A stretch of DNA of 57,991 bases, the filler included, from Candidatus Hydrogenedentota bacterium (lineage in GTDB: Bacteria > JBFMHD01): the NCBI GenBank assembly GCA_040752395.1. It is 5 parts of 5 records of this genome, joined end to end, with 100 filler letters (N's around TTAATTAATTAA, not from the genome) between each part and the next. Parts side by side here need not be neighbours in the genome. Positions count along the whole stretch, not along the records: positions 1 to 11,763 come from JBFMHD010000076.1; 4 more parts are not named here. The stretch is one strand, 5' to 3'. The notes under the pieces were generated by a model that was not told the DNA's origin, did not search any database, and was given only the letters and a program-made list of their open reading frames with translations. This document shows, in pieces, positions 1 to 57,991 of this stretch. The position numbers and the translations under genes were made by a program. How positions within the stretch are numbered: position 1 is the stretch's first letter; the number at the start of each line of letters is the position of its first letter.

Positions 1-37
1 TTTTTATTCTCAAACTCAATCTCTCATCGAATCGCAT
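1..37 (-). CDS. 5' end of a gene running off the window (MRFDERLSLRIK...), possibly orotidine-5'-phosphate decarboxylase
   Basis: ATG at 37 with GAGGAG 5 nt upstream; co-directional and downstream of pyrC-K-D; product guessed from context only. Confidence 0.35.
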   Translation of the reverse strand, partial: MRFDERLSLRIK

Positions 38-42
38 ATCAA

Positions 43-270
43 CTCCTCTGAAAAACGCTGTAACTCTAATAATTCGGGGTACAGGCTACGGGCTACGGAC
101 TACAGCCGGCTGGAGCCCCCTATGAAAAGTCTTGAGTCTTGAGTCTTGAGTCTTGAGTCCTGTTTTGACTCACGACTTGTGACTCACGACTCTTTTCATA
201 TCATTTTTAGTTTTTCATCCTTTGTGCCTTTGTGCCTTTCCCTCCTGACTCACGACTCTTTGACTTCATA
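43..270. repeat. Family A interspersed element, copy A1
   Basis: Starts CTCCTCTGAAAAACGCTGTAACTCTAATAAT, followed by GGCTAC-, TCTTGAG-, GACTCAC- and TTTGTGCC-type arrays shared with about 10 other loci. Confidence 0.9.
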
Positions 271-283
271 AACTGATTTTATG

Positions 284-1102
284 TCATCTCCTATGGTAAT
301 TCTTTATGTTTTTTAAGATTCTTTTTACTGCGTCAGGATATATAAAATTTATACTGCCGATCTGCACTGCTTTAGCACCTGCTCTTAAGTATTCAATAAC
401 ATCCTCTGCCTTGGTAACACCACCTGATGCGATAACAGGAAGCCTTGTTTTTAGAACCACATTATATACATTATATAAACCCAGAGGCTTTATACAGGGT
501 CCTGATAAACCACCTCGTATGATTTTTTCATTTATTGATACCATTGCTGGATAGGTATTGGTTATACTTACAGCATCTGCACCATAATCTTCGCATATAG
601 AAACATATTCAAGGCAAAGATATGGCGGTAATTTTACCGAGATAAAACTATCTGTATTTTCTCTTAATGTTTTGAGTATTTTTTTAATATAGTTTTTATT
701 AACGAATGGCAAGATATTCTTATGTTTTATGTTGGGACAGGATATATTTAATTCATAACCGCTGATCTTTTTACTATTTTTTAGATAATTTATCAATGTT
801 CTCATCTCTTTGCAATCCTCTGCATATAGACTTACAAGAAAAATCGTGGGGAATTCTGTTTTGGCTATTATTTCTAAAAATTTAACCACGCCGGGATTTT
901 CTAATCCTACCGAGTTCACTATACCTGATGCTGTCTCAATAATGCGTGGGGCCGGGTTTCCTTTTCTGGGTTTCAAAGTAATGGTTTTACTTACAAACAT
1001 ACCTGCAAGAGAATAGTATTCCTTGTATTCATCACCGAGTCCAAACGTGCCACTTGCAATAACTAACGGATTTTTCAATTTCAGTTTCCCGAGATTAATC
1101 AT
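284..1102 (-). CDS. pyrD: dihydroorotate dehydrogenase (family 1B) catalytic subunit
   Basis: NPLVIASGTFG, ELNISCPN, GGLSGPCIKP, VIASGGV motifs; next to pyrK and pyrC. Confidence 0.95.
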   Translation of the reverse strand: MINLGKLKLKNPLVIASGTFGLGDEYKEYYSLAGMFVSKTITLKPRKGNPAPRIIETASGIVNSVGLENPGVVKFLEIIAKTEFPTIFLVSLYAEDCKEMRTLINYLKNSKKISGYELNISCPNIKHKNILPFVNKNYIKKILKTLRENTDSFISVKLPPYLCLEYVSICEDYGADAVSITNTYPAMVSINEKIIRGGLSGPCIKPLGLYNVYNVVLKTRLPVIASGGVTKAEDVIEYLRAGAKAVQIGSINFIYPDAVKRILKNIKNYHRR

Positions 1103-1848
1103 AAAACAATCTCCCTGGCATTAAAAACAGGTCCATCTTTACAGACCCGGTAATAACCTTTTCCATCCCTCCTTTCAACCGGGCAGGCATAACATACGCC
1201 AAAACCACAACCCATCCTTTCTTCAAGCGATACCTCTATAAAAAAAATATATCTATGTAATTTTTTATAAACAGTCCTTATCATTTCAACAGGGCCACAG
1301 GTATAACAACGAGTGTATTGTTCTAGTTTAGAAAGATAATCTGTCACTAATCCGTGTGTATCTTCAAAAATTATCCTTGCTTCTATATTATTGAGAATAT
1401 TTTCTGGTAATTCTTTTTTTGATTTTATACCATATAAAAAAGTATACTTCACCTTCATCTCTTTTAATTTCTTTATTAGATAAAATACCGGTGCCAACCC
1501 TGTCCCACCACTCACAACAAGCACATTATCTGTTTTACTATCAAGATTAATATTAAAGCCCTTGCCAAGCGGACCCAAAATAGAAAGATAATCATTCTTT
1601 CTAAGATGAGTTAAATTTTCCGTACCTCTGCCTACAATTTTATAAAGAAGACTTGTACTGTCTTTCTCTATATCCATAATACTGAATGGCCTTCTTAGAT
1701 AAGGGTCGGTCTCGTTTTCTTTTCTACAAAGAACCTCCACAAACTGACCCGGGACCACGTTTTTAAAATCCTTTGTGAGAAGTTTAAGTAAATAATAATT
1801 TTGTGAAACTTTTTCATTATATAGAACTTTTATTACAAACTCTTTCAT
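1099..1848 (-). CDS. pyrK: dihydroorotate dehydrogenase electron transfer subunit
   Basis: LRRPFSI, GPLGKGF, GGTGLAP and C-terminal CGFGVCYAC...C 2Fe-2S motif. Confidence 0.95.
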   Translation of the reverse strand: MKEFVIKVLYNEKVSQNYYLLKLLTKDFKNVVPGQFVEVLCRKENETDPYLRRPFSIMDIEKDSTSLLYKIVGRGTENLTHLRKNDYLSILGPLGKGFNINLDSKTDNVLVVSGGTGLAPVFYLIKKLKEMKVKYTFLYGIKSKKELPENILNNIEARIIFEDTHGLVTDYLSKLEQYTRCYTCGPVEMIRTVYKKLHRYIFFIEVSLEERMGCGFGVCYACPVERRDGKGYYRVCKDGPVFNAREIVL

Positions 1849-3134
1849 AATCGTTCTCTATCAAGTAATATTTTGCCTTTATAAACAACTTTTTCCACAC
1901 AGCCTTCTAATTCTTTATTCAAAAAAGGTGTATTACAGCTTTTAGATTTTAAAAATTCTTTGTTAATCTTTATCTTTGTTTTTGGATTAAAGACAATAAA
2001 TTCAGCGCTGCTCCCCTTTTTAATTTCTATTTTATCAATCCCTAAAATTTTTCTCGGGTTAATTGAGAAGGTTTTCAGGATAACATTCCAGTTTATTTTT
2101 TTAGGTTTGATAAGATAATTATAAATAGAGACTAAAGCAATATCAAGCCCTATAATTCCAAAGGGTGCATTGATAAAATCCTGATTTTTTTCAAAAATAG
2201 TATGTGGTGCGTGGTCTGTAGCGATACAATCGATATAACCATTTTTAAGACCATCAAGTAATTTTCTATTATCTTCTACTCTTCGAAGCGGTGGATTCAT
2301 CTTAAAATTTGTATCATAATCCTCTATGTCTTTCTCTGAAAATATTAAATGATGTGGCGTAACTTCACAGGTTACGTTTACCCCCCTCTCTTTGTATCTT
2401 TTAATAATATCTAAACTACAAGCAGTAGAGATATGTTGTATATGAACCCTTGCTCTGGTCAGCTCTGCTAAACGTAAATCCCTTTCAATACATATTTCTT
2501 CGCTTGCTTGCGGTATGCCAGGAAGCCCAAGTTTTATTGCAGTCTCACCCTCGGTTATTACACCACCTTCTGATAATTCCTTAACCTCACAATGGCAGCT
2601 GACTATAATATTAAAATTTTTAGAGTATTCCATTGCTCTTCTTAACATTAATGGGTTTGAAACAGGATTACCATCATCTGTAATCATAACTATACCTTTA
2701 TCAGCCATATCACCTATCTCGGCGAAATTTTCGCCATTTCTATTTTGAGTTATACAACCTGCAATATATACCGGGATCCTTGACCTCTCTTTTGATAAAG
2801 ATTTAACAAAAGTGACTACAGAGCCTGTATCAATAGCCGGGTCAGTATTTGGCATACAGACAATGGCTGTGATACCGCTATTTATAGCAGCTTCTGTTCC
2901 TGTCTCTATTGTTTCTTCATCTTCTCTCCCTGGCTCTCTTAGATGTGTATGCATATCAAATAATCCAGGAAGAATAATCTTATCTTTACAATTATAGATA
3001 ATAGTTGATTTATCTGGTTCAAACTTATTCTCTACCCCTATTATTCTATCATCTTCTATGAGTATATCTTTTCTTTGCGGCCGGGGATTATCTTCGTAAA
3101 CTATTGACCCGTTTTTAAATAACAATTTTGCCAC
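1845..3134 (-). CDS. pyrC: dihydroorotase
   Basis: DMHTHLREPG, MPNT, KMNPPLR, ATDHAPH; GTG start with GAGGAGG RBS. Confidence 0.95.
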   Translation of the reverse strand: MAKLLFKNGSIVYEDNPRPQRKDILIEDDRIIGVENKFEPDKSTIIYNCKDKIILPGLFDMHTHLREPGREDEETIETGTEAAINSGITAIVCMPNTDPAIDTGSVVTFVKSLSKERSRIPVYIAGCITQNRNGENFAEIGDMADKGIVMITDDGNPVSNPLMLRRAMEYSKNFNIIVSCHCEVKELSEGGVITEGETAIKLGLPGIPQASEEICIERDLRLAELTRARVHIQHISTACSLDIIKRYKERGVNVTCEVTPHHLIFSEKDIEDYDTNFKMNPPLRRVEDNRKLLDGLKNGYIDCIATDHAPHTIFEKNQDFINAPFGIIGLDIALVSIYNYLIKPKKINWNVILKTFSINPRKILGIDKIEIKKGSSAEFIVFNPKTKIKINKEFLKSKSCNTPFLNKELEGCVEKVVYKGKILLDRERL

Positions 3135-3140
3135 AGAAAC

Positions 3141-3438
3141 CTCCTCTGAAAAACGCTGTAACTCTAATAATATTAAATAGAAGCAAGAGGCAAGATAACG
3201 GAAGAAGTGAGAGGTGTCAGGACGGGCTACAGGCTACAGGCTACGGACTACAGCCGGCTGGAGCCAAAAGCCCAGAGCCTGCTGAAAAGTCTTGAGTCTT
3301 GAGTCTTGAGTCTCGAGTCCTGTTTTGACTCACGACTTGCGACTTGTGACTCTTTTCATACTTTGTGCCTCTGTGCCTCTCTCGTTATCTTTCTTTCCGT
3401 TATCTTGCTTCTTGCTTCTTGCTTCTTTCGTTATCTTG
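3141..3438. repeat. Family A element, copy A2 (long form)
   Basis: Same terminus as A1; GAAGCAAGAGGCAAGATAACGGAA near the left end is inverted to TTCCGTTATCTTGCTTC near the right end. Confidence 0.9.
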
Positions 3439-3454
3439 ATAATAGCCGCTGTAT

Positions 3455-3521
3455 GCAGAGCTTTAAGTATGATTCTGCTATATTAACTGTATTTAGTTTA
3501 CCTACCGTGTCAATAACTTTT
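3455..3521. repeat. 67-bp direct repeat of 4367-4433 (3' end of gene 4361-6397)
   Basis: Manual alignment 64/67 identical. Confidence 0.95.
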
Positions 3522-3610
3522 GAACTCTTTTTTCCTTGCACTTCTTTCCTATTTTTTCTATTCTTTGCTTATAAATAGAAGCTTATGTCAAAACAAAATT
3601 TCGAGGTTTT

Positions 3611-3949
3611 ATGTCTATTCCTTGGGAAATAACTCCACAGAAGGTTAAAACTGTTGTTGATAGAATAATCGAAATCAGCAAGCCGCAACGGATTATTCTT
3701 TTTGGTTCTTATATCAATGGAAACACAAACCGAAACAGTGATCTTGATGTACTTGTGGTGATGAAAGAAAAACTTGAAAACCCTCGAAAAGAAAGTGTTA
3801 GAATTCGCCGTTTTCTGAAAGGTATATTAATGCCGATAGATATTTTGGTCATTCACGAAAAACTATTGAAAGAAATTGCCAATACCCCTGGTTTAATTTA
3901 CCGAGAAGCTATTAAAAATGGAAGGGTTGTGTATGAAGCCACCACCTGA
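3611..3949 (+). CDS. minimal nucleotidyltransferase (MNT) antitoxin
   Basis: ILFGS...SDLDVLVV motif, 112 aa, overlaps the HEPN gene. Confidence 0.9.
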   Translation: MSIPWEITPQKVKTVVDRIIEISKPQRIILFGSYINGNTNRNSDLDVLVVMKEKLENPRKESVRIRRFLKGILMPIDILVIHEKLLKEIANTPGLIYREAIKNGRVVYEATT

Positions 3950-4364
3950 GAAATATATCCCTGCTTCCCCTGAAGAATGGTTAACACATGCTAAAAGTGA
4001 TTTAAAATTCGCGAAACTCGGAATGAATCAGGATGTTTTGCGAGAACAAATATGTTTCCATGCTCAACAGGCTGTTGAAAAAGCAGTCAAATCGGTATTA
4101 GCCTTATTTAAAGTTGACTTTCCTTTTACTCATGACATAGAAGAACTTCTTGATATCTGTGAAATAGCAGGAATTTTAATTCCCTTAGAGTTATCAGATA
4201 TTGGCATGTTAACGCCATATGCTGTCGAAAGTCGTTACCCTGGCTATTGGGGTGAGATATTGGAAAATGATGTAACAGAAGCTATAATATTTGCTGAAAA
4301 AACAATAAAATGGGCAGAAGACCAGATAGAAAAAAAGGCAAGTGAGGAGCACTTCTGTAACTAA
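3933..4364 (+). CDS. HEPN-domain toxin
   Basis: W..A..DL..A, CFHAQQAVEKAVK, THDIEELL, YAVESRYPG; ATG 3933 preferred to 3918. Confidence 0.9.
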   Translation: MKPPPEKYIPASPEEWLTHAKSDLKFAKLGMNQDVLREQICFHAQQAVEKAVKSVLALFKVDFPFTHDIEELLDICEIAGILIPLELSDIGMLTPYAVESRYPGYWGEILENDVTEAIIFAEKTIKWAEDQIEKKASEEHFCN

Positions 4365-6397
4365 AAGCAGAGCTTTAAGTATGATTCTGCTATATTAACT
4401 GTATTTGGTTTACCTGCTGTGTCAATAACTTTTTGGAAATATGATTTAGCTTTCTCTATCTCCCCTTTTTTGAAATAAATTATACCAAGACTACATATCG
4501 CATCTATGTTTTTATGATTTAATTCAATTGCTTTGTTGTAAAAGTTTATAGCGGTTTCGGTCTCGCCTAATTTATCGAGTGAGAGTCCGGCATTTAACCA
4601 TTCAGCATCACTCCTGCTTGCGCCACTACGCAATAACTCTTTGTAAAACCATTTCAACGAACGAGTAAATTCATTCAGTCTGAATAATAAAGCACCAGCA
4701 TTTCTTGCAAGCCCGGTTATACTGGGATCATTTCCAAACCCTGACTCATAATAATTTAATGCTCTCTCATAATCTTTCTTAGATTCATAAAATAAGCCGC
4801 AGTTACCCCAGGCTTCAGCATAACCAGGATGTATCCTCAATGCTTTTACAAAACATATCACACCATCTGCATTACCTGATTTTAATAAGACATCACCCGC
4901 AGAATTTATGTAATCTTCAAAATAAGGTGCGCTCTTAATGGCTTTTATAAAATAATCTCTGGACCTTTTGTAATCATTATAAGCATCTCTGTAAATCATC
5001 CCCATTCTATAATACCCTATCCTTGGGTCTTTCTCTAATCTCTCATGTAAAGAGAGATGTTTAATGGCTTGTTCGGCATAACTTAAATTTTTTTGAGAGA
5101 TGAAAAGATCGTGAAATAAAGAACCGTATCTTAAATGTATGTCAGCTGTTAGTTGCGATAAACACCATAACATCACAGGAACTATTAAGATAATATTGCG
5201 GTTTTCCGTTATCTTGCTTCTTGCCTCTTGCTTCTTGCCTCTAAATTCTACCTGAAACTGGTTGATTACTCTTCGCGCTATTAACCCAAGATACATAAAA
5301 AACATAAAAGAGGTTCCAGGATTATGAAGGTTGTAGGTAAAAAAACTATTAGAGATCGCACCGAAAACTCCTGCTGCAAACGGTAATAGATCAGAGTGTG
5401 ACCTCAAAACCGTTAAACTAAAAATTATAACTGAAGTAAAAAATAAAATCGAGGTGACTAATCCTGCCTCAACTGCGATATATAAAAATTCGTTATGAGG
5501 GCTCTCTACTCGCGATTTCCCTGATATTATCTTCTCCTCATAAAGCCGGTATAAAGGATAAACTAAATTGAATTGACCATAAGCGATACCTGCTTTGGCC
5601 TCTTTAATCATCATAATCGAACTCTGCCAGGAATATAATCTAAAAAGACGGCTGCTTGATAACGGAAAAATTTTTTTATATAGATAAATCCCTGATAAAG
5701 TTATAAAAACTAAAATTAATATAAATGAATAAATTTTCAGTTTCTTGTTAAAAACTTTTATAAAATAATAACAAAAAATAATAAAGATAGAAGTTAAGGC
5801 ACCAATTAACGCTCCCTCAGACTGCGTTCTGTAGATTACATAAAATATAAAAATCGTGCTACTCAGCAAGAATAAAGTAATAAATTTGTCAGAATATGCT
5901 CTGATTGTAAGAAATATTCCTATTGGTAGAATAAAGACAAGATATTCACCAAAGAAGTTGGGGTTCCCAAAAGTAGCTATCATCCCGGAATCTTTCTCCC
6001 AATTACCAATAAAAAAATTGTAAAGATTTAAATATCCATAAATCGCCAAACCACTTCCCACTACAAATATTAGTAAAAGTATTTTAAGAAAATCACTCCC
6101 ATTCTCTCTAAATAAGATATAAACTGATATTAAAGTGAGTAAATGAACCAGCTCTTTATATAAATCTATTCTGTTTACTACATAAAATGAAGATATTAGA
6201 GAGATTATTATACATACAATCATTATCCTCTCAAATTTAATAAGATTTATATTATTGATTCTTATAAAACAAAGACCTGAAAAAGTAAGGATAACCAGAA
6301 AAAGCCATTTAACAATTAATGCACCTGTGGTTGTTGCAGTATCACAGCATAACGGTATTATAACTATTAAAAGTTTCGAAATAAACTCAGATATCAT
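4361..6397 (-). CDS. O-antigen ligase (Wzy_C)-family membrane protein with C-terminal TPRs
   Basis: Many TM segments, ATFGNPNFF, RLYSW, PHNEFL; TPR-like repeats at the C-terminus. Confidence 0.85.
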   Translation of the reverse strand: MISEFISKLLIVIIPLCCDTATTTGALIVKWLFLVILTFSGLCFIRINNINLIKFERIMIVCIIISLISSFYVVNRIDLYKELVHLLTLISVYILFRENGSDFLKILLLIFVVGSGLAIYGYLNLYNFFIGNWEKDSGMIATFGNPNFFGEYLVFILPIGIFLTIRAYSDKFITLFLLSSTIFIFYVIYRTQSEGALIGALTSIFIIFCYYFIKVFNKKLKIYSFILILVFITLSGIYLYKKIFPLSSSRLFRLYSWQSSIMMIKEAKAGIAYGQFNLVYPLYRLYEEKIISGKSRVESPHNEFLYIAVEAGLVTSILFFTSVIIFSLTVLRSHSDLLPFAAGVFGAISNSFFTYNLHNPGTSFMFFMYLGLIARRVINQFQVEFRGKKQEARSKITENRNIILIVPVMLWCLSQLTADIHLRYGSLFHDLFISQKNLSYAEQAIKHLSLHERLEKDPRIGYYRMGMIYRDAYNDYKRSRDYFIKAIKSAPYFEDYINSAGDVLLKSGNADGVICFVKALRIHPGYAEAWGNCGLFYESKKDYERALNYYESGFGNDPSITGLARNAGALLFRLNEFTRSLKWFYKELLRSGASRSDAEWLNAGLSLDKLGETETAINFYNKAIELNHKNIDAICSLGIIYFKKGEIEKAKSYFQKVIDTAGKPNTVNIAESYLKLCF
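5201..5269 (-). mobile_element. Family B element fragment inserted in frame in gene 4361-6397
   Basis: Reverse complement of 5201-5254 matches 20861-20914 at 50/54; encodes VINQFQVEFRGKKQEARSKITEN. Confidence 0.8.
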
Positions 6398-6665
6398 CCT
6401 GTTGCTTCGCTTGATTGTAAATTCTTTCTGCTAACCCGAACTCTCTACTGTTTTCAGGCAGAGCGCGAAGTTCGGTAATTAGGGTAGCACTAACATCAAG
6501 ATAATCTCTGTGTATATCATCTACCACAACTGCCACATCTATATCACTATCTGCGATTTCTATACCTTTAGCATATGAACCATAAATAATTATTTTTTTA
6601 ACAGGAATATAAGTTCGTACAATATCAGCATATTGTTTTACTGATTCAATAACTGAACTATCCAT
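6387..6665 (-). CDS. MNT nucleotidyltransferase, probably 3'-truncated or chimeric
   Basis: IIYGSYAKG...SDIDVAVV; sequence after SATL is atypical and encoded by a hairpin. Confidence 0.7.
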   Translation of the reverse strand: MDSSVIESVKQYADIVRTYIPVKKIIIYGSYAKGIEIADSDIDVAVVVDDIHRDYLDVSATLITELRALPENSREFGLAERIYNQAKQQDDI

Positions 6666-7036
6666 TTACAGAACACCTCATTTTGACTATATATTTCTTT
6701 CGATCTTTCTTTTGACAGACTTTTTAATATCTCTTCCTTAGAATCAGGATATCTTACCTCAATATTTAACGGCATTAATAAATCGAATAATTTTATCTGT
6801 TCATCTGTTATTTGTTTATAAAGATTGGATTTTTCAGCAAGCTTTATAAGATTATGAATATAAGGGGGTTTACTCTTATTTATGTACCAGTAATAAGCTT
6901 TAAAAAATTTTTCTATTGCCTGATGACAATAAAACCCTGCATCCAGATGCTTATCATTGTCTAGTAAAATTTTTGCAGTAGCACAGTTATCTATTGCTAA
7001 ATTTGTCCAGTAATCGATTTTCTGTTTTATATTCAT
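6638..7036 (-). CDS. HEPN-domain protein
   Basis: GFYCHQAIEKFFKA, PPYIHNLIKL, NIEVRYP. Confidence 0.9.
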   Translation of the reverse strand: MNIKQKIDYWTNLAIDNCATAKILLDNDKHLDAGFYCHQAIEKFFKAYYWYINKSKPPYIHNLIKLAEKSNLYKQITDEQIKLFDLLMPLNIEVRYPDSKEEILKSLSKERSKEIYSQNEVFCKWIVQLLNQ

Positions 7037-7130
7037 ATGTTTTTATTTAACCTGTTTCTATCTATTATTGCAACATTTTTTATTTACTATACTTCCTGTT
7101 TGTGCCGGTCGCCTTTGGCTTTGGCTGACA

Positions 7131-9062
7131 CTACATCGATTTTAGTTTCATTACTGCATATCTATACGCATCTGTGGTTGTATCTAACTCGATGGCAGCG
7201 TTATAACAATCTCTTGCTTTTTGGCTCTCTCTCTTTTTTAAATAAAGATCACCGAGCGAGACTAAATCATTCTGCGCCACTTTATTAATTTTTATCACTC
7301 TTTCATAATAAAATATCGCCTTGTCTGTCGCATCATTTAATTGATAAAGATACGCAAGATTATGAGCAGATACAGGGTTATCTTTATTGAGTCTGTAAGC
7401 CATTAAAAAATACGATTCTGATAGGCTATACTCTTTGGTATTTAAATGTTCAGCTCCTTCTGAAATATATGAGGAGATAAGACCTACCATCGCTTCAACA
7501 TTATTAAACGGATATGCTCGAAGTGAAATAAGATAATACTTAGCTGCACTCATATAATCATTTAAATAAAAAGAAGAGACAGCTAAATTGTTCCAGTAAG
7601 CAGGCTCGTATGGTATCTTTCTCAATGTCTCTCTTATAATCTCCTTACTTTTTAATAAGTCATTACTATCATTATTATTACTTAACCCTCTTCTTAAATA
7701 ACTCTCGCCGAGATTATAATGGCTTAAGAATTCACAGCGATTAAGTTTAGAACTTCTCTCAAGTAAAAAATTAGCAGTATTATAATCTCCTGCATCTTTA
7801 TAATACAATCCTGCTTTAAGATATGCACCGGCTAATAGCTCGCTAAAATAAAAGACTAAAATAAAGAAAAATGCCAAGCCACAGAGTCTCTTCAAATAAA
7901 ATTTTTCGCTACTCATTCTTTCTGATAATGGAGCAGAATTAATAATCCCTGAAAACGCAAAAAACAATACAGGCGGTGTTTCAAGATAAAATGGAAAAGA
8001 AAAGAAAGAGGAGATACTGATTGCGATTAAAGAAGAGGATAAAATAATATTTAATATCTCCTTTGATTTCAGAGCTACTATAATGGTTATTATTAAAAAT
8101 AATACAAAAAAAGTTATACCTATAAAGCCTGTCTCACAAAAAAATTGGAGAAAATCATTATGCGAGTGATGAACAAGATTTATGCCTGAAAAAGATTTTT
8201 CCTCCGGTAATCTATAATGTGGATATGTAACTTTAAAATTGTTTAACCCTACACCTGTTAAATTGAAATCCCTGATTATCTCAAAAGTAGATTGCCAGAT
8301 AGGTAACCTTACCTCGAATCCACCCCTGATAACATTCTTTATTGTCAAAATCTCGTTATAAAATGTTTTATATACTGGTAATAATGCAATGAATAACAAG
8401 AAAAACATCGTTAATAACATCCTCTTTGCAGAATGAAATAATAAAGCAATAACAATATAAGTTATACCCCCGGCCAAACCAAGATAAGCTCCCCTGCTTT
8501 TTGCAATTACAAGCGAGATAATTAAAACGATGCTTCCGATTGAATAAAAAAATGTTAAAATATAATTTTTTTTTATTAATGATTTAAAAAAATAATAGAT
8601 TGAGAGAGGAATAACTACTATAAGATAATCAGAAAAAAAATTGGGGTTACCAAAAGTAGAGGTGATCCCATGCTTCCAATCAAAAAATTCTATACCATAT
8701 GATTCAAGAATCCCATATATACCAAGAATGTACGCGGTAAATAGCAATCCTGGAAATATTTTGTCCTGAGATACCATACTAAATGATTGCCGGGTAAATA
8801 AAAATGTAAAATACCATAACAATACATTGATAAAAAAAGCAAATGAGATATGCGGATTCACTGCGAATAAAGAAGATATGAAAGCAGCTATTACAAAAAT
8901 TAGTAATGGTGTAGACTTATATCTGCTTCCCGGTGAAGCCAGATATAGAAACAATAATCCGATAACCCAGAAAAAATATTTTATAAAATAAGCCTCTCTG
9001 CTTATCGCTGTCATTGCAACAGGAACAAGTATAAATAAAAAAAGATAACCGATTAAAGGCAT
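7131..9062 (-). CDS. O-antigen ligase (Wzy_C)-family membrane protein with TPRs
   Basis: STFGNPNFF, SRGAYLG, RLPIW, HSHNDFLQ; TPR C-terminus. Confidence 0.88.
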   Translation of the reverse strand: MPLIGYLFLFILVPVAMTAISREAYFIKYFFWVIGLLFLYLASPGSRYKSTPLLIFVIAAFISSLFAVNPHISFAFFINVLLWYFTFLFTRQSFSMVSQDKIFPGLLFTAYILGIYGILESYGIEFFDWKHGITSTFGNPNFFSDYLIVVIPLSIYYFFKSLIKKNYILTFFYSIGSIVLIISLVIAKSRGAYLGLAGGITYIVIALLFHSAKRMLLTMFFLLFIALLPVYKTFYNEILTIKNVIRGGFEVRLPIWQSTFEIIRDFNLTGVGLNNFKVTYPHYRLPEEKSFSGINLVHHSHNDFLQFFCETGFIGITFFVLFLIITIIVALKSKEILNIILSSSLIAISISSFFSFPFYLETPPVLFFAFSGIINSAPLSERMSSEKFYLKRLCGLAFFFILVFYFSELLAGAYLKAGLYYKDAGDYNTANFLLERSSKLNRCEFLSHYNLGESYLRRGLSNNNDSNDLLKSKEIIRETLRKIPYEPAYWNNLAVSSFYLNDYMSAAKYYLISLRAYPFNNVEAMVGLISSYISEGAEHLNTKEYSLSESYFLMAYRLNKDNPVSAHNLAYLYQLNDATDKAIFYYERVIKINKVAQNDLVSLGDLYLKKRESQKARDCYNAAIELDTTTDAYRYAVMKLKSM

Positions 9063-9160
9063 AAACCTTCTATAAGCTCCACTAATTTATCTCCTATGGT
9101 TTCAATCCCGAACTCACTAATAAATTCTTTATCAATACTTATTTTTCTTGTTTCCTCTTT
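9061..9160. repeat. 100-bp direct repeat of 10051-10150 (3' end of GT4 gene)
   Basis: Manual alignment 96/100 identical. Confidence 0.95.
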
Positions 9161-9564
9161 AGTAATTTTATTTCGTATGCCCAAAATTCTTTTGGTAGTA
9201 TAATATCAATATTTTTATATTTTTTCAAACTTATCAATTCCTGATCGCCGGTTATAATGCAATCACAATTCCCGGCAATTGCTGTCCCTATAATTTTATA
9301 ATCATCTTTATCCTTTATTCCATTCACAATAATATCTTTTATTTCTCCAATGTTTGTTATTTTCTCGAGTACTACTGATATTATTTCTTTTGTTTCCTTT
9401 GCCGTATAATAAAATTTTTCGATTAATTTTTCTTCTAATTCTTTTATTATGTAATTTGATGTGACAATTCTATGATTTCGTATACAATGCTCAATAACTT
9501 CAAAACATGTTCCATGCGTAATAAGTGATGCTATCAAAACATTTGTGTCTAAAACAATTTTCAT
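9139..9564 (-). CDS. PIN-domain putative toxin
   Basis: KIVLDTNVLIAS, DKDDYKII, IITGDQEL. Confidence 0.92.
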   Translation of the reverse strand: MKIVLDTNVLIASLITHGTCFEVIEHCIRNHRIVTSNYIIKELEEKLIEKFYYTAKETKEIISVVLEKITNIGEIKDIIVNGIKDKDDYKIIGTAIAGNCDCIITGDQELISLKKYKNIDIILPKEFWAYEIKLLKRKQEK

Positions 9565-9779
9565 GAAACCCTGTTAAATACGTCATCTTCTGTAAATATT
9601 TTATTACTCTGCGCTTTGATTATCAATTTATTCCTCAGTTTATTTAATTTTCTAAAATAAAGAAAGTTTTCTAACGATTCCCTGATGATATTGCTTCGGC
9701 TTACCCCTTCTTCTCTGGTTATCTGATCAATTTCTCTCTTTATTTTATTTGGTAAACTAATAGTTAAAGTTTCTCTCAT
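9561..9779 (-). CDS. ribbon-helix-helix (CopG-like) antitoxin
   Basis: TLTISLP...SRSNIIRESL; ATGA overlap with the PIN gene. Confidence 0.88.
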   Translation of the reverse strand: MRETLTISLPNKIKREIDQITREEGVSRSNIIRESLENFLYFRKLNKLRNKLIIKAQSNKIFTEDDVFNRVS

Positions 9780-9790
9780 TTTTAAACTCC

Positions 9791-9827
9791 TGTATTATAT
9801 TTTAATACAATAATAATGCTCTGTCAA
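9791..9827 (-). promoter_or_regulatory. sigma70-type promoter with overlapping palindromic operator for RHH-PIN
   Basis: Minus strand TTGACA-N17-TAAAAT; TGTATTA-N5-TAATACA palindrome (9791-9809) covers the -10. Confidence 0.65.
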
Positions 9828-9904
9828 TAGTTTTAATAACAGGTCTTTTTAAATGTTATGTCAATAATTATGTTGAAAATTAATAGTTGGTATATCTCCC
9901 TCAA

Positions 9905-10005
9905 ATGAAAAGTCTTGAGTCCTGTTTTGACTCACGACTCTTTTCATATCATCTCTTAATAATCTTTCAATCTTTCAATCTTTTAATCTTTGTGCCTTTG
10001 TGCCT
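9905..10005. repeat. Family A internal hairpin module plus 8-mer arrays (A3)
   Basis: ATGAAAAGTCTTGAGTCCTGTTTTGACTCACGACTCTTTTCAT, then TCTTTCAA and TTTGTGCC repeats. Confidence 0.85.
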
Positions 10006-10018
10006 CTTTTCCTCCCCT

Positions 10019-11164
10019 TTAAAGTGTCTCACGTTTCAGGGAAGCAGTATATAAACCTTCTATGAGCTCCACTAATTTATCCCCCATGGTTTCAATCCCG
10101 AACTCACTAATAAACTCTTTATCAATACTTATTTTTCTTGTTTCCTCTTTGAATCGTTTGTTTTCTTTTAATACTTGTTTAATTCTATCAACAAAGCCAG
10201 GTACATCATAAGGTTCTACTAAAAAACCATTTCTATTCTCGAAAACTACTTCTTTATTGCCATCTATATTACTTGCAACTATCGGTACGCCGGAATCAAT
10301 AGCTTCAAGTAAAACACGGGGTAGACCCTCCCATAGCGATGTTAAAACAAAACAATCAAATAAAGATATGATATCCCTTGCATCGTATCTCCAGCCAAGA
10401 AAAATAACCCTCTCTTCTATTTTATAATCTGAAACTTTTTTTAGAAATCTATCTTTTAACTCACCATCGCCTACAAAAATAAAAAAAGCATTATCTATTC
10501 GTTTAGCTATCTCAACAAAGGTTAATGGATTTTTTTGGTGTTTCAAACAAGAGACCGTTCCAACGATAAATTGGTTATCTTTTTTGTGCGACAACATCGC
10601 TACTATATCATCTGGTGGTACTGATTGATAACCTAATTTTATACCGCTTCTTATAAGAATATATTTATCTCTATCTCCCATACCCCAGTTTACCCCCTTA
10701 TTTATATCTTCTCTGCTAACAGCAATTAATCTAAGGGTAAAAAACGAGGCTATTCTTTCAAGCAATATTAAAAATATACGTAAAAGTTTGTTCTGGAAAG
10801 GGTTTATGCCAAACCCATGTATGGTATGGATAGCTTTAAAACCACTAATTGCTGCTGCGAAACGGCCAAGTATCCCAGCTTTGGATGAATGGGTATGAAC
10901 TAAATCTGGCTTTATTTTTCTAAATATTTTTATTAGTTCCACAAATGTGATAAAATCTTTTATCGGATTAATCTCTCTAACAAGAGAATCAATTAATATT
11001 ATCTCAAGTGCTTTAATCTCTTTTGCTTTAAAAAGAAGCATACCCTCACTTGCTATTAAAATAACTCTGTGGCCACTTTCAAGAAGTCTTTTACAGGTAT
11101 AGAGTGTATTATCCTGTGCACCACCGAGCTCAAGTTTAGTTATAAGTTGTATTATCGTTGCCAT
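10019..11164 (-). CDS. glycosyltransferase family 4
   Basis: GGAQ, VHTHSSKAG, SLWEGLPRVLLEA. Confidence 0.93.
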   Translation of the reverse strand: MATIIQLITKLELGGAQDNTLYTCKRLLESGHRVILIASEGMLLFKAKEIKALEIILIDSLVREINPIKDFITFVELIKIFRKIKPDLVHTHSSKAGILGRFAAAISGFKAIHTIHGFGINPFQNKLLRIFLILLERIASFFTLRLIAVSREDINKGVNWGMGDRDKYILIRSGIKLGYQSVPPDDIVAMLSHKKDNQFIVGTVSCLKHQKNPLTFVEIAKRIDNAFFIFVGDGELKDRFLKKVSDYKIEERVIFLGWRYDARDIISLFDCFVLTSLWEGLPRVLLEAIDSGVPIVASNIDGNKEVVFENRNGFLVEPYDVPGFVDRIKQVLKENKRFKEETRKISIDKEFISEFGIETMGDKLVELIEGLYTASLKRETL

Positions 11165-11179
11165 ACATTCCTTTCCTTA

Positions 11180-11285
11180 AATGCTGATGTTTTAAGTCAC
11201 CCCAAATATCTTCTTCTTCGACCTTGACTTCTCTCCATAAATCTGATTCTGTTAATGCTGTTAACGGCTTATTCATGCTGTTCAT
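11180..11285 (-). pseudogene. possible N-terminal remnant of an IS256-type transposase
   Basis: LTESDLWREVKVEEEDIWGDLK resembles IS256 transposase N-termini as recalled; not verified. Confidence 0.3.
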
Positions 11286-11395
11286 TTGAGACCCATATAT
11301 AAAATTTTTACCCCCTTTGTCAAAAAAAATTAAACAAATTCTTGACAAATATGTGAAAAATAAGATATATTAAAATATATAAAGATGATTTTAAG

Positions 11396-11763
11396 GTGGT
11401 CAAAATTATGAAAGATGAAATAATAACTGCTTTTAAAACAATGTTTTTGCCAGAACTCGAAAAATTACAAATAGAGATATCCGCTGTTAAGGGTGAGATA
11501 ATTGGTATAAAGGCCGGGATAACAGGTATACATAAAACTATGGGTGAGATGTCTCTAAGAATTTCTGATATTAATACTCATATAATGCGCTTAGATAATC
11601 GAATCGATGAAACAAATAATCGAATCGATGAAATAAATAATCGAATCGATGAAACAAATAATCGAATCGATGAAACAAATCAACGGCTTAATACTTTATA
11701 TGAAGTAATTGTCCGACGTGAGGAACATGAAAAGATCGCAATGGAAGTTATAAAGCTCAGGCA
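11396..11763 (+). CDS. coiled-coil protein with NRIDETN repeats (cut by contig end)
   Basis: Heptad pattern; 21-bp tandem repeat x4 at 11597-11680. Confidence 0.7.
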
Positions 11764-11863
11764 NNNNNNNNNNNNNNNNNNNNNNNNNNNNNNNNNNNNN
11801 NNNNNNNTTAATTAATTAANNNNNNNNNNNNNNNNNNNNNNNNNNNNNNNNNNNNNNNNNNNN
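11764..11863. other. artificial contig linker
   Basis: N44-TTAATTAATTAA-N44 (stops in all six frames). Confidence 0.98.
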
Positions 11864-11919
11864 TGCGTTCTAAATCCTGGCTGATGACACCAGATTTTTG
11901 TATTTCGCATTCCGCATTT

Positions 11920-12136
11920 TTCTGATACTTCTTACTTTCAAAGGCACAAAGGCACAACGTATGAAAAACTAAAGATGATATGAAAAGAGTCGTGAGTCGC
12001 AAGTCGTGAGTCAAAACAGGACTCGAGACTCAAGACTCAAGACTTTTCAGCAGGCTTTTGGCTTTTGTCTCCAGCCGGCTGTAGTCCGTAGGCTGTAGCC
12101 CGAATTATTAGGGTTACAGCGTTTTTCGAAGGGAGT
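11920..12136. repeat. Family A element, copy A4 (reverse orientation)
   Basis: Ends ...GTTACAGCGTTTTTCGAAGGGAG; same internal modules. Confidence 0.9.
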
Positions 12137-12156
12137 AAAAACGAGGGTTCGGGTTT

Positions 12157-13155
12157 ATGGTTGAAGAAGATAGATTTGCCCGATTTAGAGCTAAACAGGA
12201 AAAAAAACAAAGAAAATCTATATTCAGTTTAGAAAATGTTATCACTTATATATTTTTACTAATCGCTATAGGTATCTGGTTTTTCGCGTTTCCTTTAATA
12301 GTTGATAAAATAAAGCCTGATTTTCAAAATATTTCTGCGAATGCGAGTTTCAATGATAATATTATGGAGATAATAATGTTTGATGTGGGCCAGGGGGACG
12401 CTTTCTTGATTAAAACTCCATCTGGTAAATTCGCCTTAATTGACGGCGGAAGTGGTAAAACTACGTTAGATAATTATAAAGGCAGTGATGCTGGTAATAG
12501 AGTTATTTTACCCTATCTTAATAATAAGGCTGTTACATCACTTGATTGGGTCGTAATGACACATCCTGATTTTGATCACTGCGGCGGCTTGATTGATGTT
12601 CTTAACAATATAAAAGTTAAAGAATTTATTGACCCCTGCATACAAGACCCTTCACCTTTTTATGAAGAATTATTAACTATTATTAAAGAGAAGAACATAT
12701 CTTATATAAAGGCAAGGGAAGGCGACATTCTTGCCTGGGACCCATCAATTGTGGTTCAGGTTTTAAGTGCAGAACATCCACTTGAGATGGGTAATAATAA
12801 TAGCTCTATTGTTTTAAGAATAGCCTTTGGTAAAATAAGTTGTTTATTTCCAGGAGATGCAGAATACGAGATTGAAAAAGAACTATTAACAAAGTACGGT
12901 GACCAGCTTAAATCGCAAATATTAAAAGTTGGTCATCACGGCTCAAAAAGTTCGTCGTCTTTGTCTTTTATAAGAACCGTCCGGCCTGAAATAGCTCTTA
13001 TTTCTGTAGGGGTTAATAATAACTACGGTCATCCTGATGAACAGGTTTTATATAGACTAAAGAATATTAAATCTAAAATTTATCGAACCGACATTGATGG
13101 AACTGTTGTAATAAAAATTAATGGTGAAAAATATAATGTAACAACTGAAAAATAA
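12157..13155 (+). CDS. ComEC/Rec2-type metallo-beta-lactamase-fold protein with N-terminal TM
   Basis: DVGQGDA, THPDFDHCGG, NNSSIV, LKVGHHGS, YGHP, RTD..G. Confidence 0.9.
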   Translation: MVEEDRFARFRAKQEKKQRKSIFSLENVITYIFLLIAIGIWFFAFPLIVDKIKPDFQNISANASFNDNIMEIIMFDVGQGDAFLIKTPSGKFALIDGGSGKTTLDNYKGSDAGNRVILPYLNNKAVTSLDWVVMTHPDFDHCGGLIDVLNNIKVKEFIDPCIQDPSPFYEELLTIIKEKNISYIKAREGDILAWDPSIVVQVLSAEHPLEMGNNNSSIVLRIAFGKISCLFPGDAEYEIEKELLTKYGDQLKSQILKVGHHGSKSSSSLSFIRTVRPEIALISVGVNNNYGHPDEQVLYRLKNIKSKIYRTDIDGTVVIKINGEKYNVTTEK

Positions 13156-13159
13156 TAAT

Positions 13160-13387
13160 TTACTCTTTTTTCTCTTCTTTTTTACCGATACTTTCCACAA
13201 GATAGGTAAGATTATACAAGAGTATCATATTGCCAAATACAATATATATTGTAGCAATACTTGAACACATTATAATCATATTTGTTGGTAGACCATAGTT
13301 CATCAGAATAATTAATCCTAAAGTAACAAATGTAGCCATTGCTATCGCAATCACCACATATATTCTAAGCTTTTCTATACCCATCAT
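13160..13387 (-). CDS. small hypothetical membrane protein (2 TM)
   Basis: Hydrophobic 75-aa ORF with GAGGAGG RBS. Confidence 0.6.
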   Translation of the reverse strand: MMGIEKLRIYVVIAIAMATFVTLGLIILMNYGLPTNMIIMCSSIATIYIVFGNMILLYNLTYLVESIGKKEEKKE

Positions 13388-13397
13388 AAAACTATAC

Positions 13398-13520
13398 CTC
13401 CTCTGAAAAACTTTGTAACTATAATAATATCAAGTAGAAGCAAGAAGCAAGATAAACAAACATCTGGTTTTTCATATATTGTGTAGAGCGGAAACCGCGC
13501 TCATGTCGGCTCCTCTAAAA
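13398..13520. repeat. Family A element, copy A5 (internally deleted)
   Basis: CTCCTCTGAAAAA start, GAAGCAA array, GTAGAGCG hairpin, second CTCCTCTAAAA. Confidence 0.8.
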
Positions 13521-13648
13521 CCATGATACAGAAAATAAAGGCCGATCTTTATATAAATTATCTTCTATGTAATAATGCAAAGAAGTTAATTACTTTAAAA
13601 ACTTAAGGAGAAAACGTATATAATTTTTAAAAATTGTCAAATAAAAAA

Positions 13649-16027
13649 TCAGTTTTCTTTTGGTATTCTCATTTTATAAAAAGAACGCCATACAAATATT
13701 AAAGAAATAATAAAGAGTACCACTCCAATAACAGTTGTATGAATTTTCTGCATTTTTATAGCGATCTCAACAGCAAGCATCCCAAAAAGAGTTGAAAATT
13801 TGATTATCGGGTTCAAAGAAACCGCAGTAGTATCTTTGAATGGATCACCCACAGTATCACCGATAACAGTAGCTGCATGAAGCGGTGTACCTTTTTCTCC
13901 TAAATCAACCTCGATTATCTTTTTTGCGTTATCCCACGACCCACCAGTATTTGCCATATAAATCGCCTGAAATAAACCAAAAACCGCGATTGCGATCAGA
14001 TAAGCTACAAAGAAATACGGATTAAAAAAAGCGAACGCAAGAGTTACAGTCATAAGAGCAATAAAAATATTCCACATACCGGTCTGAGCATATTGTGTGC
14101 ATATCCTGACCACTGTTTTTGTATCTTCTATATCAGCTTCTTTTTTCTCTAAATTCATATTCTTTTTAATAAATGCAACTGCGCGATAGGCACCTGTTGC
14201 AACTGCCTGGATTGACGCGCCGCTGAACCAGTATATTACAGCACCGCCACAAATAAACCCTAATAATACCAGCGGTGCGGTCAAATTAAGCATTTCTTTT
14301 ATCTGCTCACCAAGTAATAAAATTATTGAAAAAATCATTGTCGTAGCACCAGCTACCGCAGTACCAATTAAAACGGGTTTTGCAGTTGCTTTGAATGTAT
14401 TGCCAGCTGAATCATTTGCCTCAAGATAATGTTTCCCAAGAGTGAAATCAGGCTCAAAACCAAAATCCCTTTTTATCTCTTCCTTGATCCCGACAATCTT
14501 CTCAGTCTGGGCAAGTTCAAAGACTGATTGTGCATTATCAGTCACAGGACCATAACTATCAACCGCAATGTTAACAGGTCCCATACAGAGAAAACCATAA
14601 GCTACAAGACCAAATGCAAATATCGAGGCATAAGGCATAATATTCTGTAACCCGCCAAGACTTACAAAATATGCACCTGTCATAAGTCCGACTATTAGAA
14701 TCCCTTTCCAGAATGCGCTGAAATATCCTGATACCATACCAGAAAGAATTGTGAGTGATGCGCCACCTTCCCTGGTCGCTGTAACTATCTCCTTGACATG
14801 TTTTGATTTCGAACTCGTGAATATCTTTGTAAATTCAGGGATTAAAACAGCAGCCAGAGTACCACAGCTGATAATCAACGCAAGCTGCCACCATAATGAA
14901 GTATCTGATAAATCACCAACAAGCATATAACTCATACCAAAAGAAGTGCTTATGCAAAGAATCGCCGCGATCCATATCAATCTTATCAGTGGTTCCTCAA
15001 AATCAAATTCTTTTAAGCCTTTATATTTTCGTTCAGAAATAAATTGGTTTACAAAATAAGCTATACCTGAGAAAAAATCCATCAAGAACCTCATTGCAAA
15101 AATCCAGACAATTAGTTTGGCCTGGATATGCGGATCAGAAACAGCAAGCGTGATAAACGAGATTAACGCTACACCTGTAACACCATAGGTCTCAAACCCA
15201 TCTGCAGTAGGTCCTACGCTATCACCTGCGTTATCACCTGTGCAATCAGCGATAACACCGGGGTTACGCGGGTCATCTTCTTTAACCTTGAACACAATCT
15301 TCATAAGGTCAGAACCTATATCAGCGATTTTAGTAAAGATTCCGCCTGCGATACGTAATGCTGAAGCACCTAATGATTCACCGATTGCAAACCCTAAAAA
15401 ACAGAAACCTACAATATCGCGCGGCACAAAAAGTAATATTATAACCATCATTACAAGCTCAAGTGATATCAGAAACAAACCTACACTCATACCAGCACGT
15501 AGCGGTATGTTTACAACATCCCAGGGGATTCCGCGGAGCGAAGCAAATGCTGTTCTTGCATTCGCATAAGTATTTACACGTATACCATACCATGCCACAC
15601 TATACGAACCACCCATACCTATGACTGTAAATAATAAAACTAATAAAATAACAGGGATACCACGATCCTGTAAAAAGAAAAGATAATAGCTTATACAACA
15701 AGCGATAAACGCAAACAACATCAGTAAAAATTTTCCCTGCTGAATAAGATAAGTTCTACAGGTCTGATAAATAGTTTCTGCTATATTAAGCATAGAGTTA
15801 TGTACGGGTAACTTTTTTATTTTGTTACGCAGTGTTAAACTGAATCCGCAGGTGCCAGCAATAATTATCGCACCATAAAATAGGAGATGCCAGGCATCTA
15901 TACCACCGAATTTCGCAAATGAGCCCTCCCTTAAATCCGGAATCGCTAAATCTGCTTCACTTGCAAATAATAAAGGATTACAAAAGAATATACTCAACAA
16001 TAATAAAACAAATCTTAATAACCACAT
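13649..16027 (-). CDS. hppA: membrane-integral pyrophosphatase (H+-PPase), divergent type
   Basis: GGIFTKIADIGSDLMK, EDDPRNPGVIADCTGDNAGD, DSYGPVTDNA, GNTFKATAK, GDTVGDPFKDT. Confidence 0.95.
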   Translation of the reverse strand: MWLLRFVLLLLSIFFCNPLLFASEADLAIPDLREGSFAKFGGIDAWHLLFYGAIIIAGTCGFSLTLRNKIKKLPVHNSMLNIAETIYQTCRTYLIQQGKFLLMLFAFIACCISYYLFFLQDRGIPVILLVLLFTVIGMGGSYSVAWYGIRVNTYANARTAFASLRGIPWDVVNIPLRAGMSVGLFLISLELVMMVIILLFVPRDIVGFCFLGFAIGESLGASALRIAGGIFTKIADIGSDLMKIVFKVKEDDPRNPGVIADCTGDNAGDSVGPTADGFETYGVTGVALISFITLAVSDPHIQAKLIVWIFAMRFLMDFFSGIAYFVNQFISERKYKGLKEFDFEEPLIRLIWIAAILCISTSFGMSYMLVGDLSDTSLWWQLALIISCGTLAAVLIPEFTKIFTSSKSKHVKEIVTATREGGASLTILSGMVSGYFSAFWKGILIVGLMTGAYFVSLGGLQNIMPYASIFAFGLVAYGFLCMGPVNIAVDSYGPVTDNAQSVFELAQTEKIVGIKEEIKRDFGFEPDFTLGKHYLEANDSAGNTFKATAKPVLIGTAVAGATTMIFSIILLLGEQIKEMLNLTAPLVLLGFICGGAVIYWFSGASIQAVATGAYRAVAFIKKNMNLEKKEADIEDTKTVVRICTQYAQTGMWNIFIALMTVTLAFAFFNPYFFVAYLIAIAVFGLFQAIYMANTGGSWDNAKKIIEVDLGEKGTPLHAATVIGDTVGDPFKDTTAVSLNPIIKFSTLFGMLAVEIAIKMQKIHTTVIGVVLFIISLIFVWRSFYKMRIPKEN

Positions 16028-16034
16028 TGTCTCT

Positions 16035-16075
16035 CTCCTCTGAAAAACGCTGTAATTCTAATAATTCGGGCTACA
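16035..16075. repeat. Family A terminus, copy A6 (continues about 20 bp further as GGCTAC units)
   Basis: CTCCTCTGAAAAACGCTGTAATTCTAATAATTCGGGCTAC. Confidence 0.85.
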
Positions 16076-16158
16076 GGCTACGGCTGGCTGGAGTCCGTGG
16101 CTTGCTTTTATAATATAAATTATAAATTATGTCTATCTAATTTTTGAGATATTTTTTT

Positions 16159-16866
16159 CTATTCTTCACCAAGATATGATTTCTTTACTAAATCTGAGTT
16201 AAGTAGGTTCTTTGAAGTATCATGGAGTATTATATTACCTGTCTCTATTACATAACCTCGGTTTGCAAGATGTAGCGCAGCATAAGCATTCTGTTCTACA
16301 AGTAAGATGGAGACCCCTCGGCTGTTAATAGTCTTAATAATCTCAAAAATTTTCTCTATTATTATCGGTGCTAACCCAAGCGATGGTTCATCAAGCATAA
16401 GTAGTCTCGGCTCATTCATCAATGCTCTTCCTATCGCAAGCATCTGCTGCTCACCACCTGATAAAGTCCCGCCTAATTGTTTTCTCCTTTCATATAAAAT
16501 AGGGAATAGTGAATATACATTCTCTAAATATTCCTTTACTTTTGTTTTATCTCTGACAAGATAAGCACCCATTTTAAGGTTCTCCAAAACAGTTACTCTC
16601 GGAAAGATTCTCCTTCCTTCAGGAACATGTGAGATACCGACTCTGACCCGTTTATCAGCACTATACGTGTTTATATTCATATCTTGAAATAAAATATTAC
16701 CCTGCGTATTATTAATTATTCCTGATATAGTTAATAAAGTAGTGGTTTTCCCGGCACCATTTACACCTATTAAAGTTACTATCTCGCCAGCATTAACCTC
16801 TATATTTAGATTCTTTATAACCGGCGTATGATCGTATCCTGCACTGACGTTTATAAGTTTTAACAT
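16159..16866 (-). CDS. livF: branched-chain amino acid ABC transporter ATPase
   Basis: GVNGAGKTT, VPEGRRIF, LSGGEQQMLAIGRALM. Confidence 0.95.
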   Translation of the reverse strand: MLKLINVSAGYDHTPVIKNLNIEVNAGEIVTLIGVNGAGKTTTLLTISGIINNTQGNILFQDMNINTYSADKRVRVGISHVPEGRRIFPRVTVLENLKMGAYLVRDKTKVKEYLENVYSLFPILYERRKQLGGTLSGGEQQMLAIGRALMNEPRLLMLDEPSLGLAPIIIEKIFEIIKTINSRGVSILLVEQNAYAALHLANRGYVIETGNIILHDTSKNLLNSDLVKKSYLGEE

Positions 16867-16873
16867 AAAAGCC

Positions 16874-17635
16874 TTAGTTTTTCTTACCCAGATATGCTTC
16901 TATTACATCCGGGTTACTCTGTATCTGTTGTGGTATCCCTTCTGCAATCTTTTCGCCATAATCAAGCACAATAATTCTATCAGAGATATTCATAACCAAT
17001 TTCATATCATGTTCAATAAGTATGACGGTAATACCATTATCTCTTATCTTTCTTATTAATTCTATCAAATCCTTACGTTCTTCCTCGCTTAAACCAGCAG
17101 CTGGTTCATCGAGAAGTAATACTTTGGGTTCTGTTGCCAAAGCCCGTGCTATCTCAAGACGTCGCTGCCAGCCATACGCCAGCCCCGATGAGACAGTATT
17201 GATCTCATCTCCCAAACCCACAAACTCAAGATATTTCATCCCATTTTTAATAGTTCTCTTCTCTTCTCTTCTATAATGAGATGTATTTAATATTATAGAT
17301 AAAAAATTAGCGGTAGTTTTGTAGTACATAGCACACAAAACGTTTTCCATAACAGTCATTTTCGAGAACAATTTTATATTCTGGAACGTTCTTGCTATAC
17401 CGATTCTTGTAATGATATGTGATGGCAGTTTTGTTATCTTTTTATCATTATAATAAATCTCTCCTTGTTCTTGTTTTAACATACCTGTAATAACATTAAA
17501 GATAGTGGTTTTACCCGCACCATTTGGACCAATGATACTGAATATCTCATTCTCTTTTACCTCGAAACTTATATTATCCAGTGCAAGTAACCCTTCAAAC
17601 TTTTTTGTTAAATTCTCAACTCTTAAAATATTCAT
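16874..17635 (-). CDS. livG: branched-chain amino acid ABC transporter ATPase
   Basis: GPNGAGKTT, RTFQNI, LEIARALA, DEPAAG, VIEAYLG. Confidence 0.95.
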   Translation of the reverse strand: MNILRVENLTKKFEGLLALDNISFEVKENEIFSIIGPNGAGKTTIFNVITGMLKQEQGEIYYNDKKITKLPSHIITRIGIARTFQNIKLFSKMTVMENVLCAMYYKTTANFLSIILNTSHYRREEKRTIKNGMKYLEFVGLGDEINTVSSGLAYGWQRRLEIARALATEPKVLLLDEPAAGLSEEERKDLIELIRKIRDNGITVILIEHDMKLVMNISDRIIVLDYGEKIAEGIPQQIQSNPDVIEAYLGKKN

Positions 17636-17646
17636 AATTCTATCTT

Positions 17647-18594
17647 CTATCTTCTGTCTTTTACCTCAAACGTATATCTTTTAAACCCTATCAACCCATC
17701 AGGTTTAAATATCATTACACAAACTAATATCAATCCGAATGCAAGCATCCGGTATTGTGCTAAATCGCGAAGCAACTCATTCATTATTGCTATTATAAAG
17801 CTACCACAAATAACACCAGGTATAGAGCCCATGCCACCAAGCACAACTATACATACAATCGTGATTGATTCAAAAAAATTAAAAGATTCAGGCGAAACAA
17901 ATTTCTGATACTGGGCAAAAAATGAGCCTGCGATAGGCGCAAAAACAGCAGCCAGTAAATAACTCGATATCTTCATCAAAAAAACATTGATGCCACAAGA
18001 AGAAGCAGCATCCTCATTCTCACGAACAGCTTCCCACATCCTGCTTATCTTTGAATGCTCAAGTCTCATTACAATATAAAAAGTTATAAGACATATAATC
18101 AATATTAAATAATAAGAAGATATTCTTGAAGATAAAATAAAACCTGCGATTTGCGGAGCTGGTATAGATGATATGCCAAGCGGACCATTGGTTAATAAAA
18201 AAGGATTATTGTTTAAGACTATCCTCACAATCTCGCCAAACCCTAATGTAACAATCGCAAGATAATCACCACGTAATCGCAGAGTCGTCATACCTATTAT
18301 AAACCTGAATATAAGTGAGATAATAATCCCGAGTATCATTGTAACCCAGAATGAATAACCCCGGGTAATTAGTATAGCAGTTGTATAAGCACCGATACCA
18401 TAAAATGCTATAAAACCTAAGTCTAAAAGCCCAGCAAACCCTATAACAACGTTCAATGACAAAGCTAAAACAACGTAAATAAGTGTAAGTATAAAAATAT
18501 GTAAAATATAATTATTAACTAATGGTAAATAGGGGAATAAAAATAGAACTGACAAAACTATACAATATAAAAATAGCTGATGCCTTGAACTCAT
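17647..18594 (-). CDS. livM: branched-chain amino acid ABC transporter permease
   Basis: GLLDLGFIAFYGIGAY, LRGDYLAIVTLGFGEI. Confidence 0.95.
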   Translation of the reverse strand: MSSRHQLFLYCIVLSVLFLFPYLPLVNNYILHIFILTLIYVVLALSLNVVIGFAGLLDLGFIAFYGIGAYTTAILITRGYSFWVTMILGIIISLIFRFIIGMTTLRLRGDYLAIVTLGFGEIVRIVLNNNPFLLTNGPLGISSIPAPQIAGFILSSRISSYYLILIICLITFYIVMRLEHSKISRMWEAVRENEDAASSCGINVFLMKISSYLLAAVFAPIAGSFFAQYQKFVSPESFNFFESITIVCIVVLGGMGSIPGVICGSFIIAIMNELLRDLAQYRMLAFGLILVCVMIFKPDGLIGFKRYTFEVKDRR

Positions 18595-18639
18595 TGTACT
18601 CGATGAAAATCCTTAATCTTGTTTCTTACTCCTTGCTTC

Positions 18640-18690
18640 GGGCAGACACATAGGTCTGCCACTACATTGGTTTTCAGTTATCTTGCTTCT
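18640..18690 (-). repeat. REP-like GTAG hairpin plus family B core between livH and livM
   Basis: Minus strand AAGCAAGATAACTGAAAAC...GTAGTGGCAGACCTATGTGTCTGCCC. Confidence 0.7.
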
Positions 18691-19550
18691 TACTTACCAC
18701 CCATAATCCCTGATGGTTTAATAAGAAGTATTATTATCAAGATAGCAAAAGCTATCGCGTCTTTATAACCCGATGAAATATATGCGCTGCCTAAGCTTTC
18801 AAGGACTCCAAGTAAAACACCGCCAAGCATCGCGCCTGGAATATTACCTATACCTCCAAGCACAGCCGCAGTGAATGCTTTTATACCTGCAACATATCCC
18901 ATAGTTGGGTAAATGACACCATAATACATTCCTATCAAAATACCAGCAACAGCTGCCAGACTCGAGCCTATCGCAAAAGTCGTTGAGATAATTCTGTCAA
19001 TATTTATACCCATTAAAGAAGCAACTATTTTATCCTGAGCAGTACAACGTATCGCACAACCAAGTTTAGTATACTTTACAAATATATGGAGCACTAACAT
19101 CAAAATCATGGAGACTAAAAGTATAAAGACCTGAATATAAGTTATTTTTACATCTTCAAAAGAGATATATCTATCTTTTAAAAAATCAGGTAACGAAAAA
19201 GCATGCATACGGGTACCCCAGATAAGCATCGCAACATTCTGTAACGCTATCGAAACACCGATCGCTGAGATAAGCGGTGCGAGACGCGATGATTTCCGTA
19301 ATGGTTTATAAGCTACTTTCTCTATTACTATCCCTAAAATAGCAGTAAAAAGAATAGAAAGTAAAGATGCGGGTAATAATGGCAAATGCCAACTACTTAT
19401 AAAAAAAAATGTAATAAAAGCACCCATCATCATAATCTCGCCATGAGCAAAATTAATCAGCTCCAGGATGCCATATACCATTGTATACCCAAGTGCGATT
19501 AAAGCGTAAACACTCCCTAATGTTAAACCATTAATGATTTGCTGACACAT
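18690..19550 (-). CDS. livH: branched-chain amino acid ABC transporter permease
   Basis: QQIINGLTLGSVYALIALGYTMVYGI, INFAHG, KAFTAAVLGGIG. Confidence 0.95.
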   Translation of the reverse strand: MCQQIINGLTLGSVYALIALGYTMVYGILELINFAHGEIMMMGAFITFFFISSWHLPLLPASLLSILFTAILGIVIEKVAYKPLRKSSRLAPLISAIGVSIALQNVAMLIWGTRMHAFSLPDFLKDRYISFEDVKITYIQVFILLVSMILMLVLHIFVKYTKLGCAIRCTAQDKIVASLMGINIDRIISTTFAIGSSLAAVAGILIGMYYGVIYPTMGYVAGIKAFTAAVLGGIGNIPGAMLGGVLLGVLESLGSAYISSGYKDAIAFAILIIILLIKPSGIMGGK

Positions 19551-19555
19551 TATAA

Positions 19556-20677
19556 TTAATACAGAACAAATTTATCGCCTTCAACTTTCTTTATAATAAC
19601 TTTTTTGCCAATAACATCACCATTCTCATCGAACGTTGTCCTGCCTGTAACCCCGGGAAAATCTTTTATTTTCGCTAACGAATCACGAACAAGACCTCTG
19701 TCAATAGAATTAGCATTTCTTATGGCTTCTACTAATAAATAAACCGCATCATAAGATTGCGCAGCCCAGACATCAGGTATATCATTATATTTATCTTTAT
19801 ACTTCCTCACAAAATCCTGCGCCTCTTGCCTGTCATCTGTGTAATGAAAATAACTTGTAACACATACTCCATCAGCTCCATCCCCTGCTATCTTCCATAA
19901 TTCAGATGAATCTATGCCATCACCACCGATAAACGGTAATTTAATCCCCATTTCTCTTGCCTGTTTAATAAATATCGCACCTTTTGGTGTCTCACCACTG
20001 ATACATATAACATCAGCCTCGATTTTTAACCATTTCGATATAATGGGTCTAAAATCCACATCCACAGCCGGGTCATATGTCTCTTTTGATAATATATTAG
20101 CGCCGAGTTCTGTTGCTCTTTTTTCAAAAATATCAGCTAAACCTTTGCCGTATGCATTATTCGCATAAATAATTAATATTCTTTTTGCATTCAATCTATT
20201 TACAGCAAATTCTGCCAGTTGTCTGCCATTCTCATTATCATTTGGTAGATTTCTAAAAACAAATTTTAATCCGCGTTCAGTGAGTCTCGGGTTAGTCGAA
20301 GCAGGCGTTAACTGAATAATACCATTCGCATCGTATATCTCAGAAGCAGGTATAGAACATCCGCTGTTAAAATGACCGATTACTGCGATGATATTATTTA
20401 TTGTTACTAATCTCTGAGCAACTGAAACTGCCTCTTTTGGGTCAGCTTTATCATCACCTATTATATATTCTATCTTATAACCTAAAACACCGCCTGATTG
20501 ATTAATCTCAGAAAGCGCAAGCTCAACCGCATTTTTTATGCTCTCTCCGAATTGAGCAAGCTCACCAGTAAACGGGGCCGCAACCCCTAAAACTATAACC
20601 CTCTCTTTTTTACCACAACCACACGGTAAAAAACAACAGCATAAAATAATAACTAATAAAATCTTAAATATCTTCAT
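19556..20677 (-). CDS. livK: branched-chain amino acid ABC transporter substrate-binding lipoprotein
   Basis: GVAAPFTG, DDKADPKEA, GHFNSG, YDAV, GVTG...FDENGD. Confidence 0.9.
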   Translation of the reverse strand: MKIFKILLVIILCCCFLPCGCGKKERVIVLGVAAPFTGELAQFGESIKNAVELALSEINQSGGVLGYKIEYIIGDDKADPKEAVSVAQRLVTINNIIAVIGHFNSGCSIPASEIYDANGIIQLTPASTNPRLTERGLKFVFRNLPNDNENGRQLAEFAVNRLNAKRILIIYANNAYGKGLADIFEKRATELGANILSKETYDPAVDVDFRPIISKWLKIEADVICISGETPKGAIFIKQAREMGIKLPFIGGDGIDSSELWKIAGDGADGVCVTSYFHYTDDRQEAQDFVRKYKDKYNDIPDVWAAQSYDAVYLLVEAIRNANSIDRGLVRDSLAKIKDFPGVTGRTTFDENGDVIGKKVIIKKVEGDKFVLY

Positions 20678-20818
20678 TTTATAAAAACTCCTTACTTTTT
20701 ATAATCTTATTCTATTCAACTCGATTTGTCAATTATTTATTTGGCCTCAATTGTGATTCGACATTTAATATAAATATTTCTTGCTTTTTTTCAGACCATT
20801 ACTTAGTATTCTATCAAT

Positions 20819-21121
20819 ATGAATAACAGTTTAACAGATAATATAGTAATCCCTCAGCTACAGGTGGAATTTAAAAGCAAGATGCAAGAGGCAAGAAGCA
20901 AGATAACGGAAAACTGTTGTAGTAGCGGATTTATCCGCCCAGAAATTCCACTGAAGACAGGGGGGATACATAATATAAGAAAATGTGTTGGTATAAAAAA
21001 AGATAATTCATTATATCTTTTGACCGAACTAAATGATTTTATCAAAAAAAATCAGGTTTCAAATAAATTAAGGAAAGATGAACGCATACGAAGAGTTGTT
21101 GGTTCTACTTGCAAAAAATAA
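20819..21121 (+). CDS. small hypothetical protein carrying an in-frame family B insertion; probable partner of the downstream nucleotidyltransferase
   Basis: Removing 20846-20977 leaves an open 56-aa ORF overlapping 21078. Confidence 0.5.
   Translation: MNNSLTDNIVIPQLQVEFKSKMQEARSKITENCCSSGFIRPEIPLKTGGIHNIRKCVGIKKDNSLYLLTELNDFIKKNQVSNKLRKDERIRRVVGSTCKK
20846..20969 (+). mobile_element. Family B MITE-like element with 8-bp target duplication
   Basis: GTAATCCCTCAG...GACAGGGGGGATAC flanked by ATAATATA at 20838-20845 and 20970-20977. Confidence 0.8.
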
Positions 21122-21521
21122 TATTCGATATATTATTGTCGGTGGACTGGCATGTGCACTAAATGGATATGTCCGACCCACTATCGATGTAGATATATTA
21201 ATAGAGTACACTAGCGAAAATATTAATAATTTATTAAAAACCTTAACAGATTATAAAAATGGCTATGCGAAAGAATTAAAAGTCGAGGATTTTACTGATG
21301 AAGAAGGCGCAATACGAATTATTGAGGATTTTCCCATAGATATATTTGTTAAAATATCAGGATATTATTACAAAGATATATTAGAATACATACGGTATAA
21401 AAATATTGAAAATTACAATATACCATATTTAGATAAAAAAATGCTAATTATATTAAAAAATGATTCATTAAGAGAGATAGATAAAATAGATGTAATAAAC
21501 TTAAAAGAATTGCCTGATTAA
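21078..21521 (+). CDS. nucleotidyltransferase-family protein
   Basis: YIIVGGLACALNGYVRPTIDVDIL; C-terminal K...REIDKID. Confidence 0.85.
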   Translation: MNAYEELLVLLAKNNIRYIIVGGLACALNGYVRPTIDVDILIEYTSENINNLLKTLTDYKNGYAKELKVEDFTDEEGAIRIIEDFPIDIFVKISGYYYKDILEYIRYKNIENYNIPYLDKKMLIILKNDSLREIDKIDVINLKELPD

Positions 21522-21542
21522 TTGGCTAACAGAAGTCAATAT

Positions 21543-22292
21543 TTAATAACCATAGATTAATCTATCACCCAGTTTTTTAGGTAACCCAGCATCTATAATC
21601 TTTTCTCTTGTTTTGTTAAAATCATACTCTGTTCTGATCAGCCTAACCTCCCTTTTGTTTTCATCAAAAATACAAAAAGCTGCCCTGTTATCTCTGTCTC
21701 TTGGTTGACCCACGCTCCCAACATTCACAATAGCACGTTCATTCTCTTTTAAGGCGATGATAATGCCTTTATTAAAATTCTCTTCTAAAGTTATAGTTCC
21801 CTCCTCTTTATTAAAAATCCACATACATGGTCTATGTGAATGACCTATAAAACAGAACTGTTCTTTGAAACTTAAAAACTTATAATAGATACTCTGAATT
21901 GAAGTATATCCGGGTATCAGATATTCTAAATATGAATCAGGCGGTGCTCCGTGAACAAACAAACTATCGTAAATCGAGATACTATTGGGTAGACTTTTTA
22001 TAAACTCTTTTTGGATATAAGACAAAATTTTCAAAGAAAAAAGAGCACCCTCTTTAGCAAGCGGATTCACATCAGGATCATCTCTTAAATACTCATCAAT
22101 AACCATCATCTCATGATTCCCCATAACATAATCACCGGGTTTAATAATCCCATTTACTCTTTCAAGACATATCCCTGGATCGGCCCCATATCCAACCACA
22201 TCACCCAATATTATAATTCTATCCTCATGAACTATTTTTAATACAGCTTCAAGTGCCTCAATATTAGAATGAATGTCTGAAAGTATTATCAT
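21543..22292 (-). CDS. metallophosphoesterase (calcineurin-like)
   Basis: SDIHSN, LGDVVGYG, GNHE, GHSH, NVGSVGQPRD; ATG 22292 preferred to 22409. Confidence 0.92.
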   Translation of the reverse strand: MIILSDIHSNIEALEAVLKIVHEDRIIILGDVVGYGADPGICLERVNGIIKPGDYVMGNHEMMVIDEYLRDDPDVNPLAKEGALFSLKILSYIQKEFIKSLPNSISIYDSLFVHGAPPDSYLEYLIPGYTSIQSIYYKFLSFKEQFCFIGHSHRPCMWIFNKEEGTITLEENFNKGIIIALKENERAIVNVGSVGQPRDRDNRAAFCIFDENKREVRLIRTEYDFNKTREKIIDAGLPKKLGDRLIYGY

Positions 22293-22748
22293 AAGCACAC
22301 TATAATAATTTTTTTGTATTAAGACAAATCTTTTTATTAAAGTTATATAAAAAATTGTCGATATAAAAATAGAAGAACAGGGATGTTCTAATAAATATAA
22401 ATCATTCACGGAGGAATGAAGTATGAAGGCTACCTGAAATAAATAATAAAGGTAAAAATTTAATATCTAAATTATTCTGATGTAATCGGTAATCATAGAA
22501 CTAATTATTTTTCATCATAATACAATTTACCGATACTATCAGTTTATATAAATTCTTTATCCCTATACCAATGCATTGGTTGTTGAGTATACATGTTATC
22601 TATTAAACATGGAGGTTTAAATAATTATAAGCGGTACAACAAAATTTTTTATTGAAGCCATCGATGTAGATAGTGGTGCTCATATTATCAAAATGTTTTA
22701 CTATTCTTAGTGGATACGGTAGCCTGATTAATATAAATCAGATCTTAT

Positions 22749-22786
22749 TCCTCCGCATCCTTATAGTGATGCGGAGGATTTTTTTT
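22749..22786 (+). terminator. intrinsic terminator
   Basis: 11-bp stem TCCTCCGCATC/GATGCGGAGGA, 8-nt loop, followed by T8. Confidence 0.75.
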
Positions 22787-22790
22787 CTCA

Positions 22791-23060
22791 TCACCCAAAC
22801 CTATAATATTTCTTTATCGGTTTTTTAACATCCCATTCGCAGGAAAGCCCGCTTTCAAAAGTAACAAGATCACCAGCTTTTATACTATAATCACCCTCAT
22901 CTGTTTTTACAGTCACTTCACCCTCAATAATATAACAGGTCTCTCTATCGCTATACTCCCATGGAAACTTGCTAATTCCACAACTCCATACCCCCCAGGT
23001 ATTTAATCCTAATTTATCTTTTTCTTCTTTTGTAGGTTGTGATATTTTGACTTTTGACAT
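22791..23060 (-). CDS. cupin-domain protein (DUF861/EutQ-like)
   Basis: WGVWSC, FPWEY..ETCYIIEGEV, GDLVTF..G..C.W. Confidence 0.88.
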   Translation of the reverse strand: MSKVKISQPTKEEKDKLGLNTWGVWSCGISKFPWEYSDRETCYIIEGEVTVKTDEGDYSIKAGDLVTFESGLSCEWDVKKPIKKYYRFG

Positions 23061-23069
23061 ACACCATTC

Positions 23070-23342
23070 CTCCTCTGAAAAACGCTGTAACTCTAATAAT
23101 TCGGGGTACAGGCTACGGACTACAGCCGGCTGGAGTCAAAAGCCAAAAGCCTGCTGAAAAGTCTTGAGTCTTGAGTCTCAAGTCCTGTTTTGACTCACGA
23201 CTTGCGACTCGCGACTCTTTTCATATCATCTTTAGTTTTTCATCCTTTGTGTAGAGCGCAAAAACCAAAAAACGCAATAACCCAATAACCCAAGAACCCA
23301 ATAGTGTAGAGCGCAAACCGCGCTCATGACTCCTCTGAAAAA
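23070..23342. repeat. Family A element, copy A7
   Basis: Begins and ends with direct CTCCTCTGAAAAA; all internal modules present. Confidence 0.9.
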
Positions 23343-23393
23343 GTAAGAAATGAGAAGTAGCAGTAAAATGGAGGATGCAGAAATAATCTTTTA

Positions 23394-23493
23394 NNNNNNN
23401 NNNNNNNNNNNNNNNNNNNNNNNNNNNNNNNNNNNNNTTAATTAATTAANNNNNNNNNNNNNNNNNNNNNNNNNNNNNNNNNNNNNNNNNNNN
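23394..23493. other. artificial contig linker
   Basis: N44-TTAATTAATTAA-N44. Confidence 0.98.
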
Positions 23494-23613
23494 TTTTAAA
23501 TTTTGAATTTTTTAATCTTTTAATCTTTCAATCTTTTTATCTCCTGTCTTCTGTCTTCTTTCTCCCTTTGTGCCTCAAATATTAACCAACTCCAGCGAAA
23601 ACCGAGGGAATAC
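23494..23613. repeat. 7/8-mer arrays and family B right end
   Basis: ATTAACCAACTCCAGCGAAAACCGAGGGAATAC matches 51991-52023. Confidence 0.75.
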
Positions 23614-23669
23614 GAATCAGAGAATATTTCTATTGACATAAAGAAGTTTTGAGGATTATTATTTGAGTT

Positions 23670-25394
23670 ATGGCTGAGATTATTGAACATGATGTTATAA
23701 TTTTTGGGACTGGATTAGCGGGTTTACGTGCTGCACTTGAGATGGCGCGAAAATCAGATGGTAAAATTAACATAGGACTGGTATCAAAGGTTCAGCTTAA
23801 TCGTGCACACTCAGTCTGTGCCGAGGGCGGTACCGGCGCAGTTTTACGTGAAGAAGAAGGTGATAATTTAGTTCTTCATGCATGGGATACTATTAAGGGT
23901 TCAGATTTTTTAGCTGACCAGGATGCTGTGTTCAGGTTTGTTGAACTCTGTCCGGTGGAGATATTACTTCTTGATCAATGGGGCTGTCCGTGGTCAAGAA
24001 GAGAAGATGGTAGAATCTTACAAAGACCATTTGGTGGTCATAGTTATCCACGCTCAACAATGGCAGCTGATAAAACCGGTTTTTTTGAAATGCAGACCTT
24101 GTATGATAATTTGTTAAAATATAAAGATAGTTTTACACGCTATGACGAGGTTTATGTTACCTCAATTATTATTGAGAACAACGAGTTCTGTGCATTAACA
24201 GCCTATGATGCATGTAATGGTAGATTTCTTGTTTATAGAGGTAAAGCATTACTTATAGCTACTGGTGGTCTCGGCACATTGTATTCTTTTACTACTTATT
24301 CGCAGACTGTGACAGGTGATGGTCAGGCGCTTGCCTACAGAGCAGGACTCGGCCTTGAGGACTCAGAATTTATACAATTCCATCCAACCGGGCTTGTGCC
24401 TTCAGGAATATTAATGACTGAGGGATGCAGGGGTGAGGGTGGCTATTTGATAAACAGTAAGAATGAACGATTTATGGAAAGATATGCACCAAAGATGATG
24501 GAACTTGCTCCACGTGATATAGTTTCAAGGTCTATGATGACTGAGATACTTGAAGGTAGAGGGTTTAGCGGGCCTGATGGACTTGATTATCTTTATCTTG
24601 ATTTAAGACACCTCGGACCACAGAAAATTTACTCAAAATTACCTTTAATACGTGAAGTCTGTATGAAATTTCTTGGCATAGACCCTGTTTTCGACCCGAT
24701 ACCTGTTAGACCTGTTGCACATTATTCTATGGGTGGGATTGAGACTGATATAAATGGGAAGACTACTGTAAATAATATCTGGGCTGCAGGTGAAGTTGCT
24801 TGCGTCTCTATACATGGTGCCAATAGATTGGGCTGTAACTCGACTGCTGAGTGTCTTGTGTATGGTGGGATCACTGGTAGAGAAATTGTAGAGTTTATGA
24901 AATCGCAACCCCAATACCCTGATTTACCAAATGATAAGATAGAGAACGAAGAGAATTTTATTTTAAAAGAGATGTTAAATAAAAAGGGGACCGAAAACCC
25001 ATATACATTGAAAACAGAGTTACGAGATACTATGGGGCGATATGCAGGCGTCTTCAGGACAGGTGATGATTTGAAAAAAGCTTTTTCTAAAGTAAAAGAA
25101 TTAAAATCAAGGTTTAAGAATATTTATGTAAAAGATAAAGGCATTATTTATAATAGTAATTTAATTAATGTACTTGAGATAAGGAATCTGCTTGATTTAG
25201 CCTGTGTTGTGTTAGCAGGTGCTATTTTAAGAGAAGAATCCCGCGGCGGACACGCAAGAGTAGATTTCCCAAAACGTGACGATGAAAAATGGTTAAAACA
25301 TACATTAATGTATTATAATGAAGATAAAGACCCAAAAGTTGATTTTAAACCTGTAAATATTACCAGATGGAAACCGGTTGAAAGAAAATATTAA
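23670..25394 (+). CDS. sdhA: succinate dehydrogenase/fumarate reductase flavoprotein
   Basis: [52 protein letters not shown]. Confidence 0.95.
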
Positions 25395-25851
25395 GGAGCA
25401 AAAATTAGTGTTTAAGCGGTATAAAAATTACTTAGGTATAGCAGGTTGGGGAGTAGGCCGGAGATGGGGTATCGAAAGGTATCTTTATATTTTGCACAGA
25501 ATCACAGGGCTTGGCATACTCTCGTATTTCCTTTTACATATCTTTGTTACGACCTCAAGAATATTTGGTGAGGAGGTATGGGAGTTTATGATGAGAAGCG
25601 TTGATAAACCTATTTTTAAGATAGGCGAATTCATGGTGTTTTTAGCTTTTTGTTTTCATGGGTTAAATGGGTTAAGATTAATCTTTATTGAGCTCGGGTT
25701 TAAGCTGGCAATAGGAGAGGCAGAAGAACCGGTATATCCATATAAGACCTCGTTAAATAAACAAAGACCATTGCTCTTTGTCTGTATGGTAATTTGTATA
25801 GTACTTGTTATTTTGGGTGGTATAAATTTTATCAGAGTGTTTCATTTTTAA
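25378..25851 (+). CDS. sdhC: succinate dehydrogenase cytochrome b subunit
   Basis: [14 protein letters not shown], 3 TM; exact start uncertain. Confidence 0.85.
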
Positions 25852-25920
25852 GGAACTTATTAAGGAAAAGGGTTCTTAAGGCATTTATCAGGCACAGAGG
25901 CACAAAGAAGAGTACGATTT

Positions 25921-26289
25921 ATGAGAGAAACAAAGTATTGGTTCTGGCACATCGTTTGTGGGTTTGTAATGCTTTTTTTGCTTGGACTACATATGATTAT
26001 TATGCACCTTGATGAAATTCTCGGTGTTTTTAAGTTCGCTGGCGAGAGAGTGCTTGCTTTTGAAAACGTTGCATCTCGAAGTAAAATGATTGGGTTTGCT
26101 TGTATATATGTTCTTTTAGTAGGTGCTGCATTGTATCATGGACTTTACGGTTTGAGAAGTATGCTTTTAGAATTAAGTATGATTAAACCTCTTCATAGAT
26201 TGATTAATATTGGGTTCTGGATATTGGGAGTCATACTTTTTATAGTGGGTGCAGCTGGGAGTATAATTTTTATTATAAGATTTGGTTGA
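25921..26289 (+). CDS. sdhD: succinate dehydrogenase membrane anchor
   Basis: 3 TM, LYHGLYGLR, operon context. Confidence 0.8.
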   Translation: MRETKYWFWHIVCGFVMLFLLGLHMIIMHLDEILGVFKFAGERVLAFENVASRSKMIGFACIYVLLVGAALYHGLYGLRSMLLELSMIKPLHRLINIGFWILGVILFIVGAAGSIIFIIRFG

Positions 26290-27112
26290 TTTTATGAAAC
26301 GCGAGATAATTTTTAAGATATTAAGATACAACCCGGATAATAATAAAAAGCCATTTTATCAAGAATATAAAGTAGAGATAAGAGAAGGTATGACCGTACT
26401 TGATGCTTTACATAAAATCAGGGAGACCGATGACCCAACAATTTCAATGCGGTTCTCTTGTAGAATGGGCGTATGTGGTTCCTGCGCAATGCTTATAAAT
26501 GGTAAACCGCAACTTGCCTGTAGCACTCAGGTATTAGAAGTTTCTAAAAAAATGATCATCCTTGCACCGCTTCCCAATTATGATATCATAAAAGATCTTA
26601 TACCAGATCTGAGTGTGTTATTTGAAAAACATCTATCAATGAAACCTTATATAAAACGAGATGACATTAAAGATAAAGAAGATCCAAAAGAAGAATTTTA
26701 TCAATCACCGGAAGACTTAGTAAAATATTTACAGTTTGCTTATTGCATAAAATGCGGTATATGTTTAGCAGCCTGTCCCACAGTTGCTACAGACAGAGAC
26801 TATCCAGGTCCTATGCCTTTGACCCAGGCTTATAGATATTGTGTAGATACCAGAGATAATGGTTATAAAGATAGGAAAGATGTCTTAGGGGATTCACACG
26901 GCGTCTTTCGCTGTCATTACGCAGGAGAATGCTCCAATGCCTGCCCCAAGGGTGTGGATCCTGCAAAAGCAATCCAGTTTATGAAACGCATGCTTGTATT
27001 TGATTATCTGAAACTACTAAAAACAAAAAAGACGGCTCAATGTTTAGGAAAACCAAAAGACGCAAAACGTATGGAAGGTATCCCTGCCCCACCTGAATTT
27101 ACTATTAAATAA
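26282..27112 (+). CDS. sdhB: succinate dehydrogenase Fe-S subunit
   Basis: SCRMGVCGSC, CIKCGICLAACP, CHYAGECSNACP; start may be ATG at 26294. Confidence 0.95.
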   Translation: MVDFMKREIIFKILRYNPDNNKKPFYQEYKVEIREGMTVLDALHKIRETDDPTISMRFSCRMGVCGSCAMLINGKPQLACSTQVLEVSKKMIILAPLPNYDIIKDLIPDLSVLFEKHLSMKPYIKRDDIKDKEDPKEEFYQSPEDLVKYLQFAYCIKCGICLAACPTVATDRDYPGPMPLTQAYRYCVDTRDNGYKDRKDVLGDSHGVFRCHYAGECSNACPKGVDPAKAIQFMKRMLVFDYLKLLKTKKTAQCLGKPKDAKRMEGIPAPPEFTIK

Positions 27113-27205
27113 TGTAGTGCCACCTCTCTGTCGAGACATTTTTAGACAATTTTTGGCACATTTTGAAGTTGGATTAGTTTTATATCATTGGTCATAAGCG
27201 ATAAC

Positions 27206-28099
27206 TTAAGAGATAACAAGATTAGAAAGCAATACCCTATCTCCTATTTTACAACCAGTTTCCCTGGAAACAACAGGGCATTTTACCATAAATAAAAAGA
27301 AAACAGGCTTTTTTCGCTCATCCAACGACTCGAAATTACCCTGACCTTTACTGATTATCATATCTACTCTCTTATAAATTTTTTTGAAATTTTTTGAGCA
27401 GAGCGAAAGTATGGTTCCCGGTGCATCTATTCCGTTAGAGATTATTTGAGCAATATTATTGATACCGCAAACATTCGCATCCACAAACAATGCGTCATTA
27501 ATAATAGGTTTTGCTTTAACAACGTAGTAAATATTTTTATCAGGATAGATTCTTTTTATTTCCTCAATCAAAATACGGTCAAACACAACCTCACCGGCAT
27601 TGTCTGCCAGATACAGGATATTCTTTGCTGTTTTTAAAGTGCCAAGGAATTCTCTATAATGGAATATGGAATTTTTACGAATACTTTTATTTTTTTCTTT
27701 AAGTATCCTTTTTAATTCGTTATCCACATTTAGACTTTTTCTAACCGGGTTAACTCCAAAATCTATAATATTACCAGCGATAGCTAATTTCAGTGCTGCT
27801 AAAAGTCTATCTTTTGAATAGTTTACTTTATTTTTTAATTCTCGGAAATGATTTAATGCAGAGCGATTACTTTTTTGTTTTATCGCTTTATAGGGGTCAT
27901 CATTAGAACTTAATTTTTTTAAGAGTTTATAAGCGACCCGGGCTATTTCAGGTGGGCTTGCTTCAAGCGAGATCTTCGGGATTTTTTTTGCAAATTCATC
28001 TATAATCTGTTTCTGTTTTTTTGCTTTTACATTAGCGATTCGAGCAGCATCAAGCAACTGTCGAAAAAAACAAGGGATACAATCTAAATATGTTTTCAT
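27206..28099 (-). CDS. DUF89/ARMT1-like damage-control phosphatase
   Basis: CIPC, IAGNIIDFG, DNAGEVVFD, INDA, ISKGQGNFE, KC. Confidence 0.9.
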   Translation of the reverse strand: MKTYLDCIPCFFRQLLDAARIANVKAKKQKQIIDEFAKKIPKISLEASPPEIARVAYKLLKKLSSNDDPYKAIKQKSNRSALNHFRELKNKVNYSKDRLLAALKLAIAGNIIDFGVNPVRKSLNVDNELKRILKEKNKSIRKNSIFHYREFLGTLKTAKNILYLADNAGEVVFDRILIEEIKRIYPDKNIYYVVKAKPIINDALFVDANVCGINNIAQIISNGIDAPGTILSLCSKNFKKIYKRVDMIISKGQGNFESLDERKKPVFFLFMVKCPVVSRETGCKIGDRVLLSNLVIS

Positions 28100-28217
28100 A
28101 GCTTTATCCTCTTAGAGAATATAGTTTTGTCAAGGACTAATCGTATAGCCCACGTATCCCATCTCTCTTGAAAACAGGAAAACCGGGACGGTTCTTGTTT
28201 TTCTTGTTTTTTGATAA

Positions 28218-28592
28218 AGGCACACAAAATTAAATTCAAAATTCAAAATTAAAAATTAGGAGACAGGAGACAGGAGACGGAACTTAGGAGTTGAAGAGTT
28301 GAAGAGTTAAAGAATGTATGGAGTTTTTGGGTTATTGGGTTATTGCGTTTTTGCGCTCTACACAAAGGATGAAAAACTAAAGATGATATGAAAAGAGTCG
28401 TGAGTCGCAAGTCGTGAGTCAAAACAGGACTCGAGACTTTTCAGCAGGCTTTGGGCTTTTGGCTCCAGCCAGCTGTAGTCCGTAGCCTGTAGCCTGTAGC
28501 CTGTCCTGATACCTCTCACTTCTTCCGTTATCTTGCTTCTTGCCTCTTGCTTCTATTTGATATTATTAGAGTTACAACGTTTTTCAGAGGAG
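28218..28592. repeat. Family A element, copy A8 (reverse) with extra TTCAAAA, GACAGGA and GAAGAGTT arrays
   Basis: Ends ...GTTACAACGTTTTTCAGAGGAG. Confidence 0.9.
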
Positions 28593-28613
28593 AATATAGA
28601 GTTCTACTTGTGA

Positions 28614-29528
28614 TTATTTTTTATTCGGGGTTAGTAGTACAGAGAGCGTGATTGAGCCGATAAAGATCATAGCAATAATGCCGAGTGAAACTTCGACCGG
28701 TATTTTGTAAAAATGATGGATCAGCATCTTGGTACCAGTGTAGATTAGAACGATGCTGATACCGTGCTTCAGGTATTTGAACTTGGGGATGAACGACACA
28801 AGCAGGAAAAACAGGGAACGCAGACCAAGAATCGCAAAGATATTCGAGGTATAGACGATGAACGCGTCTGTAGTAATAGCAAAGATCGCAGGAATGGAAT
28901 CCATAGCGAATACCACGTCCGAGAACTCAATCGCCAGCAGAGCGATGAACAGCGGCGTCGCATACCAGATGTTGCTCAGACGGACAAAGAAATCCTGGTT
29001 CTCGATCTTCAAGTAAATAGGGAAGAATCGCTTGAAAAGCCGAATAAGAATATTCTTCTCTGGCTCGATCTTTTCATCGGTCTTGAAATACATCTTAATG
29101 CCGGTAACAATCAGGAGCGCACCGAACACGTATATGACCCAGGCAAATGCCACGATCAGACTGATACCAATAAAAATCATAATCCCACGCAATATGATGG
29201 CACCAATGATACCCCATTTCAAAATGCGCGGCTGGTAGATAGGCTCGATATGGAAATACGAGAAGATCATGATGAAAGCGAAGAGGTTATCAAGACTCAG
29301 TGATTCTTCGATCAAATAACCAGTAAGAAATTCGAGGGCCTTTTCCTTGCCGAGGAAAACCAGGACCCCGCAATTAAAGGTGAGAGCCAGACCGATCCAA
29401 AAGCAACTGTAAAAAATTGCTTCCTTAATAGACATTGCGTGCGCTTTCTTACTCAGCACATTGAGGTCAATATATATTAAAATGATTATAATGGTCGTAA
29501 AAGAAAGCCACAAACCGGTAATCAACAT
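28614..29528 (-). CDS. TerC/Alx-family membrane protein
   Basis: FLTGYLIEESLSLDNLF, EFSDVVFAMDSIPAIFA, VYTSNIFAILGLRSL. Confidence 0.93.
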   Translation of the reverse strand: MLITGLWLSFTTIIIILIYIDLNVLSKKAHAMSIKEAIFYSCFWIGLALTFNCGVLVFLGKEKALEFLTGYLIEESLSLDNLFAFIMIFSYFHIEPIYQPRILKWGIIGAIILRGIMIFIGISLIVAFAWVIYVFGALLIVTGIKMYFKTDEKIEPEKNILIRLFKRFFPIYLKIENQDFFVRLSNIWYATPLFIALLAIEFSDVVFAMDSIPAIFAITTDAFIVYTSNIFAILGLRSLFFLLVSFIPKFKYLKHGISIVLIYTGTKMLIHHFYKIPVEVSLGIIAMIFIGSITLSVLLTPNKK

Positions 29529-29599
29529 ACTTTAGTTCCTGTAGTTTGAAAAGGAAACCATCTTTTGTTGAATAAATCAAGCAGAAATTACCAATTTCC

Positions 29600-29820
29600 G
29601 TATTCCCTCAGAACGTGTGAAAAAATATATTAAATGTAGGGAGGGTCCCAAGACCCGTTTTAATAATCTGTTAAAAATAATATAAATACCTCATCTTAAA
29701 AACGCATCTAAAGATGCTCACTACAATTTTTCACACGTTCTCAGTCTTCAGTGGGATTCCGTAATCTTGCCTCTTGCTTCTAAAGTATAAGTTCTAATGC
29801 ACCAATAACTGAGGCATTAC
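29600..29820 (-). mobile_element. Family B element with nested MITE D
   Basis: Ends GTATTCCCTCAG/CTGAGGCATTAC; 29761-29820 is the reverse complement of 51851 onward. Confidence 0.75.
29611..29740. mobile_element. MITE D
   Basis: 14-bp perfect TIR GAACGTGTGAAAAA/TTTTTCACACGTTC, flanked by TCA on both sides; internal GTAG hairpins. Confidence 0.75.
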
Positions 29821-29839
29821 AATTTCTAAAAAATTACCC

Positions 29840-29892
29840 TTGACAAATTAAAAAAAAATCTGTATAATTAGTAATGATAATCGTTATCATTA
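29840..29892 (+). promoter_or_regulatory. consensus sigma70 promoter and Fur-box-like operator
   Basis: TTGACA-N17-TATAAT (29840-29868); palindrome TAATGATAATCGTTATCATTA (29872-29892). Confidence 0.8.
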
Positions 29893-29905
29893 AGGGGTAC
29901 TCTGT

Positions 29906-30373
29906 ATGCCACGGTTTGCAGGCCTGCCGCCCTGGGGCGGTATGTTTCGCGGATACGGAAGAAGGATAACCGTACCAAGACAGAAGATATTGAGTGTACT
30001 GAACAGCACGGACAAACATTTAACCGCTGAGGAGATTTATTTTAAGGTGTATCAGGAATACCCGACCATAGGACTGACCACGGTCTACAGAACTTTAGAA
30101 CTTCTGGCAAAAATGGGTGTTATCAATAAATTCGATATCGGTGACGGTAAAGCAAGATTTGAACTTGCAGGGGATGATAAAAAAGAGAAACATCATCATC
30201 ACCTGATATGTAACTCCTGCCACAGAATTATTGATTATCATGAGTTTGCTGACGAAGAAAAAGACTTGATTGAGAAGACCGAAAAAGCGTTAAGCAAAAC
30301 CTATGATTTCAAGATTCATGGACATCTTATCAATTTTTACGGGTTGTGCAAGTATTGTGCTATGAAAGTATAA
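29906..30373 (+). CDS. Fur-family transcriptional regulator
   Basis: HLTAEEI, IGLTTVYRTL, HHHHLICNSC, YGLCKYC. Confidence 0.93.
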   Translation: MPRFAGLPPWGGMFRGYGRRITVPRQKILSVLNSTDKHLTAEEIYFKVYQEYPTIGLTTVYRTLELLAKMGVINKFDIGDGKARFELAGDDKKEKHHHHLICNSCHRIIDYHEFADEEKDLIEKTEKALSKTYDFKIHGHLINFYGLCKYCAMKV

Positions 30374-30387
30374 TTTTTTTAAACCAT

Positions 30388-30408
30388 AATTGAAAATGGT
30401 TATCATTT
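30388..30408 (+). promoter_or_regulatory. second Fur-box-like site
   Basis: AATTGAAAATGGTTATCATTT resembles the 29872 palindrome. Confidence 0.6.
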
Positions 30409-30431
30409 ACAAAAAGAGGAGGTGAACGAGT

Positions 30432-30833
30432 ATGCCAGGAGGTGATGGTACTGGTCCAATGGGTTTTGGGCCTATGACCGGCCGTGCTGCTGGTTACTGT
30501 GCTGGTTACCCTGTACCTGGTTATATGAATCCGGTTCCAGCAAGGGGCTGGGGTTTTGGATTTGGTTTTGGTCGCAGATTTAGAGGAGGATTCGGTTGGG
30601 GCAGAAGATGGGGTGGCTGGTTTGGACCCGGTCGAGGATTCAGAGCAATGTACGGCTATGGCAGGGCTCAGGCTCGACGGTTCGGATTGTATCCCTATGG
30701 ACCGAATCTCGATCCCTATGCACAAGTAGACGAACTTAAGGAGTATGCTTCTATGCTTGAGCAGGAACTTATTGACGTGAAGCAGGAACTTAATGAGTTG
30801 AACAAGACTCAAGAACAAAAACCCAAAGAATAG
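30432..30833 (+). CDS. DUF5320-like Gly/Arg-rich protein with C-terminal coiled coil
   Basis: MPGGDGTGPMGFGPMTGRAAGYC; AGGAGG RBS. Confidence 0.85.
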   Translation: MPGGDGTGPMGFGPMTGRAAGYCAGYPVPGYMNPVPARGWGFGFGFGRRFRGGFGWGRRWGGWFGPGRGFRAMYGYGRAQARRFGLYPYGPNLDPYAQVDELKEYASMLEQELIDVKQELNELNKTQEQKPKE

Positions 30834-30915
30834 TCCTAGAATTGAAATACTGGCGCCAGTATAATTAAGATGTACTCAAGACCATAGATATTAGACATCA
30901 AAAGACAGAAGACAT

Positions 30916-31752
30916 ATGAATGTATTAGTAGCAAGTGGTAAAGGTGGTACTGGAAAAACCACCGTAGCATGTAACATAGCCCATTATTTATGCAAGCAGG
31001 GGGAAAACCTAAAACTGTTTGATGCTGATGTTGAAGAACCCAACCTGCATCTGTTTATTAAAGGAGAGAAACTAGCCGAAAAACCCGTGAATATATTAAT
31101 TCCTCAGGTTATACAGGACAAATGTACACATTGTGGAAAATGTGCCGAGGTTTGCCGATATAATGCTATTGCCGTATTAAAGTCCGGTGTTCTGGTTTTT
31201 CCTGAACTGTGTCATAGTTGTGGAGCATGTGTTTTTATCTGTCCAGAACATTGTATCATTGAAAACAATAAAACAATTGGTAAAATAACATATTATAGAG
31301 TAGCTAAAGGACTGGAACTCATATCCGGAGAATTAAATATAAGCGAACCTATGCCAACTCCGGTTATCAAAAAATTGCTGAAACATACAACACACGATGG
31401 TATAAATATTATTGATGCTGCTCCAGGCACCGGATGCAGTTTCACGGCATCCGTATATTTTTCTGATATAATTTTACTTGTGACTGAAAACTCTCCATTC
31501 GGGTTGTACGATCTGTCGCTCGCTTATATTGTTGTGAAACAACTCAACAAACAGTGTTATATCTGCATTAACAAATATCTGGATGTTTATGATGGTATAG
31601 ACAAGTTTGCAGAAAAAAATAATATAACTGTTTTATCAAGGATTCCAGAGGAACGCAGGTTTGCTGAAACTTATTCAAAAGGTGAACTGCTGATTGAAAC
31701 GTATCCTGAATTTGAAAAATATATAAAACCAATTGCAGAGATTATTAGATGA
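30916..31752 (+). CDS. MinD-superfamily P-loop ATPase with inserted ferredoxin domain
   Basis: SGKGGTGKT, DADVEEPN, two CxxCxxCxxxC. Confidence 0.9.
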   Translation: MNVLVASGKGGTGKTTVACNIAHYLCKQGENLKLFDADVEEPNLHLFIKGEKLAEKPVNILIPQVIQDKCTHCGKCAEVCRYNAIAVLKSGVLVFPELCHSCGACVFICPEHCIIENNKTIGKITYYRVAKGLELISGELNISEPMPTPVIKKLLKHTTHDGINIIDAAPGTGCSFTASVYFSDIILLVTENSPFGLYDLSLAYIVVKQLNKQCYICINKYLDVYDGIDKFAEKNNITVLSRIPEERRFAETYSKGELLIETYPEFEKYIKPIAEIIR

Positions 31753-32618
31753 GACAAATAGTTATAATAAGCGGTAAAGGTGGTACAGGTAAAACCAGTA
31801 TTGCGGCTGCGGTTATCCACACAGCATCGCAGCAAAGCAAAGTTGTTTCTGCAGATTGTGATGTAGATGCAAGCGACTTACATCTTATACTCCAGCCAGA
31901 AATAAAACAGAAAAATGTTTTCCAGGCAGGTTTCAAAGCACAAATCGATAAAGACAGATGTACAGTCTGCAGGGAATGTATTAAAGTATGCAGATTTGAC
32001 GCTATTTTTTATAAACAGAACTTCTGCACTATTGAGCCGTTTTTATGTGAAGGCTGTGGTCTGTGCCAGATATCCTGCAATGAAAAAGCAATTACTATTG
32101 CCCAAGAAACCGCAGGTGAATGGTACATCTCTGATTGCAGGTACGGTAACATGGTGCATGCTATGTTGTATCCTGGGTCTGAAAATTCAGGAAAACTCGT
32201 AACTATGGTCAGACACCAGGCTAAACTTATCAGCGAGGATACCAACGCAGAATATATTATTATTGACGGTCCCCCAGGTATAGGTTGTCCGGTTATCGCA
32301 AGTATAACCGGTACTGATCTGGCTCTTGCTGTAATCGAACCAACGGTCTCAGGTATTCATGATTTTGAACGTATCCAGAAACTATGTAACCATTTTAAGG
32401 TTAAAATACTGGTCTGCATAAATAAATATGATATAAATATAGACATTACTCACAACATAGAGGATTATTGCAGCAAAAATAATGTACCTGTAGTTATGAA
32501 ACTAGCGTTCAGTGACAAATTCTTATACTCACAGATTCAGAACAGGTCAATTATTGAGTTTGATAACTCTTATAGTTCAACTTTTTCTTTGCTATGGAGT
32601 AATATAAATTATGATTGA
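31749..32618 (+). CDS. MinD-superfamily P-loop ATPase with inserted ferredoxin domain
   Basis: SGKGGTGKT, DCDVDA, two 4Fe-4S motifs, DGPPGIGCPV. Confidence 0.9.
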   Translation: MRQIVIISGKGGTGKTSIAAAVIHTASQQSKVVSADCDVDASDLHLILQPEIKQKNVFQAGFKAQIDKDRCTVCRECIKVCRFDAIFYKQNFCTIEPFLCEGCGLCQISCNEKAITIAQETAGEWYISDCRYGNMVHAMLYPGSENSGKLVTMVRHQAKLISEDTNAEYIIIDGPPGIGCPVIASITGTDLALAVIEPTVSGIHDFERIQKLCNHFKVKILVCINKYDINIDITHNIEDYCSKNNVPVVMKLAFSDKFLYSQIQNRSIIEFDNSYSSTFSLLWSNINYD

Positions 32619-32895
32619 TAAAATTATAGATGTATTAAAAAGCGTTAAAGATAAATACCTTAATATGGACATAGTAAGTGCACGTGTTGTACGGGACATA
32701 GGGTTCAGCGATGGTGTGGTCTATCTTACTTTTCGACCAACACAATATTTCTGTCCTCTGGCAATAGTTTTGACTACAGAAATAAAAAAGAAACTTTTAG
32801 AGATGGATGAAGTCAGTGATGTAAATTTTAAAATTGAAGGTTATTACGATCCGGAACGTTTGCAAAAATCCCTGGCAGAGCTGACTGAAAGATGA
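32611..32895 (+). CDS. DUF59/SufT-like Fe-S assembly protein
   Basis: L..V.D.....DIV, PT...CP. Confidence 0.75.
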   Translation: MIDKIIDVLKSVKDKYLNMDIVSARVVRDIGFSDGVVYLTFRPTQYFCPLAIVLTTEIKKKLLEMDEVSDVNFKIEGYYDPERLQKSLAELTER

Positions 32896-33659
32896 AACGA
32901 AAACTTATTGAACTGATAAGAACAAAGTTTAAAAAAATTGCGTCCCTATACGGCGAAACCTATGTACGGGTCAAAGCCAGACCATTGACTCCGGATGAAG
33001 CCATAGGCAACCCTGAACTTAAGGATTTTCCGTTACTCAAAGGTAAAGAACGATTAATCGAATCACGTTTCAGAAATCATTACGGTGTTGCTTTCACTGA
33101 CCAGTATGGTAACTGGCATGGAAAACTTAAAGATGTACTTGATATGAAACTTGTAAACAATTTCCGTAGAGCAGTTTTTATAAGCACATTGAATGCTGTT
33201 ATGTCTTATAAAGGTATGATAGACAAGACCAGGCATTGCAAAGATAAAGAACCTGGTATGTGCGCTAAAGAGATAAAACGATATTTGAAAAAACAGCATA
33301 AAGATTCTAAAACTCTGGCACTTGTGGGGTTCCAACCCGTGTTTGTCAAAGAACTCGCATCGGAGTTTACGGTTCTATGCGTGGACCTTGACCGGGATAA
33401 TATCGATACTGAAAAGTATGGGGTCATTATTCTTGATTCCAACCGCGACATAGAAAGTATAATTGAATGGGGTGACATAGTTTTAATAACCGGGTCTGTT
33501 ATAGTTAATGGAACAATAGATAAAATTCTGAGAATTATAAATAAAACACGGAAAAGAAACGTATATTTTTATGGTGTTACAGTAGCAGGCGTTTCACAAT
33601 TGATGGGATGGAACAGATTATGTTTTTATGGCAGGACAGATGAAAATAGAACCGTTTGA
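32892..33659 (+). CDS. DUF364-like putative heavy-metal chelation protein
   Basis: EAIGNP...DFPLLKGKE, VGFQP, ITGSVIVNGTI. Confidence 0.75.
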   Translation: MKRKLIELIRTKFKKIASLYGETYVRVKARPLTPDEAIGNPELKDFPLLKGKERLIESRFRNHYGVAFTDQYGNWHGKLKDVLDMKLVNNFRRAVFISTLNAVMSYKGMIDKTRHCKDKEPGMCAKEIKRYLKKQHKDSKTLALVGFQPVFVKELASEFTVLCVDLDRDNIDTEKYGVIILDSNRDIESIIEWGDIVLITGSVIVNGTIDKILRIINKTRKRNVYFYGVTVAGVSQLMGWNRLCFYGRTDENRTV

Positions 33660-34275
33660 AAAACATATCGACCGCTATGAATCCTGGTTTATCAAAAACA
33701 GGTTTGCATTTGAATCAGAACTCAAAGCCATAAGACAACTCTTGCCTTGTAACGGCACCGGTGTTGAAATAGGTGTTGGCAGCGGACTATTTGCTCAAGC
33801 ATTAGGTATAAGGTTCGGTATCGACCCTTCAATTAAAATGCAGAAGTTGGCCAAAAAACGCAGGGTTAAAACATTTGCCGGTACAGGAGAGTATTTACCT
33901 TTAAAAACTGCTTCCATAGACTATTTACTCAATGTAACCACAATCTGTTTTTTAGACGACGTTGAATTAGCGTTTAAAGAAGCATACCGCGTGTTGAAGA
34001 ACGATGGTATTATTGTCATAGGTTTTGTTGATAAACACAGTGCGGTTGGCAGAAAGTACGAGGAACATAAAAACGAGAACGTGTTTTACAGAATAGCAAG
34101 ATTCTATTCCACAGAAGAGGTTATAGGGTTGCTTAAGAAATCGGGATTTATCAGGTTTGATATTGTACAAACTATATTCCGTGATTTAAATGAGCTCAAA
34201 GATATAGAACCAGTAAAACCAGGCTATGGACAGGGTTCGTTTATTGTAATAAAAACTTATAAACCACTTGACTAA
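33628..34275 (+). CDS. class I SAM-dependent methyltransferase
   Basis: VEIGVGSG, GIDPS, TTICF; start may be ATG at 33640. Confidence 0.9.
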   Translation: MAGQMKIEPFEKHIDRYESWFIKNRFAFESELKAIRQLLPCNGTGVEIGVGSGLFAQALGIRFGIDPSIKMQKLAKKRRVKTFAGTGEYLPLKTASIDYLLNVTTICFLDDVELAFKEAYRVLKNDGIIVIGFVDKHSAVGRKYEEHKNENVFYRIARFYSTEEVIGLLKKSGFIRFDIVQTIFRDLNELKDIEPVKPGYGQGSFIVIKTYKPLD

Positions 34276-34346
34276 TATGAAAGAATTTTATCAACTGAAA
34301 TTCAATCAAAGATCGATAAAAATTTATAATAAGGAGATGATAACTA

Positions 34347-34595
34347 ATGCCAATATTTGAATACAGATGTGAAGACTGCAACAAGATAACCGAATTTCTT
34401 GAAGGTGTTGGTCAGGGTATGGTTGAAAAAAAATGCGAACATTGCGGTAGCTGGAAATTGACCAGAATATTTTCTAAAAGTTATGTTTCAGTCAGTGGAA
34501 ACGTTATAGGTTCTCAAAACAGTAGAACCTGTTGTGGCAGAACTGAGCGATGTGATACACCACCCTGTTCTGTAAACGGAACTTGTGTGAGATAA
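34347..34595 (+). CDS. FmdB-family zinc ribbon protein
   Basis: MPIFEYRCEDC...CEHCGS. Confidence 0.88.
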   Translation: MPIFEYRCEDCNKITEFLEGVGQGMVEKKCEHCGSWKLTRIFSKSYVSVSGNVIGSQNSRTCCGRTERCDTPPCSVNGTCVR

Positions 34596-34611
34596 AAAAG
34601 TAGGTACAGTT

Positions 34612-35009
34612 ATGAAAGGATCAATACTTGTAGTAGGTTCAGGTCCAGCAGGAATGAGAGCCAGTTATGAGCTTCTCAGTCAGGGTTTTAAGGTATATTT
34701 AGCCGAGGAGAAACCTACAATTGGCGGTAAGATGGCACAGATTGATAAAATGTTTCCCTCAAATGAATGCGCAACCTGTACATCATTACCACTTATGCTG
34801 GAACTTACAAATAATCCCAATATGACCATACTTGCTTTTACTGAAGTGAAAAGTATCGAGGGGTCTTGTGGAAATTTTAAAATCAAAATAACAAAGAAAC
34901 CTAGATATGTTGATACGGCAAAATGTACAGCCTGTACAGATTGTTTCCAGGTTTGTCCGGTAGGCGATGTACCGATGGAATTCAATTTTGGTCGCGGTAG
35001 TACTAAAGC
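34612..35009 (+). CDS. heterodisulfide reductase subunit A-like flavoprotein (N-terminal part, cut by contig end)
   Basis: GSGPAG, IGGKMAQIDKMFPSNECATC, PRYVD..KCTACTDC. Confidence 0.85.
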
Positions 35010-35109
35010 NNNNNNNNNNNNNNNNNNNNNNNNNNNNNNNNNNNNNNNNNNNNTTAATTAATTAANNNNNNNNNNNNNNNNNNNNNNNNNNNNNNNNNNN
35101 NNNNNNNNN
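35010..35109. other. artificial contig linker
   Basis: N44-TTAATTAATTAA-N44. Confidence 0.98.
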
Positions 35110-35173
35110 AATTTTGTTTGTTTTTTACTGCAGTATAATATAAAATTTAAGATGAGAGTAAAGACTTTTTATT

Positions 35174-36241
35174 ATGAAAATTATTGAAGTATATATCTTA
35201 AAAGATTTTACCAAAAAATTGATTATCTCCCTGTTACTATTTACAGCCCTTTTTGTTACACCCCGGCTCTTTGAAATCCTGTATCTCGGATACACACGCT
35301 CTCTGCCTGTAGAACTAATATTAAGACTCACGATACTTTCGCTGCCACAGGTATTAACATATTCTATACCTGTTTCAGGCATCATAGCTATATTTACTTC
35401 TCTTGGTATAATGTCTTTTAAAAAAGAGATCATAGCCATACAAAGTTGTGGGATATCGCCGTTACGGGTTACTGGAGTTCTAATTATTTTCTCTCTATTG
35501 ATTGTTACAATTATGTTATATCTTCAGCTTGAATTATTCCCTCGTTCCTACACCCGTTTCAAGGATATTATACTCATAATCCGAAGTACTGATTCTTTGC
35601 CTGATTTCACCTCAAAAAGTCTGATTACTTTTGAGAATGTAACTTTATATTTTTCAAAGCTTGATATGGAAAACAAAAGAGGTGAGGATGTATTTGTTTC
35701 AATAAAGGAAAACAAGGTGACAAAAATAATAAATGCAAAAAATGCAGAGTTCAATTTTACCACTGAAATACTGAATTTAAAGTTATTTTCAGGTACCATA
35801 GAACGAAAATTACAGGATAAAACCACCACACTTGATTTAGTTCCTTTTAATTTTTTCGAATTAAATATACCTGCAAAATTTCAAAGACAGGTCTATAGAA
35901 CAAAAACTCTTGAGGAGATGACTCTTGCGGAGCTTCTATCTTCTTTGAAAAACAAAGCCAATCCACAACATCCTTTAAAAATCGAACTTTTTAAGAAAAT
36001 AATGTTTTCAATATCCTTTTTCCCTCTATCACTTCTTTCTATCAGCCTTTCTATTAAAAAGAATGATCGTCGGTCTTCGGTTTCAGCAGGTTATGGAATA
36101 ATGATTTGTGTGGTTTATTACCTTTTAAATATCACTGGTTTTATTCTTGCGCAACAGGGTATGATGGATTATATATCGCTGGGCATCACTACAATAGTTT
36201 TTACTATCTTTGCTTTGTATCACTGGAAAACAATTTTATGA
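35174..36241 (+). CDS. lptF: LPS export permease LptF-like
   Basis: YILK.F, P.vL...IP, EIIAIQSCGIS; 3 TM + periplasmic domain + 3 TM. Confidence 0.75.
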   Translation: MKIIEVYILKDFTKKLIISLLLFTALFVTPRLFEILYLGYTRSLPVELILRLTILSLPQVLTYSIPVSGIIAIFTSLGIMSFKKEIIAIQSCGISPLRVTGVLIIFSLLIVTIMLYLQLELFPRSYTRFKDIILIIRSTDSLPDFTSKSLITFENVTLYFSKLDMENKRGEDVFVSIKENKVTKIINAKNAEFNFTTEILNLKLFSGTIERKLQDKTTTLDLVPFNFFELNIPAKFQRQVYRTKTLEEMTLAELLSSLKNKANPQHPLKIELFKKIMFSISFFPLSLLSISLSIKKNDRRSSVSAGYGIMICVVYYLLNITGFILAQQGMMDYISLGITTIVFTIFALYHWKTIL

Positions 36242-37335
36242 AGATTCTTAAAAAATATATCCTGCTATCTGTAATAAAGCTCTTTTTCATTCTTATAATT
36301 ATACTCCTTGTTGTCGCTTCCTTTATAGATACGTTATATTTAATAAAAGATAATAAAAGTCTTGGGTCTATGGATATTTTAAGGTTCAATTTTTACGTCG
36401 TCCCATTCCATATTTATCTGGTCCTTCCTTTATCTTTATTTTTATCGGTTCTTTTGACAATATCTATGCTTGAATTTCATAATGAGATAACAGCAATATG
36501 TATAAGCGGTATAAAACTATCCTGTATATATAGCATTATAATAATTTTCAGTATCGTAATTTTTATTATTTCTATACTAAATACAGAACTTATACTGCCC
36601 TATACTTATAAAAAGATGAATATAATAAAATATGGGCACTCATACTATAATGATTATAAAATCAAAACTGATATAAAATACGTATCGAGCTCGGGAAAGT
36701 TCTACATAATAAACTCGTTTGATTCAGAAGATAATAGTATCACAGGTATATCAATCCAGGATAAAGATATTGATGGAAACTCTGTTATATATACTTCTAA
36801 TTATGGTTATTATACTGATAATATGTGGGGGATAAAAGAGGTGGTAAAAAGAACTATAAAAGGTTCTGGAAAATCTATAGTTGAAGAAAAGATACCGCTT
36901 TATAAAGTTTCAGAATTGCCTTCACCTGATAAACTGATTCTTTTAAATAAAGTATCTTTTTTAAAAAAAGAAGAACTCCGTCTGATTGAACTTTTAAAAA
37001 TCGTCCCATATTCAAATACATCCCTACAATTACACCGTAAAGTGCTTGTTAGTTTATTCTCAAAAACAATATATTTTATAGACTATATTCTTCTCTCTGT
37101 ACTCGGGGTATTGATGGGAATATATCGTAAAAATATTCGAAGCGGTGCCGGGAATGTTGGGATTGGAATATTAATATTTTTATTATTCAATGTTTTCGTA
37201 CGATATGGCTACCTCTTTGGGTATCAAGGAATAATACCTTCTTTATTATCCTGTCTTTTAGGGGATTTATTCCTGTTTTTATGTATAATATTTTATCTAT
37301 ATAAACTGAGCAGTCGGGGAGTTTTTTTTTCATAG
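36238..37335 (+). CDS. lptG: LPS export permease LptG-like
   Basis: MKILKKYI start (ATGA overlap), NEITAI..SGI, paired with lptF. Confidence 0.75.
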   Translation: MKILKKYILLSVIKLFFILIIILLVVASFIDTLYLIKDNKSLGSMDILRFNFYVVPFHIYLVLPLSLFLSVLLTISMLEFHNEITAICISGIKLSCIYSIIIIFSIVIFIISILNTELILPYTYKKMNIIKYGHSYYNDYKIKTDIKYVSSSGKFYIINSFDSEDNSITGISIQDKDIDGNSVIYTSNYGYYTDNMWGIKEVVKRTIKGSGKSIVEEKIPLYKVSELPSPDKLILLNKVSFLKKEELRLIELLKIVPYSNTSLQLHRKVLVSLFSKTIYFIDYILLSVLGVLMGIYRKNIRSGAGNVGIGILIFLLFNVFVRYGYLFGYQGIIPSLLSCLLGDLFLFLCIIFYLYKLSSRGVFFS

Positions 37336-37355
37336 TCAGGCTTAGAAAACTCAAA

Positions 37356-39854
37356 TCATTTTTGACTCATATTCATTCTTAATCGTTCAAGAATTAATTT
37401 ATACTCTCTGTTATCAGGTTCAAGTCTTAATGCCAGATTAATAAAATTATATGCGTTGGCATAATCTTTAAGGAATATATAGCTTTTTGCAATAAGATCT
37501 ATCAGTTCCTTATCCTGGGAAACATTGCCAAGCGTCGAGGCAAATCTTAAAAAATTATTTAAGAATACCTTTGCGTCATTACTCAGTTGACCATTGGCAA
37601 AATTCTTTTCAATATCCATTATCCCTATTTTATAGTACTGACGTAACTCAGAGGTTTTATTCAGTTGTGAAGCAAGTTTTGTAAGTAAAATAACATAATC
37701 AAAATTTAAAGAACCAAAATTCAAAGCACCGCTCTTTATAAAATCATAAGCTTCTTCAAACCTGTTCTGGCCTGCAAGTATATTAACGAGCTGTAAATAA
37801 TTAGACTGATTAAACGGGTCAAAAACTATCGCATATTTCAGATTATTTTCAGCTTCTTTTAGATCGTTACGAAATCTTATGTTTATTTGTGACTCAAGAA
37901 AATATGCGGTGCTTCTACCATAAAAAGGAATCATTGGTGCATCACCATTCTCAGCATCATGAGGAATAAGATGGATTCTATACAAATGATATAAAGCCTT
38001 TTTCCAATAACCAAGCTGCAACCACCGTTGCGCTAACCCTATATGGTTTTTATAATTATTCTCAATAAGCGTAGCTCTTTCAAAATGTGATAAACTTAAA
38101 CCTTGCTGCCCAAGATTTAAATAAACTAACCCTATATTATTATGTATCTGCGCATAATTGGGTAATATATCAGTGAGCATTTTATATAATCGTAAAGCAT
38201 TTTGCTGGTCATTCTTTTTCAGGTAGCCAAATGCGCCTTTATACATACCTGAGACCTCAAAGGGATTGAGTTCTATGGATTTTTCACAATCTTTTATAGC
38301 GCTATCTATCAGTGTTTCCTGATCAAGTTTAGTCATACCCGAAATAAGATGTTTATCTGATAAAAGAAGTCTGTGAGAGATATAAAAGTATAATATTACA
38401 CAAAAAATACTTATAAATAACATAATCATTCCGTTCTTCGGAAATCTTATTCTTTTAAGTCTTTTCACTTTATCGTCTAAACCATTATTAAGATATAAAA
38501 AGCTCAGTAACAAACCGATGGCTGTCCACATACTTACAGCACAACCCGTCCATCTTAATTCTACACAAACAAGATTCTGTATGAGTTCGCCCACTAAACC
38601 GCATATTATGCCAAGAATCACAAGATAGTAATTACTTTTTCTATATCGATATAATAATCTAAAACCAGTAATAAAAATCGTTGCGTATAATCCTAACCAG
38701 AGTATCAATCCAATTAAGCCTGATTCACCAAGATATTCTAAGTATTCATCATGTGGGTGGTCAGTATTATGTGTAACTCCGCTTCTGTGATAATGACTCG
38801 GTCTATAATAAGGGAATGCTGCTCGGAAACCGCCGACACCAACCCCTAATATTGGGTGGTCTATACCCATTCTCATTGCGCCTTCCCACATTCTTATACG
38901 AACAAGATTAGTCCCACGTGTTACCTGTGGAACAGATATTATAAGACGTTTCAATGGATCAAATTGTTCTGCAAGAAACCCTCTCTTCTTTATTCCCATA
39001 AAAAAAAGACTGATTATAGCGAGTATTAATATACTCATAGAAGCCCATTTTCTATATTTTTCTTTAAAAAACTCTATATTTTTAATATTAACAAACATTA
39101 AAATAAAAAATAAAGAAACAGAGCCAAACATACCAAGTATCGCGCCTCGTGTTCTTGAAATATAGATACAATACATTGTAAGAAGCCCTGTAAATAAATA
39201 TAATCCGAGTCTTATAAAACTCTGTGTTGCAAATGCTAATCCAAGACATATCGGCATAGTTACATCAACATAACCACAATAAAAGTTCTTATTACCAAAG
39301 GTAGATACACCTGGAACAAAAGCCCAGCCCCCCCAGAAATATATATCTTTATTAAGTATCATACTTAGTATCTCTGAAAGAAAATCTCTTTGTAATACAA
39401 CCTGTCCAAAATAATAAAAAGAGACTAAAAAAGTAACTAATGTTATTACATCAAGCGCAAACCTTAATTTTTTAAAATTATTCATATAACGCGCAACCAT
39501 TAATGCTATTAAAAAATATGATGAAAAATTAGCCATCTCTTCAATTGCAGGCGGTCCCCATTGCATTCTCCAGACTGTTATGGCTGCATTTAAATCTAAA
39601 TATAAAAGTAGAATAACGATGGGCCAGTTAATAGGACTTGGTAATAATTTAAATCTGCCAGCCTCATAATAAGAAGTGGTTAAATATATCAGGAAAGAGG
39701 TATAAGCAGCGAAATACGCAGATAAAGTCTTTAAAAAAACTATGTTCTGGGTCTTAACATAAAATATTAAAGGGACAACCACAAAAAGCACTAAGAGCAA
39801 ATAAAAATTAATCTGTTCTTTTTTCCTGTATAGATACTCGAGAAATACTAACAT
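37356..39854 (-). CDS. O-antigen ligase (Wzy_C)-family membrane protein with TPRs
   Basis: STFGNKNF, TRGAILG, RIRMW, HPHDEYLE; TPR C-terminus. Confidence 0.85.
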   Translation of the reverse strand: MLVFLEYLYRKKEQINFYLLLVLFVVVPLIFYVKTQNIVFLKTLSAYFAAYTSFLIYLTTSYYEAGRFKLLPSPINWPIVILLLYLDLNAAITVWRMQWGPPAIEEMANFSSYFLIALMVARYMNNFKKLRFALDVITLVTFLVSFYYFGQVVLQRDFLSEILSMILNKDIYFWGGWAFVPGVSTFGNKNFYCGYVDVTMPICLGLAFATQSFIRLGLYLFTGLLTMYCIYISRTRGAILGMFGSVSLFFILMFVNIKNIEFFKEKYRKWASMSILILAIISLFFMGIKKRGFLAEQFDPLKRLIISVPQVTRGTNLVRIRMWEGAMRMGIDHPILGVGVGGFRAAFPYYRPSHYHRSGVTHNTDHPHDEYLEYLGESGLIGLILWLGLYATIFITGFRLLYRYRKSNYYLVILGIICGLVGELIQNLVCVELRWTGCAVSMWTAIGLLLSFLYLNNGLDDKVKRLKRIRFPKNGMIMLFISIFCVILYFYISHRLLLSDKHLISGMTKLDQETLIDSAIKDCEKSIELNPFEVSGMYKGAFGYLKKNDQQNALRLYKMLTDILPNYAQIHNNIGLVYLNLGQQGLSLSHFERATLIENNYKNHIGLAQRWLQLGYWKKALYHLYRIHLIPHDAENGDAPMIPFYGRSTAYFLESQINIRFRNDLKEAENNLKYAIVFDPFNQSNYLQLVNILAGQNRFEEAYDFIKSGALNFGSLNFDYVILLTKLASQLNKTSELRQYYKIGIMDIEKNFANGQLSNDAKVFLNNFLRFASTLGNVSQDKELIDLIAKSYIFLKDYANAYNFINLALRLEPDNREYKLILERLRMNMSQK

Positions 39855-39873
39855 TGTATAAATATCCTTAAAT

Positions 39874-39951
39874 GTAATCCTTCAGATAAATACCTCATCT
39901 TAAAGACGCACTTAAAGGTGCTCACTACAATTTTTTCATACGTTCTCAGTC
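39874..39951. repeat. Family B end plus right half of MITE D
   Basis: GTAATCCTTCAG followed by sequence matching 29682-29746. Confidence 0.75.
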
Positions 39952-40002
39952 ATAGGTAGAAAAGAAGTAAGAAGTATCAGAAAAAAGAAACAAACGTTGT
40001 TT

Positions 40003-41241
40003 TCAGTCAAAGTATTTTTCACTGAGTTTTAAAAACCAATAACCATCAGCTGTCTCAACGATAACAATATAACTACTGTTAATCTTGTTTATCCATAAAT
40101 TTTTCAAACACGATTGTAATATTCTATAAAATTTCTTGTCTTCAATCTCATAATAATATAAAATTCTTTCATCTATATTTTGATTGAAAGTATCATAAAC
40201 AGAATAAAACATAATCTTGCTGTCGTCACTTATCCAGAAGTCTGTTACTCTATGAGTAAAATTCAATTGTGTCAATTGTTCTTCTGCTTCCCTTTTTATG
40301 CTTACCCTGTATAGATTATTTTCTATAAAGTTATTAAATGTAATTGTCGTTGGTTCAATAAAACCTTTATTTAATATAAAATAGATATCCTTGATGTTGT
40401 GGTCTTCTTTGAAAAGCGTTATTGAATAATCCTTTAAGAAAAACCTCAAATCTGAACTGGATAATATAATATCTTCTCTATCTTTATTAAAATCATATCG
40501 TATGAGCTCTGAACATTTTGTATTCCCAATTATATTATTTTTTACATATAGAAGCCCATCTCCGTTTTTTGAAAAAGCAGGATTAATAATATCTTTATTT
40601 AAAATAGATATTGGCTTTATTTTATTACCTTTCAAAGTCAGCCATTGTTCTTTTTGTGAATTAAAAAGTAAAATAAGTTCTCCATTATTGCTCACCTTTA
40701 ATGCACTTATACCTGTCACATCATCATCACTGATTAATACTTTTGTATCACTCTTTATATCTATTCTTTCAAGCTTCATATATCCATATCTATTCGCAAT
40801 AATTATAGCTATTACGATATCAGTATCTTCAGGTAAAGTATATAAACCATAATCGAGTTCAACTTCGCCATATTCGGATTTTATTTCTTTAAAGATATCA
40901 AAAATAATTAATTTTATTCTATTATCCAGTTCTGTGCAACGATATACAAGGTATCTTCTATTTTTAGCTATTGTATAATCCACTATTTTACGATTCTCTA
41001 TTAATAAAGTATTTTTATATCTTCCATTGAGGTCAGCTGTATAAAATTCGTTTTTAAAGTTATCTTTGTAATATAATATTAGCGAACTGCTATCTTCTAA
41101 AAAACCTACAAATTTAGCTTGGGGGTAATCAAAATAAATCCTGTTTACCTGTGTCAAAACTAATCTTGTATCATCTCCCTGTAAAAGCGAGGATATAATT
41201 AAATTAAGTAAAAGTCCCGAAAAAATTTTTTTCACTGTCAT
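40003..41241 (-). CDS. exported hypothetical protein, possible TolB-like beta-propeller
   Basis: Signal-peptide-like N-terminus; NPAFSKNGD and S.DG-like repeats. Confidence 0.55.
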   Translation of the reverse strand: MTVKKIFSGLLLNLIISSLLQGDDTRLVLTQVNRIYFDYPQAKFVGFLEDSSSLILYYKDNFKNEFYTADLNGRYKNTLLIENRKIVDYTIAKNRRYLVYRCTELDNRIKLIIFDIFKEIKSEYGEVELDYGLYTLPEDTDIVIAIIIANRYGYMKLERIDIKSDTKVLISDDDVTGISALKVSNNGELILLFNSQKEQWLTLKGNKIKPISILNKDIINPAFSKNGDGLLYVKNNIIGNTKCSELIRYDFNKDREDIILSSSDLRFFLKDYSITLFKEDHNIKDIYFILNKGFIEPTTITFNNFIENNLYRVSIKREAEEQLTQLNFTHRVTDFWISDDSKIMFYSVYDTFNQNIDERILYYYEIEDKKFYRILQSCLKNLWINKINSSYIVIVETADGYWFLKLSEKYFD

Positions 41242-42413
41242 CTTGTTGTCTCAGCTTTCTCCCAGATGGATTTACTAAAGCCACAAATGCCCACAATATA
41301 TCCTGAACTTGCAGTAAAGACAGCTGTAAGAAAATATAACGGTAAAGTAAAAATCTTTAACTTAAAAAATCTCCATTCTGTAATCAGGCCGATGATGCTA
41401 ATAATTGATAAAATAATAAATGTAAGACTCATTGACCATAATATTAAATATATTATAGCACTTTTCTTTATTTTATACAATAATAAAAACCAGAGTATAA
41501 TAACTATTCCAAGATTCCATCTTAAAAATTTATGACAGAACAACATCAGAGCAGGTTTTATGGTTTTAAAAGTAAAGCAGCAATTTAATCTTAGATATCC
41601 TCTTACATCCTGTGGTACCATGCGAAGTCTTCTCTTTATTTCTTCAAATAATTTTTCTGCTGGTTTCTCGTAGGCTTTTGCGTCTTTTACAAAAACCATA
41701 ATATAACCATTCTTAAGTATATGCATCGGGATATAAGAATCGTCTGCGAAAGTTGGTGGCACATCAACGTAAAGCTCTTTTCTTACAGCATATATAGCAC
41801 CTGCGCCCATAACCATAGAATAAAACCTGCTCTCCTCTTCCTTGATAAATGTCTCGTATCTCCAGTACGTGGCCTCGCCATGCTGCGAAACCAATGCTTC
41901 CTCAATCTCTTCATAAATAAGATCACCGCCGCAAGCCCCAACTCGCGGGTCTATAAACGGTCTTACCAATAGTTTTACTGCCTCTCTATCGTATATAGTG
42001 TTAGCATCAGTAAAAATCAATATCTCACCGTGAGCTGATTTAACTGCCTCATTCAAACGAACAACTTTTCCTTTCCTTTCTTTTGAACCTTGATATCTGA
42101 CATTTCTATATTCAAAAGCATACTTCTTTATTATCTCGCAAGTTGCATCTTTAGAACCATCATCAGCTGCTATGATTTCAATTTTATCCATGGGATAATC
42201 TAAAGAAAGTAAATTTTTAATTCTTCTCTCTATTACTTTTTCTTCGTTATACGCTGAAAATAATATAGTTATAAAAGGGTAATAATTATCAATATATTTT
42301 TGGTTTTCCCGGTTTAGAATTCTGTTGAGAATATATAAAAAAGCAGGATACAAAATTAAATTTAAAATAACTATAAAACTCAATACCCAAAAAATAATCT
42401 CAATCATTAACAT
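41238..42413 (-). CDS. glycosyltransferase family 2 (membrane-bound)
   Basis: AYNEE, DDGSKD, FTDAN, ADD, RRLRM. Confidence 0.92.
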   Translation of the reverse strand: MLMIEIIFWVLSFIVILNLILYPAFLYILNRILNRENQKYIDNYYPFITILFSAYNEEKVIERRIKNLLSLDYPMDKIEIIAADDGSKDATCEIIKKYAFEYRNVRYQGSKERKGKVVRLNEAVKSAHGEILIFTDANTIYDREAVKLLVRPFIDPRVGACGGDLIYEEIEEALVSQHGEATYWRYETFIKEEESRFYSMVMGAGAIYAVRKELYVDVPPTFADDSYIPMHILKNGYIMVFVKDAKAYEKPAEKLFEEIKRRLRMVPQDVRGYLRLNCCFTFKTIKPALMLFCHKFLRWNLGIVIILWFLLLYKIKKSAIIYLILWSMSLTFIILSIISIIGLITEWRFFKLKIFTLPLYFLTAVFTASSGYIVGICGFSKSIWEKAETTR

Positions 42414-43263
42414 TGTAAAATCCTTTAATAAAATCTTTTAGATATGAAAAGTTATTTTTAACCCATTTTAGATTAATGAACGTTCTTAAAATTAAACCAC
42501 TCAAACCTGCTATAAAACATAATTCTCTATAAGGAAAGGAGTAATGTTTCTTTAGAAAATAACCAAAGTTTTTAAAATAAACAGCTGGAAACAAAAAAGT
42601 CCTGCTCCCACCACCATAATGCACTATGGAATACCCTGGGTTATAGAATATTTTTATTCCCTTTTTCATAGCGCGATAACAGTAATCCAATTCTTCATGA
42701 TAAAAAAAATATTTTTCATCAAATAACCCGTTTCTTTTTATTACTTCTCTATTCATTAAAAAAAACGAACCCTCAATATAATCAACAAACGAGTGTCTGG
42801 GCTCAAAATTTTGAATTTCTGTCTCTCTCATCTTTATTTTTAATCCTGATGTTTCATAAAATATCCTTGTTATGTTCGGGAAGCTGAAATAAGATTTATA
42901 TAATTTATCATTTTTATTCCGTTTTAAACCACAGCCAATAATTACAGGTTCTTGTTCTGCAATCAATTCCTCAATACCCTCTTTAATAAATTCAGTATCC
43001 TGATTAAGTAAAAGATACCACTTGCTCTCCGGATAAAGATTCAACCCTTGATTCACAGCTCTTGCAAAACCTCTGTTAATTCTATTCTTAATTAGCTTTA
43101 TTTCTTTATATTGTTTTAATATATCTACAGTTTTATCACTTGAAGAATTATCAATAATTATTATTTGTTTATTAACAGGTACAAATTTTAAAATAGAATC
43201 AATAGAGTTTTTAATATATTTTTCACCATTATAAGTAACAATAATGATACAAAGGTCTGACAT
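42400..43263 (-). CDS. glycosyltransferase family 2 (rhamnosyltransferase-like)
   Basis: IIVTYN, DNSSSD, N.GFARAVN.G, LLNQD, FDEKYFFYHEELD. Confidence 0.9.
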   Translation of the reverse strand: MSDLCIIIVTYNGEKYIKNSIDSILKFVPVNKQIIIIDNSSSDKTVDILKQYKEIKLIKNRINRGFARAVNQGLNLYPESKWYLLLNQDTEFIKEGIEELIAEQEPVIIGCGLKRNKNDKLYKSYFSFPNITRIFYETSGLKIKMRETEIQNFEPRHSFVDYIEGSFFLMNREVIKRNGLFDEKYFFYHEELDYCYRAMKKGIKIFYNPGYSIVHYGGGSRTFLFPAVYFKNFGYFLKKHYSFPYRELCFIAGLSGLILRTFINLKWVKNNFSYLKDFIKGFYNVND

Positions 43264-44343
43264 TTAGCTTACCCCTATCAATTCAGAATAGAGATTTACA
43301 TAGCTGGTAATAAATTCGTTATAAGGATTCAGTCTGGCTCTATTCATATTTATCCAATCTCTCATGTACTTTAAATCATCATTTTTGATATTTGGGATAA
43401 TTTTCAAGATTTCATTTACATTGCCTCTTTCAAATAGCCATCCGCTCCTTAAATCATAAACAATCTCAGGTATGCCTCCAACTTTTGCTGCAAGAACAGG
43501 GATACCACAAGAATACGCTTCTAAAATTGAAAGTGGTAATCCCTCTGATAATGATGGTAAAAATAATAAATCTATCTCTTTATAAAAATCATTTCTTTTA
43601 TCTATATCTATTTTCCCTTTTATCTCAATATTTTCACCTTTTAGCTCGTAATTATCATCACCAGCTATTATCCATTTAACAGGAAATTTTTTAGTTAATC
43701 TTACCACTTCTTTTAGTATCTCAACACCTTTTTCAGGAGAATTCCTGCCTATAAACCCAATATTTAACTTACGAGAAGACAAATCTACTTTTTTTTCTTG
43801 ATAAGCATTAAAATCCTTTATACCTGTCTTTATAAAGATTACCTTTTGTTCGTTAAATACTTTTACTTTTTCAAGATAATCTTTATAACAGACAGTAACA
43901 ATTCTATCACTAATAAGATTTGAGATATGTTCACAGAAAGTAATCAGTAAGTATCTGAAAATATTTCTGTCTCTAAAAATAAATTGTCTATTAGAACCAT
44001 GTATGGTAACAATTTTTTTTATGCCTCTAATATAAGATGCGGCAATTAAAGATTTAAGATTAGCACGTGGTAGATGAGAATGTATAATATGTATATTCTC
44101 ATTTTTTAAAATTTTATAAATATCTATTATCTCCTGTATTGAACAAATATTTCTACATCGTAATTTGTATAATTTGCTTATATTATTATATCTTTCACAT
44201 AAGGGTCCATCAGCAAGGGTTATAACAACGATATTTTTAAAATAATCTTTAATACCCAAAATAAGATTTAAAAGATAAACTTCTCCACCTCCATAATCAG
44301 CTGAAGATATAATATATGCGATGTTAATATCCTTAAGGTCCAA
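43264..44343 (-). CDS. glycosyltransferase family 4
   Basis: GGGE, IHSH, PSLSEGLPLSILEA, VGGIPE. Confidence 0.92.
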   Translation of the reverse strand: MDLKDINIAYIISSADYGGGEVYLLNLILGIKDYFKNIVVITLADGPLCERYNNISKLYKLRCRNICSIQEIIDIYKILKNENIHIIHSHLPRANLKSLIAASYIRGIKKIVTIHGSNRQFIFRDRNIFRYLLITFCEHISNLISDRIVTVCYKDYLEKVKVFNEQKVIFIKTGIKDFNAYQEKKVDLSSRKLNIGFIGRNSPEKGVEILKEVVRLTKKFPVKWIIAGDDNYELKGENIEIKGKIDIDKRNDFYKEIDLLFLPSLSEGLPLSILEAYSCGIPVLAAKVGGIPEIVYDLRSGWLFERGNVNEILKIIPNIKNDDLKYMRDWINMNRARLNPYNEFITSYVNLYSELIGVS

Positions 44344-44344
44344 A

Positions 44345-46522
44345 TTAGCTATCCCTTTCTAATATTTCTTCTTCTGCATCTAAAACCGTATCAGGCCTTT
44401 TGCGAGAAGAGATGTTTAAATTATAATATTTTATCTTCCTTCTATAGACATTATTAATAATACCATTATAGGGTTCTTTTATCAAATCTTTAGTTTTTAA
44501 GTAAATTTTATAATACTTATCTGCAAGAATAGGTTCACGATCTTTAACTTGTTTAGAGAGGTAATAAAAAAGAAGCGGGTTGTTACATTTTAGTTTTAAT
44601 GCTCGATTAAAATAATTTTCTGATTCTTTTTTATCCCCTTTCCTGAATAAAAGCACACCATACAATAAGTTGACCTCAGGATTTAGTCTATCTAACCGTA
44701 TCATTTCTTCTGCATCTTTAAATGAGATAGTATAAGTATTAAAAACATTCGCATAATACACATACATTCTGTCGTAGAAAGTGAACTCTGTCAGAAGAGA
44801 ATGTGCTCTGCTTGGTCCCTGGGTAGATCCTTCATAATAAAATGAACGATAATAATAATTATAAAAATATTTTAATGTTTCATTAAAAAAATTATTACTT
44901 ATATCTTCATTTAAATGTTTTCTTTTAACGTAGATATAATCTAATTTTGATGGAGCAAATACATTTCCGGGGTCAGCCTGTACACAATTCTCTAATATTT
45001 TCGCTCCTTGTTTAATATCTCCGTTGTTAATGCAAATCCAGGCTCTGGTATATAATAAAAATACGTCGTATCTATTATCAGCAATAAGTTTATTAATTAT
45101 TGATAAAGCCTTATCATCTTTATTTGTACGTATCAAATGATTTAAATAAAATAACCCATGCACAGTAGAATTGCTTAATGTATAAGCTTGATGCAAATTT
45201 TGTTCTTTCTCCTCTATCTTATTAGCGGTTAATGCTTTTCTAAATGTTATTTCAGCGATAGCCGGGAGAATAAGACAATAGTATGAAAAGATTAAATAGA
45301 AAATAACCAGTATCATCCTGAACCATTTCCGCGCACTATCTAACGCAAAAACAGCACTGGACGCCCTTTTTAATTCCATAGCAAGGATGGCAAAAAAAAG
45401 ATATCTCACTGGTAAAGTCCAGAGCAGTTCGTCAAATAAAGAGATCAAAATAAAAGAAGTATAAAGAATTTTTATAGATTGGTTATCTTTTAATGCTCGA
45501 TATATAAAGATTAAAAAAGCGATAAAAATCAAGGTACCAATAACCCCCTCTTCTACTAAGTGCTGAAGAAAAATATTATGAAAGTGCAGTTCCCATATCT
45601 CGTTTTTTTCAAGCAATTGAGGATAAATAAGACCTGAGGAACCTATACCCCAACCTGTTAATGGTTTATCAATAAAAAATTTTATACCCTTTTTTAACAT
45701 CTGAACCCTTGCTATATTTGTTATATAATTTAAAGACATTACTCTTTTCCCGCGTATTATAATAATAGAGATTACCAGAATAATTATAATACCTGCAATT
45801 ATGCTTGTATTTTTGATAATATTTTTTCTTTTGTTTTGCTTGCCAGAATCTCCTGCTTCTTGATTGCTGGCCTTTCCTAAAAACGAGTTCAAAAGATAAA
45901 AAATAATAGCCCCGAGTAAAGCACTCCTTGACGCTGTTAAAATAATCGATGTACACCAGATGAGTATTAAAAGATATCTGATCTTTTTGTTATAATTAGT
46001 ATCGATAAACGAGTAGCAAAGAAGCAGGGTAAAAAAACCTGAAAGATTAGTATTTTTAAATAATCCCTCTCTTGGTAAAAAAATAAAATCAGAACCAAAT
46101 AAAAAAATGTCAGAAATAAGAGGTCCGAACTGAAAAACAAATTGTAGAAAAAGTATAAAAGCTAAAACCTTTTTTATTATAACTTTAATATCTGCTGGCT
46201 CGATTCTTTCATAACAGATATAAAAAAAAATAAAAGTATAGGCCCATTCATTGAATCTCTCCATACCCAGATTGCCATTTTTATTGATACACGCATTTAT
46301 AAACAGATAAATAATATAAATTAGAAATAACAAAGAGGGATTGGTGAAGGATGGTCTCGAAAAATTGTTTACAAAGGAACGAATCAGGTATCTGATGCCT
46401 AAAATAAATATAACAAAATGTATGAATAACTGGTCATTTATATCTACGCCTGTATTTAAAACAAGAGCAGATAACAAAATCGGCGCTACTATGAAAATTA
46501 TATTATATATTTTTTCTGTCAT
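44345..46522 (-). CDS. O-antigen ligase (Wzy_C)-family membrane protein with TPR-like C-terminus
   Basis: GLFKNTN, TASRSALLG, PLTGWGIG, HFHNIFLQ..VE.G. Confidence 0.85.
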   Translation of the reverse strand: MTEKIYNIIFIVAPILLSALVLNTGVDINDQLFIHFVIFILGIRYLIRSFVNNFSRPSFTNPSLLFLIYIIYLFINACINKNGNLGMERFNEWAYTFIFFYICYERIEPADIKVIIKKVLAFILFLQFVFQFGPLISDIFLFGSDFIFLPREGLFKNTNLSGFFTLLLCYSFIDTNYNKKIRYLLILIWCTSIILTASRSALLGAIIFYLLNSFLGKASNQEAGDSGKQNKRKNIIKNTSIIAGIIIILVISIIIIRGKRVMSLNYITNIARVQMLKKGIKFFIDKPLTGWGIGSSGLIYPQLLEKNEIWELHFHNIFLQHLVEEGVIGTLIFIAFLIFIYRALKDNQSIKILYTSFILISLFDELLWTLPVRYLFFAILAMELKRASSAVFALDSARKWFRMILVIFYLIFSYYCLILPAIAEITFRKALTANKIEEKEQNLHQAYTLSNSTVHGLFYLNHLIRTNKDDKALSIINKLIADNRYDVFLLYTRAWICINNGDIKQGAKILENCVQADPGNVFAPSKLDYIYVKRKHLNEDISNNFFNETLKYFYNYYYRSFYYEGSTQGPSRAHSLLTEFTFYDRMYVYYANVFNTYTISFKDAEEMIRLDRLNPEVNLLYGVLLFRKGDKKESENYFNRALKLKCNNPLLFYYLSKQVKDREPILADKYYKIYLKTKDLIKEPYNGIINNVYRRKIKYYNLNISSRKRPDTVLDAEEEILERDS

Positions 46523-46602
46523 GCCTCTTGCTTCTTGATATCCCCTCAGTCTACTACGGGTCTTGTGACCCTCACTTCGAAAAACGCTGTAACTCTAATA
46601 AT
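46523..46602. repeat. Family B end, REP-like hairpin and family A terminus (A9) at contig end
   Basis: ATCCCCTCAG; CGGGTCTTGTGACCCTC; CTTCGAAAAACGCTGTAACTCTAATAAT. Confidence 0.8.
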
Positions 46603-46702
46603 NNNNNNNNNNNNNNNNNNNNNNNNNNNNNNNNNNNNNNNNNNNNTTAATTAATTAANNNNNNNNNNNNNNNNNNNNNNNNNNNNNNNNNNNNNNNNNN
46701 NN
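46603..46702. other. artificial contig linker
   Basis: N44-TTAATTAATTAA-N44. Confidence 0.98.
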
Positions 46703-46835
46703 AGGCTTTTGGGCTTTTGTCTCCAGCCGGCTGTAGTCCGTAGCCTGTAGCCTGTCCTGATACCTCTCACTTCTTCCGTTATCTTGCTTCTTGCTTCTAC
46801 TTGAAATTATTAGAGTTGCGAAGTTTTTCAGAGGA
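46703..46835. repeat. Family A element, copy A10 (reverse)
   Basis: Ends ...AGTTTTTCAGAGGA, 10 nt before the obgE ATG. Confidence 0.9.
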
Positions 46836-46845
46836 TGAATGACTG

Positions 46846-48096
46846 ATGTTTCTTGATGAAGTTATTATAGAAGTCGAGGCAGGCAAGGGCGGCGATGGTG
46901 TAATAAGTTTTAGAAGAGAAAAATATGTTCCTAAAGGTGGACCTGATGGTGGTTGCGGCGGCAGAGGTGGAGATGTTATACTAAAAGCAAGCATAAAAGA
47001 AAATACTCTTACAAGGTATCTCTATAAAAAAAAGTTTAAGGCAGAGGACGGAAAAAAAGGTGGTAGCACTAACAGAACAGGCCGAAATGGAACAAATTTA
47101 ATATTGTATGTTCCCTGTGGAACTGTTGTTTATTTAGAAGATGGTGAAATATTAGCTGATATAACAGAAGAGAATGAAGGGGTTATAATTGCTAAAGGGG
47201 GCCGGGGCGGAGCTGGGAACTCAAAGTTTGCAACTTCTAAAAGACAGACACCTCGTATTTGCGAGAAAGGCGAAAGAGGCGAAAAGAAAAAGATTAGACT
47301 TGTATTAAAACTCATCGCAGACATCGGTATAATAGGGTTGCCAAATGCTGGTAAATCAACGCTACTATCAAGGATATCCAATGCAAGACCTAAAATAGCT
47401 GACTATCCCTTCACAACACTTGAACCTGTTCTTGGTATAGTGATATTATCAGATTATCGGAGTATGGTTTTTGCTGAGTTACCAGGGCTTATTGAAGGCT
47501 CAAGTAAAGGTACTGGTCTTGGTGATAAATTTTTAAAGCACGCTGAAAGAACTAAAATGCTCTTGCATCTTATCGACAGTACTAATGATGATATACTTAA
47601 AAATTATTATACTATAAGAAAAGAGTTAAAATACTATAGTGAGGCTCTTTACCAAAAAAAAGAGATAGTTGTTATTAATAAATGCGACGCAATAACTGAT
47701 TCAAGAAAAAGCAAAATAGAAAATATCTTTAATAAAAAAAAGATTGAGATTAAATTTATATCTGCAGTTACAGGAGATGGCGTAAATTCTGTTTTGGAAA
47801 GTATTTATAAAAAGGTTAAGGATATAAAATTAAAAAAGTCTAAAATAAAAAAGACCTATCAGTTCATAGAACCTTTTTATATAGAACAAAATGAAGGTAA
47901 ATTTGCTTTAAAAGGAGATGAGTTTGAAAAACTCGTTGAAAGATACGATTTAAGTAATCCTGACTCATTAAGATATTTCTATCAGCTTATGAAAAAAAAG
48001 GGATGGGAAGAAAAAATAAAAGAAGCTGGAATATCAAATGGTGATGAGGTAATTATTAAGGATAATATTTTTACTTACCACCAGCTAATCCCGTAG
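46846..48096 (+). CDS. obgE: GTPase Obg
   Basis: FRREKYVPKGGPDGG, GLPNAGKST, DYPFTT, NKCD; C-terminal OCT domain. Confidence 0.97.
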   Translation: MFLDEVIIEVEAGKGGDGVISFRREKYVPKGGPDGGCGGRGGDVILKASIKENTLTRYLYKKKFKAEDGKKGGSTNRTGRNGTNLILYVPCGTVVYLEDGEILADITEENEGVIIAKGGRGGAGNSKFATSKRQTPRICEKGERGEKKKIRLVLKLIADIGIIGLPNAGKSTLLSRISNARPKIADYPFTTLEPVLGIVILSDYRSMVFAELPGLIEGSSKGTGLGDKFLKHAERTKMLLHLIDSTNDDILKNYYTIRKELKYYSEALYQKKEIVVINKCDAITDSRKSKIENIFNKKKIEIKFISAVTGDGVNSVLESIYKKVKDIKLKKSKIKKTYQFIEPFYIEQNEGKFALKGDEFEKLVERYDLSNPDSLRYFYQLMKKKGWEEKIKEAGISNGDEVIIKDNIFTYHQLIP

Positions 48097-48136
48097 ACAT
48101 TTTTTTCTTGACTATCTTTCTTTTTTTTATTATATA

Positions 48137-48243
48137 GAGTCTGTTGCACGAATGTCAAAAATCAACTTTTTTATTTTGTAACTTATTCATTTTCAAATGT
48201 AAAATTTTCTAAGAAACTAAAAACTGACTTGTGCAACAGGCTC
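48137..48243. mobile_element. 107-bp MITE E
   Basis: TIR GAGTCTGTTGCAC/GTGCAACAGGCTC (12/13), ATA on both flanks. Confidence 0.7.
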
Positions 48244-48306
48244 ATAGTACAAACTATGAAGAATGGATTTAAAGTAATGTTTATAAACTAACATACAAAT
48301 TTTTCT

Positions 48307-48591
48307 ATGCAAGAAATAAAAATTATCTGTCCGTGTTGTAAAACCGAGTTGTATATTGATAAAGAAACAGAAGCGATACTAAAATACGAACAACCAAAGA
48401 AGCCGGGTCCCTCGCTTAAAGAAATGCTGGAATATGAAAAAAAGAAGGTTGATAAACGTCAAGAAATCTTTTCCAAAGAAATGGAAAAACAAAAGAGAAA
48501 AAAGGATATACTTGATAAAAAGTTTAAAAAAGCTTTTTCTGAATTTAAAGACGACGGAAAAAGACCCCAGACGCCGTTTGATTGGGAGTAA
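48307..48591 (+). CDS. hypothetical protein (CPCC zinc-knuckle-like N-terminus, coiled coil)
   Basis: ICPCCKTELYID...PFDWE. Confidence 0.7.
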   Translation: MQEIKIICPCCKTELYIDKETEAILKYEQPKKPGPSLKEMLEYEKKKVDKRQEIFSKEMEKQKRKKDILDKKFKKAFSEFKDDGKRPQTPFDWE

Positions 48592-48597
48592 AAACCA

Positions 48598-48898
48598 GTG
48601 GATTTAAAAATAGAGAATGAAAAAATAATAATAAAAGTTGATGATGCGTTTGACGGTTTGACCGGCAATAATCTTTTCTCTTTAATCGAGAAAACATTAA
48701 AGACTGATAAAAATGTTAAAACGGTTATTTTAGATATGTTAACTTGTAATTATATAAACAGTTCAGGCATCTCTAAACTCATAGAGGTATTTAATCTTTT
48801 AAAAAAAATCGGGTTTAGAATTAAAATTTACCAGTTTGCAACCAGGTGTATTGAAGATATTTAAATTAACATTTATAGATAAACTATTGGGAATTTGA
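48598..48898 (+). pseudogene. STAS-domain anti-sigma-factor antagonist, frameshifted at an A8 tract
   Basis: YINSSGI motif; deleting one A at 48801-48808 gives the tail SGLELKFTSLQPGVLKIFKLTFIDKLLGI ending at 48898. Confidence 0.7.
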
Positions 48899-48902
48899 AA
48901 TT

Positions 48903-50210
48903 ATGAAAAAAAATCTGATTATCACTTTAATTCTATTTATCCCACTAATCTGCATTCTAAGCTGTACTACAACTAACCCTGTCACAGGTGAAAAGCAAGT
49001 TGTTTTACTCTCTGAAGAAGAAGAAAAAAGGCTGGGTGAGGAGCTATACCCAAAATATACTCAACAATTTAATGGCTTATTTCAAGATGATAGACTGCAG
49101 TCTTATGTCACAGAGGTGGGTAGAAAAGTGGCTTCATATTCTCATAGACCCAACCTTAATTATGAATTCAATGTTGTAAATTCTTCAGAAGCTAATGCTT
49201 ATGCGTTACCTGGCGGTAAAATCAGTATAACAAGAGGATTAATATCAAGCCTGGAGAATGAAGCCCAACTTGCTTCTGTTTTCGCACATGAACTAGGTCA
49301 TATCTCTGCCTTACATACTGCCAGAGCATATACACGTAGTGTAATGGCTGAACTTATATTAACAGGCGTTGGAATGTATCTTGAAAAAAAAGATATTAAA
49401 TATAAAAATTACTATATGCTCGGCGGCTATCTCGTAACCGGGTTAGTTCTACTTAAGTATAGCCGGGATGATGAGCGGGAAGCTGATAAACTCGGCATCG
49501 AATACCTTGCTAAAGCAGACTATGACCCGTATCAGTTTGTGAGTGTTATGCAGCTTCTTAAATCGCTTGAAAAACGAAAACCACATAAATTTGAAGTGCT
49601 ATTTCGCAGCCATCCTTTAACTGATGAAAGAATACAAACAGCTCTAACATTATACCAGACTCAGTATAGCCAATATACAGGTGTTAAAAATAATGAAGAG
49701 TTCAAAACAGCGATAGCTAAAATAAAAATTACTGAACCCGCCTATGCTCTATTTGATAAAGGCGTTGAGAGTTTACAAAACAAAAGCATAACAGATGCAC
49801 TGGCCTATTTAAAGGATGCTTCTGGTAAAGCACCTGACCACGCAATAATACGGGCATATTATGGCAGGGCATTATATGAAAGTGGTAGAGATGAGATAGC
49901 ATACAGAGAACTCGAATCAGCATACCTCCTATACCCTGACCAGTTTCACATAAGATTATATAAAGGTATCGCTGATTTCGAGACCGCACGCTTTCTCGAG
50001 GCCATTAAGGATTTAAAAAGAGCTGATGAATTAATACCCGATCAAGCACCTGTTCAGTTTTTTCTTGCTAAGACCTATGAATACATTAATAGAAGAGAAG
50101 AATCAGCTGCATATTATTTAAAATTTTTAAAAATGGTTGATAGTGGTGACTGGGCAGAAGAGGCTAAACAAAAACTCATCTCATGGGGTTATCTACGAAA
50201 AGAAACTTAA
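48903..50210 (+). CDS. M48 metallopeptidase lipoprotein with TPRs (BepA-like)
   Basis: Lipobox ILSC, NAYALPGG, HELGH, YSRDDEREAD, SHP. Confidence 0.92.
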   Translation: MKKNLIITLILFIPLICILSCTTTNPVTGEKQVVLLSEEEEKRLGEELYPKYTQQFNGLFQDDRLQSYVTEVGRKVASYSHRPNLNYEFNVVNSSEANAYALPGGKISITRGLISSLENEAQLASVFAHELGHISALHTARAYTRSVMAELILTGVGMYLEKKDIKYKNYYMLGGYLVTGLVLLKYSRDDEREADKLGIEYLAKADYDPYQFVSVMQLLKSLEKRKPHKFEVLFRSHPLTDERIQTALTLYQTQYSQYTGVKNNEEFKTAIAKIKITEPAYALFDKGVESLQNKSITDALAYLKDASGKAPDHAIIRAYYGRALYESGRDEIAYRELESAYLLYPDQFHIRLYKGIADFETARFLEAIKDLKRADELIPDQAPVQFFLAKTYEYINRREESAAYYLKFLKMVDSGDWAEEAKQKLISWGYLRKET

Positions 50211-50228
50211 TAAAACCGCACAACGAAC

Positions 50229-50522
50229 TTTTTCGAAGGAGTCAACATGAGCGCGTTTGCGCTCTACACTATTGGGTTATTGCGTTTTTGCGCTCTACAC
50301 AAAGCATGAAAAACTAAAGATGATATGAAAAGAGTTGTGAGTCGCAAGTCGTGAGTCAAAACAGGACTCGAGACTCAAGACTTTTCAGCAGGCTCCGGGC
50401 TTTTGTCTCCAGCCGGCTGTAGTCCGTAGCCTGTAGCCCGTCCTGATACCTCTCACTTCTTCCGTTATCTTGCTTCTTGCTTCTACTTGATATTATTATA
50501 GTTACAATGTTTTTCAGAGGAG
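50229..50522. repeat. Family A element, copy A11 (reverse)
   Basis: TTTTTCGAAGGAG...TTTTTCAGAGGAG, all modules present. Confidence 0.9.
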
Positions 50523-50531
50523 GTCTATCTT

Positions 50532-50825
50532 ATGGATACAAAATTACGCTCAATGGTTAAATCTATTGTATGGAGAGTAATCGGTATAATTATCTTAGCT
50601 GTTATAGCTTATGCAACTACAAGCAGTATAAAAGAAATGACCATCATAACTCTTTTATTTCATTCTATCCGTGTTATTTTATATTATATACATGAGAGGG
50701 TCTGGGAACATATAAACTGGGGTCGACTAAAACATCCGCTTGCTGAAATCCCGATTAAAGGTAAACTCTCGCCTGCTGATATGGATATTATCAGGGAAAA
50801 ATTAAAGGAACTTGGCTACCTGTAG
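50532..50825 (+). CDS. DUF2061-like membrane protein
   Basis: RS..KSI.WR, LYYIHERVW..I.WG. Confidence 0.8.
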   Translation: MDTKLRSMVKSIVWRVIGIIILAVIAYATTSSIKEMTIITLLFHSIRVILYYIHERVWEHINWGRLKHPLAEIPIKGKLSPADMDIIREKLKELGYL

Positions 50826-50832
50826 CTAATTA

Positions 50833-51825
50833 ATGAGTATGCCAAAAGCTACAAGAAACAGAACGCTTGTATTATCTGATACCGATAAAATAAAGTATTC
50901 TAATCAGTTGTTAAAGATAAAAGGTAATGTCTCAGTTGCTGAGATACAGAACAAAGTAATTAACCAGGATATTTTTCAGGTTCTTGATTTTTTACCAGAT
51001 GGCTTTGTAGATTTATTATTTATCGATCCACCATATAATATTACTAAAAGTTTCAATACAATTTCTTTTAGAAAGACGTCAATAAATCAATATATGAATT
51101 GGATGGCTACGTGGTTATCAAAAATAATAAGGCTTCTTAAAAAAACAGCCTCAGTCTATATATGTGGTGACTGGCGGTCTTCCACTGCCATTCATTTACT
51201 ATGTGAAAAATATTTTATAGTAAGGAATAGAATCACATTTGAAAGAGAAAAAGGTAGGGGTGCCAAAACCAATTGGAAAAACAATTCTGAGGATATATGG
51301 TTTGCTACTCTCTCTGATGATTATTACTTCGATGCTCCCAGTGTTAAACTAAAAAGAAAAGTAATAGCTCCTTACAAAGAAAATGGTAATCCCAAAGACT
51401 GGTGTGAGTCCAGCGATGGCAGATTTAGATTGACTTATCCCTCAAACATCTGGACAGACCTAACCATCCCATTCTGGTCTATGCCTGAGAACACGCCTCA
51501 CCCAACCCAAAAACCAGAGAAACTACTTGCTAAAATTATTCTGGCAAGTTCAAAGCAAGGCGACATTATATTTGATCCATTTGCAGGGGTAGGCACAACA
51601 GGGGTGGTAGCTAAAAAATTAAATCGAAATTTCGTTATGATAGAGATAGATGAAGAGTACTGTTTATATGCTATAAAAAGGTTAGAATTAGCTGATACAG
51701 ATAATACTATTCAGGGTTATGCTGATAATGTTTTCTTTGAACGAAATATATCTAACCATACGAGTAAAAAAGATAATTCTTTACAATCTATTTTACAACA
51801 AAATATTTTTAATCCTGCTTCTTGA
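50833..51825 (+). CDS. beta-class amino (N6A/N4C) DNA methyltransferase
   Basis: DPPY precedes HPTQKP and DPFAGVGTT. Confidence 0.92.
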   Translation: MSMPKATRNRTLVLSDTDKIKYSNQLLKIKGNVSVAEIQNKVINQDIFQVLDFLPDGFVDLLFIDPPYNITKSFNTISFRKTSINQYMNWMATWLSKIIRLLKKTASVYICGDWRSSTAIHLLCEKYFIVRNRITFEREKGRGAKTNWKNNSEDIWFATLSDDYYFDAPSVKLKRKVIAPYKENGNPKDWCESSDGRFRLTYPSNIWTDLTIPFWSMPENTPHPTQKPEKLLAKIILASSKQGDIIFDPFAGVGTTGVVAKKLNRNFVMIEIDEEYCLYAIKRLELADTDNTIQGYADNVFFERNISNHTSKKDNSLQSILQQNIFNPAS

Positions 51826-51850
51826 CCTCATCTATAACTAATGGATTACC

Positions 51851-52023
51851 GTAATGCCTCAGTTATTGGTGCAGTAGAACTTATACTTTAGAGGCAAGAA
51901 GCAAGAAGCAAGGTAATTGAAAACTGTTGTAGGACCGGAAAAAACTTTGTGCCTTTGTGCCTTTGTGCCTCAAAACGTAGATGGTCTAACATTAACAAAC
52001 TCCACCGAAAACTGAGGGAATAC
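51851..52023 (+). mobile_element. Family B element
   Basis: GTAATGCCTCAG...CTGAGGGAATAC ends; GAAGCAA and TTTGTGCC arrays inside. Confidence 0.75.
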
Positions 52024-52026
52024 CTT

Positions 52027-52065
52027 AATTTACAATTTACAATTTACAATTTACAATTTACAATT
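52027..52065. repeat. AATTTAC heptamer array (5.5 units)
   Basis: Direct reading. Confidence 0.9.
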
Positions 52066-52074
52066 ATATATTAT

Positions 52075-52148
52075 GGGTTGTTAGCTCAGATAGGTAGAGC
52101 AGCGGACTCTTAATCCGCGGGCCACAGGTTCAATTCCTGTACAACCCA
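52075..52148 (+). tRNA. tRNA-Lys(CTT)
   Basis: Acceptor GGGTTGT/ACAACCC, anticodon arm GCGGA-CTCTTAA-TCCGC, GGTTCAATTCC T arm; CCA not encoded. Confidence 0.95.
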
Positions 52149-52326
52149 GAGTGTCGAATTGAAAATTTCACGCCGTTAGATACTATTGGTATCTAATTAT
52201 GATTAGATGTAATTTTGACTTATCTAACGCCGCGAAGATTGGAATTTGTAAATTACCCGCGACTTTTCAACTGGAGCCTGAAGCCCGTAGCCCAAAGGCT
52301 GAATTTACAATGGAGCAAAACGACTG

Positions 52327-52929
52327 ATGATACTTATTGTTAATTATAAAATGGGTAATTTAGGCAATGTAGAAAGAGCTGTTAAAAGATATTGTGATAA
52401 TGTTTTAGTATCTGAAAATCCTCTTGATCTAATGAACGCAAAAAAAATCATTCTACCCGGCGTCGGTGCTTTTGGTAAAGCTATGCGAAACCTTAATGAA
52501 GCTGGATGGATTGAGCCACTTAATAAAGCATTTGATAAAAATATACCGATACTCGGGATCTGCCTTGGATTACAATTATTTTTTACAGAAAGTGAAGAAT
52601 CTCCACAAACAAGAGGTTTAGGCTGGATTAATGATAAAATAATAAGATTTAAAAGGGCAAAAAAGATACCTCATATTGGATGGAATAATGTTAAATGGAG
52701 CTCCGTGAATCTTTTGAATAATAATATTCCTGATGACAAATATTTCTATTTTGTTCATTCTTATTATGCTCCTCTGAGAGAAGATTATACATCAGGGATC
52801 ACTGATTATGAAAACGAAAGATTTACATCAGTCATTAAAAAAGATAATCTATATGCAACACAGTTTCATCCAGAAAAGAGCCATATTAACGGTTTAAAGA
52901 TTATAGAAAATTTCATATTAAAGGTCTGA
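52327..52929 (+). CDS. hisH: imidazole glycerol phosphate synthase, glutaminase subunit
   Basis: LPGVGAF, GICLGLQ, PHIGWN, YFVHSY, QFHPEKS. Confidence 0.96.
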   Translation: MILIVNYKMGNLGNVERAVKRYCDNVLVSENPLDLMNAKKIILPGVGAFGKAMRNLNEAGWIEPLNKAFDKNIPILGICLGLQLFFTESEESPQTRGLGWINDKIIRFKRAKKIPHIGWNNVKWSSVNLLNNNIPDDKYFYFVHSYYAPLREDYTSGITDYENERFTSVIKKDNLYATQFHPEKSHINGLKIIENFILKV

Positions 52930-52932
52930 AAT

Positions 52933-53643
52933 ATGAATATCTGGTTCAAAGCTACTGAATGCCCTGTTTGTAAAATGAAATTTAAATATCCCAGGATTAA
53001 ATCACGGGATATTAAATCAGTAAAACGTGATACTGATTTTATGTATTATTACGAGGGTGTTAATCCCCTCTATTATCAGATAACAGTATGTCCGCAATGT
53101 CTCTATTCTGATAAATATACGTCTTTTGAGAAGTTATCACCATATAAAGCTGAACGTGTCCGAAACGATTATGAGCAACGAAAAAATATTGCAGGTAAAT
53201 ATAATTTTGATGGTATCAGAAATTTTGCCTGTGTCATAAAAAGCTATGAGCTTGCTGCTCTCTGTGGGATATCAAGAAAAGCAAAAAGTGATGAGATAGC
53301 AGGTTTTTATCTGAGAGCCGCCTGGGTAGCCCGTGAACAAGAAAAAACAGAGATCGAACTACACTACTTATCGCTTGCATATCAATTTTACCTCAAAGCT
53401 TACCAGGTAGAATACACAAAGTTTGGTAAACTGGGTGAGGTTGGGTTTATATATTTGATAGGTGAGATAGCAAGAAGATTGAAAAAATATGATGAAGCTT
53501 TGAAGTTCTTTTCAAAAGTTATAGAACATCCTGATATAAAAAAATCTCATGAGATTGAAAGACTGACACGTAATGCCTGGCAGGAAACTAAAGCGCTGAA
53601 ATCTGAAGTAAAAGAGAAAATCGATATAGATAAACTTTTGTAA
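52933..53643 (+). CDS. DUF2225-like zinc/TPR protein
   Basis: CPVC, RDTDF..YY.GVNP.YY...VCPQC, LRAAW..RE, YLIGEI. Confidence 0.8.
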   Translation: MNIWFKATECPVCKMKFKYPRIKSRDIKSVKRDTDFMYYYEGVNPLYYQITVCPQCLYSDKYTSFEKLSPYKAERVRNDYEQRKNIAGKYNFDGIRNFACVIKSYELAALCGISRKAKSDEIAGFYLRAAWVAREQEKTEIELHYLSLAYQFYLKAYQVEYTKFGKLGEVGFIYLIGEIARRLKKYDEALKFFSKVIEHPDIKKSHEIERLTRNAWQETKALKSEVKEKIDIDKLL

Positions 53644-53694
53644 TAATCCGCTAATTATAGTGTTTCTTACTCCTTGCACTGGAGCCTATTTATT

Positions 53695-54423
53695 ATGGAT
53701 ATATTACCAGCAGTAGATATATTAAACGGCAGATGTGTAAGACTTGCTAAAGGAAGATATGCTAAACAGACTATTTATTCAGAAGACCCTCTATCTGTTG
53801 CAAAAAAATGGATTAATAGCGGCGCTTTATGGCTACATATAGTTGACCTTGATGGCGCCAAAACTGGTAAACCCCTTAATATTGATATAATAAAAAAAAT
53901 AATAAGTTATTGTAAAAGCAGAGATATAAAAATTTCTATCGGTGGCGGCATTCGTGATAGCAAAACAATTACCCTCTATAAAAATTTTAAGGTAGATAGA
54001 GTTAATATAGGCACCGCTTTGATAAAAGAGATTAAAGAAAAAGGCAGGATAACTATTTTAAAGAATCTCTCTTTTATTGAAAAGTATCTTGCTTTAGATT
54101 GTAAAAAAGGTGTTATCCGGATAGCGGGCTGGCTTGAAGACACGCAGCTTTCGATAAAAGAAGTTATTGAACTTATCGATTCTTATATCGATGGTTATCT
54201 CGTCACTGCAATTGAAAGAGATGGTATGCTAAAAGGACCTGATATTAAACTTATAAAGCAAGTATCAAAAATAACTGGTAAACCAATAATCGCTGCTGGC
54301 GGTATAAGGTCTATTAAAGATATTTTAAACTTAAAAAGATTAAATATTGCAGGTGTAATTGTAGGGAAGTCGTTATATGAAAATAAAATAGATTTAAAAG
54401 AGGCTATAAATGCTTGCGCCTAG
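53695..54423 (+). CDS. hisA: ProFAR isomerase
   Basis: [35 protein letters not shown] 53695 with GGAG RBS. Confidence 0.93.
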
Positions 54424-55165
54424 AATAATACCCTGTCTTGATATAGATAAGGGCAGAGTAGTTAAAGGAGTAAGGTTTGTTAATCTTGTTGATGCAGGCG
54501 ACCCTGTAGAACAAGCACTTGTTTATGATAGAGAGGGTGCTGATGAACTTGTTTTTCTTGATATTACAGCTTCGTATGAGAATCGAGAGATACTTCTTGA
54601 AACAGTTTGCAAAGTCGCCTCTGTCTTAACGATACCTTTTACTGTTGGTGGCGGTATAAGAACAGTTGATGATATGCGGAATATTCTCAAGCGCGGTGCT
54701 GATAAAATTTCGATTAATACTGCTGCTGTTAAAAATCACGAGCTAATTAAAGAAGGTGCTAGTGAATTCGGGTCCCAGTGCATAGTTCTTGCTATCGACG
54801 CAAAACAATCAAAAGACAGGTTCGAGGTTTATATAAACGGCGGCCGGACACCTACGGGTATCGATGCTTTAGACTGGGCAAAAAAAGGCGTTGAATCAGG
54901 TGCAGGCGAGATTCTATTAACAAGTATGGACACTGATGGAACTAAAAATGGGTTTGATATAAAATTAACAAGGCTTATATCTTCAAGTGTACCTGTGCCT
55001 GTTATCGCTTCAGGTGGTGGCGGAACAAAGAAGCATTTTTGTTCTGTTTTTACTGAAGGGTTAGCAGATGCTGCACTCGCAGCCTCGATATTTCATTCCC
55101 GTGAACTTACTATAAAAGAGATAAAGGAATATCTTACAAAAAAAGGAATCCCTGTAAGAATTTGA
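54410..55165 (+). CDS. hisF: imidazole glycerol phosphate synthase, cyclase subunit
   Basis: [42 protein letters not shown]. Confidence 0.97.
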
Positions 55166-55180
55166 ACTCACTTCCATCTG
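55123..55180. repeat. 58-bp direct repeat of 55858-55916
   Basis: 4 substitutions and a 1-bp indel by manual alignment. Confidence 0.92.
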
Positions 55181-55365
55181 CAATTCAGACAATAGACCCC
55201 TAAACATCGGGCATTAGACTTAAAGGAAAGAAATGACCAGAAATTATATAAAAAAGTCTGATGCGCAGGAGAAAGAGCAAGAAAAAAACCAATTGACGAA
55301 ATAGCAGGTTTAATGTTTTACTCCAGTTAAAATAAGATAGTCTGAAACAGGAAAAGATTACCTGA

Positions 55366-55611
55366 ATGGTCTCTATAATGCCAACAATTATAATTGAGGG
55401 TTATAAATTCAGATTTTATTCTTCAGATATAAATGAGCCACCACATTTTCATATTCTCCATGGTGAAAATGAAGCTAAAATCTGGCTACAGCCTGTGGTT
55501 GTGGAATATAATCATGGCTATAATCCAACTGAACTAAATCACATATTAAAATTGACACGCCAAAATCAGTATAAATTATTGGAGGTGTGGAATGGTTATT
55601 TTAGCAAGTAA
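55366..55611 (+). CDS. DUF4160-family protein (putative TA component)
   Basis: MPTI...G..F.FYS...EPPH.H...E.EAKIWL; start may be 55378. Confidence 0.85.
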   Translation: MVSIMPTIIIEGYKFRFYSSDINEPPHFHILHGENEAKIWLQPVVVEYNHGYNPTELNHILKLTRQNQYKLLEVWNGYFSK

Positions 55612-55858
55612 AATTACAGAACAGGTTAAAGCAACTGATGTGTATTTTGTCGACAATATACTTTGCGTTTCCCTTAATGACGGTCGAGAGATCAGGGTTG
55701 CAATAGACAAAGTTGAGTGGTTAAAGTGGTTAGAAAAAGCCACGCTAGAACAGAAAACTAAATGGTCTATTGAACCAGGAGGGTTTGCTGTGTATTGGGA
55801 TGAATTAGATGATGGTATTGAAATATGTCACTTATTGGAAACGCGTTCAATAGTCTAA
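55592..55858 (+). CDS. DUF2442-family protein (putative TA component)
   Basis: L.DGR.I, L..AT.EQ, G..V.W.ELD. Confidence 0.85.
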   Translation: MVILASKITEQVKATDVYFVDNILCVSLNDGREIRVAIDKVEWLKWLEKATLEQKTKWSIEPGGFAVYWDELDDGIEICHLLETRSIV

Positions 55859-55903
55859 AAGGAATATCTTACAAAAAAAAGGTATCTCTGTGAGAATTTG
55901 AAC

Positions 55904-56956
55904 TCACCTCCATCTGATATATCCCATACGTTTAGTTCCGCGATACCAGTACCCCCATCGAGCACGTTTCGTACCACGAGCATCTATATGCACAAAATGT
56001 GATACAGTATATTTACCCTTGCCAATCGGTGTCCGGTATTCGTAAACACCAACGCCACCAACCGGCATCAGCCCCTTCTCTTCTAAATAATCGCATGCTT
56101 TTGCTAAAAGAATAGCGTCACCAATGTCCTGTTTACCGTTATTGTTCACGTCATCAAAAATGCCGTCCCTTGGATTAGCATCAACAATAATGTCAACAGC
56201 TAAACCATAAATATGATAGCTTTCTTTTACTGATTCAGGTATAGCGTCGTTGTATATCGGTGTCCGATAGCCGCTCTTTACGCGAATACCCTTGCAGTTA
56301 AATTGTGGATGATTTGAAAGAGCCCGGATAAGTGATTCTATCTTAAAAACTATCGGGTATTGAATTACCACATACTTCGGAAAATAATTTTTCTGTTCAA
56401 GCGTAAGTGAACCTGATACGAAATCGCTAAACCGAAGATTACTTGAAATCGGCACATCAAGCAGTTCAGTAGTAATCTCTATAAATCGAGTGGGTGTTTT
56501 AAGTCTGTCTGGATAATTACCCATAATATAGCCATTAATCTTACCATCTTTTATTTTTATTTTTTTAGGAACGACTAAAATGATTCGTGCAAGCGGACTA
56601 TAAACAGAACCATATATAATAGAATAAGTGCCACCAGTATCAGGTGCGAGCAAATAAATACAGGTCGAGTCACTACGAAGTACTTTTGCATTATTTTGTA
56701 TAAAGTTTTCTTGCAAAGCAAAACTCATATTTGCTCGGTCAGTTATCTTGCTTTCATCGAGTAAAGAGAGATAGAATGGTTTAGAGGGAGCGGCAATAAT
56801 CGCCATCCCGGATGATACGACAGTCTCATAATGTTTTGCGTTATATGCGTCTTCAAAAATTACTCTAAAAAGAAGTGATTGAGCTATAATATTAGACCTG
56901 ATGCTTAAAATAAAAATAACATATAAAAAAGTCCTTAAAAAATTACTACTCAACAT
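55904..56956 (-). CDS. exported peptidase M15A/YcbK-like protein
   Basis: SGYRTP.YN, S.H.YG.A.D, GGVG.Y, FVHIDARG..ARW; ATG 56956 avoids overlap with the divergent GT9. Confidence 0.8.
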   Translation of the reverse strand: MLSSNFLRTFLYVIFILSIRSNIIAQSLLFRVIFEDAYNAKHYETVVSSGMAIIAAPSKPFYLSLLDESKITDRANMSFALQENFIQNNAKVLRSDSTCIYLLAPDTGGTYSIIYGSVYSPLARIILVVPKKIKIKDGKINGYIMGNYPDRLKTPTRFIEITTELLDVPISSNLRFSDFVSGSLTLEQKNYFPKYVVIQYPIVFKIESLIRALSNHPQFNCKGIRVKSGYRTPIYNDAIPESVKESYHIYGLAVDIIVDANPRDGIFDDVNNNGKQDIGDAILLAKACDYLEEKGLMPVGGVGVYEYRTPIGKGKYTVSHFVHIDARGTKRARWGYWYRGTKRMGYIRWR

Positions 56957-57014
56957 ATAATAAAAAATATATAATAATTCTTTTATAGAGGTCAACATAG
57001 AAGACAGGAGACAT

Positions 57015-57991
57015 ATGAAAACGCTTTTTATCCAGCTTCGAAGAATTGGTGATGTATTAATGACCACACCTGCTATTCGAGCTTTTAAAAAAAAATATCC
57101 TGATTCTGAACTTCATTATCTTACAGAAATACCAGCTGATGAATTATTAATGAATAATCCTTATATCGATAAAATAATAAAATATAACCCTTATTATAAC
57201 AGATTTAAGAATCTAATAAAAGAGATACAAAAAAATAAGTATGATGTGGTTATTGATTTTTTCGGTAACCCTCGAAGCTCATGGCTTGCCTTTTTATCTA
57301 CTGCTAAAAAAAGGATAGGATTCGATTATAGACTGAGAAAATTAGCTTATACACATAGATTAAAATTAAAAAATATCCACAGGGTCTATTCTGCAGGTAT
57401 AAAACTTCATCTGCTTGAGTTCCTTGACATATGCGATGATGACATAGGTATAGAAATTTATTTAAATAATAAAGAACTTGATAGGGCTAAAAATTGGCTT
57501 ACAAACCATAATATTGCCGAACAGGAATTCTGCGTTATCTCACCTGTAAGTCGAAAAGATTACAAGAGATGGCAATTAGAAAAGTATGGTGAAATAATAA
57601 AATATCTTATTTCTAAAAACCTGAAAACCGTCATAATTTACGGTCCATCTGAAATTTATGAAGCGCTCTCAGTCAATGGGTATAGTAACGATAAAGCAGT
57701 CCTGATAGATGATGGAATGAGTTTAAGAGAGGTTGCTTCTATAATAAAGTTTGCAAGGTTCTATTTGGGAAATGATAACGTACATAAGCATATAGCAAGA
57801 GCTGTTGGTATCCCAACGTTTACTATTTTTGGTCCTGTTGGTGCTTTATCCTGGACCGACCCTGTCTTCCCTATACAGTATTATTTTGAAAAATATATAA
57901 AGTGTCGTAAGAAATGTAATATTAACAAATGTAAAGATTATAAATGCATTAAAGAAGTTGAAGTAGCTGAAGTAATACAAAGACTCGAGAT
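57015..57991 (+). CDS. glycosyltransferase family 9 (heptosyltransferase-like); runs off the window and is absent from the ORF track
   Basis: MKTLFIQLRRIGDVLMTTP, KRW, GNDN..KHIA.A.G.PTFTIFGP. Confidence 0.9.
   Translation, partial: MKTLFIQLRRIGDVLMTTPAIRAFKKKYPDSELHYLTEIPADELLMNNPYIDKIIKYNPYYNRFKNLIKEIQKNKYDVVIDFFGNPRSSWLAFLSTAKKRIGFDYRLRKLAYTHRLKLKNIHRVYSAGIKLHLLEFLDICDDDIGIEIYLNNKELDRAKNWLTNHNIAEQEFCVISPVSRKDYKRWQLEKYGEIIKYLISKNLKTVIIYGPSEIYEALSVNGYSNDKAVLIDDGMSLREVASIIKFARFYLGNDNVHKHIARAVGIPTFTIFGPVGALSWTDPVFPIQYYFEKYIKCRKKCNINKCKDYKCIKEVEVAEVIQRLE

Follow-up and report, generated by a model that had tools for sequence, protein, structure and literature searches.

Insertion sequences and transposons typically duplicate about 2–14 bp of their target and carry terminal inverted repeats and a transposase, and duplication of a target gene's 3′ end is common among integrative elements. 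The toxin–antitoxin (TA) cassettes of Vibrio superintegrons are bounded by a single attC family beside intI and are thought to stabilise their surroundings against deletion. We know of no accepted mechanism for the movement of chromosomal TA modules, since most of them have no mobile element near them. For restriction-modification systems, insertion with long target duplication was reportedly described by Nobusato et al. in 2000 (Gene 259:99), and to our knowledge this scar has since then stood as an unexplained curiosity of those systems.

In the restriction-modification precedent (Furuta, Abe and Kobayashi 2010, PMC2853133), the repeats exceed 30 bp, are variable and unique, have no linked mobility gene, and often span the start or stop codon of a neighbouring gene that nevertheless stays whole. 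Its criteria are an insert of less than 20 kb, homologues of both the R and M genes, and an empty site in a related genome; double-strand breaks made by the cargo are suggested by its authors as the driver of insertion, and the duplication of target-gene 3′ ends by integrative elements is discussed there as well. Selection of chromosomal integration by post-segregational killing has been demonstrated experimentally for one restriction-modification system (PMC3031569); in that work PaeR7I was introduced on non-replicating DNA and the survivors' junctions were sequenced.

The cassettes considered here come from Candidatus Hydrogenedentota bacterium (JBFMHD01; GCA_040752395.1), an uncultured organism represented by a metagenome bin of 349 contigs, 2.84 Mb and 94% completeness; three of them lie in the window, that is, the whole analysed stretch of 57,991 nt, filler included. 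Like insertion sequences and transposons, they are inserts flanked by a direct target duplication, but the duplications are 42–206 nt long, with neither inverted ends nor a transposase. They resemble the TA cassettes of chromosomal integrons in being compact, promoter-bearing TA pairs of about 0.6–1 kb, but share no attC-type family, their repeats being unique copies of local host genes. Integrase-less att-flanked elements come close, in that direct repeats of a gene 3′ end bracket a small insert without an integrase of its own; however, such elements have a common core, one recombinase and one target, whereas the sites here all differ, and neither a core nor a matching intact integrase was found.

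Three bracketed cassettes in the window

Each of the three window cassettes lies between imperfect direct repeats copied from unique local sequence, and a search of the whole 2.84-Mb assembly finds exactly two copies of each repeat. The repeat edges are crisp, with similarity ending abruptly on either side, and both junctions of each cassette are known from the assembly alone. At the first site, a putative nucleotidyltransferase–HEPN pair faces an envelope gene:

Site 1 (repeats of 67 nt, 64 identical, 96%)
3455..3521, unstranded: orphan repeat copy, duplicating the final 22 codons of the Wzy/TPR gene; the reading frame stays open up to a stop at 3431–3433
3522..3610, + strand: leader, 89 nt
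3611..3949, + strand: MNT-type nucleotidyltransferase (antitoxin type), 112 aa; NTP_transf_2 E 9e-11, Polbeta E 1e-10
3918..4364, + strand: HEPN protein (toxin type), 148 aa; HEPN E 2e-23
4361..6397, − strand: host gene 1, O-antigen-ligase-like (Wzy_C) + TPR protein, 678 aa
4367..4433, unstranded: repeat copy within the working host gene

The stop of the HEPN gene overlaps the new stop of the convergent Wzy/TPR gene, which now ends ...KLCF-stop, while the orphan copy continues ...KLCIQRLLSR-stop. A promoter scan of the leader (3522..3610) gave no consensus match.

Site 2 (repeats of 100 nt, 96 identical, 96%)
7131..9062, − strand: host gene 3, second Wzy_C + TPR protein
9061..9160, unstranded: orphan repeat copy, with the old glycosyltransferase tail (stop 9053–9055) and the start region of the next gene (ATG 9062–9060)
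9139..9564, − strand: PIN-domain toxin, 141 aa; PIN_3 E 1e-14
9561..9779, − strand: ribbon-helix-helix (RHH) antitoxin, 72 aa; RHH_1 E 6e-9
9780..10050, − strand: leader, 271 nt
10019..11164, − strand: host gene 2, family-4/1 glycosyltransferase, 381 aa
10051..10150, unstranded: repeat copy inside the working glycosyltransferase gene

Here the last seven PIN codons fall inside the orphan repeat, in a different frame. The leader supplies the glycosyltransferase with a new 10-residue tail and stop (10019–10050), so that the protein now ends ...IEGLYTASLKRETL-stop as against ...IEGLCL-stop in the orphan copy; it also contains a copy of the genome's modular intergenic repeat (about 9906–10018) and, ahead of the RHH gene, a sigma-70-like site at 9827–9799 that matches 11 of 12 positions in the promoter scan. 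The empty site as deduced has the stop of the glycosyltransferase gene overlapping the ATG of the second Wzy_C + TPR gene.

Site 3 (repeats of 58 and 59 nt, one indel, 91.5% identical)
55123..55180, unstranded: left repeat copy, holding the working last 43 nt of a hisF-like gene (54410–55165) and the orphan last 13 nt of the convergent gene
55366..55611, + strand: DUF4160 protein, 81 aa; E 4e-17
55592..55858, + strand: DUF2442 protein, 88 aa; E 3e-10; its stop abuts the right repeat
55858..55916, unstranded: right repeat copy, holding the working 3′ end of a gene at 55904–57067 (− strand) and an orphan, frame-shifted hisF-like end

Only 3 nt separate the ends of the hisF-like gene and its convergent neighbour in the empty site as deduced. 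No consensus match was returned by the promoter scan of this leader. A resemblance of the repeat to a tRNA 3′ end was dismissed, as ARAGORN finds no tRNA there.

The earlier note, made on the bare sequence, had drawn attention to these repeats, to a last stop codon near or inside a repeat, to leaders of about 90–270 bp and to junctions devoid of integrase, transposase or terminal inverted repeats, and on all of these it holds: the distance from last stop to repeat is 2, −22 (inside the repeat) and −1 nt at sites 1, 2 and 3, the leaders are 89, 271 and 185 nt, no inverted repeat pairs the cassette ends, and Pfam detects no integrase or transposase among all cargo and neighbour genes. Its three TA pairs stand by family at sites 1 and 2, each with two small overlapping genes from known TA families (MNT+HEPN; RHH+PIN), and at site 3 in layout only, as both families are DUFs rather than established toxins. 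The window pairs are predicted TA modules, with two of the three toxins assignable to an RNase type by family name only. The claim that the host gene is preserved does not hold exactly, the gene's tail having been changed at sites 1 and 2. All genes adjoining the cassettes are housekeeping or cell-envelope genes. The local alignment scores of flank against flank are 58, 77 and 38, whereas only 12 of 1500 random places reach 30 or more; chance is thereby excluded as the origin of the similarity.

The match to the insertions of PMC2853133 extends to repeats above 30 bp (67, 100 and 58/59 nt) that are two-copy rather than multi-copy or mobile-element sequence, to inserts below 20 kb (677–890 nt) without a linked integrase or transposase, and to a cargo of predicted addiction modules. 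The earlier view of a pattern beyond known kinds is not supported, as long, variable duplications without a recombinase are already described there for restriction-modification systems. The cassettes depart from that description in that those of the window hold TA-type pairs in place of R and M genes; the cargo is mainly type II TA, with toxins from RNase and nucleotidyltransferase families rather than DNA cutters; and the empty junctions, which are found in a relative by the published criterion, are here deduced from the sequence alone.

A genome-wide census of bracketed loci

A scan of the genome for direct repeats with classification of their cargo, as the earlier note had proposed, was made for same-contig pairs of 35–300 nt, at least 85% identical and 200–4000 nt apart. 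It recovered 136 pairs, and the two-copy filter (no third copy) left 26 pairs at 25 loci. Addiction-type cargo occupies 22 of these 25: named TA families at 13 (HEPN/HepT+MNT, ParE, HicA, YafQ/Phd, PIN/RHH), TA-like small pairs at six (two DUF4160/DUF2442, three without a known toxin and one DUF6036 nucleotidyltransferase), and DNA-methylase/restriction cassettes at three. The last fit the published description directly, and the one on contig C315, a methylase with an MjaI-type endonuclease, is the only cassette with both R and M genes. The toxins of the bracketed cassettes mostly belong, going by family name, to RNase families, ParE being the exception. At least 19 TA-type and three methylase-type cassettes in one genome thus carry the long-target-duplication scar.

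Approached from the toxin genes, 15 of 50 loci reach a flank-against-flank score of at least 30, while among random places the 12 of 1500 do so (Fisher P 6e-17); the figure is 11 of 48 (P 8e-12) in a stricter tally without two hand-added loci and with two tandem paralogues not counted. The unbiased census finds bracketing repeats at only 11 of 50 toxin loci, and a 52-locus tally has 25 toxin loci without repeats and 10 more too close to a contig end for judgement; the scar marks about a quarter of the genome's TA loci. The duplications therefore concentrate on TA and restriction-modification cargo, and are not equally frequent around other genes; an equal frequency around non-TA genes, which the earlier note had named as fatal to its idea, is thus not what the genome shows. 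This bears on the view that they are ordinary local duplications, indifferent to cargo, with TA genes associated merely through their residence in variable regions. Such a view could draw on the three loci with other cargo (sulfatase + methyltransferase, a LacI regulator, and one unclear) and on repeat pairs around two housekeeping genes, for a tRNA methyltransferase (C2) and T2SS F (C292), which on inspection are themselves modular intergenic repeats and were rejected as target duplications. However, the cargo is addiction-type at 22 of 25 two-copy loci, and of the 12 high-scoring random places four lie in already listed cassettes and the rest in tandem paralogues, which leaves this view very improbable.

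Repeat length ranges from 42 to 206 nt, apart from one exception of about 240 nt with a partner copy of about 530 nt, and identity grades evenly from 100% down to 87%. The lengths are bimodal: repeats are at least 42 nt long or do not exceed chance, with no class of 15–40 nt. Orphan copies carry substitutions, indels and frameshifts. It could be argued that the repeat–cassette–repeat order was created by the assembler, out of variant strains or of a free circle with some sequence in common with the chromosome; the genome is indeed a 349-contig metagenome bin, and other contigs show exact terminal overlaps of 121–127 nt. Against this, 22 of the 26 pairs are imperfect (87–99% identity), their lengths vary, both copies are contig-internal with unique flanks, the orphan copies differ by substitutions and indels in the manner of old DNA, and the same layout recurs in another genome (below), such that an artefact is scarcely credible.

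The sites have little else in common. No k-mer is shared among 22 repeats above shuffled controls, in keeping with the sequence-nonspecific process that had been envisaged. Gene 5′ ends are covered as well as 3′ ends, and the restriction to 3′ ends suggested for the window sites therefore does not hold genome-wide. There is no fixed orientation of cassette to host gene; inserts measure 0.55–2.9 kb, each of unique sequence, with a GC content equal to that of the flanks and ends that are not conserved. Both repeat borders lie inside genes at site 3 and on contigs C295, C296 and C305. Five inserts contain the modular intergenic repeat, which in three of them is within about 40 nt of the flanking repeat. 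The recombinase search suggested in the earlier note returned two Xer-like tyrosine recombinases, one broken integrase and one resolvase fragment genome-wide, with no RVT_1 (RT) or Y1_Tnp (HUH) match, and no recombinase was found in or adjoining a cassette. These observations weigh on the possibility that a site-specific recombinase acts in trans on the repeats as its att sites, which would make the cassettes integrase-less, cis-mobilisable elements or decayed islands. The habit of integrative elements of duplicating target 3′ ends speaks for it, as does the broken integrase, which on contig C304 lies at a distance of 1.9 kb from a methylase cassette; but the 22 repeats have no common core, the targets are unrelated genes in both orientations with 5′ ends included, a 94%-complete assembly offers only the two Xer-like enzymes and the broken integrase, and the small inserts are all unique. 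We accord this possibility very little likelihood.

Origin and retention of the cassettes

The reading that we favour, with a rough probability of 55%, is that each cassette is a self-contained addiction module (a leader and two small overlapping genes) whose arrival at a tight gene junction was an insertion with long target duplication. The likely mechanism is a host-mediated illegitimate insertion, though we infer the polarity of the event as well as its mechanism. Enzymes of host replication or repair, with no enzyme encoded by the element, would have joined foreign DNA into the chromosome and copied 40–250 nt of the target onto both sides of the insert, either through a template switch with re-entry upstream of the exit point or through widely staggered nicks followed by fill-in. 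As seen or deduced at the sites, the duplication spans a gene end together with the adjoining end or start of its neighbour, so that each of the two genes retains one whole copy. Direct repeats would in turn let homologous recombination delete the insert, so that ordinary cargo would be lost, whereas deletants of TA or restriction-modification cargo would be killed or arrested, leading such cassettes to accumulate. Retention, as proposed here, would therefore follow from both neighbours being whole and from addiction penalising repeat-by-repeat deletion, and an excised circle or fragment could use the repeats to re-enter the same site in cassette-free cells. The three of 25 bracketed loci without addiction cargo count against this account, as does the presence of such repeats at only 11 of 50 toxin loci in the unbiased census.

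Survivorship explains the location at gene ends more plausibly than does the insertion at such ends proposed in the earlier note, because only boundary-straddling duplications leave both neighbours whole; its circles with captured target DNA could likewise re-enter their own site but not found a new one. That an insertion took place, as opposed to some other rearrangement, is deduced, as no empty site was found; the deduced empty sites 2 and 3 are normal gene junctions. The bimodal repeat lengths are not what a simple staggered break predicts, and hint that homologous pairing, or selection at tight junctions, played a part.

Divergence between the repeat copies provides a further test. Among 75 coding differences, 32 are synonymous against 19.9 expected, and 40 fall at third positions against 23.5 expected; the synonymous excess rejects decay of the orphan copy alone (P 0.001). 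The count of 32 of 75 is close to that for one free and one constrained copy, as back-calculated assuming a dN/dS of 0.1, and the codon pattern fits in-situ duplication and the arrival of a diverged homologous allele alike. The latter would correspond to Campbell-type homologous integration, in which circular or looped DNA from a related strain brings in the cassette with a piece of the host gene, the repeats being donor and recipient alleles. Besides the excess of synonymous and third-position differences, it would accommodate the 87–100% identity, the host-like GC of the inserts, the modular repeat in five inserts (in three of them near the flanking repeat), the complete alternative gene tail with stop provided by the insert at site 2, and the missing 15–40 nt class, about 42 nt being roughly the length required for homologous pairing. 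Yet a circle of cassette plus repeat enters only its site of origin, and each of the 25 different sites would need its own founding duplication; the borders inside genes at the four loci named above are not natural ends of homology, the 43% synonymous share is, by our estimate, lower than two constrained alleles would yield, and orphan copies contain frameshifts. Such integration is on balance unlikely.

Returning to insertion with long target duplication, the known restriction-modification scar is extended here to putatively RNase-type TA modules. A literature search found no report of long target duplications for TA modules. Given that the toxins are mostly not DNA cutters, this argues against double-strand breaks made by the cargo, as suggested by the authors of PMC2853133, as the driver; with most toxins RNase-family by name, the common factor appears to be addiction rather than DNA cutting. 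A broader generalisation may be put forward tentatively, and we hold it to be possible rather than probable: long target duplication might be a general footprint of all addiction modules and not of restriction enzymes. On this view, a TA pair might be a mobile cassette without a recombinase, one that gets into a tight junction when host repair or replication errs and is fixed since cells die if they do not integrate it or if they later delete it; thereafter it might behave as a reversible, homology-mobilised allele in the population, and this might be the route for about a quarter or more of the TA loci in this lineage. The finding of such scars on TA cargo turns the idea of selfish modules persisting through lethal loss into countable, datable events, and two-copy direct repeats 0.5–3 kb apart offer a simple screen for such insertions in any genome.

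Relatives and other genomes

No close relative was found among 40 compared genomes, all related only at the level of the same domain. The best homologues of the glycosyltransferase reach 46% and 39% identity in metagenome and genome contigs, the best match among 5.8 billion proteins is likewise 46% identical, the gene order around the best hit (L040) was uninformative, and a contig scan gave no relative of the neighbour gene at site 3. A search with a single HEPN protein led to one locus, without flanking repeats. In an unrelated genome (L069), however, an MNT+HEPN pair lies between 174-nt and 111-nt copies of the 3′ end of an aldehyde dehydrogenase gene. In small samples of loci from other genomes, one clean case was seen among 30 HEPN loci and two candidates among 29 ParE loci. 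As a separate matter, ParE genes in three other genomes (L088, L090 and L099) are surrounded by arrays of one repeated unit, an arrangement unlike the two-copy brackets described here.

Three bracketed cassettes and the genes beside them

The source is a metagenome bin of 349 contigs (2.84 Mb, 34.8% GC, 94% complete), and the window joins five of its contigs by runs of N, among them C324 (1-11763) and C329 (46703-57991). The long imperfect direct repeats that the earlier note had placed around three toxin-antitoxin (TA) cassettes are all borne out by a repeat search and genome self-BLAST, with the cargo identified by Pfam:

Direct repeats and cargo of the window cassettes
Site 1: 3455-3521 and 4367-4433; 67 nt, 96% identical; MNT nucleotidyltransferase + HEPN pair
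Site 2: 9061-9160 and 10051-10150; 100 nt, 96% identical; RHH + PIN pair
Site 3: 55123-55180 and 55858-55916; 58 versus 59 nt, 91.5% identical, one indel; DUF4160 + DUF2442 pair

Each repeat is present in exactly two copies in the whole assembly, with identity dropping off sharply at both borders, and the repeat search found no inverted repeats pairing the ends of the three cassettes. The final cassette stop lies 2 nt ahead of the repeat at site 1, 22 nt within it at site 2 and 1 nt within it at site 3, with leaders of 89, 271 and 185 nt, respectively; the adjoining genes belong to pyrimidine biosynthesis, histidine biosynthesis and the cell envelope. On C324 there is an additional pair:

6387-7036 (-): third HEPN + MNT pair, between two paralogous Wzy_C+TPR genes, without a flanking repeat; its flank score (local alignment of left against right flank) of 12 equals background

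Thus, this one 11.7-kb contig carries three TA pairs, two with the duplication scar and one without.

The earlier suggestion that the host gene is preserved holds in part: because of the duplication, both neighbors retain one whole copy at all three sites, but two of the tails have changed. At site 1 the working copy, i.e., that in the working host gene, comprises the final 22 codons of a Wzy_C+TPR gene now ending in ...KLCF*, whereas the detached orphan copy continues ...KLCIQRLLSR* to a stop at 3431-3433, implying that the host protein was shortened by seven residues. At site 2 the tail has been replaced: the glycosyltransferase now ends in ...IEGLYTASLKRETL, within the insert, and the orphan copy ends in ...IEGLCL, with a stop (9053-9055) overlapping the ATG of the next gene (9062-9060) in what reads as a normal operon junction. 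The final seven PIN codons fall in this orphan copy in a frame differing from that of the glycosyltransferase; hence, the cassette border cuts the toxin's own 3' end. The site 3 repeat takes in the final 43 nt of a hisF-like gene and the final 13 nt of a convergent one, the two gene ends being separated by 3 nt in the deduced empty site.

Bracketing repeats across the genome

The genome-wide screen for 50-150 bp direct repeats with classed cargo, proposed in the earlier note, was run as self-BLAST of the whole assembly for same-contig direct repeats (length 35-300 nt, identity 85% or more, spacing 200-4000 nt). It yielded 136 pairs, 26 of them (25 loci) without a third copy. By Pfam, 13 loci carry named TA families (listed as HEPN or HepT with MNT, nine; ParE, two; and HicA, YafQ/Phd and PIN/RHH, one each), two carry DUF4160/DUF2442 pairs, three small two-gene pairs lacking any known toxin, one a DUF6036 nucleotidyltransferase set and three DNA-methylase cassettes (one with an MjaI-type endonuclease); three are other or unclear (a sulfatase + methyltransferase, a LacI regulator and a 1.5-kb contig). 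Two loci show more complex arrangements:

C315:7473-12467: a methylase cassette on each side of one ParB-HTH-like gene (9655-10149), duplicating different parts of it (left 53 nt, right 205 nt); the right-hand cassette codes for an MjaI-type endonuclease
C58:3659-5459: MNT+HEPN cassette whose orphan copy of a GNAT acetyltransferase gene is in two blocks (42 and 194 nt) with ~290 nt missing between them, pointing to a founding duplication of ~530 nt and a deletion since

Six-frame family searches gave a census of 50 toxin loci (HEPN 27, HepT 8, PIN 5, ParE 7, DUF4160 3), with the gene fragments of C56 and C84 and a PIN protein of 358 aa (C94) left out; two-copy repeats bracket 11 of them. With C7 and C16 added by hand from the list of bracketed cargo, 13 of 52 are so bracketed, 25 have no repeats, four have low- or multi-copy ones, and a further 10, all less than 1.2 kb from a contig end, lack repeats. 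As a control, the left 1.3 kb was aligned to the right 1.3 kb with multi-copy DNA masked: a flank score of at least 30 was reached by 15 of 50 evaluable toxin loci versus 12 of 1500 random places (Fisher P 6e-17), or, minus the two hand-added loci and with two tandem paralogues (C341) uncounted, by 11 of 48 (P 8e-12). Four of the 12 control matches are in already listed bracketed cassettes and eight in tandem paralogues. The scores are bimodal (38-167 for the fifteen, at most 23 for the others, control median 12), and flank alignment of all toxin loci revealed no class of 15-40 nt duplications or decayed intermediates. Such duplications are therefore not equally common around non-TA genes, and the bracketing is confirmed well beyond chance.

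Origin of the duplications

The lack of consensus remarked on earlier extends to the genome: in the 22 repeats tested, no shared k-mer exceeded what shuffled or random-genomic controls give. No common motif was found at the insert ends, insert GC equals flank GC, and every cassette is unique in DNA sequence within the assembly. Orientation varies, and the neighbors are 3' or 5' ends of unrelated genes, so the claim that the repeats always cover a 3' end fails genome-wide. The cassettes bear no recombinase, as first noticed; the assembly as a whole holds two tyrosine recombinases of Xer-like type, an integrase interrupted by an in-frame stop and one resolvase fragment, and no match to RVT_1 or Y1_Tnp. 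The cassettes tested negative as transposons and as integrons, and no att core common to the repeats was found. An assembly artefact is unlikely because 22 of the 26 pairs are imperfect, their lengths vary (42-206 nt) and the two copies are internal to their contigs. Two further kinds of locus stand apart:

C304:1196-1747 (-): tyrosine-integrase match with an in-frame TGA, 1.9 kb outside 121/124-nt repeats bracketing a methylase + 409-aa cassette; may be a decayed integrase-borne island
C198, C232, C131 (short contigs): exact repeats of 121, 127 and 64 nt at both ends; probably small circles or overlaps left by the assembler, in contrast to the imperfect, contig-internal repeats of the cassettes

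The anatomy, the repeat uniqueness, the cargo bias and the absence of a core motif and of cassette-borne enzymes are observed directly. As for mechanism, we propose that each site would be founded by an error of host replication or repair that duplicates a stretch across a gene junction. Only junction-straddling duplications would leave both neighbors whole and thus survive; the direct repeats would then render the insert deletable, so that only cargo whose loss kills would be kept. That the cargo itself makes the DNA breaks is argued against by most toxin families here (HEPN, HepT, PIN, HicA, YafQ) being RNases by family name.

Alternatively, a circle carrying captured target DNA, one of the examples offered in the earlier note, could spread an existing allele. 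Consistent with this, repeat lengths are bimodal (at least 42 nt, else nothing beyond chance), and five inserts hold the lineage's own modular intergenic repeat, in three of them ~40 nt or less from a flanking repeat. Short tandem heptamer-like units make up this low-complexity element, a single copy of which gives as many as ~340 BLAST matches; it accounts for 4.7% of the assembly (depth 10 or more), and many contigs terminate in it:

Window copies of the modular intergenic repeat: 1-295, 3119-3452, 5194-5270, about 9906-10018, 46703-46866, 50208-50546

However, re-entry of such a circle is limited to its own site, and therefore it cannot found new ones. In a codon test on 75 differences, 32 were synonymous versus 19.9 expected (P 0.001) and 40 were at third positions. 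Decay confined to the orphan copy is thereby ruled out; the result fits equally one free and one constrained copy (~39% synonymous by our own estimate) or diverged alleles under weak constraint.

Precedents and other genomes

This kind of scar is already known for restriction-modification systems as 'insertion with long target duplication' (Furuta, Abe and Kobayashi 2010, PMC2853133): that paper describes repeats of >30 bp, variable in length, unique in sequence, without a mobility gene and frequently crossing a neighbor's start or stop codon, and suggests a part for DNA double-strand breakage, which restriction systems have in common. Mruk and Kobayashi 2013 (PMC3874152) confine their statement of it to restriction-modification systems. 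Takahashi et al. 2011 (PMC3031569) find that post-segregational killing favors cells whose restriction-modification unit has relocated to the chromosome, remarking that the same selection could apply to TA systems. Here, the cargo is instead many TA modules in one genome, an extension that appears to be new: full-text searches, in a collection with few subscription papers, turned up no account of long target duplications around TA modules. So many scarred TA cassettes in one genome bear on the mechanism of insertion.

Thirty HEPN loci (29 plus L052, and including the source genome's own L057) were checked for flanking repeats. In the one clean case, L069, an MNT+HEPN pair is flanked by duplicates of an aldehyde dehydrogenase 3' end, 174 and 111 nt long and 94% and 93% identical; flanking repeats at a second, L076, are probably a paralogue effect. 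Among ParE loci of other genomes, two of 29 (L106, L116) are candidates. The scar is thus not confined to the source genome, although it is unusually frequent there. Three more of the 29 ParE loci (L088, L090, L099) lie in arrays with one 55-100 nt unit recurring every 0.7-1.4 kb, which look like chromosomal integron-type cassette arrays.
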